A DNA stretch of 64,000 bases, taken from contig NC_092347.1 of NCBI RefSeq assembly GCF_963676685.1, positions 70,514,935-70,578,934 on the forward strand. The letters run 5' to 3'. The DNA comes from Mytilus edulis (taxonomy: Eukaryota). The notes under the pieces are model-generated. The model was not told where the DNA came from, did not search any database, and saw nothing but the letters and a program-made list of their open reading frames with translations. Shown piece by piece: positions 1 to 64,000 of the stretch; position 1 is the first letter of the stretch, and the number at the start of each line of letters is the position of its first letter. The position numbers were made by a program, and so were the translations under genes.

Positions 1-149
1 CGAAAAAAATATTCCCTGATCCCGTAAGGATCCATCCCAAAATCCCGAGCTTTAAAACACCCGATCCCGGTAAGTAAGTCATGCATCCATCAACTCTCTA
101 CCCTATTTTCATTTTAGCCAAATCACTACTTTCACTTTCAACAATAAAT

Positions 150-425
150 ATTTATGCTCCATTTATGGGCATTATGTTTTCTAGTCTGTGCGTCCGTTCG
201 TTCGTTCGACCGTCCGTCCGTATGTCTGACTTCAGGTTAAACTTTTTGGTCGAGGTAGTTTTTGATGAAGTTGAAGTCCAGTCAACTCGAAGCTTAGTAA
301 ATATGTTCCCTATGATATGATCTTTCTTATTTTAATGCCAAAGTAGATATTTTACCCCATTTTACGGTCCACTGAATATAGAAAATGATAGTGCCGATGT
401 GGCACCCGTGTGCTATGGACACTAA
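150..425 (-). repeat. MITE family A, copy 1: about 280 bp with a (TCCG)n core and ATGCCC...GGGCAT hairpin ends
   Basis: Near-identical to 26905-27200, 41022-41305, 42668-42950 and 46440-46605. Internal (tccg/tcgt)n run and terminal palindrome atgcccat...atgggcat. Confidence 0.7.
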
Positions 426-669
426 CAGAAAACAGTAGACAGAACACAGAAAGTCTCTATAAATTATAGTAGTATGATCGTAGTTTACATGTAGATGAAC
501 ACGAAAAATAATTGTCCTCTCTATGGAGGTATAATAGTTGTGGTTCTTGCGATTTAAAAACCATGATATGGAGAACGCTCTGATTGGCGTATTTATTTTT
601 CATTTTTATACGCCCGTCTTTTAGACGGGACGTTTTTAATATGGTATACCGTTGTCCGTCCGTCCGTCG

Positions 670-1100
670 TCCACACTTCGGACAATAACTCAAAAATATT
701 TTCACCAATTTCCATGAAACTTAAGTGAATTGTTTATATCTATTGACGTAAGCTCCCTTTCGTTTTTTTTTTAATTTCAGATTTTAAGTTTTGGATTTAT
801 GGGGCTTTATTCATAAAAAAAAAAGGGTGATTTTCAACGCTTCGGACAATAACTCAAAAAGGCTTTCACCAAAATAAAAATGATTTCATGGACATTTATA
901 TCTATTGATGTAAGCTCCCTTTCAATTTTTATAAATTTCAGATTTTAAGTTTTGGATTTATGGGGCTTTATTCATAAAAAAGGGGGATTTTAAACACTTC
1001 GGACAATAATTAATTTTTAGATTTTACGTTTTCTTAAGTAATGAATTTTTATACTTAAAAAAGGGGGATTTTATGAAACTTTAGTGAATATACTAATGTA
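670..1100. repeat. Tandem repeat, unit about 160 bp, about 2.7 copies
   Basis: The string cttcggacaataactcaaaaa recurs at 678, 839 and 997 with conserved intervening sequence (tgtaagctccctttc...atttcagattttaagttttggatttatggggctttattcataaaaaa). Confidence 0.75.
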
Positions 1101-1639
1101 ACATCCCTTTTGATTTGTATATATATTTCTAGTTGATCATATAAATTCATTTAAAGCATAAAAGACAAGTTAAAAGAGCAACGGACGTATCATGCGCTAA
1201 AGCGCAGCCCTTTATTGTTATCCATCATACGATTGGTTGTAGTTGTGCATGTTTAAAACCGGAAATCCTATCTATGACTAAAAGTCGGTTTGATGACGGA
1301 AACAATATCCGGACAGCCTTTTTGTCGTTTTTCTTCCAAAATAACTCAATCTGAATAATCATAAGAATGGATGACAAATGTGACTATGCATGTTACCTAT
1401 AGGACACAGAGGTATGGTGATTAATTTATTGTGGAAGGAAGAGAAGTGACACACAAAATGAGGTCTTCTCGTTTAATAGTATAAATATATATATTTCTTT
1501 CAAATATTATATAGATGTATTAATAAATATCATTTGTATACGAACGATCAAATGAATTATAATGATACATATTTCCTTAAATGCCTCATTGGTAAATTAA
1601 AAAAAAAGCAGTTTAGAAAATAAGGCTACAGGGGCGGAT

Positions 1640-1800
1640 CCAGCCATTTTAAAAAGAGGGGTCCAACCCAGGTTAAAGGGGAGGGGTCCTACCCATGTCC
1701 CCATTCAAAAGAATTGAGCGCCAAAGAAAGGAGTGGTTCCAACCCACGGAACCTAACCCCCGGAAAAGCACTGGGCTACAACTTCCTCAGGAAAAGTTGA
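1640..1800 (-). repeat. MITE family B (gcggatccag...poly-G/poly-C...ctggatccgc)
   Basis: Shares gcggatccag, gaatggggacatg, ggttccaaccc and ctgggtt..gaccc motifs with copies at 2350-2520, 8640-8800, 12750-12870 and 42560-42667. Confidence 0.6.
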
Positions 1801-2349
1801 CTTTTGATGAATTTTGCAATTCTTTTTGTATTGCTTTGGTCGTATAGTTCCTAACGTGCTTCGTTACTGGCATGATGTTAACATATTTCCTCAAATAACT
1901 CGTTGATCGACGAAAAAAAATATCTCAGAAACTTATTATTATAACTCCATCAATAAAAGTTGAACTTGTAAGTCTATTAATTTTAGGCATCTTTTAACCA
2001 TATAGATCCTAACTTTTCTATGTTTTTATAGGTCTTTATACATCCTTAGCATTCAAATGTTTAGGTTTGAGCGTTCTTGATGAAGGTCGAACCAGCTTTG
2101 GACGCAGAAAAATGTATCAGTTTTTCGATTTCTTGCACTGCTTTTAGATGCCACTGCTAAGACTCCCTGAGACTTTCTTTAGCTCGGAAGTCGGTGCTTC
2201 GTTTACGTTACTGGTATGACTTTTATCATACTGTGTAAATTCACCCGTTTATAAATGAAGAAAAACAAAGTTATAAACTAAGATTTCAACTCCATCAGGC
2301 AAAGTTGACCTGCAATGAGTATTGCTATTCTTTAAATTAGTCATATAGC

Positions 2350-2520
2350 CCTAACCAGGCGCGGATCCAGAGGGGGGGGGGGGGTTGGAACCCCCCTTTT
2401 TTTTGGACGATCAATGCATTTGAATGGGGACATGTAATTGGAACCCCCCCCTTTGTCCTGGGTTAGGACCCCCCCCCCCCCCCCTTCTTAAGGAAAGGGT
2501 GGTTATCGATTTTCATTCTT
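2350..2520 (+). repeat. MITE family B copy with G14 and C16 homopolymer arms
   Basis: gcggatccagagggggggggggggttggaacccccc...gaatggggacatg...cccccccccccccccc. Homologous to 1640-1800 in inverted orientation. Confidence 0.6.
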
Positions 2521-3204
2521 AATCAATCAATTCATAGAACCGTTAACAGACATGTTGGCTAAAGAACCAGTTCGACCGGTTTGTTTTTGTATTTTAAATT
2601 CATGGTACACTAAGCAAATAAGAAAATATATATATATATTTTTTGGTAACTTTTATCCCGACCACATGATTTAGCTGTAACCATTGAAACAATCCGTTCG
2701 ATAAAAATGTCATGAGAGGGAAAATAACTTAAACACACATCTCTCGAAAAGAAGACAAGTAGAGATCTCTAAAATGGTTCTAATCACTACATAAAATTAT
2801 AAGCGAAACACTGTACAAAACATAGGTATGGGCTTTGATTATTGTTGAAGGCCGTACGGTGACCTATAGTTGTTAATTTCTGTGTCTCTTGTGTAGAGTT
2901 GTCTCATTGGCAATCATATCACATCTTCATTTTTAAATTATCGCATCTTTTTACTCTCTGAAATAGACAAGTGTAAGTGTTCTCGCTTGTATGTCTATTT
3001 GCAAAAGTACAGCTAATACAACTTCGTAATATGCGACATATTGTTCTGAATTCATAAGATGTAAATTGCTTCTACTTGTATTTTTTCCCTTGGTTGTATT
3101 TGTAATGTCAATAATTGCTTCATTCCATACAGTCCTCATTATTTCTGGTTGTATTAGTTTCATATTCCCATAACAGTTTAATATTATGTTATAGTTATTG
3201 ACCA

Positions 3205-3320
3205 AGAAAGTCGGTATATGGGATTTAATTTGCACAGCTCGAGTGACCCTGTTTAACCCGAACGACGAAGGAGTTCGGGTTAATGGGTCATCTCGTGCTG
3301 TGCAAATTAAAACATATACC
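3205..3320. repeat. Nested hairpin: about 38-bp inverted repeat whose loop contains a second hairpin
   Basis: tcggtatatgggatttaatttgcacagctcgagtgaccc pairs with gggtcatctcgtgctgtgcaaattaaaacatataccga. The spacer aacccgaac...gttcgggtt is itself palindromic. Confidence 0.6.
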
Positions 3321-3404
3321 GATTTGATTGGCCAATAACTGTTTTAACACATGACGTCAACAATTATTCAATCAACATGTATTGAGAATGTCCATTCTTT
3401 CAAA

Positions 3405-6400
3405 TTACTTGGAATTAGGCGAGTGATATGAGAGCCAAATTCACATTTTTAATGCACCTACCTAACACACGGCTAAATTATATATCACTGGAAAGCTAAG
3501 AATGTGTACTTTCTAAATATCCCGGTCGTCAAAAGAAATTATGGTGCATTTTTTTTTAAATCGAGGTCAAAGGTCATGGGTGCAATTTCTATTCACGGAT
3601 ACTTCCAGTAGAAAAATCGAGTCAAAACAAATACAAAAATGAAACAATTTTATAGGAATGCTGTATTACTCTTGAGAAAATATATTTCTATCATAGTGTT
3701 AATTAATTTTGGTTGATTTTAACGGTAAAGCATGTTACGTAACGTTTTCTCTCGGAGTCTTTGAAAATCAACCATTAAGTCACACAAATGTATCTGTAGT
3801 CGCCCTTGCATTATCTAAATCTTATAATACCTCCATATCATTTGATTGCACGTATTTACAAACATATATCTGCAAATTTGATATAAATAATTCGAAACAA
3901 AATATTTGAAGCAAGAAGAAAATATAACATATGACGTATCTTTAATTGTTTAGAAAGTCCCATGATGAGCTGTACATTAAAATTGAGGAAGCGTATGGTC
4001 TCCTGTTAGTTTGAAAGCCTACCAACCGCTTCAAGATCAGACAACCATAGGGCGGATTTTTTTTTATTATTGTAGTGCAATATGTTGAGTCTGGATCATA
4101 CCGCAATTTCATTTACATCACTAAATCAGATATGACAAGAGTACTAACTAACATTACTAAAATGAATAAAGTGCTACTAGTATATTTATATCAACAAATT
4201 GACAATTTTAATATAAAACATCACAAGGAAAATATGACCACTCATTGTACGTTAAACTGTGTTTGATTTTACTTTAGTCGGCCGCCGTGTATCTTGAGAT
4301 ATCTTATTAATCAAACAACACTTGACAAAGGAGTGTTCTAATTTTAAATTACGCTAGTGATGACATTCGGGCTACTTTGGCACTACGTATTACTTTTTTA
4401 TATCTTGTTTCACCGCTTCAAACAGAGGACAAGGTTATCCTAACATTGAACCTTTTATTTGGCTTTCTTATGTTAAAATCCCGTTAGCGTATAACCTAAA
4501 TGATCGAAACGTCGGACCAATGGGATGTAGGACCATTTAGGTGTCAGAATATTGCGATATCGGAATATTATAGCTTCATTTTAACTTGTAATCTCATCAT
4601 TCTTAGCGGTCAAAATGTCCATACAAAGACAACTTCCTTGGCATGGGCATATACCAGTACAGCAGAGGTTTTGCTCAAAGCGGACACAAGATCTACTATA
4701 TACTGATTGAATTAAAAATTGGAAATGGACACGAGGAATTTGTCAAAGAGACACCAACCCGTTTAAAAGGAGACAACGGCCGACGACCACCAATGGGTCA
4801 TCAATGCAGCAAGAAACTTCCAAACCCGGAGGCGTTCTTCAGCTGGCTCCTAAACAAAAATGTACTAGTTTGAAATGATTATGGACGTCATACTAAGCTT
4901 TCAGTTGAAATATACACAAGAAATTAAAACAAAAATCATACAAAAATAAAAAAGGCCAGGGGCTCCTGACTTGGGACAGGCGTAAAATTGCGGCGGGGTT
5001 AAACATGTTTTTGCAATCTCAACCCTCCCCCTGCGTGAACAGATCAAATCTTGTAGAAAGTTGGAAAACATCATACCGGACCGATATTGCCTTTTAACCA
5101 ACCAAAGTCATGCAGAGAACTTTTATTGTTTCTGTAGTTAGGTTGACATTGTCTTGGATAAAATTTTGACCCCCAGAAGAAAAATAATGCCATGTAGAAT
5201 GTATGCCCCATTTTCAATTTTTCTTATCTGTTGATCAGTCAAACTTGTTTTAATAGTTATCAAAGGTGTGTCCACAAATACGGTGCATTTGTAATGATAA
5301 ATCTAAAAAAAAAAAGAGTTAAAAAGAATAAGACAAAATTATAGAGCTACTGTATACAATATTGGATGTACCTTAGCCTTGTTGAGGCTGTATACATGTA
5401 CATTGTAACTATAAATTGACCATATATTTTTAGTATTTGTTGAAGCTGCTAATATGTTATTTAGTTTTCTCGGCGGCGATCCTCGGCATAAATTAAGTAA
5501 TTAAAGTTGTTAACCAGAATACTTCCTTGTGTACAGGCACGTCATCTTTAATCGTCGAAATGTTAGTAATAGCTCTTTACTTTCTCACTTCAAATTTTGT
5601 AGCTAATATTTAGCGATGCAAGCTCGATGGTATACAGATTTAATAGTAAAATTATCATGAGTTATTTTGTAAATCAGATCATTACGTCCACTTGTATTTT
5701 TGTCCATCTGATGAGTTAAGCCTTTTTCAACTGATTTTTATAGTTCGTTCTTATGTTGTAATGTTATACCACTGTCCCAGGTTAGGGGGAGGGTTTTGAT
5801 CCCGTTAACATGTTAACCCCGCCACATTATTTATGTATGTGCCTGTCCCAAGTCAGGAGCATGTAATTCAGTGGTTGTCGTTTGTTTATGTGTTACACAT
5901 TTGTTTTTCGTTCATTTGTTTTACATAAATAAGGCCGTTAGTTTTCTCGTTTGAATTGTTTTACATTGTCTTATCGGGACCTTTTATAGCTGACTATGCG
6001 GTATGGGCTTTGCTCATTGTTGAAGGCCGTACGGTGACCTATAGTTGTTAATGTTTGTGTCATTTTGGTCTTTTGTGGATAGTTGTCTCATTGGCAATCA
6101 TACCACATCTTCTTTTAATATTTATTGTAGGAGATATATGTATTAACACTCAATACAGCTTGAGTTTGCTACTCAGAGGATACCTTATGAAGTTGTGTAA
6201 CTTGCTTATAGGCTTTATACATTTGCAAAATATACAAACAGACAAATTAGAATGAGTTGTAGATCTACTGCCCTCGTTGATATATGAGAAGAGACTGGTC
6301 GGTAGAATTGGTACATGTAGTACAAAGTCTTTGTACAGACAAAACAGAAGCTGATAGGTTGTACTTACTTTTGAAATATTCATAGCAACTCTTATGATAT

Positions 6401-7460
6401 TTTGTATTTTCAAATGGGATGTTTTCATTTTTTTCATATTCATCAAACAGTCTGTAAACTTCATCCTTTCGTTTTCCCACTGCGGCAATATAACTGTATC
6501 TTCATTTAAGTGTTTAACTACATAGTTTCTATGTAGTAAATACATGACAGACTATGCATCTGTTGTCAATCAATGGATAGTTTTTGCTCTTTAGCATAGG
6601 AAGGGTTTCATTGTGAACTGGACTGTGAAAATTTGACAGGACTCGGAAGATTTTCTACAATTTTCCGATACGATTCCTTATTTAGAAATGGGTGAATTCC
6701 AGAACTCATAAACTATGTTTTACTTTGATTTGATCTTTATTTTCGGACGATTTTATATCTATTTAAGCTCCACTGAAGTTCAAGATAGAAATATAACCGT
6801 TTAAATATGATTTATCGTACTCTGATAGCACTATTAAGTACACGGAAATCGACTAATATATTCAGTAAAAAAACGATAACGAAATAGATAAGGGATTCCG
6901 GAAACTATAGTGATGTTACCCAACATCATAAAATTACAGAAATTCGTGATTTTAAGAAATGTTGAGATAAAGTCTTGATCTTGAATGAAAAAACGATAAC
7001 TGATGAGTGATTTGGTGTGTTCTAAAACGGATCAAGTGCTAACGCATTTAATAGAAAATTTAATTGTAGATCCGAAAAGGTCAGGATTATGAAAATTTTC
7101 GTATAAAATGTCAAATATTTAGAAGGAATGCAAAAGCATGCGGAGTTATAGTTGTAAATATTGTTTTTCATTATTTTAAGAATCTAATTCAATTAATTAT
7201 TCTGTCTAAAAGAAGAGATACGACTAATTTCTTTTGCTTGAAAAACATGTCGTATTTTTACAATTTTCAACTAATTTCTGAAATAAACGTCAATTTTACA
7301 AAAACTGCACCGTACGATTTTGTGACGACCGGGCAAAAATCAAAGTTAAATCAATATTCTTTCATTTAAAAAAGAAATTAGCCGTGTGTTAGGTGGGTGC
7401 ATTAAAGTCCTTAACTAGACGTCTTTTTCAAATATTACACTCGCCTAAATAGACATTGAT
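3405..7460. mobile_element. Candidate about 4-kb element bounded by about 150-bp inverted repeats
   Basis: 3405-3560 is the reverse complement of 7300-7460. Shared core gccgtgtgttaggt[ag]ggtgcatta, gacgaccggg and cactcgcctaa. The interior has only short ORFs plus inserted SINE-like copies. Confidence 0.4.
5690..6115 (+). repeat. SINE/MITE family C, full-length copy of about 420 bp
   Basis: Modules gtc..tgatgagttaagcc / ctgtcccaagtcaggagc / ggttaacatgtt / ctgactatgcggtatgggctttgctcattgttgaaggccgtacggtgacctatagttgttaat / ttgtggatagttgtctcattggcaatcataccacatcttc. Other copies or fragments at 2815-2935, 4900-5050(-), 13540-14130(-, two copies), 15120-15420, 16060-16090, 18600-18920, 20500-20930(-) and 28980-29220(-). 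Confidence 0.7.
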
Positions 7461-8290
7461 GAAAATTTAAGCTGGGAAGATCATGTTGATCGTATATGTA
7501 AAATTATCTCATCTAAAGTATCACTTTTATATAAAATTAAAGTATATTTGCCAATACAAACAAGGCAACTATTTTATAATGCATATATTCTACCATATAT
7601 AGACTATTGTAGTTCAGTTTGGGGAAATTTATTACAAAAAGATTCAGATAGAATCATAAAACTTCAAAAAAGAGTAGCAAGAATTATACTGGAATGCGAT
7701 ATTTCTATTCCATCTAATTTCATGTTTTCTTCTTTAAAATGGCTATCTTTTACCAAAAGAATAAAATACCAACAATCAATTCTAATGTATAAAATTGTAA
7801 ATGGGCTAACACCTGATTACTTAGCAATACTAAATATTGATGATGTGCAACGCCACAACTTACGATCTGTCTCTAATAATGATCTTTTTGTTCCAAGACC
7901 AAATACAAATTTTTATAAAAAATCTTTTCATTATTCTGCAACCAAAGTATGGAATAATTTACCACTCGAAATAAAGAAATGTCCTAATGTGGAATTATTC
8001 AAGAAACATAGTTATAATCATTTTCTTGAAAATTATATGCAAGTCAACTAATTTGTTTTCCTCTAACAAAACTATATCAAATATTGTCATTTATTACCCT
8101 TTGTATATTTCAATGATTGAATTGTGTATATACTAGTAATATATATTGTAAATTAATGTATGAATGTATGAATGTTAACTGTATGCATGTATTTTGTTTG
8201 AGGGCCTCAATGAAAATTAGACTATTTCTAATTGAGTTACCCTCTTTAAATAAAGAATTTATTATTATTATTATTATTATTATAATTTTC
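7440..8290 (+). mobile_element. Non-LTR retrotransposon (LINE, CR1/L2-like) 3' fragment: ORF2 C-terminal region plus (TTA)n tail
   Basis: The frame from about 7445 reads ...IDENLSWEDHVDRICKIISSKVSLLYKIKVYLPIQTRQLFYNAYILPYIDYCSSVWG...LQKRVARIIL..., the conserved post-RT domain of CR1-like ORF2. It ends at 8051 and is followed by the microsatellite (tta)8 at 8261-8285. Confidence 0.7.
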
Positions 8291-8325
8291 CCGCATAAAT
8301 CACATCCGCCCAACAAGACGTTGAA

Positions 8326-8577
8326 ATGGATGGATTTCATCATGAATTGTCGGAGGATGATATGATCTTATCACAAGTATTAGAAACATTGGAGGATGAA
8401 ATGGAACTGAGAAATGTAAATATAGAGGACTTTTTTGGAGAGTTTCCTAGTAATGTGATGGATGAGAATGCATCTGGAGATTTAATCAACACCTCAGCTG
8501 TTTCATTTGACCTAGGACTAGACTTAGATCTATGGTTGCAAGTTTCTTCGGAAAACGGAAAGATCCAAAATGTCAAG
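8326..8577 (+). CDS. Exon 1 of a two-exon ORF (acidic N-terminus), donor AAG|GTACGT
   Basis: ATG at 8326. The open frame ends on a complete codon at 8577, followed by the strong donor gtacgt at 8578. Confidence 0.45.
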
Positions 8578-8639
8578 GTACGTCTTTTTTTAGAATTATC
8601 TGCCACGCGCAGACCCATTATTGCATGATTTGAGGTGTG

Positions 8640-8800
8640 GACCCATAGACGGATCCAAGGGATGGAGTCCGGGGTCCCTCTTTTGTGAAAAAAAATGGTT
8701 AATTATATAGGGAATCACTGAAGCATGACCCGCGCCCCCTCCTTTTAGGTCAGTCAGCCCTCCCCCTTAAATAAAAAGTTCTGGATCTGCTACTTAGACC
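8640..8800. repeat. MITE family B copy inside the 8578-8938 intron
   Basis: ggatccaagggatggagtccggggtccc ... cccgcgccccctcc ... ctggatctgc. Confidence 0.5.
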
Positions 8801-8938
8801 CTTGATATAATCATTTGCGGAAACTTCCGACTAGTTTTATTGTTTAATTGTTCTCATCCGGAACATTCATGAAATATTTGCCACTGCCGGATTTTGCTTC
8901 TGCCATGTGTTAAATTATGTGATATTATCTTATTTTAG

Positions 8939-9099
8939 GATGAAGAACCTAAAGATCAGGAACAAGGAGTCGAATCAAGGTTTGCAGAAATGACAGACAA
9001 TGAAATTGATACACTTATTGAAGATGCTGAGAACAAAAACACAAAGAAAGCCACAAAATGGGCAGTTAATGTCTATGAAGAAAAGAACACTTGCAACTA
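8939..9099 (+). CDS. Exon 2: acceptor ttattttag|GAT, in phase with exon 1; reads ...FAEMTDNEIDTLIEDAENKNTKKATKWAVNVYEEKNTCN*
   Basis: Acceptor at 8937-8938 and continuous frame with exon 1. The NTKKATKWAVNVYEE motif resembles, from memory, the N-terminal motif of Crypton-type tyrosine recombinases or DUF3504 (KIAA1958/ZMYM-like). Confidence 0.4.
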
Positions 9100-9419
9100 G
9101 ATTGTACCAAGCAGGAGTCAGTGAGCAGATGGTAATGGATAGAACAGGTCACAGGAGTGAAAAGGCTGTTCGTACCTACAAAAGACCTGCGGATTCTATG
9201 CTAAAAGATGTCTCTAACATTTTGAATCCATCTAATAAGCAAATAAAACTTGAGGATCCCAAACCATTAACCGATACTCGTGCAATCCTTCCTGAGCAAG
9301 TTAACATTGAAAATACAGAAAATGCATTTAATGTTTCAAAACCAGAAGGAAAATATCGGGGATTGCCAAGTAACAGCTCTTTTCAAAACTGCGTGTTCAA
9401 TTTTGTAACGAAGATGTGA
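9075..9419 (+). pseudogene. +1-shifted continuation carrying a tyrosine-recombinase box-II-like segment (KKRTLATRLYQAGVSEQMVMDRTGHRSEKAVRTYKR)
   Basis: Pattern xRxTLATRLyQAGV...TGHrS...rtY matches integrase-family box II (LRHTFATRLLQAGV....LGHS......Y). It lies in a different frame from exon 2 and directly abuts the N-terminal motif, so the usual about 250 aa between them is missing. Confidence 0.45.
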
Positions 9420-10059
9420 ACCTCACAGATTTTGTTTTCAATTTTTAACACTGAATTGTTATTTAAGTTGTTTTTAAGCCGTACATAGAAATGTATGAAA
9501 AAGCGTTTTTTTTTTAGTTTTCACTGTGTCGGGTTGTGACACTGATAACTTACATATCAAGACTATAATAGGAAGATGTCGATGATACTTTATTTTCATT
9601 TTTTTTTTAATGACAATTTTTTTTATATTGATGGAAAAATAATTTTAGTAAATTAACCTGTGTTTTTTTTTTTTATCTTATTTAGACTTGTATTGTGTTG
9701 ATTGTAATACTACTACATTTGTTTTGTATGTTTTCTATCCTGATGTTTTATCAAGGGACTGATTTTTATGTCCGAGTATAGATACATGTATCCACTTGAT
9801 ATTTCTTACAAAATGGAGAAAAACAAATATTTGTAGTAGCAATGGAATCAACAAATGCAAAGTACTGTACAATAAACATCTGTCAAGGACGTGAAGTTCA
9901 CGTGACCTGTGCAATTATTGAAGTAGTTAATGCACACCTGACCCGTGCATTATCCAGATTATACCACAGTAAGATCAAAGGAATTTTGCCTCTGTCATGT
10001 GTTAATTTTGTCATATCTCTATTAACTGTAGTAAGTAAATAATATGCGAGATATATCAA

Positions 10060-10960
10060 AGGACCATTCAAACTCACAAGTAGAACTTTTAAAACCGACA
10101 ACGCCATGGCTAAAAAAGAAAAAGACAAACAGCAAACTACAAAACACAAAACACAACATAGAAAACTAAAGACTGAGCAAAACGAACCCAAACAAAAACT
10201 GGGGGGTGATCTCAGGTGCTCCGAATTGGTAAGCAAGTCCTGCTCCACAAGTAAGTGTCATATTTCAATAAAAGACTTATTAAAAAGAGATATAGTTACG
10301 ATACTGTTGTCAAGTCATAAAAGATGGCATACTTGACTTTAATATTGATTCACTTATAGGGCTTTGCATCGGAAATAAACACATTTATTCTAAAACCAGT
10401 TGTTGGCATGATACGGGTTATCATCATTGTTCTTCTCAAATGAAAAATCATGCATGTAATGATGGTATGATGCATATTCATATGGTGAAGACATAATCTT
10501 TCAATCAGTTTGGGGTCTGGAGCTGGCATGTCAGTAACTGCTAGAAGTCCTTAGTGAAATTATGTATCATTGTCAGTTTGTTTAGTTTCTTTTGTTACCT
10601 TGTTACCTATTCTGACATCGGACTCGGACTTCTTGAAACTGAGTTATACTGTGCGTTTGTTTAGAGGGAGGGTTAAGATCTTAAAAAAACATGTTTAACC
10701 CCGCCGCATGTTTGCGCCTGTCCCACGTCTTTGTTAGTCTTGTGTGATTTTGATTTTAGTTTCTTTTATATATTTCGGAGAAAAGAATGGCGTCCATTAC
10801 CACTGAACTAAAACACATTTTTGTTTAGGGGCCAGCTGAAGCACGCCTCCGGGTGCTGGATTTTCTCACTGTATTGAAGACCCATTGGTGGCCATCGGCT
10901 GTTTTCTCCTCTTTGGTAGGGTTATTGTTTCTTTGACATATCCCCCTTTCCCATTGGGTG
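10060..10960. repeat. Composite interspersed repeat: 10060-10260 is the reverse complement of 39200-39420; 10280-10960 is homologous to 33810-34560 (the tail region following the Penelope-like RT)
   Basis: Long co-linear matches, e.g. gatatagttacgatactgttgtcaagtcat..., ggccagctgaag[cg]acgcctccgggtgc and gggagggtt[ag]agatct...catgtttaac[ca]c[cg]ccgcat. Confidence 0.6.
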
Positions 10961-11049
10961 TTGCTAAACGGCGGAAACGGAATGCGGAACGGAAACGGAA
11001 AACGGAAACGGAAAGAAATGTTTTTTGGACAAGGAACAAGTTTGAGAAA

Positions 11050-12170
11050 ATAATAGAGGCTCTAAAGAGCCCGTGTTGTTCACTTTGGTCTATGTGCATA
11101 TCATAAACGAAGGACACAGATGGATTCATGAACAAATTGTGTTTTGGTGATGGTGATGTGTTTGTATATCTGACTTTACTGAATATTCTTGCTGCTTACA
11201 ATTATCTCCATCTATAATGAACTTGGTCCAGTAGTTAAAATTTTTTGTAAAAATTTACAAAATTTATGAAAATTGTAAAAAAATGACTATAAAGGGCAAT
11301 AATTCCTTAAGGGGTCAATTGACGATTTTGATCATGCTGACTTACAAACAACGGGTTGCAACTTGCCTGATTGGTCTGAAAATTTCAGGGCAGATTGACC
11401 TTGACCTAATAAACAAATTCATTCCCGTCAAATTTGTTCTCCATGCTTTGGTTTCTGAGATATGAGCCAAAAACTGCATGTACTATTTTAGTCATGTTGG
11501 CCATATTGGTTCGCAGGCAGGATCATCGGGCACATTTTTTCAACTAGAAACCCTAATGATGATTGTGGACAAGTTTGGTTAAATTTGTTTTAATATTTTC
11601 AGGAGAAGATTATTTAAAGATTCCAAAAATTTACGAAAAATTGTTAAAAATTGACTATAAAGGGCAACAACTCCTTAAGGGGTGAATTGGACATGTAGGT
11701 CATGTTGAATTTTAAATGCTGTTCACAGTTTATCTCTATCTATAATAATATTCAAGATAATAATGAAAAACGGCAAAATTTCCTCAAAATTACCAATTCA
11801 GGGACAGCGACCCAACAACGGGTTTTCCGATTCATCTAAAAATTTCAGGGCAGATAGATCTTGACCTGATAAACAATTTTACCTCATGTCAGATTCGCTC
11901 AAATGGTTTGGTTTCGGAGATATAAGCCAAAATCTACATTACATTTAACCCCTCTGTTCTATTTCTAGCCATGGCGGCCATCTTGGTTGGTTGGCCGGGT
12001 TATTGGACACATTTTTAAAACTAGATACCCAATTGATGAATGTGGCCAAGTTGGTTAAATTTGGCCCAGTAGTTTCAGAGGAGAAGATTTTTCGTGTAAA
12101 AGTTAACGACGACGGACGACGGACGCCAAGTGATGAGAAAAGCTCACTTGGCCCTTTGAGCTAGGTTAGC
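11050..12170 (+). repeat. Repeat family D (gactataaagggcaataactc... / ...tggccatcttggttgg...), internal tandem duplication
   Basis: Unit beginning aatagaggctctaaagagcccgtgttg..tcac[ct]ttggtctatgtgcat. Second partial unit from about 11640. Homologous copies at 47225-47520 and 63650-64000. Confidence 0.6.
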
Positions 12171-12749
12171 TTAAAATAAAATGATAATTGAATGAAATTA
12201 TATATAAATATACTAAATAAATAAATGATTTGGAAAATACATTGAAGGTATAAAAAGTCATGAGAATTCCGAATGCAATTAGGTTATATCCGGGCATTCT
12301 GGTTCTAAACCTTGGTTCCATCTGGGTTTTCTGGTTCTGAACCTTGGTTCTTTGGTTCGAAACCATGGTAACTGGTTCAACATCCGGGTTGTTTGGTTAA
12401 GGCAACCCAACTTCTTGGTTCCATCTGGGTTCTATTCTAGATCATTCTAATGTTCCCGTTGAACACAACAGAAGATAACCGCAAGTCTCCGAATAAAAAG
12501 GTAAAGTAGGTCAAAGACGCTAAAATTATTTTATAACATTAACATTTTTAGCATCGACGGTAAAGGAAGCTATAAGGTATTTATCTTCTCATTTTAATTA
12601 TTTTGATTAGGAAACTAGATAAAAATAAAGCATCGTATAGATTTTTAAAACAAACCGAAGTATACAGTACATCGAACATCCTTTTATTTAATTCAGTCGT
12701 TTTGTTTTGTCTTTTCCCTTTACTCATCCCTGATTTACGTAAATATGTC

Positions 12750-12870
12750 TAGACAGTGGTGGATCCAGAACTTGTCCTAAGGGGGGGCCCGCTCCAGTCA
12801 TACATCAATGATTCCCTATATAATCAACCAAATTTTTCCAACGAAAGGGCCCCCTCCCCTTGATCCGCCT
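12750..12870. repeat. MITE family B copy
   Basis: gtggtggatccagaacttgtcc...ggggggcccgctcc...gggccccctcccc...gatccgcc. Confidence 0.5.
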
Positions 12871-15800
12871 ATGCTAGAAGTTTTAAAACCACCCAATTAG
12901 GACATGTTGTTTATAGTCTTTATATGGCTAACGATGTGTGCATCTAACCACTTGACCAGTTGACAACTTGCATATATATTTGATTGCACATTTATTATCA
13001 AGTTCGACTGAATTTTATTTAATTGCTTTTTAATCATGTCAGATTTGAAAGAAATACATGTGAAGTATATGTAACAAATCCTTTTGATTCAAAACAGAAT
13101 GTTAAAAGACATGTAAAGGAACGTGATGATCAATAAGTTGGTAAGCTTTAATTAGTTGGAAAAAAAGTTATAAAATATAATAAAATGTATAATAATGTAC
13201 AATAAATTTGTCAAATTTGATACTCATTCACTCATTGTGAAAGGCATGCATATAATCATTCGGCCAAAAATAATGAAATCAAAAGTATGATTGAATATTT
13301 TTATAATAAAATTATGTGTACATGTGTTAATGACAGTGCTAGTGGGATGTGTATCACCAGAACAATAGTCAGAACTTCTGTGTTGGTGCCATGCTTTAGG
13401 GGCATAAAAAGTTACATTAGTCCGTCAGTCCCGAACGTCATTAAAAACTGGTTCCGCTCTCCTAACTTTAGTTTGCCTCAACCATATACTACAAAACTTA
13501 TACACAATATATAAATGAAGCTGGTGCATGTGTGCCAATGAGAACTCTCCACAAGAGACTAAATGACACATAAATTAACAATTATACAATGTAGCCTAGG
13601 TCACCACACGGTCTTCAACAATTAGCAAGGTTCATACCGCAGTCAGCTATTAAAGGCACCGACATGACAATGTAAAACAATTCAAACGAGAAAACAAACG
13701 GTCTAATTTATGTACAAATAATAAACGAAAAATAAGATAGGCACGTGCATATAAAATAAGGCGAGGTTAAACATGTTAGCGGGATCCAAACCTCCCCCCC
13801 CCCTTATTTGGCATGAGTGCCAATAAGAACTCTACACAAAAGACCAAATGACACAAACACTAACACCTATAGGTCATATACAGCTTTCAACAATGAGCAA
13901 AGTCAATACCGCATATAGTCAGCAATAAAAGGCACTGAAATGACATTGTAAAACAATATTCAAACGAGAAAATAAACGAACAAATTTATGTACAAAAAAT
14001 GAACGAAAAACAAGTATGTAGCACATAAAAAACGACATTCATTGAATTACAGGCTCCTGACTTACCACAGGCACATACATAACGAATAAGGCGGGGTTGA
14101 ACATGTAAGGGGGATCCCTACCTCAACACAAAATCAAATTTGAAATTTTTAAGTGTCACTTTTACTGTTCAAGAGTTATCATGTCCCTTTAAAAACATAA
14201 GAAGTGTTGACTCTTTCGTTTCCTTTCTCTTAAATAAGTCTGACTCAATCAAATGTTAGGAACCTTATACGCGATTCACATTACCCCATAACACAGATCT
14301 ATTAAGTTCGATATTGGGTCCCGATGGCCTCACTGTTCATGAGTTTTTAGATGTAAAAAGTTGTGGTACGAGTACCAATGATAAAAATGTCAACCCGGAG
14401 CCTTAAGATAGGAAAACTGCTAAATCTATTGTTTCCGTTCTTTAACTTTAATTTGCTTCAACCAATTGCTTTGAAACTTATTGACAATGCTTATGGTCAC
14501 AAAACGGTCAAATAAAGGCGAATCCTGCATCTATATGTGGAAGTTTACTAATTTTTTTCACCAGCAGGGGCATCTGTGGTAAATGGACATATTCTACATT
14601 TAATTCAGTAATCAGCTTATTTACTTCCATTGAATTCTTCTTTTAATAGACTTAACTTGCACATATTTTTTTTCAGGATCTCGGTGCACTTTGGTAACAG
14701 ACAGTGATATTTCAAGTTAAATGTGATCAACTTAACAAAGTGTTTCACTAAATTGAGCTCTCTGTCTAAGTGTACTTTAAAGGTTTTTAGCATTGAGTTC
14801 AGTTTATTGATATGCGTATACCTTCTGGGTGAATTTTTATGATGTAAAAGCAGACTATCCATACCTACATGTCCATGAAATGAAATCTAAGGTAAAATGA
14901 ATGAAACCTTTTTGCATTATTTATCACAACTGGCAGCACACGATGCTACTGAAGCAGAAAATTTGCTTACTTGATATTCTCGAAAATTAAACGATTTAGT
15001 TTCCTCTTAACCAAACATTCTTAAAAATTGAGAATGGGAATGTGGAACTGTGTAAAAGATACAGTTACCATGTCAAAAGAGCAGAAAGCAGTCAACGGCC
15101 TCTAATGGGTCCTCATAGCTGACTATGCGGTATGGGCTTTGCTCATTGTTGAAGGCCGTACGGTACGGTGACCTATAGTTGTTAATGTCTGTGTCATTTT
15201 GGTCTTTTGTGGATAGTTGTCTCATAGGCAATCATACCACATCTTCTTTTTAATATCTTCAACAAAGCGCGAGAAAATCCCTCGCCCAGAGGCGGGCTTC
15301 AGATGGCCCTTAACAAAATGTGTACCAGTTCAAACTCCAAATCATAAAATAAACTTACAATTAAAAACATACAAGACTAACAAAAACCAGAGACTCCTGA
15401 CTTGACGTCAAGGTAATCTAAACGGTAGGATTAGACATTAAAACACTAAAAACTAGGGTTAACCATTAATTTTTTACCCAACCATATGATAGTACTATGG
15501 TAAACTTATAGAAACACATGATACAGTCATAAACTTATTGAATATTTGCAATAGTACGTCCAGAACAATACAAGACCGAGTTGTAAACAAATGAAAGTAA
15601 TGATACATACGAATTTTTAATCCCAATGCACAAATAAGGAACCGTAGTTTTCATTCAATTTATTTATCTAAAATGTACACTTGGGTTAAACAATGGCAAT
15701 TAACACTGTATATTTATATAAACGATCAATCTTGTAAATAAATAAAGGAGATATTAAGTCTACTGTATGTTTTTAAGCTTGTTTGATTTTTGGGATTTTC

Positions 15801-16264
15801 TAAACAACAATTAAAGATCATTAAATGATTAAAAAGATGTGGGATAAACGTCAAATAGACAGCAACCAAACAACACACACATATCTACTGCCGTGTCCTT
15901 AAGTATTATATTTGTTGATCGGGTTATTTCTTTTTGTTTAAATGTTCTTGTAAAGCTTTTAATTAGCTTTGGTGGTAGGATATAGTCTCATATGTCTGTC
16001 ATATCAATTTATTTTTTGTGTTTGAAGAATTAATTCAATGGTATTGTAAATTGGTATGATTGTCAATGAGACAACTCTCCAGTCTCTTTTTTTTCTGTTA
16101 ACTGTTCTTGTATAATGGAAAGAAAACGTAAAATAAACCCGATGAGACAATCAAGACCAATCAAGTATGGATAACCACAGATATGAAACCTGGTAACTAG
16201 ACATAGAAATTGTATATAAAATGCATTTATCTTCGAATTACAATACATATTCACTTTGGTGTTA

Positions 16265-16891
16265 TTAATGTCGGAAGTGTTTTGGCATATTGACCTTTGA
16301 TAACTCTTGAAGATTAGGTGCCGACTGAGTTTTTCGAAGATATTTTATAAGTTTTTGCAGCTTTCTTCCACATTCAGAGGCCGCCAATACATGTGAGCAT
16401 ATGCTTAAAAGTTTGAAATTTTCACAATTGCAAGTGCCCTTCCCGCTTTCTAAAAGACGTACAAAATGTGGATCTTTTCCAGAGGTACTAGCAACCATAA
16501 ACCCGTTTTGGACACCAGGCGCTTTATTTACCAAACCAGAATTAACAAGCGACTCTGCTTTTTTCCAAATCGGCTCATGAATTGTGGGATCAAGATGAGT
16601 ATCTTCTAGTGAAATATATAAACTTTTATGATGTGGTTGTGGGTAAAGAGATGTTCCTGAAGTTCCAGGCTGTTCACCAACGGAAATAGGTATTGATGAC
16701 CTAAATTGCGACGGTTTAAGTGGAGCCTTTAGGAAGGCTGTTATATGCTTGCTGCGGGACGACTCGGAAAGTTTAAACCAAGCATGACTTGGCTGCACGT
16801 GTTCTATGTACTCGGTACGGATCTGATAGGGTCCCATACCAATAATTGCCTTCTCTGTGTCCTTTTTCTGCTCGTCAGCAAGTTCTCGCAT
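16265..16891 (-). CDS. C-terminal fragment with SWIM zinc finger
   Basis: GKGTCNCENFKLLSICSHVLAASE = C-x-C-x10-C-x-H. Confidence 0.5.
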   Translation of the reverse strand: MRELADEQKKDTEKAIIGMGPYQIRTEYIEHVQPSHAWFKLSESSRSKHITAFLKAPLKPSQFRSSIPISVGEQPGTSGTSLYPQPHHKSLYISLEDTHLDPTIHEPIWKKAESLVNSGLVNKAPGVQNGFMVASTSGKDPHFVRLLESGKGTCNCENFKLLSICSHVLAASECGRKLQKLIKYLRKTQSAPNLQELSKVNMPKHFRH

Positions 16892-17039
16892 TTTGGTGCA
16901 GAATACGGTAACTTCGTTTTCTTGGTATAATCCGTCTTTTGTTTTAATCTGTTATTCAAACTTTCGTTCGCATTTGTTGTGTAATGCGAAAAACCGAAAC
17001 CACAACTAATTCTTAATGGAAGTAATAAGCAGTTTTGCA

Positions 17040-17810
17040 CTAGTTTTTTTTATACTTCAAAAACCATGTATAAAACGCTGGCTCCGTCGTTTTTCTCGGT
17101 TCACATTCTCTCAAGTTCCAAATTGGCTTCAATTCCAACAATTTATTTTCGAAGTCAGTGTCAGTTAAATAATCTGCAAGTCCAACGTTTTTATCAAAAA
17201 TATCTTTAACGAACTGGTTTGTATATGGATTATTTATCCCTAATGTATGCAACTTTCTCTCAAGATTTAATCGCACATGACGCTGGCACTGCATATTTTT
17301 GGAAATTGGCATGTACCTACTAAAGCTGTTAAAAATCGAACATTCATCATCTGTTCCTATAAAGAGTGTGTCAGCTAAAGTGTTTCGGAGGGACACAATC
17401 GAAGAGGCAAAGAAATCAAACTTAAAGGCTCTTTCCGTTTTGGTTTGATGAATAAGCACTGGTCCCAAAAACGTGGGACATTCACCTGTTCTGCGATGAA
17501 TTAGCTTTAAATTCTTGTACACAATGGGCGTTACTACGAATTCGCCGAGGTTAAAAGTTGGGTCTATTCCCATAATTGTACACTCTGAGGGATTAGTAAG
17601 AAACATATCCATTTCCATAAGTTGCAAATCTGATGAACAAATACAGCAGAATTCAGGTGCACATTGTACTACTCTAATGTACGGATCTGCAAGTGATTGT
17701 TGGTCCTTGCATGCTTTTATCAGCTGAAACATACTGTCCCTATCCTTTCCGGCAACTGTGCTTTTCTGTGTTTGCTTTACATTGTAAATCTGTTTAGTGT
17801 TTCTCGGCAA
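17040..17810 (-). CDS. MULE transposase core-domain fragment
   Basis: 256-aa ORF with a DxTF...GP.liH...E.F.FF pattern. Confidence 0.45.
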   Translation of the reverse strand: MPRNTKQIYNVKQTQKSTVAGKDRDSMFQLIKACKDQQSLADPYIRVVQCAPEFCCICSSDLQLMEMDMFLTNPSECTIMGIDPTFNLGEFVVTPIVYKNLKLIHRRTGECPTFLGPVLIHQTKTERAFKFDFFASSIVSLRNTLADTLFIGTDDECSIFNSFSRYMPISKNMQCQRHVRLNLERKLHTLGINNPYTNQFVKDIFDKNVGLADYLTDTDFENKLLELKPIWNLRECEPRKTTEPAFYTWFLKYKKN

Positions 17811-17865
17811 TTCGGCAATTCTAAAGGGCTACTGACATGCTTCATACCACCTGCATCTTCAAAAA

Positions 17866-18459
17866 TCACATCGAAAGTTCTTTTGCGCGTTTCCCAGCGT
17901 CAAGATGTTCACCTATATCAGCCAGTACTCGCTTACTTGTACGTACGTACCGCGTGTTTCCCGTCTTTGTGTTACCATGTACATTCGTGAATATAGGAAC
18001 ATTTCCTTCGACTACATACTGTAAAATTGCAAATTTAGTTGGTTTTCCAGCACTGTCATGCAGTTCATACAATCTTCTCTTAAAACCTTTAGTGTTCTTA
18101 CACATCCAATATGTTCTTGTTAGTCTGTAGACAGAATTTCTCATTACTGAAGGTTTTTTCTTTAATACACTTATATTAGATATTTCTCCATCAGAGATAT
18201 GTACAGAGACAAAATAACGCTGGACTCTATTGTTTTTCATGGCCCCTGCCATATGAATCCGTAGGTCGTCTCGATCTTTCAAAGCTAAAGTGTCAATGAC
18301 AAATGTTGACGTCTCAATGCAATCAACTGGTACTGAGGACACATAATCTTCTTTGTCTCCTTTTAGTATAAGTTTACAAGCCACTTTCAAGGTTAGCTGT
18401 TTAGCAAATTGCTCCATGTCTTCCTTTTCCCTAAAACGTGCAATAACTATATAAGTCAT
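17866..18459 (-). CDS. MULE-like protein, N-terminal fragment
   Basis: ORF of 197 aa, in frame 0 relative to the other two. Confidence 0.4.
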   Translation of the reverse strand: MTYIVIARFREKEDMEQFAKQLTLKVACKLILKGDKEDYVSSVPVDCIETSTFVIDTLALKDRDDLRIHMAGAMKNNRVQRYFVSVHISDGEISNISVLKKKPSVMRNSVYRLTRTYWMCKNTKGFKRRLYELHDSAGKPTKFAILQYVVEGNVPIFTNVHGNTKTGNTRYVRTSKRVLADIGEHLDAGKRAKELSM

Positions 18460-21400
18460 GATGAAGCATAAAAACCTACATAAGTTTAACTTTATATAGC
18501 TAAATCACTGCACAAAGCCAAAGCTAAAGAATGAACTACCGTATGACATTTTGAATGCTCTTGGTATCCTCAATAAAATGCATCTTTATAAAGATCTAAT
18601 TGGTCTTCGTATGACGAGTTAAGCCCATTTACAACAGATATTTATTTTTGATAGTTTTCTTTATGTTATACTGTTATAACACTGTCCCAAATCAGAATCA
18701 TGTATTTAGTGGTTGTCGTTTGTTTTGAATGTCATATTTGTTTTTCGTTTTAATTCACAAATCAAGGAGTTATTATTTTTCGTTTCGTTTACTTTACATT
18801 CGTTATTTCGGGGTCTTTTATAGATTATTATGCGGTAAGGGTTTTGCACGTTGTTAAAGGTCAAACACTATCCTATATATGTTATATGTTATTTTGTCGC
18901 TGGTGGAGGATGGTCTCAATAGCAAACATATCATATTTTCTTTTTTAACTTTCAGTAATATGTTGATGGTATCGCAAACTTATTTCGAAGTTGAGCCTAT
19001 TTTATTGATTTTGTTCATGTGCGTCTACCCAATAACACTATTAGATTCAGCTAATGGAGGTCTGGCCTAAGCCAATATAACATCGGGCAAGAATGTGCCA
19101 AAAATATCGCAAGTGTTCGCAGATTGTACATGGGTAGCTGTCAAATTTGGATCTTTGTTCTCGTAGAGTTTAAATACAGTATAATTTATGAAATTGCTAG
19201 TGGAAAAATGTATGTTTTGTTTTAAAGATTGTTACTGTTTTACCTAGATAAAAAGGGGTAGCCAAAAGCTCGAAATTTTGTTTTCGATTCTAGTTCCAAC
19301 ATAAATACGTTTCCTTTTTTTTTTTAATTCTTACAAAATTTTCTTAATTTTTTCATATGCGACCTAGCCTGCAGTTTCTGTTCGAGCTCTCGATTTAACA
19401 GATTTGACCTAGATTATACTTCTTCCCATAGAGAAGGGCTCGAAAGGAGATGGCCCTCGGGAGTTTGGAATTTTTAGATAATTTGCGATGCATTTTCAAT
19501 AGATAGGATTCACGTCAATATTTTAGCAATAATATAAATGTCGACTTGTTAGGTTGATGTCGTGCTGTTTTTAAATGTAAACTATATTCTGCATATATTT
19601 TTTTAAAGTAATGAATCGCTGCTATCATTGCTGAGATCAGTGCTGCTAGATATATTGATCACTGGTTGGGGATTTTTTTCGACAGAATCATCATCACTGT
19701 TACTTTTTTCCATTGCACAAACATTAATAGGATCAGTAATAATGTCCAATGACGGTAAAAAAGAGGAATCAGAATCAATGTATGTACGGTTGCTTGAATA
19801 TTCAGTTTCATGCTTTTTTCCCTCCGAATCTGTCGAAATCAGAATTAAATCTGAATCTGCACAAATAAGCCCTCTCTCTCTCTTTCATCCCCAGACCCGA
19901 ATGATGAAGATGTTTCCACGGTTTCCTGGTCTCCCCTTAAATAAAATGTATATTAGAGTTTCTACATGCATAATTCAGTTCTTTTTTCGCCAACCTTATA
20001 GAACTAGAGGAAGACTAAATAGTATACTGCACCGACTAAATGGTCGATAAAAAAAACTGACCATTACTTGTTACCGAAGTAATAAAACAACAATTGTAGT
20101 TAATGGCAAGAAAAGAGAAAACATTTTTAAAACAAATTCCTATTTGATTACTGATTTTAAATGAGGGAAATGCCAGTATTGGCTCTTACTGTGTTCCATG
20201 CCTCTTTAAGGGATTTACACATGAAAGAAAATGCTGACGGTCGGCACTTAAAGTTAACCACTCATGAGTGCTGAGACCTATACATGCAGCATAAAGCATT
20301 TATCATCCATTTCAAGTGATTTTGACGTCATTGTATCATGCAGTTTGGTTTCCATGGCAACAAAAAATGATTTTTTATTTCGTCAAAAATGGCATTAAGA
20401 AAGCGGCTTGTGGTGTTGTATTACATAGTTACGTATGTCCTTCATCCCATCCATCCTTAACCACCTCCCATTGACCCCGGATCATGCTTTTGGTTTGAAT
20501 ATAACAGAAAGATGAGGTTTTATTACCTATTAAACAACTCTCGACAAACGACTAAATGACACAGAAATTAACAACTGTAGGTTAACCTTCAACAATGAGC
20601 GAAGCCTATACCTCAAAGTCAGCTATGAAAATGACCCGAAATGACAAATGTAAAACAATTCAAACGAGAAAACTAACGGCAAAATTTGAACGAAAAACAA
20701 ATGTGTAACACATTGACAAACGGCATTCATTCAAATACTAGTACAGGCTCCTGGGACAGGCACATACATACAAAATGTGTCGTGGTTAAACATGTAGGCG
20801 GGATCCCAACAACCCCCTAATCTTGGACAGAATGGTAACATAACAGATCATAATAACATAAGACCGAACTATAAAAATCAGTTGAAAAAGGCTTATTCCA
20901 TCAGCTCATTAAGGATGTACACCTCAGAAAAGCCATAAATTTTCTTGAATTAAACATTTTCTTAACCTGGAATTTTGACAAAAAAGACTGACTTGATTAG
21001 TAAAAAATGAAAAAATTATTACTCCATAACTACGTTTTTTCAGAGATCTTTCTTTTGGGATATTTTCCACAAATTTGACAGTATTCCAGATAAGTTTGAC
21101 GCAAAAATTAAGAAATGAAACCCGTAAAATTTATAATCATTGCGTATCGAACACACTGAAAAAGTCCTGGTACTGCAATGAAGTTTATGTCGTTGAATTC
21201 TTGTTTGTTTGTTTCCAAGTATGCAAATGAGTATTGTATTTCTTTGTGCATCATATTTACCTGTTTCAATTGAAAATTTTATCCGCGCTTAGTATTTATC
21301 TCTCTGTGACGTAAAAAAACCAAGGTAAGGATGTTAGCTCTGGTTCCATTAAATTAGTGACGATTATTAAAGGCTTTGACAAATTGTGTACTTTCAAATC

Positions 21401-22614
21401 GGTGTATGAAAAAAAATATCATAACTGAAAGGGTTATTGAGTTTGGATTGATTGCTTTTGAATTTCTTTCCCTCAATGATATGCTTAGAGAAAGATGAAC
21501 CGAGGAAGATGTTATATTACCTAAATTGAAAATGTTTAATAAACAGAAAATGCGTTTCTCTTTCCAATCTTTTACTCCCCCAACCCCACAAGTTTCATTT
21601 TATCTACTGTATTAATTTTTAAGACACGTCCATCTAAATGAAGTCTGGTTGATCTCCAGCTACCTCCCCCCTCCCCAACCCTGTTTTGAAACAAACTTAA
21701 ACATGATCCCCATTAAATTCTCTATAAAAGATATAGGAATAGACTGATATTTAAAAAGTCGTTATAAATTCCATTGAATTTAAAACTAATCAAAATCAGA
21801 TTCATGTTATTCGGATATTTTTAGATACATTTTTTTTTTGGCAGAAATTACCAAAAATTGTTTTAACTTTTTTTCTTACTTTAAAACACTGATTTAAGAT
21901 TTACATTGTACACAAAATATGATGAAATATGTTATGTCCCAGCTTAGATAAAAAAAAAAAAAAAAAAAAGGAATGAGAGACCTCTCTTTTTTCCTATTTT
22001 GAAACTACGATGTTCGTACAAAGTTCAACTTTGTCTTTATTTTAAAGCAGATGGCAGATTCGGTGTTTGGGGCGAATAGGTCGTTCACCCTTGGATTGGA
22101 CAAAGTATCGTGTTTTAGCATAAAATCGTCAATATTGTTTTAGTCTCGCTACATGTACTCGGTTATATTTTTTTTTTTAATTTTCATGATAGAATAACGC
22201 CCCGTTCCAGGAACCGCCACTAAAGGTAAAAATAGATTTGAACTGTGCAGTATATCTGAGGTAGTTAATGCACACCTTTGCTGTGCATTATCCACATTAT
22301 AGCACAGTAAGAACAAAGAGATTTTACCCATGTCATGTGTTAATGTATGTTTATATGCCCTCACTCTATTTCATTTATATTTACACATTTAAGCATGCCT
22401 CTGTAGAAACTTGGCAAATTCTTCTTCCCACATGATTTTGCTTGACGAGTAGATACAATATGAGCCCAAAAAGAAACCCCACTTTGTTTTTAAATGCTTC
22501 ACGCTACACTGACCTGACTTCAAACGGATTAACTGTTAACATTGATCAATACGTCAATCAAGTCTCATATCTACGGTGGCAGAATGCGGCCATGAAAGAA
22601 AAAAAAATTATGTT

Positions 22615-23160
22615 GTTCCCTCAAGATACTATGTCGTTCCCTCAAGATGCTATGTCGTTCCCACAAGATAGTTATCTCGTTCCCTCAAGATACTATGTCA
22701 TTCCCTCAATATAGTTATCTCGTTCCCTCAAGATACTATGTCGTTCCCTCAAGATAGTTATCTCGTTTTCTCAAGATAATTATCTCGTTCCCTCAAGCTA
22801 CTATGTTGTTCCCTCAAGATGTTATGTTGTTCCCTCAAGATTTTATGTCGTTCCCTCAAGATGATATGTCGTTCCCAAAAGATAGTTATCTCGTTCCCTC
22901 AAGATACTATGTCGTTCCCTCAAGATAGTTATCTCGTTCCCTCAAGATAATTATCTCGTTCCCTCAAGATACTATGTCGTTCCCTCAAGATGTTATGTTG
23001 TTCCCTCAAGATACTATGTCGTTCCCTCAAGATGATATGTCGTTCCCACAAGATAGTTATCTCGTTCCCTCAAGATACTATGTCGTTCCCTCAAGATAGT
23101 TATGTCGTTCCCTCAAGATATCATGTCGTTCCCTCAAGATAGTTATCTCGTTCCCTCAAC
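22615..23160 (+). repeat. Tandem array of about 25 units of 21-22 bp (left arm)
   Basis: Repeating gttccctcaagatactatgtc / gttccctcaagatagttatctc. Confidence 0.85.
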
Positions 23161-24411
23161 ATAGCAATACAATTATATTGATTTATTCTTTATTTCCAAC
23201 TTCGAAACGGTGGAGTAAAGACGTGGAGTTACTTTCAATTCACTTTTTTTTTATCAAATGCGGAACAATGCAAGAACTAGAAATTAAGAGCACCGACACG
23301 AAACACGGAAAATAAATAAGGGGAAATACGAAGCACGCACATCGAACCAAACACGAGAAAACGAGAAAGAAAACACCAAATCACGAAAACACGTAAAATG
23401 AAAAGGCCGAAAACGTTGCACGAAAATAACCCTTTACCACCCTCTTAGAAAATAAAATTAAAAATGAGCTACAAAATGTTTTATCATCTCTTATTCCTGG
23501 ATTTCTAATACATTAACCTTACTGTTTGTGTTGTACATGTGCATATGTATGTAATCAGTATCTTCCTTAGATTTAATTTTTAAATGTTAAAAGGGTGGAA
23601 AATAATTCCTTTTCTGTGTATCCATGGCAACATTCCGCATTTATTTACCATAAAATATTGCAAAAAGGGGGTAAACATGCATGTCACATATCCCCCCAAA
23701 ATTTGGATCAAACTAGAATTTCAATGCCTTTGAGTGATACCTTTTTAGACACTGTTTTCATAAATCTTCCTAATGATCAAATAAAAATTGGATGTCTTTC
23801 GCCTAATTTTTTCGTAAAATCTAATCACAAAGTTCGTGCGACAAAAAGTTGGAAAAAAACATTACAAAAATTGCCGGACCAATGTATGGTATGGACAAAC
23901 AAATACGGACTGTCATACAGAAAACAGCCTATATTACATACATCATATGATCTTGATGTTCATATAAACCCAATACGAAGGCTATTTTAATACTCAGCTA
24001 TCCAAAAATGAATTTTATTGCACACTAGCTCTTATATTTGAAAAATCCTCAGGGGCCAAAATGCGAAACTACACATCCAACTGTGGAGTGCTACCTTTAC
24101 TGGGACTCCGGGATCGGGTGTTTTTAAGCTCAGGATTTCGGGATTGACCCTTTCGGATCCGGGAATTCTTTTTTTCGGATTACGGAACGTCGGGATTTAC
24201 TTTATTTAAATTCGTGATTTCGAGATTTCGTGTTTTTAAGCCCGGGATTTCTGGATCAGGACCCCTCCTATCCCCTCTCATTTATTCTCTTTAAATACAG
24301 AATTATTATATCATTATTATTATTATGCAAATATTCTACTTTTGGGATCTGGCCACGTCTACAGTTCCGCTTCGAAGGGCGAAATGAATAATATATCAAT
24401 ACAATTTTAAA

Positions 24412-24772
24412 ATCTTGAGGGAACGAGATAATTATCTTGAGGGAACAACATAGTATCTTGAGGGAACGACATATCATCTTGAGGGAACAACATAACATCT
24501 TGAGGGAACGACATAGTATCTTGAGGGAACGAGATAACTATCTTGATGGAACAACATAACATCTTGAGGGAACGACATAGCATCTTGAGGGAACGAGATA
24601 ACTATCTTGAGGGAACAACATTACATCTTGAGGGAACGACATAGAGTCTTGAGGGAACGAGATAACTATCTTGAGGGAACGACATAGTATCTTGAGGGAA
24701 CGAGATAACTATCTTGTGGGAACGACATAGCATCTTGAGGGAACGACATAGTATCTTGAGGGAACAACATAT
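24412..24772 (-). repeat. Same tandem array in inverted orientation (right arm)
   Basis: Repeating atcttgagggaacgacatagt / atcttgagggaacgagataactatcttgagggaac. Confidence 0.85.
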
Positions 24773-26399
24773 TTTTTTTTTCTTTCATGGCCGCATTCTG
24801 CCACCGTACATATCTGTTGCAATAATCTTCATCAAAAGATTTTAAGAATTGTTGATGACAAAATAAATTGATTTACTGTAAAGTTCAAAACTTCAAACAA
24901 TGACGATTATGACTGCGTAGTACGGTAGATCTGGTGGGATTTTTTTCTTCAGAAAAACATCATAAGGGGGGCTAAAAAAAATGGGCCAACTATTTGATTT
25001 TCACGGTAAGGGGCAGGAATATTAAAAAATAATTATTACTTTGACCTGGTAAGAACTAAAAAAAAAATGACTTGGCATGAAGATGAGACAAAAATAAATT
25101 GAACTATCATGTTAAAATTTATAAGTTATAGTTACTCTGATTTTTATTTTTGAAAAAGTTTCCAAGTGATAGATGCTAATTGTTCATTCAGTGCTTCTGT
25201 TTTTTAAAGGTCATTTTCTGCAAGGGCTGTTTGTAGTGGAAGTATTTTTTTTTCAAAGCTGCAAGTTATGTATTTCCAAAACAGGTGCTACTTTCTGTAT
25301 TATCTGCTATCATATTTTCGACATATTTGTTGTGTGCTTTTGTTATATTGAACGACAAATTTATGTGACGTATATAATTTTTCTGACGTCAGACACTCAA
25401 ATCAATCCATGTGTTCGTAGATAGTAGATGTTTTTGTGTCCTGTTAAGTTGTTATACGATGATGACTGATGTACCCATATTTTGACTATTTTATTAATTG
25501 TGACTGTTTATTTAACGCATCATGTAAATGTAGCGGAATTTGATGAGACTGTTATTAAAGTGAGACTGAGGGTTAGCGCTATAGAACCAGGTTTAATCCA
25601 CCATTTTCTACATTTGAAAATGCCTGTACCAAGTCAGGAATATGACAGTTCTTGTCCATTCGTTTTTGATGCGTTTTGTTTTTTGATTTTGCCATGCGAT
25701 TATGGACTTTTCAAATTGATTTTCCTCTGAGTTCAGTATTTTTGTGATTTTACTTTTTGTTATATCACTCTCTATTGATTTCGCCAGTTCTCATCATATT
25801 CCCCCCTGATATTCCACCAAAAACCGCTTCTTTCCGTTTCCGTTTCCGTTCCGCATTCCGTTTCCGCCGTTTAGCAACACCCCTTTCCCATTCTCAATTT
25901 GTAACAAAAAAATCAGCACTCAGCAACGGATGTTAAGTCCTCAATGCTCTTAAACATAGTAAATTATTTGGTCTGCTTAATTTTTTGGCTTCGAGAATCA
26001 CTGACGAGTCTTTTGTGGACAAAACGCTCGTCTGGCTTTCAAAATTATAAGACTGATGTCTTTGTTGACGTTGCAGGTGCGCTTGACTCCAATCTTAATT
26101 AAATAAGATAGTCAAGTTTTCAGACCGAAGGTTGGCGATTCTCTCCGACACTCCGTCTTCCTCCACAAATAAAACTGACGACCATGAAATAGCACAACTG
26201 TGCTGAAAGAAGCATTAAACACCAATCAATCAATCATAGAAATGATAATACTATTATTTTTTTATTCATAATTTTTATAAGAAGAAGAAGCTTCATTTCT
26301 TTATTGAATATTTCATTAAAGAGACTTCGTAGGTTCTGGTTTCTAAGACAAATAAAAAATTCTTTCAATCATCATTCACAGTTTGTCTCAGGTTGAACT

Positions 26400-26590
26400 G
26401 AGGCGTATTTCCTTATACCCACACCCAGATAACACTTCCAATATCTGGTGTGGTGTTGAGAGAGCTGTAGCTATTGAAAATCAAGCACTGTTCAGTTTTA
26501 AATACAAAGGCTGTACAATCGGTTCCGTGATGTAGACATAAGTAAGCACAGTAAATCTTTGTTTTGGAATACTCGGTTAGATAAGGAAGA
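26400..26590 (-). CDS. Possible exon encoding a PAN/apple-like Cys pattern
   Basis: Minus-strand frame ...KIYCAYLCLHHGTDCTAFVFKTEQCLIFNSYSSLNTTPDIGSVIWVW, with C..C....C.aF.f....C.L spacing. No splice sites defined. Confidence 0.25.
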
Positions 26591-26904
26591 GTAGTTGGTA
26601 AGGAATCTGTCTTGTCAATATGAAAATACCTCGAACCTGTTAAATATTAAAAATACCATATTTAGGTGGATAATGTAGTAAATATTTCTATCGGAAAACA
26701 ACTGTAGTTCATACAAAATATAAACTCTTCACAAATGTTTTTTTCTTTCTATGTATTCCCCTTCTTTATTAAACTTATAGTGAACATAAAAATAATTAAC
26801 CATCTAAAAATATTCTAAATATATTCTATAGTGACTATTAATTATATAAACCAATAATTTAACACTTTCAAAAGGAAAAGATGCAAAATAAAACATATAA
26901 CAAC

Positions 26905-27200
26905 AAGAATGTGTCCCCAGTACACGAATGCCCCACTCGCACTATCATTTTCTATGTTCAGTGGACCGTGAAATTGGGGTAAAATCTCTAATTTAGCATT
27001 AAAATTCAAAAGATCATATCATAGGAAACATGTGTACTAAGTTTGAAGTCGATTGGACTTCAACTTCATCAAAAACTACCTTGATCAAAAACTTTAACCT
27101 GAAGCAAGACAGACGGACGGACGACCGACCGAATGAACGGACGCACAGACCAGAAAACATAATGCCCCTCTACTATCGTAGGTTGGGCATAAAAATATCC
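26905..27200 (+). repeat. MITE family A, copy 2
   Basis: gtgtccccagtacacgaatgccccactcgcactatcattttctatgttcagtggaccgtgaaa...(gacg/gacc)n...cataatgcccctctactatcgtaggttgggcat. Confidence 0.7.
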
Positions 27201-27886
27201 ACAATCTTGTTGACTCCTTGTTTTGTCATCTCTTTATTTTTCCTCCCGTGGAATGTTAAGGTTGTATGTTATTTTACTTACTGTTTGTACCACCAACATG
27301 CCATTGGCCAGTATTTCCCGTCGGTGTGCTTACTCCTGCTGTTAAACCTTCAACTATATCTTGGGATATGGGATAATGGTTTGCCGTTGGATCTATTGTA
27401 ATTATATATTTTATCATATGTGATGTATGTCTTATAATCGGATAGATATGATGATGATAAAGGGTTAATTTAACGAAGTAGTAGTCTAACTAAATGGTTA
27501 AAACAATTTTTATTTATCCCAACACACGGCCCCCACACTCACCTATATTCTTGACTCCACAAAATTATCATATTACAAAGTTTATCTAGTGTAGATTCTC
27601 GTTTTTCACATTTATGGTAAAATGAGGAAACCTCATACATATTCGTACAAAAAAAGCACCCACACTCAAACATGAGAATATCAGTTTCATTGTTAATTCA
27701 GCTTTTAATATCCATATGTAAACATAGAATATTCTCGCTTCAAAAAAATCAAAATTGAAACACTCGATAAGGTCGACGAAGGTTTTATCTACACACAAAA
27801 AAATCATATTTGTGACAATAAGTATAGCTATACTATATTTATATTTTTTCTTTAAATTTCTTTTTTGAAACCATCATTTTGATATA

Positions 27887-28115
27887 TCAAGAAAAAACAT
27901 ACATACATTGACAAAGAAATAGACTGGTTTCCGTCGCTGCTCTATTATCCCAATCAAAGCCTTTAGTGTAAACAAGTTTAACACGTTGGTTTATAGCATA
28001 TGATGTAGGTTCTCCATAAATCCATGCAGCTTCCGTTAGATCTGTTCCATCATTCCATTTGAATGAAATTCCATCTGCTGACGTCAGTCCAATCCAGAAA
28101 TCGTTATTAACATCC
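27887..28115 (-). CDS. C-type lectin gene L1, terminal exon encoding the C-terminal half of the lectin domain
   Basis: Acceptor tgttacag|G. Frame gives (M)DVNNDFWIGLTSADGISFKWNDGTDLTEAAWIYGEPTSYAINQRVKLVYTKGFDWDNRAATETSLFLCQCMYVFS* with WIGL...W.DG....W..GEP...W.D..C motifs. The phase (2+1) matches the upstream exon. Confidence 0.6.
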
Positions 28116-28850
28116 CTGTAACATATATAGAAATCGTTATTATTGTCCCTGTAACATATTTAGAAATCGTTATTATTGTCCCTGTAACATTTTTTGAAAT
28201 CGTTATTATTGTTCCTGTAATATATTTAGAAATTGTGAGTATTGTCCCTGTAACATGTTTAGAAATCGTGATTATTGTCCCTGCAACATATTTATAAATC
28301 GTTATTATTGTCCCTTTAACATTTTTAGAAATCGTTATTATTGTCCCTGCAACATATTTAGAAATCGTTATTATTGTCCCTGTAACATACTTAGAAATCG
28401 TTATTATTGTCCCTGTAACATACTTAGAAATCATTAGTAATGTCCCTGTCAAATATTTAGAAATCGTTATTATTGTCCCTGCAACATATTTAGAAATCGT
28501 TAGTATTGTCCCCTGTAACATATTTAAAAATCGTTGCTTTTGTCCCTGCAACATATTTAGAAATTTTTATTATTGTCCCTGTAACATATTTACAAAATCG
28601 TTACTATTGTCCTTGTAACATATTCAGAATCGTTATTATTGTCCCTGTAACATATTTAGAAATCGTTAAAATTGTCCTTGTAACATATTTAGAAAACGTT
28701 ATTATTTTCCCTGTAACATATTCAGAAATCGTTATTATTGTCCCTGTAAAATATTTAGAAATCGTTATTATTGTTCCTGAAACATGTTTAGAAATCATTA
28801 TTATTGTTCCTGTAACATATTTTCAAAGACCATTTCAACTGGCAAGAACT
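28116..28850 (-). repeat. 33-bp satellite of about 22 units inside the L1 intron; the unit resembles the 3' splice site plus exon start
   Basis: Minus-strand unit GGACAATAATAACGATTTCTAAATATGTTACAG repeated. The true junction reads tgttacag|GGATGTTAATAACGATTTCTGG. Confidence 0.8.
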
Positions 28851-29585
28851 AAAAAGATAATCGTTATATAAAAAATGACCAGATTTGGTAGTCTTCTCGG
28901 AGTGCGAATTGAGTAATTTTAAATGATTTCCGTTCAATTCCATTGTCACATCAGTAAATATCAGAAAGAAGAAGTAGTATAATTGTCAATGAGACAACTC
29001 TCCACAAGAGTCCAAATGACATAGAAATTGGTAGCCCATAACGCACCTATAGTCAGATATAAATTTAAAAGGCCACAAAATCACAAATGTAAAACAACTC
29101 AAATGGGAAAAATGGCCTGATTTATGTTAAAAAAATGAACGAAAAACAAATATTTTTGTATGTAACACCACAACTACTGAATTACAGGTTCCTGACTTGG
29201 GAGCAATTACACAAGGATTTAAGAATAGCAAGTGGAATTAGTTAGTCCAGTTACCCAGTTACTTATATATATACTGAACAGTAGAATTAGTGATTATTTC
29301 TGCACTGAGGCAACGAAGCAGCATATTGTCTCGATTATCATAGTGTAGGGAGTGTATGCGTACAATTTAAGTATTTCCAAAGGATTTCCCCTTAATAAGG
29401 AGTGTTTACTTACAATTAGAGTGTAGAAATGGGAGAGAAATAATTATTCTAATTCCCTTTGAGATATAATAAATTTTAGAAGAACAGTTACGACATGTTT
29501 AAAAAAAAAACCCAGATTAGTTTCTGTTACATTATCAAGTGTATCTAAAAAGGTAGATTCTGATTTCAGTATTTCTATTACTTAC

Positions 29586-29724
29586 ATTCCCTGGTAGACA
29601 ATAGCATTCTTGGCAACTGTAAACATTTCATTTGTGGGTAGCATGGCCAGCTCTAAAGCATTCATTTCACAATCCTGTTTAGCAGTTTGATAATCAACGG
29701 AGTAACTCATCGGCATATAATTAT
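29586..29724 (-). CDS. C-type lectin gene L1, exon encoding the N-terminal half of the lectin domain
   Basis: (D)NYMPMSYSVDYQTAKQDCEMNALELAMLPTNEMFTVAKNAIVYQG, with a WxEAxxxCxxxGAxLA-type pattern. Acceptor ...ctgaatgtag and donor GGAAT|GTAAGT. Confidence 0.55.
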
Positions 29725-30731
29725 CTACATTCAGAAATAAGAGACTTTTGTAAGAAACTCAATGAAACAACATACAGACAATACATTATACTTTGTAAAG
29801 CAGTAGGACAAGACTCTGGATTAATTAGCACACACGTTGACGGATTCCTTTCAAGAATTCAAAGTATATAACACCTTGGTGTGCGTACTGTTTGGTTTAG
29901 GCAACATGTAACAACTATGCATTTTTATGTACATGTATTCAAATTAAAAAAAAAATGTTCCTAGAAGGATATAAACAAATCGAATATTATATTAAAATTT
30001 CCCGGCATACATACATGTATAAGCTTAATAATTTTTTGACTTTGTGGAAAATTGAGAATATAAAAATATAACAGGCTATATGTATTTACAAACCGTTGAG
30101 TCTTATGATTATTTACTTTCCAATATTGACAATTCTAAAACATTCAAATATTAAAGTTGTAAAACGTGCGTTATATTTGAATAAAGAAGAACAAAACATT
30201 ACAGTTTTTGTCCATTCGTTTTTGATGTGTTTTGTTATTTTGATTTTGCCATGTGAATATGGACTTTCCAATTCGATTTTTCTCTAAGTTCAGTATTTTT
30301 GTGATTTTACTTTTTACACGTAATTAATTTCATACTATTTTACTTCTGATTCGAATGTATGAGAATTAAATTTCCCCATAAGTTTTTGGAGTATTCGAAC
30401 AGATCAATTTGAAATACCATTTGATTTGTATGGGGGGCTAGGATGAGAAATGTTGTCCTGCATTTTTTTTTAGTTGTTATCTCTGTTCTGCCTTTTTATT
30501 TTTCACTCTTTTCGGTCCTGCATTTTTTTCTTAGTTTATCCTGACTTTTTTACATAAATTGTCATCCTGCCTTTTTTTTTTGCAAATTTGCTCCTCCTGC
30601 CTTTTTAAACTTAAAATTGCCATTTTCAAATTTCATTCTAGCCACCCCCGCCCCCATAAAATAAAATGGTATCTGTCTTAACAAAAAAGCTCAAAATTCT
30701 ACAACATCATGTATAATGACTGAAGTTCATC

Positions 30732-30963
30732 TTAAACCTGTAACAACTTACGTTGACATAACGCATGAGGCAGTCTGGTAGATTTAGTTTTTGACACCCA
30801 CGTACCATCGACCTTGTCCACCGCTATAGAGACGTTTGCAGCCGGATTGGGAACAGTGTGACCTGGTTTCCAGTCTGTATAAACCACACTTTCTAACATG
30901 TTTTGCCAGGTTAGATATGCTCCATTGCCATACAAACCTATCCATATGTCACCAGTCAGAGTT
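30732..30963 (-). CDS. C-type lectin gene L2, terminal exon (C-terminal half)
   Basis: gtgttag|AACTCTGAC... gives (E)TLTGDIWIGLYGNGAYLTWQNMLESVVYTDWKPGHTVPNPAANVSIAVDKVDGTWVSKTKSTRLPHALCQRKLLQV*. Confidence 0.6.
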
Positions 30964-31705
30964 CTAACACAAACAAACATAGTTTACTTATACATTGCAG
31001 GTTAATCTAGTTTCAGTGCCACCACAAACACAATATGCTTAAAACTTTCACAATGATTATTTCAGGAAATACAGTTAACTGTTTCATATCTCATGTGGCA
31101 CAGAGAAACTTTTCATTGTCTGCTGCAAACTCTATCTTTAAATAAACTTATATAATATACAAAAGCTAATTTTGTGTCTTATATGCGTTTTTTTAATTAA
31201 TTTCTCGTGACGCACCACTTCAAATACTATCAATCCTTTGATAAATAAAACAAAAATAAAATAAAAATGCAAATTCAACTGAAGAGCGTCTAGGAATTTT
31301 TAATCAATAAATATAATATCTTAGCTGTATTCCGATTAACTTTTCAAAAATGTTGGCCCTTAATGCTCTTCGTACTTTATTTGAACTTTTGAGTTATTAT
31401 TCTAGCAGGCACTGCATGATGAATCTTTTTCAACAAAATGCGCGTCTTTAGTACAAAATTATAAGCCAGGGTCCGAAGCTACCAAAAGACATGTCATAAG
31501 ATGTATCTTAGGACATATCTAATGATTCTCTTATGACTATCCTAGGACATATATCAGACCTCGCCTCGAAGCTGTCCTAGGATGATCTTAGCAAAGATAT
31601 TCTAAAACTGCTGCAAGTACTTTAAATTTTCAAATATTAACATAGATTTATGGAAAACAATCATGTGAATGTAGTGTTGACTGATCTTAACTTGAAAATA
31701 CATAC

Positions 31706-31850
31706 TCATAAGTTATGAAATCTTTTAAAAACGTAACGGCAACTGGGTTAGAAAACACAGCTAATTGTCCACCTAAGTTATAACATTCCTGTGAGGCTTC
31801 GTAATAGTTGTAATCTCCATGGATAAATGTCACGTCTGGATGAGGAGGTG
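31706..31850 (-). CDS. C-type lectin gene L2, N-terminal-half exon
   Basis: ttttgcag|CACCTCC... gives APPHPDVTFIHGDYNYYEASQECYNLGGQLAVFSNPVAVTFLKDFITY(E). Donor GA|GTATGT. Length 145 nt, phase 1 in and 2 out. Confidence 0.55.
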
Positions 31851-32165
31851 CTGCAAAACAACAGTATACAAGTAGAATATAGATAGGGTGACTAGATGAG
31901 GGAATCCTTTAATCGACAATATGCTTTAAAATTCTCAAAGAAAATAGTCGAGCGGATCTGGTTATCAAAATGATGATTAATAGTTTTTATCAACTTGTAA
32001 TGGAATTTAAATTTGAATGACATATAGTGTAACAAAAGACTGTATCCACTTTCAAATATAAATAAAAATTTAACACAAAACTGAACACTAAAACATGATT
32101 GTGAAAGAAAAGAGTTACATGAAAAAATATCTAGAAAATAGAATTTGGAAACATGTACGTTTCTA

Positions 32166-32385
32166 CTAAACATATATACAGTGATACACACCAAAACATA
32201 GAGGTCGATTAAGTTCCGTGTAGGCGCCCGTATTCCACAATACATAAGCATAAGCCTGGCTAAACTTTCCAAATTCCAATAGTGGTTCGAGGGCTGCCCA
32301 TGAATCATAGTCCAATGTTTTGCCATCATCCCAATGACAAAGTTGGTTTGTACAAGATACAGACATCCATACATCATCGAAAATG
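32166..32385 (-). CDS. C-type lectin gene L3, terminal exon (divergent C-terminal half)
   Basis: tttttttaacag|G gives (E)GIFDDVWMSVSCTNQLCHWDDGKTLDYDSWAALEPLLEFGKFSQAYAYVLWNTGAYTELNRPLCFGVYHCIYV*. The phase is compatible with the 35185-35326 exon. The lectin-domain consensus is partly degenerate. Confidence 0.4.
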
Positions 32386-32559
32386 CCCCTGTTAAAAAAA
32401 TACATATATGTATCAAAATTTGTTTTTGTCCCGGCCGATAAAGCTGCTAATAATATTATTATTGTTTGACGTAAATTTTACATTGAGGTTCTGAAAAAGG
32501 AAATCACCAATTCACCAACATTCCAACTGACTCCATTTTCAGAAAACGAAATCTGTAAC

Positions 32560-34560
32560 AAACATAAACTTTTAGCCACCGCTTTACAAGCAGAGCCAAA
32601 TACAATGAAAGTCTTAACTATGTATTGGCTTCCGAAGCTACACAAAACCCCTTACAAATATAGATTTATTTCGTCTTCAAGCCATTGTTCAACTACTAAA
32701 TTGTCTATTCTTCTTACCAGCACACTTGGTACAATTAAAAACCTGATAATAAATTGTTCAAATAAGGCCTTCGAAAATAGTGGAATAAATTACTTTTGGA
32801 GTGTCAAGAACTCGTTGGAAGTACTTGATAAATTGCATGCTTATATTGGTGATTTTGAATCAGTTCAAAGTTTTGATTTTTCTACCCTGTATACCACATT
32901 GCCTCATATTCTCATTAAGAAAAAATTCACACACCTAATTAAATGGGCATTCAAAAAAATCAGAATGTGAATATATATGTTCAAACTCTTTTAGGTCATT
33001 TCTTAGTAGCAATAAACAAAAAAAACTATGTTAATTGGACATGCTTTGATACTATATATGCCCTTGAATTTTTACTAGATAACATTTTTGTTCGCTTTGG
33101 GGATTCCGTATATCGTCAGATTATCGGAATTCCAATGGGGACTAACTGTGCACCACTTATTGCGGACCTGTTTTTGTATTGTTATGAGTTACAATTTATG
33201 ACAAAAATAAGCAAAGACCCATCGAAACAACATCTGATAAACAAATTTAATAATACTTTTAGATATTTGGATGATATTTTGGCTCTCAATAATGACGACT
33301 TCAGTATGTATATTAATGAAATTTATCCTGTTGAACTTACTTTAAATAAAGCTAATACTAACAATGACCACTGCCCTTTTCTCGATCTTGATATCTATAT
33401 CACTAATGGAAAGCTGAATACTAAAATTTATGATAAAAGGGATGATTTTTCATTTCCTATCGTTAATTATCCGTTTTTAGATGGTGACGTTCCCTTGTCA
33501 CCATCTTACGGTGTTTATATATCTCAACTTGTACGATTCGCTCGTGTATGTAACAATGTTTTAGATTTTAACGAGAGAAATTTATGTATTACTGAAAAAT
33601 TATTACACCAGGGTTTTCGATATCACAAACTAGTCAAAACATTTACTAAATTTTATCATCGGTATAAATACATCATTCGTAATTATAGCTCAACATGCAG
33701 ACTTCTAATACGTTCAGGTATTTCACATCCAATTTTTTTATGGAAATATTCTTTATAAAGCACAAAGGTGTCAGTATTCACCTCAGAAACTTACAAAACC
33801 TTTGAATAGACTTATTAAGAAGGGATATAATTACGATACTGTTGTCAAGTCATTAAAGATTGCATATTTTGGCGTTAATATTGACTCACTGATAAGGTCT
33901 TTGCATCGGAACTAAACACATTTATTCTAAAAACAGTTGTTGGCATGACACGGGTTATGTTCTTCTCATATATGTTATGATGGTATGATACTAAACCCCT
34001 AACGGGAAGGATTGTGCCTGATGTTCATATGATGAAATCATAATCTTTCAGTCAGTTTAATTGAAGTCTGGAGCTGGCATGTCAGTTAACTGCTAGTAGT
34101 CTGTTGTTATTTATGTATTATTGTCATTTTGTTTATTTTCTTTGGTTACATCTTCTGACATCAGACTCGGACTTCTCTTGAACTGAATTTTAATGTGCGT
34201 ATTGTTATGCGTTTACTTTTCTACATTTGTTAGAGGTATAGGGGGAGGGTTGAGATCTCACAAACATGTTTAACACGCCGCATTTATGCGCCTGTCCCAA
34301 GTCAGGAGCCTCTGGCCTTTGTTAGTCTTGTATTATTTTAATTTTAGTTTCTTGTGTACAATTTGGAAATTAGTATGGCGTTCATTATCACTGGACTAGT
34401 ATATATTTGTTTAGGGGCCAGCTGAAGGACGCCTCCGGGTGCGGGAATTTCTCGCTACATTGAAGACCTGTTGGTGACCCTCTGCTGTTGTTTTTTTATT
34501 TGGTCGGGTTGTTGTCTCTTTGACACATTTCCCATTTCCATTCTCAATTTTATTATCAAT
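32560..34560 (+). mobile_element. Penelope-like retroelement (RT ORF with one frameshift, plus an about 700-bp tail), sitting in the L3 intron
   Basis: ORFs 32605-32970 and 32943-33758: MYWLPKLHK (PLE-type PKxHK motif), FDFSTLYTTLPH, GIPMGTNCAPLIADLFL and FRYLDDIL (YxDD). The tail 33810-34560 recurs at 10280-10960. Confidence 0.55.
32605..33758 (+). CDS. Reverse transcriptase (Penelope-like), frameshifted around 32950
   Basis: RT motifs as above; two overlapping frames. Confidence 0.55.
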
Positions 34561-35184
34561 ATAACTATACCAAAGATATGCTTACAGATTAAAACTTTTT
34601 TTATACATTTATGTTTTATTATGTTTAAATTGTTCAGCGAATATTGTCGATACTTAGAATGCAATAACTGCGACTATTTTGTATTTTACCAGTTGTAGGT
34701 GTTATCAGTGGCGGATTCCTGCCTTGATAGTGAGTAGACGACTGGGCGTTCACCTCTATTCTAGACGGCTAATGCTTGTAAATATCTTTTTAGGATTTAA
34801 ATGATTTTAGCACATAATAGTTCAATAAAATGGAGACTCACTCCGCATGGCACTATTTTTTTTTAATACTTTTGACCAAAGAGCAGCCGGACAATGAGTA
34901 TTTAGTTCGAATTAGGGATACGAATTTGACAGCTAATGTCCCAAGAAATGTGTACATTATATTTTCAAAATTAATTACAAATCATGTAAACTCGTACAAA
35001 TGGAAAATGGAAAAATCGTTGTTATACGTTATCACAAAAACACAAATCGCTGGGTTAAATCGGTCTAGTTTTAGCTGAATGTTAACAACTTTTAAAAAAG
35101 TAGTGATATTTAATAGAAAGGTTGAACATTTTGCAACCAGAGATTTTCCTTTCCCCTTTGCTAGCTACTAGACTATATACTTAC

Positions 35185-35326
35185 TCAGACGTGATGAATT
35201 GTGCTGCCATATTGTTCATTTGATCGTTGTTGATTTTTACCAGTTTCATTCCAATGTTTATACAGTAATCTAATGAATCATAATAATTCAAAGTGGATGG
35301 TCCTAGATAGAAATATGGACTGAAAC
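35185..35326 (-). CDS. C-type lectin gene L3, N-terminal-half exon
   Basis: ttttctgcag|GTTTCAG... gives (G)FSPYFYLGPSTLNYYDSLDYCINIGMKLVKINNDQMNNMAAQFITS(E). Donor CTGA|GTAAGT. Length 142 nt. Confidence 0.55.
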
Positions 35327-38300
35327 CTGCAGAAAAATACAATAATTGAAAATTCAGTCGTAGTACATTTTTCTTTCTTTGATTTTGTGTGAGTTTTTTT
35401 GGGTACTTTTATTTTCAGGCCAGGTGAAGCACGCCTCCGGGTGCGGGAGTTTCTCGCTGCATTTAAGACTCATTGGTGGCCTTCGGCTATTGTCTGCTCT
35501 TTGGTTGTTAGTTCTTTGTCACTTTCCCCATTTCTATTCTCAATTTTATGTAAAGTTATGTATGAATGAAAGGAGATGTGTGATACAAGTCAATGAGATA
35601 GGAACCTAACGAAACAACAATAAACAAAGTTTGAAGTGGTCCATACTTAGGACAAGTACATGAGCCTCTCTCTGTCTTTTTACATTTTTTAAAAATATTT
35701 CCACCCTTCTGTTATATTGTTGTATGTACAAGGAAGTGTGACGTGTTTGCAACGATAGCGTCAAACAGAGCATTATAGAGCAAGAACAATCTCAATCATA
35801 ATTGAAATATTTTTTTACACTTTATAAATTTCGTGCGCCTGATGCGCATTTTTTGGTTTATCTTCATTAGGAACGCGCAAATCTAAAAATATATAGGGAG
35901 TTGGTTTCATTGGCAATTTGCAGTGACTTTATTTTTTGGGAGAGCTAATTGGAACAGGGGTACCTATTGTCCAGTCCATTTACTGTCATTTACGAATCTT
36001 TCACTTTATCATAAATAAAAGGTAATAAATTTGTGGCAAGATAAATGGTAAACTTAAACTGTAAAATTGATTCAGTGATTCAAAAAAATATATGTGTATG
36101 TGCGCGTTCGCTATATTCGTAGACTTAGTTTGGGTTTTAAAATATTGATTTGACAGGAAACAAATTATAAAAAAGTCGTCCTAGTATGCAAATCATAACT
36201 ACGGACGTCATTTGGTGTGAAAATTTGGAAAAATGATATCATAAGAACTAATAAACGAACCCTGTTACAGTTATTTACACAATTTTCCACTAAATCAGTG
36301 TATCGTATTTCAAAATGTCATACCTTTTAATAAGTAAAGTCGGTATATTCGTCGATACCGGTACGTTACATATGCGTGTATTAGTATTACATTTTCGCGA
36401 GAAATATCATTACTCTTCCAAGTATTGTACGTTTATGAACATGATGAAAGGGCCATAATTAGACCTTCTATAGCTTATAATAAAGGGAAGAATTCGTGTA
36501 AGACGAAACTGAGAACTGGTGACCAATCTACCACCCGTTATCACGGTCTCGCACTACTGGTATATATATACAGCCACCTGATGAATACTCTTGGCATGGA
36601 CGAAACCTGTTTTAAATTACTAATATATTTGAAATCCGCACATTTAATTTAATGATATTTCTCGCGCTGAAATCCGCACATTCAAATGTAATGATATTTC
36701 TCGCGCAAATGCAACATTTTTCCCAGAAAGGTAAAAACCATGGTCCAAACGACACCAGAAAATTGAATGGATATTCGTGAAGTGAAATATATAATAGGAC
36801 TTTTAGAAAGATAGTTGTATTTAATAGCATGGCAAATATACAGGAAGATGTATAGGATAAAGTCGCGCAAATATATATATATTTTTGTTCGCGCGAACAT
36901 AATGTTCGTTATTCACAAAATTCACCCTGCGTCTATACAGGTTTACATACCTCGTATTATGACCACTTGTAAGAAGAGAATCCAAGACAGCTTCAAAGGT
37001 ATCATTGTAAAAAAAGATATATTAAATTGAATAAACACTTGCAAACACTAAAATAAATGGCTTTCAATTTGTTTAAGGAGAACTGCGCCCTAGGTTTACA
37101 TGAAATGATATCCAACACATAATCATCCAGGCTTTAAATTATTCTATATACCATGAAGCAAAAGATGTGTTATTAAATTGAATTCAAATTTATAGGTCAA
37201 TTAAATAAATATATATTATATTTGTCTGGAGTTATTTGTTAGTAAATTAACTCTGGGAAGTCAAAACCTGAATACATAAACAAATACATGTAGATAACAA
37301 TAGACACAAAAACAAATTTGAATTTAAAGCCGGTATGTAAATAATAGTATTGGTGTAAATAGTAAAAAAAGTACGTATGAACGCGTGGTCTTTGTTTCAC
37401 TTTACATCGTTACAGGTTCAAATATAGTCCTCGTGTACTTGGGCCTGTTTTCTATTCAATGCCCTTTTTTATATATTGATCTACATTGTATGTTTGTCCC
37501 AAATGGAAGAAATATAACAATTGGTAAATCAATTGTACCATTCAGTGACCAAAAAATATGGACTATTCGGCCGGTATCTATTTCACTGACGTCTTCACTC
37601 GCAGTCAACAGTATTTGAAAAGAAGTTTATTAACTCGTAGATTTTGTATATATTCGTAATGACTCACTTTTAGTATTGTTTTTGTTTTGTATTTTTACAA
37701 ATTGTCAATCTCATCTGGTAATGCATATACCAATAGATTCTTAATACGCACCGAGAGAGATACACTTACCCCTTAAGTTGAGGCTGTGACATTATTTTTA
37801 AAATTTTAAAGCAGAGTGCTTTAAAGAGTATAAAACACTGTAGTTGAATTTGTTTCTATAATATTATTTTTATGCCGCTGAATTCAAATTCAGTACTGTT
37901 TAGACATTTCGCTTGCAGTCAATCAATCCAGTTCTGTTCTATATCATTTCAGACCTTTGTTGAATTTGAATAAAAGAGATAAACAAATATTAGTCAGAAC
38001 AGTCTGAAATAGACAGAGCATATTTTATTGACTGTAATCGATGCGTCTAAATAGCACTAAATTTGCGCGAACGCTTAACTTTAACCAATGAAAGTTAGTT
38101 AAAACTCTGAATTCATACTACATTGTATAGGGGATAAGTCTGAAAATGTATTTACAAACTGAAAATGATTGATTAATTTAGAGATCAGTTTCTTTTAAGA
38201 TATGTTCAGATTAAACGTATCGTTTATTTTCGCGAAATAAAGTTGACCTAACCTTATGGTACATTAAGAAAAAGGTCCCAACCTGGGGCCAACGGATATA

Positions 38301-38576
38301 AGTATACAAATCTCAGTCTCAAAATTGCTATTAGTAAATTGTTAATATCCTTACTCATATAATGTAACCGAAAACTTGACTAGGTCAGCTGATTGTGACA
38401 AAGTTTTGAGAGAAGGGGCCAGTGGTATCACATGAACATTTTCAGGGCCAGGGCATGCTAGTAACAAAGCACATTGTGTATAAATTGCAATTTAAAAGAA
38501 ATCATCAGTGATACCAAAACAACTAAAGGCATATATTTCCTGCATAATCAGGACTTCAACAATACTGTTATAGTAT

Positions 38577-39113
38577 GTGTTCATACAGGAACTTCTTAGG
38601 AAGAAAGATAAGAAGTTAGCAATATCCTTTAACTCTACTTTCCGCTATATAGATGATGTTCTTTCGCTAAATAATTCAAAATTTGGTGACTTTGTCGAAC
38701 GCATCTATCCCATTGAACTAGAGATAAAGGATACAACAGATACAGTTAAGTCGGCCTCATACCTTGACTTACATCTAGAAATTGACAATGAGGATCGATT
38801 GAAAACAAAACTTTACGACAAAAGAGAAGATTTCAGCTTTCCAATTGTGAACTTTCCATTTCTAAGTAGCAACATTCCAGCAGCATACGGTGAATATATC
38901 TCCCAATTGATACGATATTCCCGTGCGTGCATTTCCTATCACGAATTTCTTGATGGAGGGTTGTTGCTCACAAGGAATCTAATAAATCAAGAGTTCCAAA
39001 CGGTGAAGTTGGAATCAACTCTTCGTAAATTTTACGGACGCAATCACGAGTTATTTGACTGTTATGGAATAACCGTTTCACAAATGATATCGGATATGTT
39101 CCTAACATCGTAA
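38577..39113 (+). mobile_element. Penelope-like RT, C-terminal fragment (second family member)
   Basis: FRYIDDVLSLNN...LYDKREDFSFPIVNFPFL...YISQLIRYSRAC is colinear with 33250-33560 (FRYLDDILALNN...IYDKRDDFSFPIVNYPFL...YISQLVRFARVC). Confidence 0.55.
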
Positions 39114-40302
39114 CTACAATCCCCTTCCCTTTCATAAATGTGACCTACCGAATTATAATACTATTTACTGGGTTTGTAATCACATAAGCAACACGACGGG
39201 TGTCACATGTTGAGCAGGATCTGCTTACCCTTTCGGAGCACCCGAGATCACCCCTAGTTTTTGGTGGGGTTCATGTTGTTTATTCTTTAGTTTTCTATGT
39301 TGTGTCATGTGTACTATTGTTTGTCTGTTTGTCCTTTTCATTTCAAGTTAGCCATGGCTTTGTCATTTTATTTTTGATTTATGAGTTTGACTGTCCCTCT
39401 GGTATCTTTCGTCCCTCTTTTATACGTTCATATTTTCATTTATCTTCTAAAAGAAATGCACTACGAAATAATTGTGGTCTCGGACCTGCTGTTTTATAAT
39501 TGCCAATTTCAAATGAGAATATATCCAGATCAGAGATACTGAGCCTTTAATTTTAATTGACAACTTATTTGTTACATTTGGAGGATGAGTCTGAACATAC
39601 TAGTAGTCAGTCAGGATTCTTATTTGGAAGCAAAAGTGCTTGTTTCTTCAATCCGTTAAGGCAGACTTCAAGTAACTACTAAGTTGTGTCTAACCACCTC
39701 CGCTACATAAGGGGGTCTCATATAGTCAATATGTTCATAGAGGGGGGGCAAGGGGGGTCCCAATAACAGCATAACAGCAAATTGATTTGGCTTATAACAG
39801 ATAACAAGGAATTAAAATGGACAAAAACAGATAACAGTAAATGAAATATTAAAATAAGTCAGGTCCTGGACTGATTGAAAGATTATGTCTCCATCATATG
39901 AAAATCAAGCACAATCCCTTCCGTTGCTGAATTTTTTCATTAATTGTAACTCATAACAATACAGAAACAGGTCCACAATAAGTGGTGCACAGTTAGTCCC
40001 CATTGAAATTGTGATAGCTTGACAATATACGTAAACTTCATAGCAGACAAAAATGATATCTAGTAAAAATTAAGGGCAGTTATGGTATCAAAGCAGGTCC
40101 AATTGACATAGTTCTTTTGTTTGTTATTACTAAAAAATGACCTGAAAGAGTTTGAATATATATATTTGCATTCTGAATTTTTTTAAATGCATGTTCAATG
40201 CATGAAGTGTGATTTTTTTCTTAATAAGACTACGAGGCACAGTGGTATATAGGGTAGAAAAATCAAAGGCACAAATTATAAGCATGCAATTTATCAAGTA
40301 CT

Positions 40303-40535
40303 TCAAAATAATTTTGACACTCCAATTATTCCACTATTTTCAAAGGCCTTATTTGAACAACTTATTATCAGGTTTTTTAGTGTACCAAGTGTACTAGTAA
40401 GTAGAATACATAGTTTAGTAGTGGAACAATGGCTTAAAGACGAAATAAATCTTTGTTTGTAATGAGTTAGGTGCAGCTTCGGAACCCAGTACATGGTTTG
40501 AACTTTCATTGTACAATGTATTTGGTTCTGCTTTG
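40303..40535 (-). mobile_element. Penelope-like element 5' fragment (third copy), with the same 5' start as the 32560 copy
   Basis: MKVQTMYWVPKLHLTHYKQRFISSLSHCSTTKL... against MKVLTMYWLPKLHKTPYKYRFISSSSHCSTTKL.... About 25 nt upstream of the ATG also match (gcaga[ag]ccaaataca[at]tg). Confidence 0.5.
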
Positions 40536-41700
40536 AAAAGAATCACAGATCTGAGTCTGTGTACTTTATTATGTAAAATGTTATTGCGAACCCTATCTTA
40601 GTTTTCCATAGATTCACCTGCAAGTTACCTGTCCATTTAAACTTTTGTAAGTCCTATTGTCCCATCTAACAAATACAACAGGTATTGTTCTCTGTGTAGT
40701 TTATTCACTGGGACCTTTAAATTTCTTCTAGGAGAAATATATCACTCATTGATTAATTTACCTGACCAAAAAATTATCTTCTTTTTTATTGAAATACTTC
40801 TAATAACTCACATAAACTGTATGCAATATTGTATTTATTCAATATTATCATTAATATATTTTCAATCTGTTCAATATAAAATCTGGTTTAATACTAAAAA
40901 GTTTATTTCAGACACATTTTTTAGTATTTTCCAATGAATTTACATGTTTTTGTTGTTGTTCATTTATAGACTTATGTTTATGAAGACCTTAATTTAAAAA
41001 TAATAATATTCAATTTTTATGCCCCATCTACGATAGTAGAGGGGCATTATGTTTTCTGGTCTGTGCGTCCGTTCGTTCGTCCGTCCGTCCGTCCGTCCGT
41101 CTGTCCCGCCTCAGGTTAAAGTTTTTGGTCAAGGTAGTTTTTGATGAAGTTGAAGTCCAATCGACTTGGTACACATGTTCCCTGTGATATGATCTTTCTA
41201 ATTTTAATGCCAAATTAGAGATTTTACTCCAATTTCACGGTCCAATGAACATAGAAAATGATAGTGCGAGTGGGGCATTCGTGTACTGAGGACACATTCT
41301 TGTTTATTTATCAAACACACAAAAATATTGAATATTTGATCAGAAATCAACTTTTAATTTTTGAATCAGTATTTCAAATGTAATATTGAACACATTAAAA
41401 ACGAGTTACTCCAGGTATCGAATAAATACAACACCACATGCAGTTTTGTGAGTCCTTACTTAGTATTGGTATAAGTATTTTTTCTTCATTGACAGTTCAA
41501 TTTTTTACTCAGGTAGATTAATCAATGTGTGATATATTTCTCCTAGAAGAAATTTAAAGGTCTGAATGAATAAACTACACAGAGAACAATACCTGTTGTA
41601 TTTGTTAGATGGGACAATAGAACTGCCAAAAGTTTAAATGGACAGGTAACTTGCAGGTGAATCTATGGAAAACTACGATAGGGTTCGCAATAATTGGTAG
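40510..41700. repeat. About 1.2-kb imperfect palindrome with a MITE-A copy at its centre
   Basis: 40510-40770 is the reverse complement of 41510-41700 (e.g. ...cctgcaagttacctgtccatttaaacttttg... / ...caaaagtttaaatggacaggtaacttgcagg...). Weaker inverted similarity continues toward the centre (40800-41020 against 41300-41500). Confidence 0.6.
41022..41305 (-). repeat. MITE family A, copy 3
   Basis: atgccccatctacgatagtagaggggcattatgttttctggtctgtgcgtccgttcgttcgtccgtccgtcc... Confidence 0.7.
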
Positions 41701-42559
41701 TAAAGACCTACATGTAGTTCTTAATTGAGATCTTCATCAGATATCCCTGGCCATATATTTTTCTTTTTGTCATATTAAGAAATGCTCGAATTTAATATGT
41801 ATGTACGGGAAACAAGGAACATTATCCCCATACAAAAAAAATAATTCTAAATACAGCCTTCAACACAGAGCCTTGGCTCACACCGAACAGCAAGCTACAT
41901 GTTCATAAAAAGAATGGATTTTATTACAAAGGATAATCATAAGATATACTGGAATTGTCCTGGATCTCACTGATATTAATATGTTTATGTGTTGATCTGT
42001 GATGGGTATATATTAATGAAATCCTTCACCGCCGATACGGGACCACCGTATTACTAGTGGTAGACCCCAATGTCCAATAATCTTCAATTTCTACCGAATA
42101 TGGGCTGTCACAAAAGAAAATGCTAACATTCCAATTTTCAATAACAGTTAACAGCAAATATATTATCACAATAACAGATAACAAAAAACCTAATAGTCCA
42201 ATAACAGCTAACAATGAATAAGACAATAACAGCTAACAGAAAATATATTTTCAGAATAACAGATAACAAAGAATTAAATTGCCCCATAACAGCATAACAG
42301 TTAAACCCCTTGCCCCCCTCTTCATACAGAAGCTTCTGTAGCTAGAGAGAAGATAGCATTATCCTTTACTTTCGTGTCACACTATATAGAGTATGTCTCC
42401 AAACTAAATATTTCAAGTTAGTTATGAAAATATTTTTAATAATTTATCCCATTGAACTTGAAAAAAAGAATAAAAACACATATACTTACATAAAGAAATT
42501 GACAATGAAATTTGGTTTAGAACAAAACCTTTTGAAACAAGAATGTGCATTAGCGGATT

Positions 42560-42667
42560 CAAAAGGGGGGGGGGGCAGGTGGGAACCCCCTTTTTTGGAC
42601 GATCAATGCATTTGAAAGGGAGCAAATTGTTGGACCTCCTTTTAAAATTGCTGGATCCACCCCTGAT
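42560..42667. repeat. MITE family B copy, adjacent to MITE-A copy 4
   Basis: aaagggggggggggcaggtgggaacccccttttttggacgatcaatgcatttgaaaggg...ctggatccacccctg. Confidence 0.5.
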
Positions 42668-42950
42668 GTGTCCCCAGTACATGCATGCCCCATCAGCACT
42701 CGTGATCATTTTCTATGTTCAGTGGACCGTGAAAACGGGCGAAAATCTCTAATTTAGCATTACAATTAGAAAGATCATATCATAGGGAACATGTGTACTA
42801 AGTTTCAAGTTGATTGGACTTCAACTTCATCAAACATTTCCTCGACCAAAAACTTAAACTTGAAGCTGGACAGACGGACAAACGGACGAACGAATGAACA
42901 AACGAACGCACTGACCAGAAAACATAATGCCCATAAATGGGGCATAAAAA
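42668..42950 (+). repeat. MITE family A, copy 4; forms an inverted pair with copy 3 about 1.36 kb away
   Basis: gtgtccccagtacatgcatgccccatcagcactcgtgatcattttctatgttcagtggaccgtg...cataatgcccataaatggggcat. Confidence 0.7.
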
Positions 42951-44480
42951 AAGAGATAATTTCAACTTTCTGATTGTTCACAATCAATTTCTAGGTAGCA
43001 ACATACCATCAGCTTCTGAATATGAATAGCTGATGATAAGATAATTCAGAGCTTTCATTCCATATCATGATGTAGTTGATATTAGGTTGCTGCATACAAG
43101 GGTTGAGTACAGGATATCAAGGGGAACAGTTGAAGAAATCCTGAAGAAAGTTTCATGTATACCATCATGGGTAGGACGACCGTCATGTAATATCTGTCAT
43201 AAATGATAACCTTAATTATAGCAACAACCCGGTTCTCGTTTTCTTGATTGTACTATAACAAGATTAGACTAATCATCAAGTTTTTACTAACCAAGAGCAA
43301 TATTGGTAGTACCTAAGAGGTTGGATTTGCTTAGTCAGAAGTTTTCTTTGTAGTGTTTTGAAAGCAATTTATGTGTTATTAATTTCTTGCTCTTTGTTGC
43401 ACTTTCTTCAACCTTTGTGTATTTTTAATTGTTTCTGTGTTATCTTCCACCTCTTTTTTTAGCAAACATGATCAATGTTTCAAGTTCTTTTAACCATAAA
43501 CATGTCTTAATTTTTTAAGGCAATAGCAATAAATTGCTTCGCCAAGGGCAGCTGGATACGACCACAGAGGTCCAACCCTGAACTGTTGGGGCAAAAATAG
43601 ACAAAATTTTCGTGCTTAATACAGGTTTGAATTTAGATTGTAATTAAATATTTGACACATACTAGGTTTCAAACACAGAACGACTGTAGTCAAAGAACTT
43701 AGAATTGGTAATATGCTCAATTTTTGCTTTTGTCTAATACACAATGCTGTTGCAGATTGCCCCCCTCTCCAAAAAAAAAATAATACCCTCCCTTTATTTT
43801 ATTTTATGCAATACCGTATGCTGTTGCATATTTACCCCAACCCAGAAAAAAAAATGTATCCCCCCCCCTTTCCTACAATTTTTTTTTAAACCTCCACCCT
43901 TTTTCCAAAATAATTTCTTTCCTTCAAGTTATGGTCAAATTTCAATTCAAATTTCCATTGGAGATGCAACCATAATTACCGATTTAAATACATCTTTTAA
44001 TTTAAAAGTCTTATAATAAAAAAAAAAAAATTTTGCAGTCGTATAAAAACACAAAATATTGGTAAAAATCGTCATATATTTAGTCTTGCCTATCATTTTT
44101 TAATTTGAAGTTTCATTCTAACAATTATACCTATCAAGATAATAGACTAACATGGTCATTTAAGGGTAATGCCTAGTATGTAACTGGTCTGACAGTTTTG
44201 GTGTAAGTGGACATTTGGTATATCTCAATAATTTGGAGACATCTCTTATTTGTATTTTTAATATCATTTTTCTTGTCTTTGTTTCATAACATGATGCACA
44301 TGTTTTTTTTTAATAAACTTAAAACATATCATGTTTAGAAAGTAACAATAACACTCAAGGGAATTCCTTATAGTTTTAATTTAGAAACAAAAGCTAGCAG
44401 GCTAAAAAATAAACAAGAATTAAAATCAAAATTTCAGGGGCAACAAGTTTAAAATAGCCTTGAACAGATTTTTCTGATAC

Positions 44481-45552
44481 AGTGAAACCTGGGTAAACCG
44501 AACCCTGATAAAACCGAATTTCAGTTTAAACCGAACAATTTTCAAAGTCCCACAAAATGTCCTTATCAATTAACGTTAATCTAACCTGACAAAACCGAAC
44601 CCTGTCAACACCGAATTCCGAACGCTTTTTGAAGGCTCGTTAGTAAATTTGTATCTAAAAATTACCTGTCAAAATCGATCAATACCAATCAAAACAATAA
44701 AATATTATTAATTATTTGCATGACTTAATTAAACAAACACAGGATGGCAGAGTATCCCCGAAGGTATTTGAGGTTTAATGAACTTGTGAGTTGTTATTAC
44801 AAACTAATTAGTATATCTGTGTCCATGTATAAAGTTATTTTTTTTGTAAAGAAACGTTAAACTGGTCATGCTGGTCAGCTACCCACATCGCCGATAATGA
44901 CAAAAAAGGAACTTTCCCTCAGTTCAATTAAATGCACCTTACTCAAATAATTACGGCCTTTCACCGGATTAAGAAGTTGTGCAACACAACAAGGTCAATG
45001 GATTTTGATTGCTGGGTTCCCTTTAGAGGCCCTATATATTTGATTCGAATGCTCCCGAAGACTTCCGTTAGCTATTTAGCAACGATAAAGTCCGAGAATA
45101 AACTAGACCCCTGCTGTTGTTTCACTGTTGTCGTGTGCCGAAGTATCAATCAGTGGGTGACCAGTTTAGTCCGAGAACTCGTGTGTACAATGATGTTCCC
45201 GATTCAATTACGATTCATTTGACAGTGACTGTGAATCTAAATTGGTCAGTGAATTAACGGATGAGAAAATAATTATAAAAGCCAAATCGCTCCACATCGG
45301 ATATCTCCGAAAGACGAGCGTGATTGACGGAGTGGCGTTTGATTTATAAACAAAAATGTAGCAAAACGTCTATCTTCTTTTAATTTTACATTTACATCTA
45401 AATCAACACAAAAATAATTTGTGGTATGTTGTGTCACCTATCATCCCTTGTCAGTAAATGCCAAAATTATTTTGGTGTCGACTTCCGAACACCTGTGAAT
45501 ACCGAACAAAACGCAAAGTCCCGTGGGTGTTCGGTTTGGACAGGTTTCACTG
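44481..45552. mobile_element. Non-autonomous Tc1/mariner-like element (about 1.07 kb) with 26-bp inverted repeats, subterminal AACCGAA repeats and TA target-site duplication
   Basis: 5' cagtgaaacctgggtaaaccgaac ... 3' gttcggtttggacaggtttcactg. Flanked by TA on both sides (ga|TA|cagtg ... cactg|TA|tattc). Confidence 0.6.
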
Positions 45553-46069
45553 TATATTCAATAAGTGCTTGATGAGATGGCCATTTTTACTGTTAGTTTC
45601 TCTCTAAATGCTATAGTTTTCCAGATAATAGCTAACAAACAGCAGTTTGCTTCCTTATGTTTGAATATTAGCCTTAGTGACCATGATGATTGATCTATCA
45701 AGATACAAATCACATAAAGATGCCAGACAGAACAAAAAACAATAAGGCAACTGTTGTGTTTAACAGATATGATTAATTCAGCTCTTTTTTCTTCTGAAAC
45801 ATAAAGTTTTATTCAAATAGCCTTGTTTGCATCAGTTTGTCATGTCTGTCTAGCAGTCTGTGACTTATTTTGTAGGCAAAACAAAAATCATTTAAATGAG
45901 CTAACAATTTATTTTCTTTCTATGGTTAACAAATGTAAATTTCTCCTCAGTTAACAATGGCAAAATGTGTTCTTTGCATATAAACTTTTTTGTTGTGAAT
46001 TCTATTTTTTTTTTGCATTTTTTAGTCTTTCTTCTGTGTTGGGTCAATCAAAAATATGTTTAGGTTGAA

Positions 46070-46162
46070 CTAATCCTCCTCTTCCTTTCTGAGTCCATGT
46101 TTTTGGCCCTTCTCCACAGAGTTTGTGTAGGTGTTGATTTCAAGTAGCTGAGTGATAGCAGT
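46070..46162 (-). CDS. MCMBP: MCMBP, putative last coding exon (stop at 46070-46072)
   Basis: Acceptor tatttcag|ACTGC. The frame gives TAITQLLEINTYTNSVEKGQKHGLRKEEED*. The phase is assumed. Confidence 0.35.
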   Translation of the reverse strand, partial: TAITQLLEINTYTNSVEKGQKHGLRKEEED

Positions 46163-46439
46163 CTGAAATATATATGTTATAATATATAATTTTGAAGAAA
46201 AAAATATCATTCAAGGGCAATTAAACTGGAAAAGGAATTGATGATTTCAGCAATGTTGACTATTTGTACATCTTTAAATTTTGCTGATTATTCTAGTTTG
46301 TAAAAGTTTATCTGTATTGGATATAGATTCTGCAAATAAATCAAAGGGCTGATTGCTCTGAGGTGGAAGAAGGTGAATAAAAGGTAACTTGAATTACCAT
46401 AAAAGCAGCCCCACTAACCCAGCCTGCCTTGTTCCATTA

Positions 46440-46605
46440 TAAAAACAGAAAGATCATATCTAAGGAACTCATGTGTAGTAAGTTTAAAGTTGATTGGACT
46501 TCAACTTCATCAAAAACTACCTGGACCATAAACTTTAACCTGAAGCAGGACGGACAGACAGACCAGAAAACATAATGCCCATAAATGGGGCATAAAAATA
46601 GTAAG
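46440..46605 (+). repeat. MITE family A, copy 5 (internally deleted)
   Basis: gatcatatctaaggaactcatgtgtagtaagtttaaagttgattggacttcaacttcatcaaaaactacc...cataatgcccataaatggggcat. Confidence 0.6.
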
Positions 46606-47224
46606 ACTTGTTACATACCTGTCAACTTTTAAAAATTCCCATGGGGGTTATTTATAGTGCACAACAACAATTTTAAAGGTTACAATTTTTAGCGCAGTAT
46701 TTTGCGCAATCTGGATTGTCTAGAAAAAGTGTCATATTGTATGATGAGCTTACATGCCTTTTTCAAGTCTGTTTGCATGATTCTAGTTATTAAATCAGTA
46801 GAAAAGATGAACATGTAGCTATCAGACCAGGATTTATTTTCTTGTGGGGTCCCAACCTGTTTGTTGGTCTTTGTGAAAAAAAGAATAGTACATTGTGTCA
46901 TCGTGTGATGTGTTTTCGTACTAATAACAATTTTCACTGCTTACGGGTTTCACTGTTGAGTTTTTATTCAGGTGTTTACTCAAATTTAAAAAGCATGTCC
47001 TGTAGATTGATTTTAGGTATCTAGTTTTTTTGTCAAGGCTTACAACGATTTTTTACTGTTTCTGATTACTTTGCGATTTCTGTATTTCAAAAACGGCGTC
47101 ATATGTTTTCATATTAAATAAAAATTGGATCAGTACACGAACAGGAAATGACTATAAAATCCGAAAATGAATATTTTCTTAAGTCGTGGTTCTGGTGATC
47201 CCTTGAATCATAAGGTATATATAG

Positions 47225-47520
47225 AGACTCTTATTAGCCTGTGTCGCTCACCTTGGTCTATGTGCATGTTAAACAAAGGACACAGATGGACTAAAAATAT
47301 TGACTATTTATTATTAATTATTGAGCTCAACATTCTGTTCAGTTTTGTTCCAGTCAGATTTCCTCTATTTATAAGTTTTCAACAAAACTTGCATTTTACT
47401 CCTTTGTTAAATTTTTGGCCATGCTGGCCATCTAGGTTGGCAGGCGGGGTCAAAGATCACATTTTTCAAATTAAATATTCCAATGGACACATGTCCTTGA
47501 AAGAAAAGTCAATGAGAACC
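47225..47520 (+). repeat. Repeat family D copy
   Basis: gagactcttattagcctgtgtcgctcaccttggtctatgtgcatgttaaacaaaggacacagatgga...ggccatgctggccatctaggttggcaggcgggg, matching 11050-11130 and 11950-12000. Confidence 0.55.
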
Positions 47521-47628
47521 TAATTCAGCCCTGGAGATGGAATACACAATGATTGATGCAAACAGACAACAGATCATACAGCACAATGGACATGATGAAC
47601 AGCTAGCTTAGTGTAATCTATCACTTAC

Positions 47629-47717
47629 CTAACTGTACACAACAGAGAATGGAAGTCATCAACTGTCATACTTTTACTATCAACTTTTCTCATGTCTACA
47701 AAGTCGTCTTGGATGAT
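47629..47717 (-). CDS. MCMBP: MCMBP exon
   Basis: attttag|ATCATCCAAGACGAC...ACAGTTAG|GTAAGTGAT, giving IIQDDFVDMRKVDSKSMTVDDFHSLLCTV. Confidence 0.45.
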
Positions 47718-48277
47718 CTAAAATAATAATTTTTATCTTTAGATAACCCAAGAAATATTCAGCTTCTTGGAATCTACCTTAAAACTTAAACTTATTTTAA
47801 GGTCCGCTTTGCAATCTCAACAAACACAAATGCCCCTTTGAAGCTCTGCAATTTTCAAGTTAAAAAAAGGCACAACTCTAATACAGTAAATAATTTTACA
47901 ACCCAACTTCAATCTATGACTGCTTGTTTTTGTGCTTAGCATTGTGTGTGAGTTTCATAAATTTGCATAAGGCAAACTTAAGTTAGAGTGAATAAACATA
48001 AATGAGATAATAGATAAATAATTTAAAGTTGGTAAAAAATTTGCATTTAAGGACAACATCTTCCATTAGGAGTGATATTAGCATTTTTATTGATCTTGTG
48101 TCAGATAATTGTTAAGACTTAATAAAACATGGCAAAATCTCCAATAAGGATACATCCATCATCAAATAGTTTCGGTCAAATAAAAAGTTTTATCGATCTT
48201 ATATTGTTGATCATTTTTGCCATTTATAATTCCTACTTATATGTGAAGTTATTTTTATTTACTGTTCATGAACATAC

Positions 48278-48442
48278 CTTCTGCAATTCATCTGTTAATG
48301 AATAATTAATCTGTTTAGCCAGTGTAATGTATGTGCGTATCTTGGTCAACAATTCTGCTGTCATCCCTGATTCTAACATGCTAAAATGTGCTATCCAATC
48401 TTCTGGCATTATCTTGGCTTCTAATGGTAATAAACAATCACT
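48278..48442 (-). CDS. MCMBP: MCMBP exon
   Basis: ctttttcag|AGTGATTG...CAGAAG|GTATGTTC, giving SDCLLPLEAKIMPEDWIAHFSMLESGMTAELLTKIRTYITLAKQINYSLTDELQK. Confidence 0.5.
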
Positions 48443-48529
48443 CTGAAAAAGAAAACAAAGCAAAGATTCAAATACCAATCAATATAATAGTTTCTGGCCT
48501 GTTATATATTCCATGTACAGATTTAGGAT

Positions 48530-48690
48530 ATAACTGTATTGTATTTTAAGCTCCGATGGCATCAATTGGGGATTTGATGGCCGCAAATTAAGTTTACTGG
48601 CGACGCTTTAGCGGTGACAGTAAACGGGTATTTGCGACCATCAAATCCCAAATTGATGCCATCGGAGCTTAAAATACAATATTGCTATCT
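48530..48690. repeat. Hairpin MITE: about 50-bp near-perfect inverted repeat with an about 45-bp loop
   Basis: attgtattttaagctccgatggcatcaattggggatttgatggccgcaaa ... tttgcgaccatcaaatcccaaattgatgccatcggagcttaaaatacaat. Confidence 0.7.
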
Positions 48691-49269
48691 CCATTCTATT
48701 ATGAAACTGACAGAAAACAACATTAAAACCTGAATTCAAAATCTGTCATATGCCGTCTGATCTTGCGCGTACATCCCATTGTCAATTGATGTCATGTAAA
48801 TAAGTGACGTTATCCAATCAAAATGAATGTTACAAACGTTGTTGCATTAGAATGATTGATTGATTGTTGGTGTTTTATGTCACTTTTAGCACAATTAGCT
48901 TTTTTGTGAAAGTAAGTTTTATTAGTGGACAGAGAGATCTATATATAGACCTTCTGCAAGAAAACTGACAATCCAAGATAATAAAGGTGGGGAGTTGATT
49001 GCACCTGCCATATGTTGGGTCCAACTCACACTGTCTGTGCTGACAGACAGGCTAGTTGAGTAAGTAAACTACATAGACAACTCTGCCAATTCCTTGTACT
49101 GTAATGTGCATCAAGGCGAAAACACTTAAAATTTCAATTTAGTAATGAATTGCACCATTTTCACTTCAGAAGATGTTGTCATGAGCTAGACCTAAGGCAA
49201 TTTTCAAACAGGACCTGGAAACATAATATGGGTACCCTACTGGAGCCCCATTAGTAGCAGCCTACTTAC

Positions 49270-49403
49270 AGGTAATATAGATTTTGCCTCAGACAGAATC
49301 ATTACAGCAACATTTGCCATGAAATCTTGTTTATGGTAACTGAAATCATACTCCACTTTCTGCCAGCTGATCAGGTTTCCTAATGCTGTCATGTTCTTAA
49401 CAC
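49270..49403 (-). CDS. MCMBP: MCMBP exon
   Basis: tttccag|GTGTTAAG...ATATTACCT|GTAAGTAGG, giving [45 protein letters not shown]. Confidence 0.5.
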
Positions 49404-49839
49404 CTGGAAAGACAACAAGATCACAAAAATTACATAGACAATAACTATAGTCTTTAAATATCAGCTGTATTTGTATGAGGCTGAGAAAGGTAATGGGAAA
49501 TATTACACCTGTTTCGAGCCAAGTCTCAAAAGGACACAATAATACATCACTTAAAGTATATAATTATTGTCTTTAGCATAGCAACTAATTTCAACAGTAA
49601 ATATAAATAAATATTGCCAGATTTAAAACAAAACTGATTCAAAAACATTCACTGAAAATTCTGAAATTGACATTTTTTGCATGGTTGTTTTTGTGTGTTA
49701 CAAATGTAAACATTCAATTTTTTCACTCCATGATTGGCACAAGAATAAAATCATAATAGATTTTGATCTCTCTCAAGGCAAGTATTGGTAAAATATATAT
49801 GAGTAGACCTTGATTAGATAAATGTTCAACCCAACGTAC

Positions 49840-50005
49840 CCCCAGCTTCCAGTTGACCAGGTTGTAGTACTGTTTCATCTATAACTAATGATGTCCTTTC
49901 GGGTAGTTGCAAGACTCCAGATTTTAAACGGTTTGCTGTGTAGTCTTTTTCTGGACATAATCGTAAAGTATTCATGTTTTCTATTGACAAGGGCAGTAAA
50001 TGTGA
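49840..50005 (-). CDS. MCMBP: MCMBP exon
   Basis: attttcag|TCACATT...GCTGGGG|GTACGTTGG, giving [56 protein letters not shown]. Confidence 0.5.
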
Positions 50006-50445
50006 CTGAAAATACAAATTTCTTGTCAAGAGTATGCACTCAAAATTCAGATGGATTCATTGTTTGAATATATGATCTAAACCAGAGAAGACATGGTTAA
50101 AAGTAGTACAAAATGTTGTATACAAGCTAGTAGTCAGTGCATGATTCACAAAATAATTCATCTGGTATGTAAGCTGAAAATTTGAGTAGAGATCAAATAC
50201 AGAGGTCTTGATTAATCAGAAAACTAAAATTAACATGATGCTACACACAGATTAAAACATTCCCATACATTGATGCTCTGTTCACATGATCACATTTCAA
50301 TTTCAACAAAGTATTGGTCAAACCCTATTAAAAATGTCCACATCATAATAAACATGAGTACTTAGTTTCAAGTGAAATTGACCACAACATAATGAACCAC
50401 TGTAAGCCAATTTAACCAACCTGATATAGATTAACAGACTGTTAC

Positions 50446-50656
50446 ATGCCCAGTCATGAAAACATCAAGTTCTTCATTTTTAATAGGCAGGGCATAAAAG
50501 CCTTGAAATAAAGTACTCATATTGTTATTAAGGTCTACCTGTGAAAGCAGTCCTGCCATGAACACTTGTAATAGCTGACCATATTTAGGTGTAACTGGGC
50601 AATGACTTAGGTTCAGACTGAACTTTCCTAGAGGCATAACATCGGCTCTCCCATAC
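50446..50656 (-). CDS. MCMBP: MCMBP exon (3' boundary uncertain)
   Basis: tttttcag|GTATGGGAG..., giving YGRADVMPLGKFSLNLSHCPVTPKYGQLLQVFMAGLLSQVDLNNNMSTLFQGFYALPIKNEELDVFMTGH, then GTAACA. Confidence 0.4.
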
Positions 50657-51143
50657 CTGAAAAACATTTATTCCTTAAAAAGTTAAAAATTAGTTGCTAT
50701 GGTTCAGTTTTAGACATTAGCATCAAAAGCATCTGACTTCCAAAGCCTACAAATTTTGAGCCATATATAAAATCAATGCTGCAAAATCTCCTTTCTTTTT
50801 TATTTTAAAAGTGTTGCTCTTCTCTCAAGTATAAAATGGCAACAACAACTTTATGTTCCTCAAACTGCATATTTATTGATAGAAAAATATTAAAAAATAC
50901 TAGTATGCTATAAAAATAAGGAAAAGTGGTATGATTGCCACTCAGACAACTGTTTACCAAAGTTCAAATGAAGCAGATGTAAGCAATTATAGTTAAGCCT
51001 CACATGTCCAAAAGGCAGAATTTTGGTAAGTATTTTCCAATCATTCAAGGGCAACAAGATGGACACTATGCTATTGTTAACTAATGACACCTGGCTGAAA
51101 TCAGTTACCAAACATAGTACTATTATAGTAATTAAATACTTAC

Positions 51144-51267
51144 ACAGATGATAATAAATGCAGTAGAAAGAACTCAGCAGCTAAACTGTCTCCAAGCATT
51201 GCATGTTCCAATAATTCCATTATTCTCCCTCTCAAAGTATCAATCTCTTGTTCAAGTTGCTGAAATT
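51144..51267 (-). CDS. MCMBP: MCMBP exon
   Basis: tctttcag|AATTTCAGC...CATCTGT|GTAAGTAT, giving EFQQLEQEIDTLRGRIMELLEHAMLGDSLAAEFFLLHLLSS. Confidence 0.5.
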
Positions 51268-52290
51268 CTGAAAGATAATACATTTATTCATACACTGACA
51301 TAAAGAGTATAAGCATAATTCAAATTAGAGCAAAGTAGAGATTTATAATGTAGTCTTTAAATTGGATAGAAAGAAATGTTGCAACTTTGAAAACACTTTC
51401 ACTTTTAAGTTCGAAAAGTATAAAACCTCAATATTTACAGTACAAATAATAGTTATAGCAAACGTCTCTTCAATTTTCTTAAGTAAAATTCACAGGTTTT
51501 CTCTCATAATGTGTTTTTCAAGGAGAAATTTTAATTTCCAATAGATTGAAATCTACAGAGGACAATCGCTATTGTATTAAATCAATGCATTCAAGACTTT
51601 TATTGAATACCAGCTAGTCTATTTTTGTTACAATTACTTATGACTATTTAATTATAATCTATTAAAAAAAAAAAATTATTTTCATGTTATGTACTTGATC
51701 TGTGTCAGTGTAATGGCTGTAAAGAAAGAAATATGTCTAGTTAATTTTGCAAATATTTTTTCAATATGAATATGCGATATATAAAAAATATGGATATCGC
51801 ATGTAACTGGATAATCCTTTTGTGTGTTCTTTTCCTTCTTCTTTATTTATCAATTTTTATATTTTTTTTTATTTTTCTTGATCTTTTCAATAGAAAATGT
51901 AAAATATTTCCAATTAAGATGGATTTATAATAATTACATTGCATATATCTTATATGTATTATATTGTATGTATTTCATGTATATGTTGTATTTGTTGGAA
52001 GCAATAGTTACAATGTTAACACGATAATGTGTCAACATTGGTTACATTTTATAAACTCTTATATATATATTGTTTACATTGTTGACATCGCAATGTACAT
52101 GGATACAATGTTGTGAAGATGTTGAGTTAATATACATCCTTTAGAAATTTAAAATCAAGGGACAGTTCAACTTCTAAGAATTGAACAACACCAACAGATT
52201 TTCACAAAAGACTATTTTTTCTTCACATCAAAAGTTTCTTTCTTTTTGTGGTAGTTTTATTTAAACTACTATCAAATAGTCTGTGCTTAC

Positions 52291-52460
52291 TAGTTTTATA
52301 TTCATCTGTGTCTGGTATCTGTGGCAGGAGTGGGTTATTGTGTGTCAGTTTGTTACACAAAACAGCATGTAATCTTGGAACCAATGAAGGGGGCGGGGCA
52401 TGAGCATTGATCTCTTCTACAGGTGGCTGGTATCCTTCTACACCAAATTCTTCAGGTTGA
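52291..52460 (-). CDS. MCMBP: MCMBP exon
   Basis: ttctag|TCAACCTGAAG...AAACTA|GTAAGC, giving [56 protein letters not shown]. Confidence 0.5.
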
Positions 52461-52797
52461 CTAGAATATCATAAAAGTATTTGGTTTAATTTTCAAAATA
52501 TTATAAACTGGTTAAATATGTAAATTTTATTTCTTTACTGTGGATTATTTTGCAGCTGTTCAATATCATGATATCATTATTTTTTTTAATCTCAAAATTG
52601 GGGAAAATAATCCCCTCATTAAGTTGTCCTTCTCGACTATTTATCTTGTATACAATAAAAAATATTTATAATCAATTAATATAAAACGGGTGATGGAAGC
52701 TTGTTGGTATTCACTTTTCTTTCTGTATGTTAAGTTACTTCATAAATTTCCCATTTTTCCACCACATTAAAATTTTTCAATTTAACAATGCACTTAC

Positions 52798-52894
52798 TTT
52801 TCAGGGTTAAATTGTGCTAAGGCTGGATCCACAGATAATATTCCAATGAATTCTACCATGTCATTCACTTTAAACTTGTCAATATCATCATAAA
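52798..52894 (-). CDS. MCMBP: MCMBP exon
   Basis: taatttcag|ATTTATGATG...CCTGAAAA|GTAAGTGC, giving IYDDIDKFKVNDMVEFIGILSVDPALAQFNPEK. Confidence 0.5.
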
Positions 52895-53280
52895 TCTGAA
52901 ATTACAAGATTAAAATTGTCAGAATATTGTGTCAGAAGCCTTACAATAAAAGGCCAAACTATTATTTGCATAACAAATATTGTAACTAGACGACTAAAAT
53001 GTCCCCCCCCCCCCTCCCCTCTTACTTTTCTTTAAGAAACAGGCAAAAGTTTCTATTCAGTCTTTTATATGGTTCATGCATCATTATTTGATATTTTGAT
53101 TTTGAATTCTTACTGACTCATAGAAAAATGGGTTTGGACCAACTTCTAATGTAAGGAGTACCTTAATTGCAAATCCTTAAAAAATACTAATGAACATTAA
53201 TTATGTTTTGATTTTTCTCTCCATACTTTTCAAACATTTTTACATAAAATTTAGCCATGTTGAAAAACTTGTACTTGCCT

Positions 53281-53352
53281 TCACTAAACAAGCCGTGCCC
53301 TTTTCGTCTTGCAAAGGAAAGTTTAAATCATGACCAACATTTGGAGGCTGTG
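53281..53352 (-). CDS. MCMBP: MCMBP exon (donor uncertain)
   Basis: ttattttcag|CACAGCCTCC, giving AQPPNVGHDLNFPLQDEKGTACLVK. Confidence 0.35.
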
Positions 53353-55550
53353 CTGAAAAATAAAATAAAAGTATATAATTTTCCTTTTCCCTTAATGCAA
53401 TAATAATTCCACGTTTGAGCAATATATATATATATATATATTTAAAAGTTAGAGTAACAAGATTATGCTTAACCCTTTCCCTTTCAGGCATTTTAGACCT
53501 TTACTTATCGAAAAGACATTATTGAAGTTTAAATGAATACTGCATTCGCATCAATGGTCATACACATGCCATGTTGGGCTCAAATGAAAGATAATTGGTA
53601 AAATATTTCAAAAAATTAAGTTTGATGATAATTCATCATTTTTTGGTCACGTGGTATATTTCCAAAAGTCACGTGACTGTTGGAGAAAAGGTGAAAAAAT
53701 ACGAAATCTTTGGGCAAAAAGTCATGCAGAGACATATTGGTGGGCTAATAGGGTCAGGTTTTGGTGGAAACACAATGCCTCGAGTCTGTTGAAGCCATAT
53801 AAGTTATCATACTGGTATAAATAGACGCATAACGTGCTATAGGCCTTGAAATATAGATGTCCGAAACATTCAAAATAACTGATTTTAGACGGCATTTTTG
53901 TCCGATTTCAAAATTGGACCCTAGTTATTTGTCTAATTCGTTTTCAACCAATCAGCAACCTAAACTTTTTTTTTACAAGGGAAAATTCATTGAATTACCA
54001 ATGCTAGCTTGATCTGGGACACCCTTGACCGAGCCCGATGGAGCAAAGGGGGTAAAAAAAGGGGGGGGGGGGGGGGGGGGGGGTAATTTGGCACACACAT
54101 TCTTTTAAAAAAAAAATTCTTGAAAGTAAAGTTAAGTTAAGTTACATTTAATATAGGAAATTATTTTTCCAACTCCGGCAGTGAGATTCGAATACTCAAT
54201 CTTAGCGCCTTGGGATAGATCATCGTACCCCTGCGCCACTGACATTGTAATGAATTTATTGAAATTTAAGTACTTAAGTCTACTACTACAGAAGAAATAA
54301 AAAAAAAAAAAAAAAATATAAAGATTCTCACCCAGTTGTTTTCTTTTTGGAATTATGTGTTCAGATAATATTTTTTTGTTGCCAAATGCATGATTTTTAC
54401 GCAAATCTGGGAGGAATCCACTCTTTAAAATGTCATTTTTTCATTGAAATATACATGTTCCTTTATTCAAACAAAAGTGTTTTCAACTTTAGCATACCGC
54501 AACACTTACGAAACCATGTTTTGTTACATCTATTTCAACTTTGCCAAAAGAAAATAGAATATTTTAGTGGTTTTTGTCTCTTTTCTCGTAATATCTTTAA
54601 GAAATGACTTAGGATTTTTAGCGCATTTCAAGTTTGTGATTGCGCTGCTACGAAAAAAATTACATTTGCAACTAGTGTACAAGTTAGAACTATTAGTTTA
54701 ATACTATTCTTCAAAAACTCACTGCACAGTTATTGAAAAAAGACATAAATCCTCTTAAAAGAGCAGTTTTCTTTGCCCTTCTGTTTGAAAATTTTCCTCA
54801 AAATTTCGAAGAAAAATAAATGGTTTTTACAGAAAAATTACACATCAGTAAGGGGCGACTAGTTCATTAACTAATAATGATAGAGGTTTGATGCACCTTA
54901 AATCGCATTGCTGGTTATCTGAGGATTAATTTGAGCCCTTAACCACATCTGTAAGTCAGCAAATGGCGACGGAACAAGTCTAAATGCACCCAGAAATTCT
55001 TGAAATTGGCTTCACCGGTAAACTGTACCGGTGTGAAAGGGAAAGGGTTAAATGTACATGCCCTAGTTTCTATTTTTTAATAAAAAATAACAATTCTTAT
55101 TTTCATTATTTTTATAGGTTTTCACCCTACCAATACATTTTCCAAAAATAGTAGGTTGGAATGTATTTTTTTTTACCTTTGAATAAAAAAATATAAATAA
55201 TAAAAAAGTAAATTTAAAATGGATAATACAGATAATGCCTTTGAGGAGTTTTCTTCTAACACTATAGGCAAATTAATATCTTTCAACTAAAACACTAAAT
55301 ATTTTCCAAACATTTGTCTGTCAGATATCAGAAGAATTTTTTTTCTTAAATTTTAGTCTTGCATATTATGCTTTAGGTCTTTGAACTTTTTGTTGTTGCC
55401 TCATCTTAGATCTTAGTCATTAAATTCAAAAGATATCAGCAACAGTCTCTCCTAAAAAGACCTGATTTTAAAAGAATTTAGAAAAGTTTATTTCTTTTTA
55501 GAATAACAGGTTGGTCTTCACACACCTCCTACTTTCAAGTGTAAAAATAC

Positions 55551-55731
55551 CTTGTGTATTTTCTGTTCTTGTTCTTTTAGATTCTGTTGAATCACAGGAT
55601 TCTGTACCTCCACTTGGTTCTGAAGTCTCCATAGCAACATCTTCTGATTCTTCATCGAAGGAACGTTTATTTCTGACTGGAACATGTGACATTGATGGTT
55701 GAGCTTTGACTCCTGCCTTATCAGCATATGT
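55551..55731 (-). CDS. MCMBP: MCMBP exon (acidic/Ser-rich linker region)
   Basis: atattttag|ACATATGCTG...ACACAAG|GTATTTTTAC, giving TYADKAGVKAQPSMSHVPVRNKRSFDEESEDVAMETSEPSGGTESCDSTESKRTRTENTQ. Confidence 0.5.
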
Positions 55732-56082
55732 CTAAAATATACAAAATCATAAATTATTAAAAGTTGTAAAAAAACTATTTTTGGGGATACATTATTTCAT
55801 GTTTAGGCCTTAATAGCCCTTTTTGTGTAAGACTTGCTGCAAAATTTGTTATCGAAGAAATACATATCAAAGTTGTGAATTACATCTGTTTGATTATTCA
55901 AGGCATTTTTTTAAGTCCAGAATATGTGGGCAAAGGCAAATGTAATATTTTTCTTATGCTTTATTAAACTGCAATTTGAATGCATAATTGTACACTGTTA
56001 AATAAACATGCAGCTTCAAAATATTTCTAAATTGCATATACTTTGCCTTTATGACAATTTTACTATTATTTTCAAACCCTAC

Positions 56083-56184
56083 CTCTTTTACCCAAGTTGT
56101 CTCCCCTGGTATTGGTACACAATATATTGTTTGTCTGTCCATAGTAACATTGTCTCTGGATTCTAAATCTATCTGTTGCGATTT
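56083..56184 (-). CDS. MCMBP: MCMBP exon
   Basis: gatgttgcag|AAATCGCAAC...AAAAGAG|GTAGGG, giving [34 protein letters not shown]. As I recall it, human MCMBP has RQTFYCVPVPGESTWVKE. Confidence 0.6.
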
Positions 56185-56736
56185 CTGCAACATCAAAAAT
56201 TAAATACATTGTATACATAAATCAAAGAATTATAATGTCTACATACTGAACACATATTGGCTAAACAATTGATTCAAACCAGACACAATTTTATCCACTG
56301 TTAGCTGGTTTATTATTTTTTTTCACTGTAAAAATTCAGTGAGGTATTATATTATATGTCTATATAAGCATTGATGTGCACTGACCTGCATTCACAGTAT
56401 TGAAACCAAAAGTAGGTCTTGTTCTGGCTTAACTTTAATTAATGCAAATTCAGCTCAACTCTTACACTATTTAAATTCATGCTGATAGTGTTCATAAACA
56501 ACAAGAAAAATAATAAAATATAAAATTTTATGACGCCATATTTGACCAAATTGAAATTGTTGATGAATAACAGGAATCTCTACTGCTAAAGGCTAGTCCA
56601 GATCCACATTAAGATAAGCAGAGGATGTCAATGCCACCAAGATCTTGTTGTAATAATAACATAATGATAACTTTTTATATTGGAGAATGTTATGAATTTT
56701 AATGACTAAAACATAACAGCCTTCATGTAAACTTAC

Positions 56737-56919
56737 AGAACAGTCTGCGATGTCTTTATACATCCCTGATTTCTGTGTTACTTTGGATGTTTCTAAATCC
56801 TTCACCTGATAGAGTCCAAGGTAGAATTCTGGATCATATATATCCTGGACCATACATCTAAATCTCACTAAAGAGTTTGGTTTCAGTGTATGTAGTGGAG
56901 TATCATTTAAACTTGGTAC
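56737..56919 (-). CDS. MCMBP: MCMBP exon (N-terminal conserved region)
   Basis: tatatttgcag|GTACCAAG...GACTGTTCT|GTAAGTTTAC, giving [61 protein letters not shown]. As I recall it, human MCMBP has [38 protein letters not shown]. Confidence 0.65.
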
Positions 56920-58312
56920 CTGCAAATATAGAAAACTTCTTTTAAACAAAAGTTCTGCTTTCTAAGAAGGTATTAGGCCAGAATTTTTTTATTATCTGTT
57001 TAACGAGATCCGCCGACTCCACCTTTCCCGATTTTAGAATAAAAATAAAAGTAGTGCTTCTTACTTTTATTATTATTTTCCCGCCGACTGTTACGAAATC
57101 CACAGAAAAAAATAAAATGTGTTGTTCACGATACTCGCTTTCAGTCAATTTCGTTATCCGTAATATTTAATTTTTACCAAGTCAATGAAACAGCAATTTT
57201 CATTTAAAAGTAAAGAAATTCAAGGCATAAACGATATATTTTCTTCTAAAAGATTTTTAAGCTGGTGGCATGCTTTTCATACTTGTTACACGAGAGCGTA
57301 CATCAAATCATTCTAACTTTCGGCAAAATCAGTTATTACTTCATCAGAACTTGATGAAATTAGCCTAAAGTAAACTTGTCATCCATGTACAGTACATTCC
57401 GGTTATTTGCATAGCCTATTTGTCAGACGAAATTATGCAATAAAGCGGAGTATGCTTATATCCGAAATGCCAAATTACGGAGTCAAATAACATCGATAGT
57501 GCAGATCAACAAAGAAGGAAGATGAACGCCCATAGTCCACTTACAACATATTGAATGCTTATTTATTCTAATAAAAGTTATTTGTCTAGTGTCATACATT
57601 TTATTTCATTGTGTATTCTTTCAATAAAGATTATAAACACATTTTGTTTAGTTTATTTATGTACCGATTTTTCCTTTACCTGAGATACGAAAATAAAATT
57701 GTTCTAAAAATAGATTTGTTTCTATGACCCAGATGTACAAATTACATTGTTACACCTTGTTTAAAATAAACTGTTTAACAATACTACACAGTTAATAATC
57801 ATTGTAAACAATAATTGTGCAATGAACTGCCTTTGATATTCAGTATTTACCGATTACACAGTGATGTGACACTGTTACTTTAACACCGCTAGTTTCGTTT
57901 ATGCAAAGCAGTTCACAGGTGATGGGGCCATGCACGGGTTATCCGCTGGACACGAGTGTTGAAAGTGAGAAATATATAATAATCAGAAGTTAATTTTCTT
58001 TTAAAAAATATTAAAAAGAAAAGATTAATGTATAAAATTCTTCAACCATATATAAAAGCCCTGTAATATTTAACATAAATGTAGATCACCCAAGCTGAAT
58101 TACGAGATTACACATTGGATAATGATCGATAATTAGCAGGCGTTAATGTTTTAAAAATTCACCCAAAATGGAATCTATGAACAATGTTTGAAATCCAATC
58201 AATAATTAACACCTTTTGAGATAGAAGATCATAGAATGGTTGTGTTTTTACAACAATCAGCTGATTGACATTTTTATGACCTCGAGGCTTAAAATAGAAT
58301 ATGGGAAACTTT

Positions 58313-58347
58313 ACCTGTGTACACATCGAGGACTTTTTTATAATCAT
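58313..58347 (-). CDS. MCMBP: Candidate start-codon exon of MCMBP (MIIKKSSMCTQ|gtaaag); uncertain
   Basis: ATG at 58347, donor CACAG|GTAAAG at 58312. A possible downstream exon encodes ..DWISNIVHRFHFG (compare human DWLSHPLGIVQGFF). The N-terminal structure is unresolved. Confidence 0.2.
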
Positions 58348-58439
58348 ATAAACACGAAAGATACTGTTTTAAAACTTTATTTGAATTACACACAAGTAAA
58401 TGTGAAATAATAATGAAAATTATGATGCATTCAAGTAAA

Positions 58440-58870
58440 ATATACTTACCAAATTGCCGTTTCCGGTCAAAAATCTCGTCTGTTTTAACAGAGCATATCT
58501 AGCTGGCGATTATTTTCTATGCAATAAACCGAAATGCCACTTGTAAGGCTATGCATATAACCGGACAATTTAACATTAGGTGAATGGGAAATGGTTTCGT
58601 GCAGGAGAAAAGTATGCAATTAACCGAATTATGCTATTAAGCGGTATGCAATTAAGTGGAATCGACTGTATTGCATTAGAAACGTCATATTCCTTTCCAA
58701 ATAGCGTATCAAACATCGTTTATTTTTGTAAATTTTTCTTCGTCCGACATTTAAATTTGTAGAACTACGGATCGGAATCGGGATTTCATCGGAAACGGAC
58801 CCGCTATGACCGAAATCCGGATTCTTGCGATAATGACTACAGACGCATGAATGGCACTGCTGACAGACAA
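58440..58870. promoter_or_regulatory. CpG-dense block at the 5' end of MCMBP; candidate promoter
   Basis: Local cluster of CG dinucleotides (ccgtttccggtc, cgtccgac, ctacggatcggaatcgggatttcatcggaaacggacccgctatgaccgaaatccgg, gcgataatgac...gacgcatg) in an otherwise CpG-poor, AT-rich window. Confidence 0.3.
58450..58520 (-). other. MCMBP: Probable non-coding 5' exon of MCMBP with a classic GTAAGT donor
   Basis: ...GGAAACGGCAATTTG|GTAAGTATAT. The only ATG is followed by a stop after 3 codons. It lies 89 nt upstream of the acceptor ttttaaaacag at 58361. Confidence 0.3.
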
Positions 58871-59736
58871 AAATTGATCCCAAAAGGGAAAATTACGCAT
58901 TCCACACGCATTAACATACTTTTGGTTAGATCTTCTTGATTAATGTATATATTTCCATGTATAAGCATAGTTTCAATTTATAGGTTAAAGTTGCTTAACT
59001 CTGGGACTATTACACCAGAGACATATATATATACACATGTAATATATGTCTCTGCATACACTAAGAGGTTCCTGACTGGGTGACTGGTATATACATATAT
59101 AGTGTATATGCAGCGAGGTTGATATATTTGAGTAGTGCCATGGATCTATATTAGTGGAAATACAGAATCAAAACATAGTTTTTATGTTTATATTAATAGA
59201 AAGGTTAACCAGAGACATATATAAACTATATGTATTTATATTTCTCTGGGTTAATATACTGGTCTGTTCTCATTTCATTGTTCTTGTATTTTGATAAATT
59301 CTAAAAAAAAAAAAAAAAAAAAAAGTCACTTGTAATGGTTTTATTTTTATTTTTAGTGTCGACTGGACCAATTTTGCACTTTTATTTTTTTTTTATTTCG
59401 CCCCCTCGACCCTAATTTTTTACAAATTTTCTCGTTAAACAGATAAAATAAAAAGTCTGGCCTTATGGAACCAAACTAGTTAGGCTATAAATGATAAATC
59501 TTTACCAGACACTGTTTATTATGGGTTTTACCATTTACTACTTTTTAATTGTCTTTCTTTTGGCCAATATAACTTCAACTAATAAATCTACTTGTGCTAT
59601 AATGTTTAAAGAACTTTTTCAGTATTCTCACTAGTACTTGCAATTTTTTATTAAAGTTCATGTATGACTGACAGTTATTGTATAAACTTTCAAATACATA
59701 TCATAATTATTTGAGTGACGACTTTGGTACTTATAG

Positions 59737-59935
59737 GTGAGGGCTATTCCAGAAAAATGTAGGGGGGGGGGTTGGAAGGCAGTTTTTGTCAGCACCCTCC
59801 ACCCAGACAATTGTAATTGAGAATTATAGTGCATTATAGTGTGAAAAGTTGCTCTGATACCCATCCCCCATGTATTATTAATACAATGTGATTTCCAACC
59901 CCCCCATACATTTTTTTCTGGAATAGCCCTGACTA
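59737..59935. repeat. About 200-bp MITE with about 35-bp inverted repeats including G10/C7 tracts
   Basis: agggctattccagaaaaatgtaggggggggggttggaa ... ttccaacccccccatacatttttttctggaatagccct. Confidence 0.65.
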
Positions 59936-62900
59936 TAATATGTCTTTCATTTATAATTATGTAAACATAATTTTAGAAGGAATTGAATATTAATCCCTTT
60001 CCAAGGCAAGGCAGCACTCGCAAAGTCGAAGGGATTAATTTAAGTTTCAAAACTTGTTTCCCAATCCACTAAAAATACATATGTTTAAACGGACAGTAGC
60101 TACGATTTTCATTAAAATTATTTTTTTAATCTATATGCCGGATTTTGTACAAAAAGTATGATTAAAACTATTACTGGTTACTTTCCATTTAGAATTCAGA
60201 AGCTTTTTAACGTTTAACACCAACATTAATTTATTGTCTATAGATAATAATTCGAGGTTAAGCCTAATCCTTATTCATATGATCTATGTTGACCTTTACT
60301 CTTCGGTTCCCAATGCGCAATCGCATATTTTTTCTGGAAGGGAAAATGGTCGAAGAGGGGAATGTTATCGCGGAAATGGTACTTGAATTCAGTTTCAGCT
60401 AGAACAGAAACAAAAAAGAGGTGCAGACAAGTTATTGTAAATAATAAATAAAAAACGTTGATGAGATTGGTCATTAAAATCACCAAAAACACCTACGACG
60501 CAGGAAAAGTCGAACAGAAGTAGCTGACGGTTTGCGTAATGTTTACATTTCTTAAATTTTCCAGATCACATGAATATAAATCGCAATGTGTTCATTATTG
60601 TCAAAAATATGTTTATAAATTACGGGCAGTGATCTCCCACCTTAGAAGAAATTAGAAATCAACTTCTTACAAGTATTATTCTTCAAGTGTATCCTTCATG
60701 GAGGCCCCAATTTAACACACAAACATGTGTATACATTATCGGCATGGTTTGGAGAATCTTGGGTTGGAATGATATGCCAGTTTTTGTTTTATTTTTTATT
60801 TACATAAATTGGGAAATGGCGTCAAATATGTACGTTTAATATAGAGTATTATCAAATACGTAAGAAAACAAAAAGCACATGTCCATACCTATTTATATCT
60901 TGGTTAGCTCACTCGCTGTGTCGGCAAGTAAACCCAATGCATAATTAATGAAATGAATAGGCACGCAACACGATATAAATGATCAATTATTAACACTTCT
61001 GTAGTTTATGAAAACATTCTAGCGATCTTATTGCTTATATTTAGTACATATCTTTGATTTTAGCAGCTTTAAAACTTGTTAATAATTTTGTCAAAATCGT
61101 AGCTACTATCACTTTAAAGTAAAGTAAGGATTTGAAAATATTCCTATTTTAGCAATGGGACAAATACAAGATGTAATGGCTTTTCCCTCACTTAATTTGA
61201 AATAGCTTATCACCAATTGGATAATTTAGTCATTTACAATGAAAAATATTATTGAGAATCAGATTATCTGGAGCTGTACTTTTCAAATACAATAACCCTT
61301 TCTACTATAAATACATATACATCATGACTTCACACCTACTGAACTTTTCATGCTATATACTTATTTATAAAAAATAAATGTGTGCATGCACAATTCTAAT
61401 ATTATGTTTGAAATTTCAACCTCCTTAACTAAACAAACTGAAGTCAAACGATTGACCTCCTTAAACTAATGTGCCACAGGCAAAAATATTTTACATCAAA
61501 CTTGCATGTACCCCAATCAGGTCAATAGATTTAAACACATTAACTTACCTCCAACGAACGACATAAGAAACTTTTAACTTATCCCAACTTAGGGAAAAAG
61601 ACTAAACCCCTCATTTACTTACCCAACTCAGGGCATAGTTGGTTTGCATCTTACTGCTGAAGTATTCTTTAACACCATTATCATTTTGTTTGTTTTCTGA
61701 AAGTATACAAAATCCAGTCTTCATAGGATAAATTTAGTGTTTCCTACAGGTGGTTTTGGCGTGTAATGGCGCCCTGCCGCGATTTCTCGACGCCCTGCCC
61801 TTTTTGGGAAAAAAAATTGGCGCCCTGCCCTAATTTTGTCGAAATTCCTGACGCCATGCCTTTATCGTCGTAATTAACAACCGGTACTGAAAGACATATA
61901 TTATGAATACCGCTCGAGTTATTTCCCTTCAAAACAAAAGTTCACTAGGTCGCCATTTTGTAATCGATTTCATAATCAGCTGATTAGCAAACTGCAATAG
62001 ATTGAATAGTGAATACAGATACTAATCACGGGTCCTGATTGTATCCGCCAAGTCCCAGAAACATCGTTTTGCCTAGAAGATTAATGAAAAAACATCGATG
62101 TGATGCTTAGATAATTTTTTTTTACAGCTGATAGATTTCTAATTTACATAATTTACATTGTTTGCATGGTTGAACAAGCCAATGAACGGCGATCATGAGA
62201 CATTTGTCAAATTGAAAAGTAAAAATTCTTTGCAAACTATTTTTTAAATACAAATGCTTGACTGTACCTTAAATGAAATGAATAAAAATCCGAACTAAAT
62301 TATTAAAAGCAGAATAATCCAGAAAATAAATGAATTCCTTGATCAAATGTTTTCTTTTGGTTTACAAACATGTCACATGATCATTTTAGGCGGGAAAAAT
62401 ACTTGGGAAAACACCTAAGTAACAGACAACTATGTCTGGCTATTTATAGACATTTAAAATAAACAGCTGATATATGGTAGTGCCATGAAAGTAGTAAAAC
62501 TTGTTGTATCTATATTAATTTAATTTGGAAAAGGGTGTAGAGGGGAAGGGGTTAATTTGTAAAGTTATTTTTTTTTTGTAATTTAATAAATTTTGGTTAC
62601 TAAAAATGACCCTGGATATCAGGGAATGTGTCAACCTGTTTTTAGGGAAAACAAGGAGGATTTGTCAATGACAATTGATATGACCAAAGCAATATTTTTA
62701 TATACATGTATATGACATAGTGCTTTCTTGTTTTTAAAGAACTGATTTTGTTTTTAATTGTGTTTATTGTTTTAAATATTTCATATATATATGTTTTACA
62801 CACTTTTTCTTGTTTAACAATTTGTTTTAATGATTGATTACAGATGTATATGTCCTTTTTATAGTATTAAACAAGTATGTTTTAAATGAATCCATTTTAT

Positions 62901-63649
62901 AGAAATTGCCTGTTTATGTTAAGTAAGTGCCCTAAAATTGTTGTCCATCGCGCTCAATGTGCCCTCTGAGCTAACAATTACCCTGCCCTTTTTAAAAGCT
63001 GCAGGAAACACTAAAATTGTTACATGTACATGTTAATACATTGTAGAAGTAAATAAAAGATATATCATGTATATAATTATGTTGTTTTAACCCTTTAATT
63101 TTAGACATATACTATTATGATTCAGGAATGTTTTCAATAAATGAAAGGAAAGATGTGATGTACTTTATGATCAAACAACCCAACTCAATTGATTTTTTTA
63201 CTACATTTGTACTAACATAAAGAAGTCTACATCCAAAATATTTTCTATGTTGAGAAAAAAAACCACAAAACTTTCTGTACATATATACACATGCATGGTA
63301 TGATCTCTGTATTGAAGGCTTTATTTTGACCTATAAGTTTGTGAACCCAAGCTCTGTGTTGAAGGCTGAACTTTGACCAATAATTGTTAACTTGTATTTT
63401 AAACATGTGACATAGATCTATAGAGAAATGTCTTATTGACACATCTTAATTGTGTTAGGCAGACACAAATACACCCAGTCATCATGTTCAACCACAAGAC
63501 CAAGTTTGTAAAATTCTTTATTATTGTCTGACTTCTATATACATGTATTTGCAGAAAAAAATCTTAAATTTTTATTTTTTTTTAATTTATATTTTTTTCC
63601 CTTGCCGATGATGTTACCAGAAATTTTTATGCATAATGGTAAAATGTAC

Positions 63650-64000
63650 TCTCTCTTTTAAACATTAAACTAGAGGCTCTTAAGAGCCTGTGTTGCTCAC
63701 CTTGGTCTATGTGCATATTAATTAAACTAAAGACACAGATGGATTAATGACAAAATTGTGTTTTGGTAATGGTGATGTGTTTGTAGATCTTACTTTACTG
63801 AACATTCTTGCTACTTACAATTATCTCTATCTATAATGAACATGACCCATTAGCATGATTAGTTACAGAGGAAATTATTTTGTTAAAATTTACAAAAATT
63901 TACAAAATTTATGAAAATTGACTGTAAAGGGCAATAACTCTTCAAGGGGTCAACTGACCATTTTGGTCAAGCTGACTTATTTGTAGATCTTACTTTGCTG
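63650..64000 (+). repeat. Repeat family D copy (5' part), running to the window end
   Basis: aaactagaggctcttaagagcctgtgttgctcaccttggtctatgtgcat...gattgactgtaaagggcaataactcttcaaggggtcaactgacc, colinear with 11050-11340. Confidence 0.6.

Follow-up and report, generated by a model that had tools for sequence, protein, structure and literature searches.

The 64,000-nucleotide stretch of Mytilus edulis DNA analyzed here (the window) harbors what is probably a decaying relic of a Crypton-type tyrosine recombinase element, that is, a non-autonomous copy that carries an internal deletion and is disrupted by a LINE. Two segments of the window (3185-3365 and 8284-10005) are best explained, as a whole, as a single ~1.9-kb copy of an element that is dispersed in Mytilus, and from the sequence comparisons we assign this reading a probability of roughly 0.8. 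At most, the locus can give rise to an acidic N-terminal stub of 137 aa without a catalytic residue. Taken alone it is a dead transposon copy of little importance, and its main practical value lies in Mytilus repeat annotation. The features of the copy and the domains of the reconstructed full-length protein are collected in Table 1.

Table 1. Features of the element copy, its nested insertions and the reconstructed full-length protein
Feature	Position	Strand	Details
Element 5′ terminal segment (~180 bp)	3185-3365	+	98.9% identity (window 3185-3361) to L003 9782-9958
Motifs in 5′ terminal segment	3327-3336; 3344-3355; 3352-3359	+	ATTGGCCAAT; TTAACACATGAC (inverted copy of 3′ terminus); TGACGTCA
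Nested insertion splitting the element	3366-8283	+	4.9 kb; LINE 3′ fragment interrupted by TIR element
5′-truncated LINE 3′ fragment	3366-3418 and 7450-8283		(TTA)n tail; 4-bp duplication AATT at 3362-3365 and 8284-8287
TIR element in LINE (~4.0 kb)	3419-7449		10-bp perfect TIRs TAGGCGAGTG...CACTCGCCTA; AAT flanks
Leader, LINE insertion point to ATG	8284-8325	+	Alignable in all copies
Exon 1	8326-8577	+	Encodes 84 acidic residues; 94% identity in tblastn with P0004 residues 1-84
Intron (GT..AG)	8578-8938	+	Common to all Mytilus copies
Exon 2, truncated, original frame	8939-9102	+	...NTKKATKWAVNVYE, then read-through EKNTCN and stop
Deletion junction	9080-9081	+	2-bp microhomology GA; ~800 bp of exon 2 gone
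Recombinase C-terminal 112 codons, +1 frame	9081-9419	+	K-R-T...TGH...Y, tail ending NCVFNFVTKM and stop; tblastn with P0002 and P0026
3′ non-coding part	9420-10005	+	AATAAA at 9871; 3′ terminus ...GGAATTTTGCCTCTGTCATGTGTTAA (9980-10005)
QRICH1 in 510-aa reconstruction	residues 143-221		33.5 bits; above Pfam cut-off
DUF3504 in 510-aa reconstruction	residues 237-360		E 5.5e-18, 66 bits; above Pfam cut-off
Phage_integrase in 510-aa reconstruction	residues 376-436		29.3 bits; above Pfam cut-off

Extent of the element and the insertions within it

Homology of the element body between the window and the other copies stops at 8284, directly after a (TTA)n run (8259-8287); three of the other copies (L002, L003 and L004) continue for ~180 bp further. 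In these same loci the 5′ terminal segment is contiguous with the body and inter-copy homology begins there, and the uninterrupted sequence CAACAATTTTCCCG exists in L002 and L003. This comparison indicates that the LINE is an insertion inside the element and not a mere neighbor, with the 5′ terminal 180 bp of the element left 4.9 kb upstream. The original prediction had observed that the ORF begins just after the (TTA)n tail of a LINE fragment, and the ATG indeed lies 42 bp beyond that tail. The 5′ segment includes a ~160-nt imperfect palindrome (3187-3348) with a predicted DNA fold of -53.7 kcal/mol (z -13.7), and the hairpin is retained in the diverged copy L001 (z -7.1); an Rfam scan of 3000-10400 gave no match. 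This terminal piece may be a promoter region, and perhaps part of a recombination site.

The opposite end is equally discrete, with every copy ending at ...GCCTCTGTCATGTGTTAA (window 10005), beyond which the DNA differs. Six copies have common 5′ and 3′ limits, the latter at 10005/10006, and all of them have different flanks. No TIR was found between the element ends, and neither a Helitron nor a TIR element fits these ends, so both were rejected as carrier. The bases (T)GTTA adjoin both ends, and in three of five copies the flanking bases are AAT-like; in a sample of five without an empty site, this is indistinguishable from chance.

The insert that splits the element is itself composite. Homology search and tblastn established the identity of the LINE, whose reading frame (..IENVHSFKLLGI / DIDENLSWEDHV..) resumes on the far side of the inner insert, and an ORF at 7548-8051 (167 aa) corresponds to a retroelement C-terminal region with a relative (P0060) carrying RVT_1. 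A Pfam search of one frame of 3362-8283 returned nothing. Small dispersed repeats are scattered within the inner ~4.0-kb insert. A single 4.9-kb LINE was rejected as the explanation of the insert, with only ~890 bp belonging to the LINE and the remainder being the nested TIR element.

The intron of the element carries two kinds of inserted or duplicated sequence. As originally proposed, it contains a MITE-like unit of ~150 bp (about 8643-8790) with ends GGATCCA...TGGATC, and a diverged copy of this unit is located on the opposite strand at ~12755-12880 of the window. All Mytilus copies carry this intron together with its MITE, so the MITE is older than the spread of the family; in L004 it is tandemly duplicated. 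The Ostrea copy has no intron at the corresponding position. Further downstream in the intron (8889-8913), a 25-nt copy of the element 3′ terminus (9980-10005) is found in all five copies, and its similarity stops exactly at ...TGTTAA, the limit of inter-copy homology. It is followed directly by ATTATGTGATATT (8914-8926), which is identical at 11 of 13 positions to the element start (3183-3195); equally good matches to this 13-nt start occur at only 3e-5 of window positions. A third, 12-nt copy of the 3′ terminus is present in inverted orientation in the 5′ segment (TTAACACATGAC, 3344-3355). The head-to-tail junction of a circularized element would read ...GCCTCTGTCATGTGTTAA joined to A(T/A)TATGTTATAGTTATTG, and the intronic site resembles a copy of this junction, which a circular intermediate would carry. 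The site may serve in recombination, or it may be left over from an ancient tandem arrangement.

The truncated gene and its full-length relatives

The splice of the two exons, one of the claims in the original prediction, is supported by the donor AAG/GTACGT (8577/8578) and the acceptor TTATTTTAG/GATGAAG (8938/8939). The spliced ORF (8326-8577 and 8939-9099, stop at 9100-9102) encodes 137 aa with the C-terminal end ...NTKKATKWAVNVYEEKNTCN, and this product is 100% identical to RefSeq model XP_071169086.1 (P0039, ‘uncharacterized protein’, M. edulis, 100.08-Mb record), including the translation of exon 1. The public annotation pipeline thus picked the same splice.

Profile searches with both frames, as the original prediction had suggested, gave a match for only one of them. 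The 137-aa stub alone hit no credible Pfam family, with QRICH1 absent even at E up to 10. Beyond the junction, the +1 frame reads MKKRTLATRLYQAGVSEQMVMDRTGHRSEKAVRTYKR... until the stop at 9417-9419 and matches positions 134-170 of 172 in Phage_integrase (PF00589) with E 2.5e-4, in agreement with the predicted box II of a tyrosine recombinase. This 37-residue piece scores 21.3 bits, short of the family (gathering) cut-off (27.1 bits), which is to be expected of a fragment.

A conceptual fusion of the two frames retrieved 32 relatives, nearly all from Mytilus and named KIAA1958-like, DUF3504, QRICH1-like or Tyr-recombinase-domain, plus one intact 415-aa protein from Ostrea edulis among them. 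Best E-values reach 1e-142 (Mytilus proteins), so the similarity is not due to chance. The proposed Crypton- or KIAA1958-like nature of the N-terminal motif is borne out by full-length paralogues that are 94-97% identical to it and carry PF25561 and PF12012; this membership rests on these near-identical paralogues and on a stretch of 42% identity with the Ostrea protein. By joining overlapping Mytilus models we reconstructed a 510-aa protein, in which the anticipated recombinase and DUF3504 similarities are both present (Table 1) and zf-MYM, BTB or other extra host domains are absent in the Pfam search. A PDB sequence search with the family profile matched a single entry, the solved human QRICH1 structure (9hjt, E 2.6e-8), and no classical recombinase. 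Scanning all of 1.8 billion cluster representatives yielded 13 555 relatives at E ≤ 1e-3; these represent the large Crypton/DUF3504 superfamily. The full-length element is ~2.7 kb long and its sole gene is the two-exon recombinase gene, with no RT, RNase H or DDE transposase. Neither an intact recombinase ORF nor an autonomous source was identified in the five Mytilus loci read at the DNA level (L001-L005).

Comparison with these relatives also defined the part that is missing from the window. At the DNA level, window 8299-9081 corresponds to L001 9974-10754 and window 9081-10005 to L001 11553-12485, leaving a gap of 799 bp in the alignment. We describe the deletion as ~800 bp because L001 has a 1-nt frameshift within the interval missing from the window and the observed frame change needs a loss of 3n+2. 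In the full-length gene, exon 2 is one long exon, so the loss occurred within it. It removed residues 132-398 (~267 residues) of the reconstruction, close to the 250 aa or so estimated originally, and with them the QRICH1-like and the entire DUF3504 parts. The complete core for DNA binding and catalysis is thereby gone, with Arg-I, the Lys of the active site and His-II. The last 112 codons remain out of frame in +1 after the junction, as predicted, and keep K-R-T...TGH...Y with the Arg-II position, His-III and the Tyr nucleophile. In the parental sequences (L001, L002, L004 and L005), the left breakpoint is ...TATGAAGA/CTGG and the right one ...CTCGGG/GAAAAGAACAC, and the window reads TATGAAGAAAAGAACAC; neither parental breakpoint (GA/CTGG and GGG/GAAAAG) has GT/AG splice signals.

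The original prediction had also pointed to R/H positions altered to K/R in box II. This alteration is seen, and it is inherited. In an ungapped BLASTP alignment (pair E 3e-5) to the Cre C-terminus, the mussel residues corresponding to H289, R292, W315 and Y324 are H, K, H and Y. His-II (NHSG), His-III (TGH) and Tyr (VRTY) of the family are supported by the Cre alignment, and Arg-I (GLRGRDEH) was recognized from its motif by eye. The canonical HxxR-H is HSG-K-R in the mussel family, and HSGKRT is common to Mytilus, Ostrea and Crassostrea with its K at the Cre R292 position. Among the 146 new family representatives within the top 150 hits, clear box-II motifs carry K in 9 cases and R in 17. The K at catalytic Arg-II (HSGK) is a trait of the lineage, one that oysters share, and not decay of the window copy. 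As the family consensus has K, not R, at this position, it lacks the complete R-H-R-Y tetrad and the enzyme activity of the K-bearing recombinase is unproven.

Dispersal of the deleted form and alternative explanations

The C-terminal tail NVYEEKNTCN followed by a stop, which results from the deletion junction, is found in seven M. edulis RefSeq models (P0005, P0033, P0034, P0035, P0036, P0037 and P0039), and in an eighth (P0001) the other frame runs through this junction. The eight models are eight different sequences located on five chromosome-scale records (88.3, 90.6, 93.9, 100.1 and 107.0 Mb). The resulting count of at least seven other M. edulis models with the junction was drawn from annotated protein models, and the comparison of copies at the DNA level used GenBank loci L001-L005. 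The tail also occurs in Mytilus galloprovincialis (P0015), whose locus L003 aligns to window 8284-10006 with 98% identity over 1733 columns; homology ends at both element ends and the flanks are unrelated. The same junction at many loci with unrelated flanks is therefore the behavior of a non-autonomous element, and transposition is inferred because the ends are discrete and the flanks differ. The deletion is thus a trait of a sub-family, not private to the window locus, and the copy is probably a member of a propagated non-autonomous element. Other deletions are present in the family. Another sub-family is defined by the junction GNHSSESFFLNKL, common to P0007 (a cluster with 14 members) and P0010, and further, different internal deletions occur in P0003, P0050 and P0055. 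Such varied internal deletions are the pattern of a transposon family yielding non-autonomous derivatives that multiply.

The architecture of the family lends itself to a bolder reading, which we offer tentatively and consider unlikely. The copies may belong to a CryptonA lineage that is still mobile, with a 5′ hairpin, a natural Lys at Arg-II and an intronic copy of the circle junction. The junction copy and the repeated CATGTGTTAA would then be binding or crossover sites of the recombinase, and the sub-family with the ~800-bp deletion would be the trans-mobilized form. If true, such an architecture is undescribed for animal Cryptons.

The names of the relatives (KIAA1958-like or QRICH1-like) recall a domesticated host family, of which the locus might be a pseudogene with a deletion spread by segmental or tandem duplication. 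The replacement of Arg-II by K as a family trait, the intron and promoter-like motifs in the gene, and the location of four junction-bearing models on one chromosome would be consistent with this origin. We nevertheless find it improbable, given that six copies share two exact end points with unrelated flanks and that copies are full of differing deletions and frameshifts. The family keeps Tyr, His-II, His-III and Arg-I, with only Arg-II changed, whereas the domesticated DUF3504 genes (KIAA1958, QRICH1, ZMYM2-4/WOC and KCTD1) have all lost Tyr and the second Arg, and usually His too (PMC3212892). The extra domains of host genes (zf-MYM, BTB) are likewise missing. In place of conserved low-copy orthologues under purifying selection, we found many defective paralogues with divergence at a neutral level.

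It is more improbable still that the 137-aa stub is functional, for example as a piece of the recombinase that controls or blocks the family, much as truncated transposases can act as repressors, and that is maintained at several loci. The ORF is open in the window copy and in at least six other models with the same stop, and the RefSeq annotation is protein-coding. Against this, divergence between the window and L003 is uniform (1.6-2.6%) across exons, intron, recombinase remnant and 3′ non-coding DNA, so that coding sequence diverges as much as the rest. Coding changes comprise 4 non-synonymous and 2 synonymous differences, and exon 1 of L003 is frameshifted. The stub has no Pfam domain, and in the window 4.9 kb of inserted DNA separates its leader from the upstream region. 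At the level of sequence divergence there is no sign of selection on the stub.

An artefact, be it an assembly error, exon skipping or the retrocopying of an mRNA that had been aberrantly spliced, has only the clean juxtaposition in its favor and can practically be dismissed: the same junction in independent assemblies of two species rejects an assembly artefact, and the retained intron 1 and the parental breakpoints without GT/AG signals reject a retrocopy or exon skipping.

With the locus read as a relic of a transposed, internally deleted element, its history may be outlined as follows. An ancestor of the window copy would have lost ~800 bp in exon 2, its ends being rejoined at the 2-bp microhomology GA, which suggests end-joining or abortive gap repair. 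The deleted element would have retained both termini and then been amplified, presumably by enzyme-encoding relatives that excised and integrated it in trans via a circular intermediate, as Crypton biology would suggest. In the window copy, the insertion point of a 5′-truncated LINE lies 42 bp ahead of the ATG, and this LINE was in turn entered later by a ~4-kb TIR transposon. These insertions separated the ORF from the 5′ terminal hairpin and the promoter-like segment.

Comparison with known systems

Domesticated DUF3504 genes (KIAA1958, QRICH1, ZMYM2/3/4, WOC and KCTD1) share the QRICH1-like and DUF3504 domains with the mussel family. They are conserved, essentially single-copy and often fused to other domains, whereas the mussel family is multi-copy, dispersed and decaying, and keeps the Tyr, both His and Arg-I. 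The internal site in the mussel intron, which joins a copy of the 3′ end to the 5′ end (8889-8926 versus 9980-10005 and 3183-3195), recalls DIRS and Ngaro elements with their internal complementary region or split direct repeats. In contrast to these, the mussel element has no reverse transcriptase, RNase H or methyltransferase, and its repeats are only ~25 and 13 nt long and located in a mid-element intron; we take the likeness to be one of layout only. A parallel in behavior may be drawn with Ac/Ds derivatives, in which an internal deletion at microhomology leaves both termini and the defective form is amplified in trans, the latter being presumed for the mussel. The enzyme of the mussel family is a tyrosine recombinase and not a DDE transposase, and the element seems to lack TIRs and a fixed target duplication.

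Previous studies have described CryptonA in animals including a mollusc (Lottia), with DUF3504 derived from the recombinase of these elements (Kojima & Jurka 2011, PMC3212892), and a 2026 paper extended DUF3504-encoding CryptonA elements to fungi (PMC13465315). Glomhopper, a CryptonA element of Glomeromycota, resembles the mussel family in its DUF3504-type recombinase with catalytic His and Tyr kept, and in that most copies are truncated or intron-bearing and located among other repeats. It differs in being fungal, in that its intron copies are deemed a less active class, and in that a terminal hairpin is unreported (PMC13465315).

The mussel family is best filed as Crypton-like (CryptonA/DUF3504 type) and not as a domesticated gene, with a reservation because Arg-II fails the strict R-H-R-Y signature and the five loci hold no intact copy. 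Unlike CryptonA, it has K at Arg-II (HSGK), a ~160-nt hairpin at its start, an intron in which a MITE and a 3′-terminus copy are located, and no intact autonomous copy among those five. The layout of the intronic head-to-tail junction has not been reported for animal Cryptons, and together with the ends and the hairpin this junction-like site provides defined candidates for recombinase binding or circle formation. A practical consequence concerns annotation: one deleted Crypton-like sub-family appears to account for at least eight RefSeq models of M. edulis (125-243 aa) that are now called ‘uncharacterized protein’ and call for repeat masking. Bivalve Cryptons have been tallied by repeat-maskers but not described, and the present family offers a worked example of a tyrosine-recombinase transposon that yields a propagating non-autonomous derivative in a bivalve.

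CryptonA and the mussel element are both small, with a single DUF3504-type tyrosine recombinase gene and no reverse transcriptase. Animal Cryptons are described as lacking terminal repeats (PMC3212892), and the mussel element, too, seems to have no terminal inverted or long direct repeats. In medaka (CryptonA-1_OL with CryptonA-1N1/1N2_OL) and Rhodnius (CryptonI-1N1_RPro), non-autonomous derivatives outnumber the autonomous copies (PMC3212892), and in the mussel, too, internally deleted derivatives retain both ends and outnumber complete copies.

Terminal structures of the Crypton-like element

The element begins with an imperfect palindrome of ~160 nt that is predicted to fold into a DNA hairpin of -53.7 kcal/mol (z -13.7), and this structure is retained in a copy of the element of only 80% identity. 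Downstream of the hairpin lie ATTGGCCAAT and TGACGTCA, and the terminal motif recurs just 3' of the hairpin as a 12-nt copy in inverted orientation. The palindrome may act as a promoter or as a recombination site. A 25-nt copy of the 3' terminus also occurs within the intron of the element, in all copies, and is directly adjoined by 13 nt that match the 5' start of the element at 11 of 13 positions. With a 3'-terminal sequence thus abutting one similar to the 5' start, the intronic site looks like an internal copy of the element's head-to-tail (circle) junction.

Features of the Crypton-like element and associated repeats
Feature	Window position	Strand
Element 5' start (matched by intronic 13 nt)	3183-3195	
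5' terminal palindrome	3187-3348	
Inverted 12-nt terminal motif	3344-3355	
LINE 3' fragment	3366-3418 + 7450-8283	
Element with terminal inverted repeats	3419-7449	
MITE-like repeat, intronic	8643-8790	
Intronic copy of 3' terminus	8889-8913	
Intronic junction-like site	8889-8926	
Element 3' terminus	9980-10005	
MITE-like repeat, second copy	~12755-12880	-
Short dispersed repeats	4699-5032, 5708-6127, 10047-10252	

Nested and dispersed repeats

Inside the Crypton-like element sits a 5'-truncated LINE fragment of ~890 bp, with AATT duplicated at either side, which retains an open terminal ORF of 167 aa and a (TTA)n tail. This fragment is itself interrupted by a ~4.0-kb element flanked by AAT, whose terminal inverted repeats (TAGGCGAGTG / CACTCGCCTA) are 10 bp long and perfect and whose subterminal inverted repeats, of ~120 bp, are diverged. 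As its + strand contains no ORF >90 aa, this ~4.0-kb element is probably a DNA transposon of the non-autonomous type. The intron of the Crypton-like element holds a MITE-like repeat of ~150 bp with GGATCCA-type ends; the second copy in the window is diverged, and in the intron of the copy at another Mytilus locus, L004, the repeat is present as a tandem duplicate (L004 10253-10779). Short dispersed repeats, 70-94% identical, occur in many copies throughout the window and the Mytilus loci examined, one of them 40 bp 3' of the element in the window and a few hundred bp 5' of it in L004 and a further locus, L002.

Recombinase remnants and box-II variants

Five Mytilus gene models (P0016, P0018, P0020, P0023 and P0024, annotated as TDC-1, LBP and others) are chimeric, beginning with a C-terminal remnant of the recombinase (MIMDRTGHRSEKAVRTYKR...) and continuing into adjacent exons of the host. 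Such chimeras are likely an artefact that the Crypton-like repeat introduced into the annotation. Among the closest family representatives (P0064-P0203), about one-third of the recognisable box-II motifs have Lys at the position of the second catalytic Arg (HSGK, HSIK or HSLK), with the His and Tyr retained. Lys at this position may represent natural variation of the active site in the Crypton lineage to which the element belongs.

Follow-up and report, generated by a model that had tools for sequence, protein, structure and literature searches.

A foldback-type DNA transposon of Mytilus edulis with TA…TA ends, a 6-bp target-site duplication and a putative affinity to IS3EU/GingerRoot

Foldback-like elements are sources of inversions and genome instability, and to our knowledge the origin of long repetitive terminal inverted repeats (TIRs) and their role in transposition are understood only for Galileo. 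One copy of a structure with two opposed arrays of short tandem repeats lies in a 64-kb window of Mytilus edulis contig NC_092347.1 (AT-rich, GC 33%; "the window" denotes this whole stretch of DNA), which raises the question of whether it is a mobile element and which transposase would move it. We consider it probable that the structure is a DNA transposon of class II (TIR, cut-and-paste), non-autonomous and foldback in architecture, mobilized in trans by an IS3EU/GingerRoot transposase. It is a fairly ordinary kind of genomic parasite.

Foldback architecture of the element

The element spans 2,237 bp (22572–24808; Table 1), with these limits because T22572 and A24808 are both part of the inverted repeat; the original prediction had placed the right limit correctly and the left one a base further in, at 22573. 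Its claim of two opposed arrays of a 21–22-bp unit was borne out by TRF, which gave 26.0 copies with a period of 21 at 22607–23163 (higher-order period 171 bp, 92%) and 16.9 copies in the opposite orientation at 24412–24771 (higher-order period 64 bp, 89%). The arms, 590 and 400 bp in length, are built from two unit forms that share a 13-nt core, GTTCCCTCAAGAT, followed by NNTATGTY in the 21-bp form and by ARTTATCTC in the 22-bp form. With up to two mismatches allowed, the core occurs 26 times on the plus strand and 17 times on the minus strand within the element, and 44 times in the window as a whole versus 1.3 times expected by chance. Its conservation among left-arm units is at least 0.98 at 12 of 13 positions. 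The outermost five units of the right arm are colinear with the left arm, and unit order differs further in.

Table 1 Features of the element and its flanks, in window coordinates
Feature	Position	Strand	Evidence
Left target-site duplication copy, CATATC	22566–22571	.	Abuts TA terminus; identical to 24809–24814
Left terminal non-repeated TIR segment, TACGGTGGCAGAATGCGGCCATGAAAG + A9 + TT	22572–22609	+	Perfect complementarity to right end, 36 nt
Left arm, 26 tandem units of 21 or 22 bp	22610–23163	+	TRF, core positions, unit analysis
Left inner inverted-repeat segment, non-tandem	23168–23226	+	77% complementary to 24353–24409, z = 13 versus shuffles
Purine-rich "ACGAAA" block	23236–23444	+	Without second copy in the window or 25 loci
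MITE-like dispersed repeat of ~650 bp, left terminus missing, intruding	23445–24096	+	85–94% identity to L003–L006 and L008–L010
CGGGAT-rich dispersed repeat, joined to MITE-like repeat	24098–24279	+	L007 shares junction and block (91%)
Right inner inverted-repeat segment	24353–24409	-	Partner of 23168–23226
Right arm, 17 tandem 21/22-bp units, opposite orientation	24412–24771	-	TRF, core positions
Right terminal non-repeated TIR segment, T10 + CTTTCATGGCCGCATTCTGCCACCGTA	24772–24808	-	Sequence, inverted-repeat and terminus comparison
Right target-site duplication copy, CATATC	24809–24814	.	Identical to left copy

The perfect terminal inverted repeats that had been described outside the arrays were also confirmed: ACGGTGGCAGAATGCGGCC, even with three mismatches allowed, has just two occurrences in the window, at 22573 (+) and 24807 (-) (0.00 expected). 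The perfect stretch measures 36 nt and the outermost inverted repeat 189 nt (97% identity), and inverted symmetry extends ~60 bp inward of the arrays (23168–23226 versus 24409–24353). The predicted DNA fold of the whole element has an energy of -552 kcal/mol versus -209±7 kcal/mol for 10 shuffles, with 384 inter-arm pairs and base 1 paired with base 2237, while single units and termini have no self-structure (z ~0). The element hence displays the features by which foldback elements are recognized, that is, long inverted arms of short tandem subrepeats (26 and 17 units), a predicted ability of the single strand to snap back into a long hairpin, and a middle domain without a transposase gene, its sole sizeable open reading frame (ORF) having no Pfam match.

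Relatives in metagenome contigs

Adjacent cores were found on 15 metagenome contigs, where essentially none would be expected by chance for 26 fixed bases. These contigs comprise family A (L012–L014, L016–L019, L021, L022 and L024), family B (L011/L015, L023 and L025) and a related element listed outside both families (L020); L011 and L015 were rejected as independent copies, as they have the same flank in opposite orientation. The relatives share with the window element the 13-nt core in 21/22-bp arrays, the TACGG termini and, ahead of the arrays, a CATG leading into an A/T run. The first 10 nt of the window element match the family-B termini in L011 exactly, and its terminus shares TACGGTGGCA with family B. 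The relatives differ from it in their small size (~300–450 bp for complete copies), in having few units, in their spacers, in the TIR past its first 5–10 nt and in host GC content, and family A interleaves cores of both orientations. Three or more further element families contain arrays of the core, with different spacers and contig GC: the identical core, with differing spacers and TIRs, lies on contigs of 36–45% GC versus 33% in the window, though this cross-family conservation is partly built in, as the search demanded two exact cores.

Searches with other handles were negative: the exact 26-nt TIR had no match in metagenome contigs, the arm/TIR peptide gave no candidate for further copies in the protein collection, and the core and termini as literal strings retrieved no relevant paper in the literature search. 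The core-pair pattern had no match in bacterial/archaeal genomes or in viral contigs, as expected because the element is eukaryotic. A second long inverted repeat in the window (40581/41693) was rejected as a relative, since it has no TACGG, core or target-site duplication (TSD).

These relatives bear on whether the structure is mobile at all, as had been claimed, or is a locus-specific inverted duplication of a minisatellite. There is a single copy in the window, and no empty site was retrieved, either as a paralogue inside the 64-kb window or by an exact look-up of a flank ORF for an empty allele, which returned no record. Among possible close relatives, Logan run SRR29152237 shows 96% identity in the MCMBP exon. 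The pre-insertion site would read …AAGTCTCATATCTGTTGCAATAA…, and the expected empty allele, with a single CATATC, …CAATCAAGTCTCATATCTGTTGCAATAATC…. The homologous termini and core arrays at many unrelated flanks among the 15 metagenome contigs, together with the sharp TA…TA ends and perfect 6-bp flanking duplication, effectively refute a non-mobile origin and uphold the claim of a transposable element.

Termini, target-site duplication and family assignment

The element ends in TA…TA, reading TACGG…CCGTA in the window, and all 13 recovered termini (eight family-A flanks, one in L011, two in L025 and two in the window) part from their flanks exactly at TACGG, with the variants TACCG and TATGG both in L025. 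The flanks read as originally described, catatct at 22566–22572 and acatatct at 24808–24815. The transposition footprint read from them holds as a flanking duplication, but its length is 6 bp (CATATC/CATATC, perfect) and not 7 bp, because the additional T in the match is where the TIR begins, and every recovered terminus shares it. The chance of a 6/6 flank match at the local base composition is ~5e-4. Clean TSDs come from two intact copies only, the window element and L025, a complete small relative with a perfect 6-bp duplication (ATAACG/ATAACG) whose left end carries a 16-nt terminal duplication that makes the choice of terminus slightly ambiguous; a third complete copy, L017, is degenerate, and no TSD was seen.

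Published accounts give TA…TA ends combined with 6-bp duplications as the hallmark of IS3EU/GingerRoot, and GingerRoot elements have 6-bp TSDs, mostly TA..TA termini, and homologues in Crassostrea gigas (PMC10045372, PMC6839031). From these two hallmarks only, we infer membership of IS3EU/GingerRoot. The likeness extends to the presence of TIRs and to occurrence in marine invertebrates including oyster (PMC10045372, PMC6839031), and IS3EU-related tandem repeats, CgiSat35 and CgiSat47, have been catalogued in C. gigas (PMC8268682). However, those elements have an integrase-like transposase, whereas none is linked to the window element, and GingerRoot TIRs are 100–150 bp and not described as arrays of short subrepeats (PMC6839031), in contrast to arms of 590 and 400 bp here. 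The window and the 25 loci yielded neither an autonomous partner nor an IS3EU-type transposase, and beside the arrays in L011–L025 there were only host genes (encoding a C1q domain and a GT10 fucosyltransferase). Rfam and tRNA scans across the entire window found nothing, so the element does not derive from a SINE or a tRNA. Dada elements carry a small-RNA target, and these scans found none at this element.

The original prediction of a Foldback element stands for the architecture, with modular inverted arms of unequal length and no transposase, but not for membership in the Mutator-type class. A classical Foldback of the Mutator/Foldback superfamily, moved by a MuDR/FB4-type transposase, is unlikely in our view, even though the architecture is of the FB type and foldback elements are mostly thought to be Mutator-type (PMC4079207). 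Drosophila FB and Tetris likewise have unequal arms consisting almost entirely of short tandem subrepeats, a variable non-coding middle and mostly non-autonomous copies (PMC4079207). They differ in their 8–10-bp TSDs (as in the FB-type Tetris; PMC4079207), their Mutator assignment and the lack of both TA…TA and sequence similarity. In the window, the TSD is 6 bp with symmetric ends, the flanking 9-mers mismatch (TCTCATATC versus CATATCTGT), leaving no 8–10-bp duplication, and the TA…TA termini are a hallmark of IS3EU/GingerRoot instead. TSD length alone does not decide against a MuDR-type origin, because MuDR relatives are reported with TSDs of 4–10 bp (PMC10045372). A cluster of SWIM-finger ORFs 4 kb away (16265–18459) is possibly a degraded MULE-like transposase, but these ORFs have no flanking copies of the element's TIR.

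Three further readings turn on where the duplication ends and the element begins. With CATATCT at both 22566–22572 and 24809–24815, the element could be a Galileo-like member of the P superfamily, in which long internally repetitive TIRs occur with 7-bp TSDs (PMC3573991, PMC3688188). Galileo of Drosophila indeed has long TIRs that contain tandem repeats, in unequal numbers in the two arms, and these repeats contain multiple transposase-binding sites, the mechanism we propose below for the window element (PMC3688188, PMC3573991). Yet its repeat units are longer and fill only part of the TIR, and it encodes a THAP-domain P-like transposase, or does so in source copies, whereas no THAP-domain partner was found here. 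A 7-bp duplication would demand that the ends be asymmetric, with ACGG… at the left and …CCGTA at the right. Its seventh base, T, is shared by 13/13 recovered termini and therefore belongs to the element, and L025 matches at only 6/7 by the same rule, so that no 7-bp (7–8 bp) TSD is seen; we judge this reading quite improbable.

The TA that precedes every terminus could instead be the duplication itself, with a TIR beginning CGG…, as in a Tc1/mariner-type (Stowaway-like) insertion, and the MITE-like repeat in the centre appears to use TA in this way. Such an origin is very unlikely given the perfect 6-bp direct repeats just outside the TA in both intact copies (joint chance ~1e-7), which a TA-only duplication would not yield. 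A hAT-type element with an 8-bp TSD containing one mismatch (TCATATCT / ACATATCT) would fit the 7/8 flank match in the window and the internal CAGRGGTG that relatives have 10 nt in from the terminus, which we take to be reminiscent of hAT ends. In the window the one mismatch (7/8) falls exactly at the outer position, and L025 (6/8) is mismatched at its two outer positions, which is what a 6-bp TSD with T…A element ends predicts. Copies share the 10 nt that lie outside CAGRGGTG, which are therefore element sequence, and no copy with a perfect 8-bp duplication was seen. We give the hAT reading hardly any credence.

Proposed mobilization and composite centre

Taking IS3EU/GingerRoot affinity as the preferred reading, an integrase-like DDE transposase supplied in trans would recognize the TACGG… end and cut the target with a 6-bp stagger. 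Repetitive TIRs of Galileo hold multiple THAP sites, to which binding has been shown experimentally (PMC3688188). By analogy, the core GTTCCCTCAAGAT, repeated about two helical turns apart, most likely serves as a reiterated transposase-binding site, and the arms would present a battery of such secondary sites. The arms may grow and shrink via unequal exchange or slippage, which would account for both the higher-order periods (171 and 64 bp) and the unequal arm lengths. The centre would be dispensable and could have gained its fragment of a truncated MITE-like element with the CGGGAT repeat, perhaps by capture when a break at the tip of the hairpin was repaired.

It is possible, and we propose it tentatively, that the element and its metagenome relatives represent the first recognized foldback-type lineage of IS3EU/GingerRoot, a third independent invention of the foldback form after Mutator and P, in which GTTCCCTCAAGAT is conserved across several marine-invertebrate hosts as a reiterated binding site of an integrase-like transposase. 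If so, the foldback architecture would have arisen convergently in integrase-like DNA transposons too, and a defined 13-nt candidate binding site would be available for testing.

The centre had been described as short, non-repeated and devoid of a transposase. The last point holds, as no Pfam-recognizable protein is present and the element has no coding capacity, but the 1,248 bp that separate the arrays include 835 bp of foreign sequence, a composite in which a MITE-like element of ~650 bp, truncated, is combined with a CGGGAT-rich repeat. Both are dispersed repeats, and each occurs elsewhere without foldback arms. The MITE-like repeat aligns to its other copies with sharp edges; those copies are bounded by TA|AGGTAGCACTCCACAG…CTGTGGAGTGCTACCT|TA, and the window copy retains the right terminus alone (24081–24096). 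L007 contains the MITE-like/CGGGAT junction without foldback arms. A 131-aa ORF in the centre (23595–23990) was rejected as a gene, its "homologues" being frameshifted copies of the ~650-bp repeat. The ACGAAA and CGGGAT blocks were likewise rejected as a clean continuation of the arms, since the CGGGAT block is a dispersed repeat in its own right and only a 24-nt patch is significant (23370–23393 mirroring 24213–24236, z = 5.1), the only such patch in the ACGAAA block.

The element, its relatives and the two nested repeats are unannotated repeat families whose inclusion would improve repeat libraries for genomes of the bivalve type, and they account for spurious "proteins" in metagenome gene catalogues (e.g. 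P0020–P0031). The CGGGAT-rich repeat also occurs at the very start of the window, at positions 1–70 on the minus strand (86%).

Foldback arms and the 13-nt core

The transposon carries two opposed tandem arrays within an inverted repeat that folds back on itself, and on these points the original description of the region and its architecture agreed with the sequence. Tandem Repeats Finder also reported higher-order periods, 171 bp in the left array (92% match) and 64 bp in the right (89%). Allowing up to two mismatches, the left arm contains 26 plus-strand matches to the 13-nt core GTTCCCTCAAGAT and the right arm 17 minus-strand matches, with one stray match outside the arms (1.3 expected by chance across the window). 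The terminal 19-mer was found in the window only at the two element ends, with three mismatches permitted (0.00 expected), and the outermost inverted repeat spans 189 nt (97%). Taken as single-stranded DNA, the element folded at −552 kcal/mol versus −209±7 for shuffles; the predicted fold has 384 inter-arm pairs and joins base 1 (T22572) to base 2237 (A24808), and the fold test found no structure of their own in single units or termini. The foldback architecture is confirmed, far above chance.

Features of the element and its surroundings (coordinates in the window unless a locus is named)
Feature	Position	Orientation	Details
Duplicated target	22566-22571, 24809-24814		CATATC
Left array	22607-23163	plus	21-bp period, 26.0 copies
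Right array	24412-24771	reverse of left array's unit	16.9 copies
Inner inverted symmetry	23168-23226, 24409-24353	inverted	77%, z=13
ACGAAA block	23236-23444		purine-rich
Copy of ~650-bp repeat	23445-24096		lacks left terminus
Centre ORF	23595-23990		131 aa
CGGGAT-rich repeat	24098-24279		dispersed
CGGGAT-rich repeat	1-70	minus	stands alone
CGGGAT-rich repeat	L007:607-791		armless locus
MCM-binding protein exon	56593-56949	minus	Pfam MCM_bind, E=7e-24
Three successive ORFs	16265-18459	minus	208, 256, 197 aa
Recombinase-like ORF	9000-9419	plus	weak Phage_integrase C-terminal match, E=1.8e-4, under cut-off
Two related ORFs	32605-33758, 38577-39113	plus	F/YLDDIL…YDKRDDFSFPIVN motifs
33-bp tandem array	28096-28822		22 copies, 86% matches, TRF score 1079
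Second long inverted repeat	40581-40775, 41499-41693	inverted	195 nt, 94%, arms 723 bp apart
Further inverted-repeat pair	41042-41262, 42705-42932	inverted
Short dispersed repeat	13561-13915, 15113-15240, 20554-20628	both	…CATTGTTGAAGGCCGTACGGTGACCTATAGTTGTTAATGTCTGTGTCATTT…GGCAATCATACCACATC…

The arms are built from two unit types, one of 21 bp (core plus NNTATGTY) and one of 22 bp (core plus ARTTATCTC); conservation is at least 98% at 12 of the 13 core positions, and variation falls mostly in the two or three spacer bases next to the core. Between arms, the outermost five units are colinear; further inward, unit order and number diverge (26 versus 17), which together with the higher-order periods indicates that the arms expand and contract independently through unequal exchange or slippage, a process also described in Galileo (PMC3573991).

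JGI metagenome contigs were scanned for a pair of cores side by side (26 fixed bases), yielding 15 loci; the same scan of bacterial and archaeal genomes and viral contigs returned zero. The core recurs in both families of these loci, A and B, and in the separate locus L020, with unrelated spacers, diverged terminal inverted repeats (TIRs) and contigs of 36–45% GC, a conservation partly built in by the demand for exact cores. Because an identical 13-mer survives amid diverged surroundings, this pattern suggests that the core is under constraint. THAP sites have been mapped within the repetitive TIRs of Galileo (PMC3688188), and by analogy the core is probably a reiterated transposase-binding site, with a putative spacing of about two helical turns.

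Termini, target-site duplication and superfamily placement

Two kinds of terminus precede the arrays in the 15 loci: TACGGAAGCCCAGGGGTGACATGCTAGAAATA-T(n) in family A (8 independent flanks) and TACGGTGGCACAGAGGTGACATGTAG… in family B (L011/L015 and L025). In the window the terminus, TACGGTGGCAGAATGCGGCCATGAAAG-A9, has its first 10 nt in common with family B, and all three follow one layout of TACGG, CATG, a homopolymer run and the arrays. At 13 of 13 termini recovered, similarity among copies ends exactly at the T of TACGG (variants TACCG and TATGG, both in L025), which places T22572 and A24808 inside the element and gives it ends of the form TA…TA. The target-site duplication (TSD) is then 6 bp and not the 7 bp originally proposed, the seventh matching base being the first of the TIR. 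L025, the sole other intact copy, has ATAACG at both flanks, with slight ambiguity from a 16-nt tandem duplication of its left terminus; in the third complete copy, L017, the left TIR is degenerate and no duplication is recognisable. Alternative duplications, whether of 7, 8 or 9 bp or limited to TA, were each contradicted by at least one terminus or flank observation.

GingerRoot elements have 6-bp TSDs and mostly TA..TA termini (PMC10045372), both also seen here, whereas the TSD is 8–10 bp in Tetris, an FB-type element assigned to Mutator (PMC4079207), and 7 bp in Galileo (PMC3573991). Judged from these two hallmarks, the end signature fits IS3EU/GingerRoot best, and better than the Foldback class first assigned. 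The GingerRoot paper gives matching criteria and notes that Crassostrea gigas, corals and fish have homologues (PMC6839031), and the oyster satellitome lists IS3EU-related tandem repeats (PMC8268682). The element contains no transposase, and none turned up elsewhere in the window together with the element's TIR or beside any related copy. The call of a mobile element was borne out: the element is a bona fide non-autonomous TIR transposon of foldback-like form, possibly a foldback architecture within the IS3EU/GingerRoot superfamily.

Family A differs from the window element in internal organisation. In its members (L017:2337-2802; L012-L014, L016, L018, L019, L021, L022/L024) the core is interleaved in both orientations, and nested local palindromes surround a central ~80-bp imperfect palindrome (…CATTCAATATGGTGGACTATCTAAAGATAGTCC…). 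L022 and L024 are one locus assembled in two different metagenomes. C1q-domain and fucosyltransferase genes sit on contigs that carry related elements.

Composition of the centre

Inverted symmetry continues for ~60 bp inward of each array, past which a single 24-nt patch (z=5.1) reaches significance. The eight apparent homologues of the centre ORF lie in DNA (L003-L010) carrying a dispersed repeat of ~650 bp, of which the window holds a copy 85–94% identical with sharp edges. None of these loci has foldback arms. The CGGGAT-rich block joins this repeat through an identical junction in the window and in armless L007. Since both components occur elsewhere without arms, a fragment of other repeats makes up 835 bp of the 1,248-bp stretch that separates the arrays. 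The centre was therefore not the short non-repeated one first envisaged, but its ACGAAA-rich and CGGGAT-rich blocks are present; the former has no second copy in the window or the loci compared. A 7-nt CCTTTAC repeat near both edges of the foreign fragment raises the possibility that it was captured as a break at the hairpin tip was repaired.

In other loci the ~650–690-bp repeat is MITE-like, with termini TA|AGGTAGCACTCCACAG…CTGTGGAGTGCTACCT|TA and apparent TA duplications, and the hypothetical proteins P0020-P0031 of gene callers stem from it. L005 holds two copies 757 bp apart. Left flanks common to L005/L006/L008 and right flanks common to L005/L008/L009 suggest a larger tandem or higher-order unit. 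The CGGGAT repeat is more regular in L007, and the window copy has many CG-to-TG/CA-type changes.

Genomic setting

The window is eukaryotic, as judged from its GC of 33%, CpG observed/expected of 0.72 and an MCM-binding protein exon, whose best public match is a Logan contig (run SRR29152237, 96% identity). The host is tentatively a bivalve, perhaps a mytilid. Rfam and tRNA scans of the window gave no matches. Retroelement-like and recombinase-like ORF fragments are present. The three successive ORFs, the last with a weak SWIM zinc-finger match (E=0.0016, under the Pfam cut-off), may be a degraded transposase-like gene, and the foldback TIR is absent from their flanks. The recombinase-like ORF, matching tyrosine recombinases, may be a Crypton/DIRS-like remnant. 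The two related ORFs resemble reverse-transcriptase fragments by eye and have no Pfam match at E≤0.01.

The 33-bp array yields repetitive ORFs on both strands (…GTIITISKYV…). The second long inverted repeat, with the further pair beside it, was rejected as a relative of the element, having no TACGG terminus, 13-nt core or obvious target-site duplication. The short dispersed repeat, present in several copies, includes at ~15.1–15.25 kb a 17-nt run that hints weakly at the host, since a microsatellite primer of Mytilus coruscus contains it unchanged (PMC3431879).

Follow-up and report, generated by a model that had tools for sequence, protein, structure and literature searches.

In Mytilus edulis, positions 37005-26413 of the minus strand of the 64-kb window (the whole stretch of DNA that was analysed) very probably hold a single protein-coding gene of nine coding exons that encodes three lectin domains (CTLDs), not three lectin genes. 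The gene is already annotated in RefSeq as the uncharacterised "lymphocyte antigen 75-like" protein XP_071171077.1 (P0001) and is of a known type, the multi-CTLD lectins that bivalves secrete. An earlier note on this DNA had described three minus-strand lectin genes (L1, L2 and L3) of two exons each; the six exons are real, lie on the minus strand and are bounded by canonical ag/gt sites, but they belong to one gene, of which they encode the three lectin domains.

Exon structure and conservation in Mytilus

A unique AG...GT splice path runs through the window and its translation (477 aa) is exactly XP_071171077.1; the joined three-domain construct matched this protein with 99% identity at 100% coverage. 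The phases along the path alternate 1/2/1/2/1/2/1, and the coding exons are the following:

36951-37005, minus strand: exon 1, ATG and signal peptide MIPLKLSWILFLQVVIIRG, ending in phase 1 (tblastn of P0001 at 100% identity; splice path)
35185-35326, minus strand: exon 2, first half of CTLD1 (earlier L3 exon A), phase 1 to 2 (splice path; family HMM, E 3.5e-21)
32192-32388, minus strand: exon 3, second half of CTLD1 (earlier L3 exon B, both ends corrected), phase 2 to 1, donor TTTG/gtgtgt
31706-31850, minus strand: exon 4, first half of CTLD2 (earlier L2 exon A), phase 1 to 2 (an M. coruscus transcript block ends here)
30752-30963, minus strand: exon 5, second half of CTLD2 (earlier L2 exon B, 3' end corrected), phase 2 to 1, donor CAAC/gtaagt (splice path, transcript)
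29586-29724, minus strand: exon 6, first half of CTLD3 (earlier L1 exon A), phase 1 to 2 (splice path, transcript)
27907-28115, minus strand: exon 7, second half of CTLD3 (earlier L1 exon B, 3' end corrected), phase 2 to 1, donor CAAT/gtatgt (splice path, transcript)
27282-27392, minus strand: exon 8, Thr/Gly/Pro-rich linker, absent from the earlier note, phase 1 to 1 (tblastn, splice path, transcript)
26413-26636, minus strand: exon 9, C-terminal four-Cys PAN/Apple-like module and stop codon, absent from the earlier note (tblastn, splice path)

The N-terminal halves of the lectin domains had been delimited exactly (35326-35185, 142 nt; 31850-31706, 145 nt; 29724-29586, 139 nt). The C-terminal halves had been run on to a stop codon, with 3' ends at 27887, 30732 and 32166 that correspond in fact to 27907, 30752 and 32192; similarly, the second exon of L3 begins at 32388, after aacag, and not at 32385, which follows "gg". 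The exon 3 donor is conserved in five Mytilus species. Each second CTLD exon ends at a phase-1 donor directly past the last Cys and each first CTLD exon begins in phase 1, while the phase-2 intron that had been proposed as the common architecture of these lectin domains is seen in all three CTLDs, the split codon preceding the tryptophan of the WIGL-type motif by exactly 7 residues in 3/3 domains. Instead of a signal-peptide exon upstream of each presumed gene, only one was located (37005-36951). Downstream of exon 9, AATAAA/ATTAAA signals occur at 26305 and 26266, and the transcript 3' UTR aligns as far as ~26290. No further CTLD modules were detected in the 64-kb window when a family HMM was compared with all six reading frames.

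Exons and splice sites are conserved in five Mytilus species (M. edulis and four others), exon lengths being identical among the orthologous loci. Full-length three-CTLD models are available for M. edulis (XP_071171077 and, independently, CAG2243796 "CD206"), M. trossulus and M. galloprovincialis, and intact ORFs of 475-478 codons were found in the window and in three other species, wherever the full locus could be rebuilt. The M. californianus locus contains an intact ORF of 475 aa, its database model having only 220 aa; the M. coruscus genomic contig breaks off after the exons for the signal peptide, CTLD1 and CTLD2, all of which are open. The transcript evidence is from M. coruscus and covers exons 4-9 only: two intronless Logan contigs match the window in six aligned blocks corresponding to these exons, joining CTLD2 (earlier L2) directly to CTLD3 (earlier L1) and then to exons 8 and 9. 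The splicing of the exon pairs, for which a transcript check had been proposed, was thus observed at the exact boundaries throughout exons 4-9, with L2 and L1 not as separate units. These transcripts start within that species' intron 3, in a short exon, and are devoid of the signal peptide and CTLD1; the predicted junction between exons 3 and 4 (CTLD1 to CTLD2) is supported by gene models, phase compatibility and splice-site conservation.

Alternative readings of the locus

Read-through past each donor meets a stop within 7-9 codons, and such read-through ends are present in two database entries, P0002 from M. coruscus and the 82-aa Logan ORF P0009, as would be expected of a tandem cluster of three paralogous genes with one CTLD apiece, each having a read-through stop and its own leader exon. 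However, P0009 was called on unspliced sequence (a 942-nt contig), since it opens with translated intron ("MFVCVR"), and P0002 is a chimeric model at a contig end. Besides, there is a single signal-peptide exon, the gap between L3 and L2 (341 nt) is too small for a promoter and a leader exon, the module boundaries are all conserved phase-1 splice sites and the M. coruscus transcripts link L2 straight to L1, which makes the existence of three genes extremely unlikely. A second arrangement, with two transcription units or alternative promoters in which a CTLD2-CTLD3-PAN transcript is produced from an intron 3 promoter, and the signal peptide and CTLD1 serve apart from it or are optionally joined to it, finds its basis in M. 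coruscus, where both RNA contigs open with a 124-nt exon inside intron 3 (L006 12264-12387). This exon is spliced to exon 4 and stop codons lie upstream of the CTLD2 frame, so that the protein called in that species starts only from an internal Met, without a signal peptide. Nevertheless, nothing that corresponds to the 124-nt exon could be detected in the window, where intron 3 measures just 341 nt (338 nt in M. galloprovincialis, but ~4 kb in M. coruscus). The exon 3 donor and the exon 4 acceptor are kept in five species, CTLD1 is as constrained as the other domains, and one would hardly expect the main product of a lectin gene to be devoid of a signal peptide. An internal promoter of this kind is quite improbable for the gene, the internal start of M. 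coruscus representing at most a species-specific minor isoform.

The earlier note had also suggested that L3 may be decaying. A decaying gene or pseudogene, at least as regards CTLD1, would agree with the repeat load, with the loss of the C2-C3 cysteines and of the canonical EPN/WND from all three CTLDs and with an overall dN/dS that is fairly relaxed at the deepest comparison (0.41). Against this, ORFs are intact in the window and in three species and the available M. coruscus exons are open; exon lengths are identical and every splice site is kept; the M. coruscus gene yields correctly spliced transcripts; both the array and the retroelement lie in introns; and dN/dS is far under 1 in each domain. 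With regard to CTLD1 itself, the cysteine pair that it lacks is missing in all three CTLDs, the domain has stayed intact in five species, and at 0.16-0.48 its dN/dS is like that of the other domains. Every domain pair with enough substitutions gave values of 0.13-0.48, the one higher figure (0.77 for CTLD3) being based on 4 nucleotide differences. Purifying selection acts on every domain, and decay of this locus is hardly credible. The reading preferred here is a single nine-exon gene.

Intron contents

The introns of this gene contain neutral baggage that is ordinary for a mussel genome, namely:

35403-35549, plus strand: short fragment of the 3' end of the retroelement found in intron 2, in intron 1 (repeat-family comparison)
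32411-34553, plus strand: 5'-truncated, frameshifted Naiad-type Penelope-like retroelement in intron 2, antisense to the gene (empty sites, RT ORFs)
28952-29202, no strand assigned: dispersed repeat in intron 6, with related copies at 5846-6127, 13652-14063 and 15184-15256
28096-28822, minus strand: 33-bp minisatellite of 22 units in intron 6 that reaches into the acceptor of exon 7 (TRF, unit-by-unit analysis)
26902-27196, no strand assigned: dispersed ~300-bp repeat in intron 8, with other copies at 167-422, 41013-41304, 42666-42932 and 46449-46563

The intron of "L3" had been thought to carry a whole Penelope-like element plus a 700-bp repeat; a reverse-transcriptase-bearing insert is indeed present, but it is not whole, and the repeat corresponds to its 3' ~740 nt. 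This copy of 2143 nt, a length that includes the 6-nt flanking repeat TATCAA (TTGATA on the gene strand) once, starts within the reverse-transcriptase ORF, its reverse-transcriptase ORFs carry a frameshift and stops, and it is absent from the orthologous introns of M. galloprovincialis and M. trossulus, the two loci compared. The element has more than 4000 relatives, one of which (P0050) passes RVT_1 and displays a CQC motif upstream of the reverse transcriptase. The reverse transcriptase of the intron 2 copy contains "VPADKAANN" upstream of "LPKLHK...RFI", with DKA instead of DKG. No hammerhead ribozyme was matched by Rfam in the window, and Pfam did not find GIY-YIG in eight long relatives, this domain being missing from the truncated copy by construction. 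A DKA motif and the lack of a canonical hammerhead ribozyme are described for the Naiad clade of Penelope-like elements (Craig et al., 2021, PMC8557442), together with frequent 5' truncation, very high copy numbers in bivalves and many short copies of the 3' end (PMC8557442). The intron 2 element resembles Naiad in each of these aspects, while differing from it as a dead fragment that lacks the N-terminal part, in Naiad a GIY-YIG endonuclease linked by a CxC motif, and whose frame is broken by a frameshift and stops; it is a dead Naiad-type copy.

The satellite that had been noticed in the intron of "L1" is indeed present as an array of 22 copies of 33 bp (28096-28822). The unit consists of 13 nt of the intron end, aaatatgttacag, followed by the first 20 nt of exon 7 and, as it joins the end of the intron to the start of the exon, each one constitutes a pseudo-3' splice site. 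There are 22 copies in the window, 40 in M. galloprovincialis and ~13 in M. trossulus; no array is present in M. californianus, where the junction is single-copy. The array is confined to the M. edulis species complex and arose when the junction of intron 6 and exon 7 was duplicated. A comparable structure is found in human F7 intron 7, where the first unit of a 37-bp VNTR extends across the donor of exon 7 (Borensztajn et al., 2006, PMC1557585). In both cases near-identical pseudo-sites flank the real splice site in a row because the minisatellite arose from a splice junction. In contrast to the F7 VNTR, the array of intron 6 concerns the 3' splice site and precedes the real acceptor, itself the last copy, and it has a period of 33 bp, 13-40 copies depending on the species and putative pseudo-acceptors. 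It is possible, although unlikely, that the array acts as a lineage-specific, copy-number-variable set of pseudo-3' splice sites whose length tunes protein output through decoy use. If decoys were used, most of them would lead to a premature stop and a lower protein dose, while the unit nearest exon 7 would add 11 residues in frame, and if the proposal were true the locus would be a natural 3'-splice-site counterpart of the splice-choice model of human F7 intron 7.

Domains, origin and probable nature of the protein

The encoded protein comprises a cleavable signal peptide, three tandem CTLDs, the Thr/Gly/Pro-rich linker and a divergent C-terminal four-Cys PAN/Apple-like module, the mature chain beginning straight with CTLD1. 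The joined exon pairs, for which a homology check had been proposed, scored 29.0, 31.3 and 23.8 bits with Pfam Lectin_C (PF00059), all above the gathering score of 22.6 bits, and the whole protein scored 70.7 bits over three stretches; besides Lectin_C and a weak PAN, Pfam detected nothing on the whole protein. The WIGL-type motifs are WMSV, WIGL and WIGL in CTLD1, CTLD2 and CTLD3, respectively, and the C1/C4 positions are occupied, by sequence, by Cys40/130, Cys154/249 and Cys269/365, each pair being predicted to form the whole-domain disulfide. No Cys occurs at the C2-C3 positions in any of the three CTLDs; when CTLD3 was aligned with human mannose-receptor (MRC1) and P0136 sequences these positions held Lys/Arg and Ala. 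CTLD1 has an additional cysteine pair (Cys78/Cys83). The C2-C3 pair, which forms the long-loop disulfide, is described as conserved within the C-type lectin family (PMC12842671), and its absence here is a variant inside the CTLD superfamily and no reason for exclusion. Canonical EPN/QPD and WND motifs were not found in the three CTLDs, which show EPL/WNT, KPG/WVS and EPT/WDN, respectively. Because all three domains lack the C2-C3 disulfide and these motifs, classical Ca2+-dependent recognition of mannose or galactose is probably not their mode of binding, and another way of binding sugars may be used. The best relatives of solved structure are the CTLDs of MRC1 (E 1.7e-10). An AlphaFold2 model built from a six-sequence alignment had a pLDDT of 27.9, too low for use, so that the CTLD and PAN-like folds are predicted from sequence.

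Local duplication had been proposed from the shared exon architecture. This architecture does indicate module duplication, but as the copies share just ~25-34% identity the event is ancient and internal to the gene: the three CTLDs would have arisen by tandem duplication of a symmetric phase 1-1 two-exon cassette.

The C-terminal module of M. edulis scored 13.3 (PAN_1) and 15.7 and 16.6 (PAN_2) with Pfam PAN, below the gathering values of 21.1-21.4. Its homologue P0133, which shares 38% identity over the entire module (E 2e-5), scored 26.7 bits and exceeded the PAN_3 cut-off, and a module profile retrieved only PAN-fold matches among solved structures, including the N domain of hepatocyte growth factor (E 0.01) and the PAN domain of SRK9. 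Cys433, 437, 444 and 454 are invariant in the module alignment and match the cysteines of the hepatocyte growth factor N domain, the module keeping the PAN/Apple core pattern C-x3-C ... C-x9-C around an "AFVF"-type strand. A Kyte-Doolittle scan showed no transmembrane segment, residues 1-20 being the only hydrophobic stretch, and the chain ends in ...GSVIWVWV directly after the PAN-like module.

The names "lymphocyte antigen 75-like", "CD206" and "MRC" reflect best-hit similarity, not orthology. Like the mannose-receptor family (MRC1/CD206, LY75/DEC-205, PLA2R and Endo180; CTLD group VI), the M. edulis protein bears tandem CTLDs on a single polypeptide, but it lacks the ricin-type cysteine-rich and fibronectin type II domains, the transmembrane segment and the cytoplasmic tail, and has three CTLDs vs 8-10, the known members of group VI having a minimum of 8 (PMC514892). 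The M. coruscus paralogue "MRC" CAC5368022.1 (P0136) shares the arrangement of CTLD...CTLD followed by a four-Cys module, with ~40% identity in the module; its last CTLD retains EPN and the C2 and C3 cysteines, which the M. edulis gene has lost. Among the secreted multi-CTLD lectins of bivalves, CfLec-3 of Chlamys farreri has three CTLDs and AiCTL-9 and Cnlec-1 have four (PMC12842671). These share with the M. edulis protein the signal peptide, several tandem CTLDs and the absence of a transmembrane segment, whereas the latter departs from them in CTLDs without C2-C3 and EPN/QPD plus WND and in the PAN-like module added at its C-terminus. By its predicted structure the M. edulis protein belongs with these lectins, and the sequence features described here suggest that it would be a secreted, soluble and multivalent recognition protein, like those that serve bivalves in humoral or mucosal defence and particle recognition.

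A single gene with three C-type lectin-like domains

The minus-strand lectin exons (37005-26413) belong to one gene and not, as the earlier note had proposed, to three tandem paralogues; its supposed genes L3, L2 and L1 are the first, second and third C-type lectin-like domains (CTLD1, CTLD2 and CTLD3) of a single product. All six exon pieces that it described in this AT-rich window (about 33% GC) are present with canonical ag/.../gt boundaries, and their lectin identity was supported, as each joined exon pair (~111-118 aa) exceeded the Pfam Lectin_C cut-off by itself (29.0, 31.3, and 23.8 bits; curated cut-off 22.6). The shared architecture was also well described: a phase-2 intron splits every one of the three domains, and the distance from the split codon to the WIGL-type Trp is exactly seven residues in each (E66/W73, E180/W187, and M297/W304).

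The gene boundaries require revision. Right after the last Cys of each "C-terminal half" there is a donor (TTTG/gtgtgt, CAAC/gtaagt, and CAAT/gtatgt), all in phase 1, and all three "N-terminal halves" start in phase 1. Because these donors had been read through to the next stop, the three 3' ends overshot by 20-26 nt (27887, 30732, and 32166; true ends 27907, 30752, and 32192) and one modular gene was taken for three. In addition, the second exon of L3 starts at 32388 (aacag/GGGCAT), not at 32385. Joining the three domains in phase yielded a 346-aa construct that matched, with 100% coverage and 99% identity, the 477-aa RefSeq protein XP_071171077.1 ("lymphocyte antigen 75-like [Mytilus edulis]"). 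A tblastn search of this protein on the window located three further exons, namely one signal-peptide exon and two 3' exons, all of which had escaped the first reading. In an exhaustive AG/GT(GC) search near the approximate boundaries only one splice path translated to the RefSeq protein residue for residue.

Coding exons and introns of the lectin gene
37005-36951, minus strand, exon 1, followed by intron 1 (1624 nt)
35326-35185, minus strand, exon 2, followed by intron 2 (2796 nt)
32388-32192, minus strand, exon 3, followed by intron 3 (341 nt)
31850-31706, minus strand, exon 4, followed by intron 4 (742 nt)
30963-30752, minus strand, exon 5, followed by intron 5 (1027 nt)
29724-29586, minus strand, exon 6, followed by intron 6 (1470 nt)
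28115-27907, minus strand, exon 7, followed by intron 7 (514 nt)
27392-27282, minus strand, exon 8, followed by intron 8 (645 nt)
26636-26413, minus strand, exon 9

An HMM built from nine CTLDs of three species and run on all stop-free segments in six frames matched only the six exon halves, and no other lectin gene was detected in the 64 kb. Weak tblastn matches of the six exon peptides (49913-49734, 60359-60273, 575-441, and 56071-56154) received no support from this family HMM and were discarded as chance. A tRNA scan gave no match.

Orthologues, transcripts and public gene models

The single-gene structure was supported by RNA over exons 4-9. Two intronless Logan contigs from M. coruscus (SRR13891816, 1292 nt, and SRR13891787, 1279 nt), which in exons 4 and 5 share 98.6-100% identity with the locus of that species, align to the window as six blocks corresponding to exons 4-9 and terminate at a poly(A) signal, meaning that L2 and L1 are joined in real RNA together with two further exons. 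The loci of M. californianus, M. galloprovincialis, and M. trossulus carry the same nine exons with canonical splice sites and an intact ORF. Exon lengths agree throughout, save that exon 3 differs by one codon in M. trossulus and exon 9 by two codons in M. californianus. Other full-length three-CTLD models fall into the cluster formed around the RefSeq protein at 90% identity: CAG2243796 ("CD206", 481 aa) from a second M. edulis annotation, and proteins of M. trossulus (478 aa) and M. galloprovincialis (477 aa).

At their 5' end the M. coruscus contigs carry a 124-nt exon that maps within intron 3 (~4 kb in this species; 12264-12387 of the M. coruscus locus L006) and is spliced to exon 4; they contain neither the signal peptide nor CTLD1. 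This starting exon could mark an alternative promoter, be a cassette exon or have arisen as an artefact in assembly; in one contig (L002), the first 28 nt matched none of the loci compared. An isoform driven by an internal promoter may at most be a minor or species-specific product. As to the link between CTLD1 and CTLD2, the exon 3-exon 4 junction is predicted from gene models, intron phases, the 341-nt spacing, the single signal-peptide exon and conserved splice sites (the exon 3 donor and exon 4 acceptor are kept in all five species) rather than from reads, and these point to the nine-exon gene.

Considering this nine-exon structure, the RefSeq model of 220 aa in M. californianus is a truncation, since the locus (L005, 110-12016) holds an intact 475-aa ORF with all nine exons. 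The M. coruscus model (259 aa) is chimeric and lies at a contig end, the contig (L006) stopping after exon 5. The locus is a clear example of how read-through of a phase-1 donor to the next stop converts one modular gene into several apparent paralogues, and this error, or truncation, also affects the M. coruscus and M. californianus models.

Domain constraint and the C-terminal module

Contrary to the suggestion of the earlier note, L3 (CTLD1) is not decaying: its cysteine oddity is common to all three CTLDs and its dN/dS is well under 1. Each domain lacks the C2-C3 cysteine pair and keeps C1 and C4 (Cys40/130, 154/249, and 269/365); CTLD1 has an extra pair, Cys78/Cys83, which is kept in other species. 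Nei-Gojobori dN/dS values were 0.16, 0.23, 0.35, and 0.48 for CTLD1 (four species pairs), 0.13-0.37 for CTLD2 and 0.19-0.42 for CTLD3, the latter with one noisy value of 0.77 that derives from four nucleotide differences only. The Ca2+-sugar motifs are degenerate (EPL/WNT in CTLD1, KPG/WVS in CTLD2, and EPT/WDN in CTLD3). Pfam matches to the link domain (Xlink) were below threshold and limited to the helix alpha-1 region, and were not retained.

The protein's sole hydrophobic stretch, residues 1-20, is a signal peptide, and no membrane anchor is present. Among solved structures, those nearest are CTLDs of the mannose receptor of human macrophages (E 1.7e-10), of tetranectin and of invertebrate lectins, which explains the names used in databases. 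Unlike members of the mannose-receptor/LY75 family, the gene product contains neither a ricin-type nor a fibronectin type II domain, has three CTLDs instead of 8-10 and lacks a transmembrane tail. Secreted lectins with three and four CTLDs are a documented bivalve type (PMC12842671).

Exon 9 encodes the last 73 residues, a four-Cys module that scored below threshold against PAN_1 and PAN_2. No candidates came from a word-index search for homologues of the 111-aa C-terminal region, and few relatives of the module emerged when 1.84 billion representatives were searched exhaustively with HMMER. Of these, P0133 exceeds the PAN_3 cut-off, and P0136, an M. coruscus paralogue named "MRC", shows the same CTLD-then-module layout, its last CTLD differing in that it keeps EPN and C2-C3; P0131, P0132, and P0134 were rejected as repetitive proteins with incoherent Pfam matches. 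In the PDB, a ten-sequence module profile matched PAN folds only, namely the N domain of hepatocyte growth factor (E 0.01) and the PAN domain of SRK9, with aligned cysteines. Altogether, these matches suggest, with moderate confidence, that the module is a divergent PAN/Apple-like domain. An AlphaFold2 model from a six-sequence ortholog alignment was unusable (pLDDT 27.9).

Repeats in the introns and the surrounding window

Intron 2 contains a retroelement antisense to the gene, copies of which occur elsewhere in the window together with a dispersed repeat present in at least five copies, one of them in intron 8.

Retroelement and dispersed repeat copies
32411-34553, plus strand, retroelement in intron 2 (2143 nt)
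10270-10955, more truncated copy of the retroelement 3' part
4699-5032, 15269-15404, 35403-35549, shorter fragments of the retroelement 3' end
39924-40533, reverse-transcriptase fragment
167-422, 26902-27196, 41013-41304, 42666-42932, 46449-46563, both orientations, dispersed ~250-300 bp repeat with a (GTCC/GGAC)n-like tail

The retroelement belongs to a family of >4000 relatives and has the motif VPA-DKA-ANN; its reverse transcriptase begins mid-domain and carries a frameshift and stops. A hammerhead ribozyme, considered as its conserved 3' motif, was dropped, as an Rfam search of the whole window gave no match. A canonical Penelope/Poseidon-type element, in which GIY-YIG would be C-terminal, was also rejected, given the DKA motif and the lack of an endonuclease after the reverse transcriptase. 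Naiad elements read DKA, lack a canonical hammerhead, are heavily truncated at the 5' end, have an N-terminal endonuclease and dominate in bivalve genomes (Craig et al., 2021; PMC8557442). The element agrees with them in its DKA motif, its lack of an Rfam hammerhead and its truncation; the "whole Penelope-like element" of the earlier note is Penelope-like at the class level and not whole, and what was listed separately as a "700-bp repeat" (33805-34542) is its 3' part. In M. galloprovincialis and M. trossulus the orthologous introns, of 667 and 953 nt, lack the insertion, and TTGATA, which flanks it on both sides, is single at the empty site. P0015, a 732-aa database relative, has the end of one reverse-transcriptase copy fused to a second, full copy, as in the partial tandems known from Penelope-like elements. 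Matches to other parts of the window cover about 2.9 kb of the gene's 10.6-kb span, self-matches of the tandem array included, an unremarkable repeat load for Mytilus.

Outside the gene, inverted repeats of 195 nt (40581-40775 and 41499-41693; 94% complementary, 723 nt apart) adjoin the reverse-transcriptase fragment at 39924-40533, which is Penelope-like. Penelope-like elements tend toward inverted truncated copies, and this pair could be one of them. Inverted blocks of a 21/43-bp tandem repeat (22565-23206 and 24391-24813), with arms of up to 189 nt and 97% complementarity, flank ~1.2-1.9 kb and have a foldback-like look. Three consecutive minus-strand ORFs (16265-18459; 208, 256, and 197 aa), the first with a near-threshold SWIM zinc-finger score (18.4 bits; threshold 19.6), may be remains of a transposase-derived gene.

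The satellite noted in the L1 intron is present (33 bp x 22, 28096-28822), adjoins the exon 7 acceptor and is built from repeats of the junction between intron 6 and exon 7, its unit aaatatgttacag/GGACAATAATAACGATTTCT comprising 13 nt of intron end and the first 20 nt of exon 7. In M. californianus this sequence is single-copy and forms the normal junction, with no array (L005, 10600-10660), whereas 40 copies were counted in M. galloprovincialis (L004, 9013-10330) and ~13 degenerate units in M. trossulus (L003, 12911-13410). This distribution places the origin of the array, by tandem duplication of the junction, within the M. edulis species complex, to which the three array-bearing species belong, and its units are pseudo-3' splice sites. 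Of the 13 units still in register, 12 keep the AG and 10 run into an in-frame TAA within a few codons; the unit next to the exon lacks such a stop and, if used, would add 11 residues in frame. The minisatellite at the 5' splice site of human F7 intron 7 (PMC1557585) is the mirror image of this 3' splice-site array.

The locus is one already annotated, functionally uncharacterised RefSeq gene of a known kind. We infer that its product is most likely a soluble multivalent recognition protein whose ligand binding is probably non-canonical. Only two features are mildly unusual: all of the constrained CTLDs have lost the C2-C3 disulfide, and the minisatellite derives from a splice junction. The minisatellite could offer a natural experiment on how 3' splice sites are chosen, decoy use being putative, and the dated retroelement insertion with its clean empty site has modest value. 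As secreted multi-CTLD proteins are hugely expanded in bivalves, the locus matters little beyond its correct annotation; still, the loss of C2-C3 and of canonical Ca2+-sugar motifs under purifying selection makes it a candidate for non-canonical ligand recognition.

Follow-up and report, generated by a model that had tools for sequence, protein, structure and literature searches.

A 33-bp minisatellite in a Mytilus C-type lectin gene that very probably arose from the intron 6/exon 7 junction it adjoins

Introduction

In the window analysed here, a 64-kb stretch of Mytilus edulis DNA, an intron of a C-type lectin gene contains a 33-bp tandem repeat that runs directly into a coding exon. This raises the question of where the array came from, and whether its many copies of a 3' splice site take part in the splicing of the gene. 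A sequence-only reading of the window had proposed that the satellite consists of tandem copies of the 3' splice site together with the start of the exon. Based on the gene structure, the register of the repeat and the orthologous loci of other mussels, we consider it very likely that the array is a boundary minisatellite of the 'mirage' type, which was born from the intron 6/exon 7 junction and is mostly a passenger in the gene.

Structure of the host lectin gene

The host gene encodes XP_071171077.1, annotated as 'lymphocyte antigen 75-like [Mytilus edulis]', a protein of 477 amino acids. Nine coding exons were located by tblastn of this protein, from 37005 to 26416 on the minus strand (26416..37005), and they encode a signal peptide, three C-type lectin domains (CTLDs) and a Cys-rich C-terminal part. 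The protein matched Pfam Lectin_C (PF00059) in three stretches with 70.7 bits against a gathering cut-off of 22.6, and the CTLD formed by exons 6 and 7 alone reached 28.9 bits with the same cut-off. When we spliced five exons by hand at consensus sites (32388-32192, 31850-31706, 30963-30752, 29724-29586 and 28115-27907), the product was an open frame of 300 amino acids that contained no stop and was 100% identical to XP_071171077.1 over the full tested length.

The exon that adjoins the array is exon 7 (27907..28115, minus strand), which was placed by splicing by hand and by tblastn and encodes the second half of the third CTLD (DVNNDFWIGL...LFLCQ). Exon 6 (29586..29724, minus strand) encodes the first half of this domain and ends with ...CAGGGAAT/gtaagt (GGAAT/gtaagt, the slash marking the junction), and the Met codon before DVNNDF consists of AT from exon 6 and the first G of exon 7. 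Intron 6 (28116..29585, minus strand) is 1470 nt long and in phase 2, and it comprises 748 nt of unique sequence followed by a 722-nt array abutting the acceptor. An equivalent intron is present in all three CTLDs at the identical position, in phase 2 and six codons ahead of the WIGL Trp; TRF reported no array in the other two in the window. The assignment of the acceptor and exon at 28115 in the earlier reading is borne out by the complete identity of the spliced product to the RefSeq protein and by the intron position and phase common to the three CTLDs. The same reading took this exon to be the terminal lectin exon, which is not the case: it is exon 7 of 9, with a 5' splice site CAAT/gtatgt at 27907/27906 and two further coding exons downstream.

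Two features of the gene lie apart from the array. First, in the second and third CTLDs (30752-30963 and 27907-28115, minus strand), the usual inner cysteine pair is absent; the only cysteines retained in these two checked domains are the one that follows the first helix and the C-terminal one of ...LCQ. The third CTLD has EPT at the position of the sugar-binding tripeptide. Judged from these residues, the second and third CTLDs may be non-canonical lectin domains. Second, intron 2 (32605-33758, plus strand) contains two adjoining ORFs of 121 and 271 amino acids that resemble reverse transcriptase (...FRYLDDILAL...). These may represent a decayed or unusual retroelement; the reverse-transcriptase-like ORFs of the introns and upstream region (32943-33758, 32605-32970 and 7449-8048) gave no Pfam match at E <= 0.01.

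Structure and register of the array

TRF reported the 33-bp array at 28096-28822 on the minus strand with 22.0 copies, 86% matches and zero indels, and the boundary that it drew falls 20 nt within exon 7. The in-register print on the coding (minus) strand explains this boundary, as each repeat unit is composed of 13 nt of intron tail and 20 nt of exon head. The array (28096..28822, 22 copies including the authentic junction copy) begins at its 5' edge with the ancestral intron tail AAATATGTTACAG (28810..28822, minus strand), of which the AG at 28811-28810 is the first decoy acceptor. The next 21 full units (28116..28809, minus strand; consensus GGACAATAATAACGATTTCTAAATATGTTACAG) each consist of an exon-head copy GGACAATAATAACGATTTCT followed by an intron-tail copy AAATATGTTACAG; eighteen of them are 33 nt long, one is 32 nt and two are 34 nt, and the last decoy unit reads GGACAATAATAACGATTTCTATATATGTTACAG (28116..28148, minus strand). 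The 3'-most copy is the authentic junction itself, with the acceptor AG at 28117-28116 and the exon from 28115. The exon head on the minus strand is GGATGTTAATAACGATTTCT followed by GG, that is GGATGTTAATAACGATTTCT/GGATTGGACTG..., so that the first 20 nt of exon 7 (28115-28096) are an exon-head copy.

These data refine several points of the sequence-only reading. It had described about 22 decoy copies upstream of the authentic one; the tandem copies are there, but the count is 21 decoys plus the authentic junction, and 19 of the 21 decoys retain the AG. It had also described the unit as the same sequence as the real acceptor and the first 20 nt of the exon. This structure was confirmed, but the sequences are not identical, since the head of exon 7 matches the unit head at 17/20 positions and the whole M. 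edulis junction copy matches the array consensus at 29/33. Finally, the array ends at 28822 and not at 28850 as previously given.

The borders of the array are exact: they coincide with the ancestral intron tail at one edge and with the rest of the exon at the opposite edge, and the intron tail at 28810-28822 adjoins unique intron that is orthologous to that of M. californianus. A search for the 33-mer with up to 3 mismatches gave 15 occurrences in the 64-kb window, all of them within the array, while 0.00 are expected from shuffles, and an 18-mer from the unit head gave just one chance-level match outside the array in the window. By both searches, the 33-bp unit is absent elsewhere in the 64-kb window.

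Since a minus-strand ORF of 156 amino acids (GTIITISKYVT...) runs through the array at 28084-28554, we considered whether the array is coding, either because the true exon lies inside it or because it encodes a repeat peptide. The frame of this ORF differs from the lectin frame and stops 32 nt into the exon, and further upstream it is broken by the 32- and 34-nt units. The 156-residue product has no Pfam family above threshold, and it is absent from the retrieved annotated proteins and from M. californianus. In addition, one open frame of three is expected by chance in a unit of 11 codons. A coding array is therefore hardly credible.

Orthologous loci and the origin of the array

We compared the junction with orthologues from M. 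galloprovincialis, M. trossulus and a second M. edulis assembly, which fell into one protein cluster, and from M. californianus, which fell into a separate cluster. The arrays were segmented by stepwise edit distance from the exon backwards, and the degenerate array of M. trossulus was read by eye. The M. coruscus locus that was fetched contains the second CTLD only, and neither a pattern search nor tblastn found an exon 6/7 homologue in it.

The orthologous intron of M. californianus ends with ...gaaaatatgttacag/GGACAATAATAAAGACTTCTGG (in a longer print ...cttgccagttttaaatgatctttgaaaatatgttacag/GGACAATAATAAAGACTTCTGGATTGG), a single copy of the junction with the exon head GGACAATAATAAAGACTTCT and no 33-bp array. 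The unique intron upstream of the array is 82% identical between M. edulis and M. californianus, and the two loci are therefore orthologous. The single junction of M. californianus matches the array consensus at 31/33 positions, which is closer than the 29/33 of the M. edulis junction copy. In M. trossulus, we read about 13 degenerate units, mostly ending with CAT and not CAG, before the exon head GGACAATAATAACGATTTTT. Longer arrays are found in M. galloprovincialis, with 39 full units and the exon head GAATGTTAATAAC in OZ263148.1, and 36 units and the exon head GGATGTTAATAAC in each of two UYJE contigs. The second M. edulis assembly (GCA_905397895.1) has 37 units and the exon head GGATGTTTTAAATAAC, and the present window has 21 units and the exon head GGATGTTAATAAC.

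The single-copy junction of M. californianus together with this series of array lengths indicates that amplification of the junction took place in situ within the M. edulis species complex, and that the length of the array is polymorphic. The simplest history that we can read from these sequences would be that, in an ancestor of the complex, a 33-bp piece of the junction (13 nt of intron tail and 20 nt of exon head) was duplicated in tandem in place, after M. californianus had split off and before M. trossulus did. M. californianus is the sole informative outgroup here, and an older array may have secondarily collapsed in this species. The proposal that the satellite is an amplified 3' splice site plus exon start thus gains its main support from the 31/33 match of the single M. 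californianus junction to the consensus, and the comparison of array length across orthologues and individuals that had been recommended as a check turned out positive (one junction with no array, then about 13, 21 and 36-39 units).

The codons preserved in the array point in the same direction. The consensus head GGACAATAATAAC encodes DNNN, which is the same as in the exon of M. trossulus (DNNNDF) and near that of M. californianus (DNNKDF). In M. edulis and M. galloprovincialis, the exon head is altered at three adjacent bases (CAA to TGT) and encodes DVNN (GGATGTTAATAAC) or NVNN. Judged from these codons, the start of the ancestral exon (DNNN) is preserved better in the array than in the real exon (DVNN).

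We also weighed the opposite direction, in which a dispersed satellite or a transposon-borne repeat landed in the intron and donated the acceptor and the first codons to the exon. Transposon-associated tandem repeats are described as abundant in bivalve genomes (PMC7492417, PMC3879986), and a foldback-like element with 21-bp subrepeats lies within 3 kb of the gene. On the other hand, this junction sequence is single-copy in M. californianus, all three CTLDs agree in the position and phase of the intron, the array is flanked by orthologous intron and exon and by no additional sequence of transposon origin, and the unit is confined to the array within the window. Such a donor is highly improbable. 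The class of dispersed arrays associated with Helentrons or MITEs was considered separately and rejected, as the unit occurs only in this array in the 64-kb window and the flanks are orthologous.

Assembly errors are known to arise at tandem repeats (PMC6868369), and a copy number from a single assembly may be imprecise. Nevertheless, five independent contigs or assemblies, which represent three species, carry an array at this position, and the diagnostic unit variants occur in a shared order. The chance that the array is a collapsed or inflated repeat created by assembly is practically negligible.

The start of exon 7 shows some variation of its own. In the second M. edulis allele (GCA_905397895.1, fetched locus L004, about 10560-10585), there is a 3-nt insertion in the exon head (GGATGTTTTAAATAAC, DVLNNDF), and the acceptor of this allele is AAAG instead of ACAG. 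Within M. edulis, the start of the exon 7 coding sequence is thus variable in its first codons.

Turnover of the array between alleles

When we aligned the arrays unit by unit, units 1-12 and 17-21 of the window allele were collinear with the first and the last units of the longer alleles, and many of them were identical. The length difference of about 16 units sits centrally, where the longer alleles show repeated multi-unit blocks. The units diverge from the consensus by 5-7% on average. Stable edges combined with a core that turns over are the standard minisatellite pattern, and this points to unequal exchange or replication slippage. Replication slippage seeded at the junction, which had been offered as one possible origin, stands alongside unequal exchange as the best reading of the pattern, the process itself being deduced from its products. 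We suggest that the array would have expanded through one of these routes to its present polymorphic length of about 13 to 39 units, and the three species and five alleles show both growth and shrinkage of the array.

The unique portion of intron 6 also varies in length, being 748, 1185-1191 or 2321 nt depending on the allele. The differences of about 0.4-1.1 kb (fetched locus L005 compared with L006, and L004 compared with the window) suggest indel polymorphism, perhaps of transposons, that is independent of the array.

Decoy acceptors and the choice of the splice site

We then asked whether the decoy junctions could serve as acceptors. In the other M. edulis and M. galloprovincialis alleles, the acceptor positions ending with AG numbered 34/38, 37/40 and 35/37 (the authentic site counted), while most units of M. 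trossulus have CAT in place of an AG-ending acceptor. The authentic window from -20 to +3 is gatttctatatatgttacag/GGA; most decoys differ from it by 1-4 nt, and two decoys differ by 1 base. Any method scoring this window alone would rate the decoys about equal to the authentic site. As the decoy windows are nearly identical to the authentic one, site choice must depend on context outside the window.

The consequences of using a decoy would differ between the last unit and the others. When the decoys are read in the lectin frame, a stop appears within 7-18 codons in 20 of the 21, usually as DNNNDF*. In the last decoy (AG at 28150-28149, at -33 nt), the in-frame TAA is changed to TAT and no stop is encountered; the frame from stop to stop spans 28159-27890. 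If this AG were used, it would add 33 nt, that is the 11 in-frame residues DNNNDFYICYR. The TAT variant is present in the last decoy of all five M. edulis and M. galloprovincialis alleles.

The retrieved annotated models of three species, with one RefSeq model per species, use the last AG alone, and the reading frame is intact across the junction in four species. Neither the form with 11 additional amino acids nor a truncated form was found among the retrieved proteins or those of the searched database. Among 121 units, which are not independent of each other, per-position variability showed that the AG is not conserved beyond the other positions of the unit. A TAAC resembling a branch site occurs in 15 of the 21 units and is not conserved above background, again among non-independent units. 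The annotated models and the database proteins weakly suggest that the decoys are mostly silent.

In a different reading, the array would serve as a functional bank of alternative 3' splice sites, with its length tuning the balance of outcomes. The AG at -33 would then produce an isoform of the lectin that is longer by 11 residues immediately ahead of the WIGL strand, and the distal AGs would give stop-containing transcripts and lower expression. The AG kept in 19/21 decoys, within a -20 to +3 context nearly equal to the authentic one, would also be compatible with some use of the decoys, as would the stop-free last decoy, whose TAT is shared by all five alleles; the latter is the only feature that hints at such a bank. 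Comparable arrays also provide a precedent, since human IFI6 and CBS use one or two of their pseudo-donors (PMC1557585). Against this reading, the insertion and the truncated form are in no annotated isoform or database protein, and the AG is no better conserved than its neighbours. The units of M. trossulus mostly end with CAT, and the last unit of this species is 32 nt long and would shift the frame. Moreover, the mirages of amphioxus give no aberrant mRNAs (PMC3087553, PMC3902484). We regard a bank of working acceptors as unlikely. The fuller claim that the decoys are a used, tunable acceptor set in an immune-type lectin gene, in which array length (21-39 between individuals) sets isoform ratio or expression, is also unlikely; if it were true, a splicing-based layer would be added to the known individual variability of mussel immune genes.

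Returning to the mirage-type passenger that we prefer, we suggest the following scheme for the splicing of this intron. Only the 3'-most copy continues into the body of the exon, and hence only its AG, which is the annotated one, would yield the lectin frame. The upstream copies would be near-identical pseudo-acceptors, 20 of the 21 leading to an early stop and one to 11 additional residues in frame. The authentic AG is probably chosen by exon definition, because it adjoins the real exon body and lies 209 nt from the downstream donor. The 20 nt upstream of the 13-nt intron tail are former exon, so the branch site and the pyrimidine tract of the real acceptor must presumably lie in the array; a candidate branch site is TAATAAC, which lies some 22 nt before the AG. 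The array itself would most likely be a neutral or slightly deleterious passenger.

Comparison with known boundary-spanning minisatellites

In amphioxus, 'mirage' minisatellites span splice boundaries in the Adh3, troponin C, globin and PGBD5 genes; they duplicate splice sites without disturbing normal splicing, vary between haplotypes, and have edge copies that escape homogenisation (PMC3087553, PMC3902484). The globin paper regards mirages as a possibly general phenomenon in cephalochordates. [quoted passage not shown] The mussel array shows every structural feature of mirages that we tested: a boundary-spanning unit, contiguity with the authentic junction, many units that retain the AG, and copy number that varies between haplotypes with conserved, unhomogenised edge copies. 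In both systems, the authentic site is the one used by the annotated or observed mRNA, which in the mussel means the gene models. The mussel array is accordingly a clean instance of an element type already described, not a new type.

There are also differences between these systems. First, the host of the mussel array is a mollusc, while that of the mirages is a cephalochordate. Second, the unit is 33 bp in the mussel compared with 150-160 bp in the amphioxus globin genes, although it is within the range of Adh3 (10-72 bp). Third, the mussel alleles carry 21-39 copies compared with 3-6 in BflGb6, the sole amphioxus case for which counts are given. Finally, the mussel case has a single-copy outgroup that dates and orients the event, unlike the amphioxus mirages.

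Human minisatellites whose first unit spans an exon-intron boundary are known in F7 intron 7 (a 37-bp VNTR), IFI6 (6-16), CBS intron 13, LMNB2 and PDGFA, and of the sites in F7 intron 7, only the one next to the exon is used (PMC1557585). In the human cases as in the mussel, a polymorphic intronic VNTR reiterates the authentic splice site as many pseudo-sites of identical or near-identical sequence, and the exon-adjacent site is normally used (in the mussel, according to the gene models). However, the human arrays duplicate the donor, and the exon-adjacent site is met first, whereas the mussel array duplicates the acceptor, with the used site at the end of the series. Any scanning rule that proceeds from 5' to 3' would therefore have to skip 21 look-alikes.

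The order of the sites gives the mussel locus an experimental interest. Tandem duplications of 3' splice sites have been engineered to study site choice, including the choice of the first AG downstream of the branch point. In those constructs as in the mussel, equivalent modules of branch site, pyrimidine tract and AG compete in cis for one donor. The mussel locus differs from them in being a natural allele series of 13-39 near-identical acceptor modules, 33 nt apart and upstream of the used site. As a mirror image of the F7 intron 7 model of donor choice, it could serve to test rules of acceptor selection, particularly exon definition as opposed to first-AG scanning.

The sequence-only reading had noted no earlier description of such an array for lectin genes. 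Our literature searches found no case of a boundary-spanning minisatellite in a mollusc or in a lectin gene, but the phenomenon itself is known (PMC3087553, PMC3902484, PMC1557585). The literature that we found reports 'mirages' from lancelets only, and the mussel case extends their range to molluscs. It is also an unusually well-resolved birth of a minisatellite from unique sequence, with the progenitor present in an outgroup and the ancestral codons kept in the array. In practice, gene prediction and read mapping at this junction can be led astray by arrays of this kind.

Other repeats near the junction

The foldback-like element mentioned above is about 2.25 kb long (window 22567-24813) and lies about 1.6 kb beyond the coding 3' end of the lectin gene. 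Its inverted arms (22567-23163 and 24412-24813) contain 21-bp tandem subrepeats ATCTTGAGGGAACGACATAGT, and the outer 189 nt are 97% complementary.

In the unique intron about 45-60 nt upstream of the junction, tataacgattatc resembles the exon-head core aataacgatttct, both in M. edulis (window about 28860-28875) and in M. californianus (fetched locus L001, about 10575-10590). This resemblance may be due to chance or may be a trace of an older duplication; its spacing does not fit the 33-bp period.

The orthologue of M. trossulus (fetched locus L002) contains intronic arrays of 45 bp x 9.3 and 27-29 bp x 3-6 (6006-6424 and 9697-10042), which TRF did not report in the M. edulis window or the M. 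galloprovincialis locus. The lectin gene of M. californianus has a young minisatellite of its own (L001, 9651-9964), in which a 35-bp unit is repeated 9 times with 98% identity. Its end lies about 22 nt before the exon 6 acceptor, so that it is near a junction but does not span it; its counterpart in M. edulis is a single copy (window about 29800-29750, minus strand). Local amplification beside splice sites seems to recur in this lectin gene.
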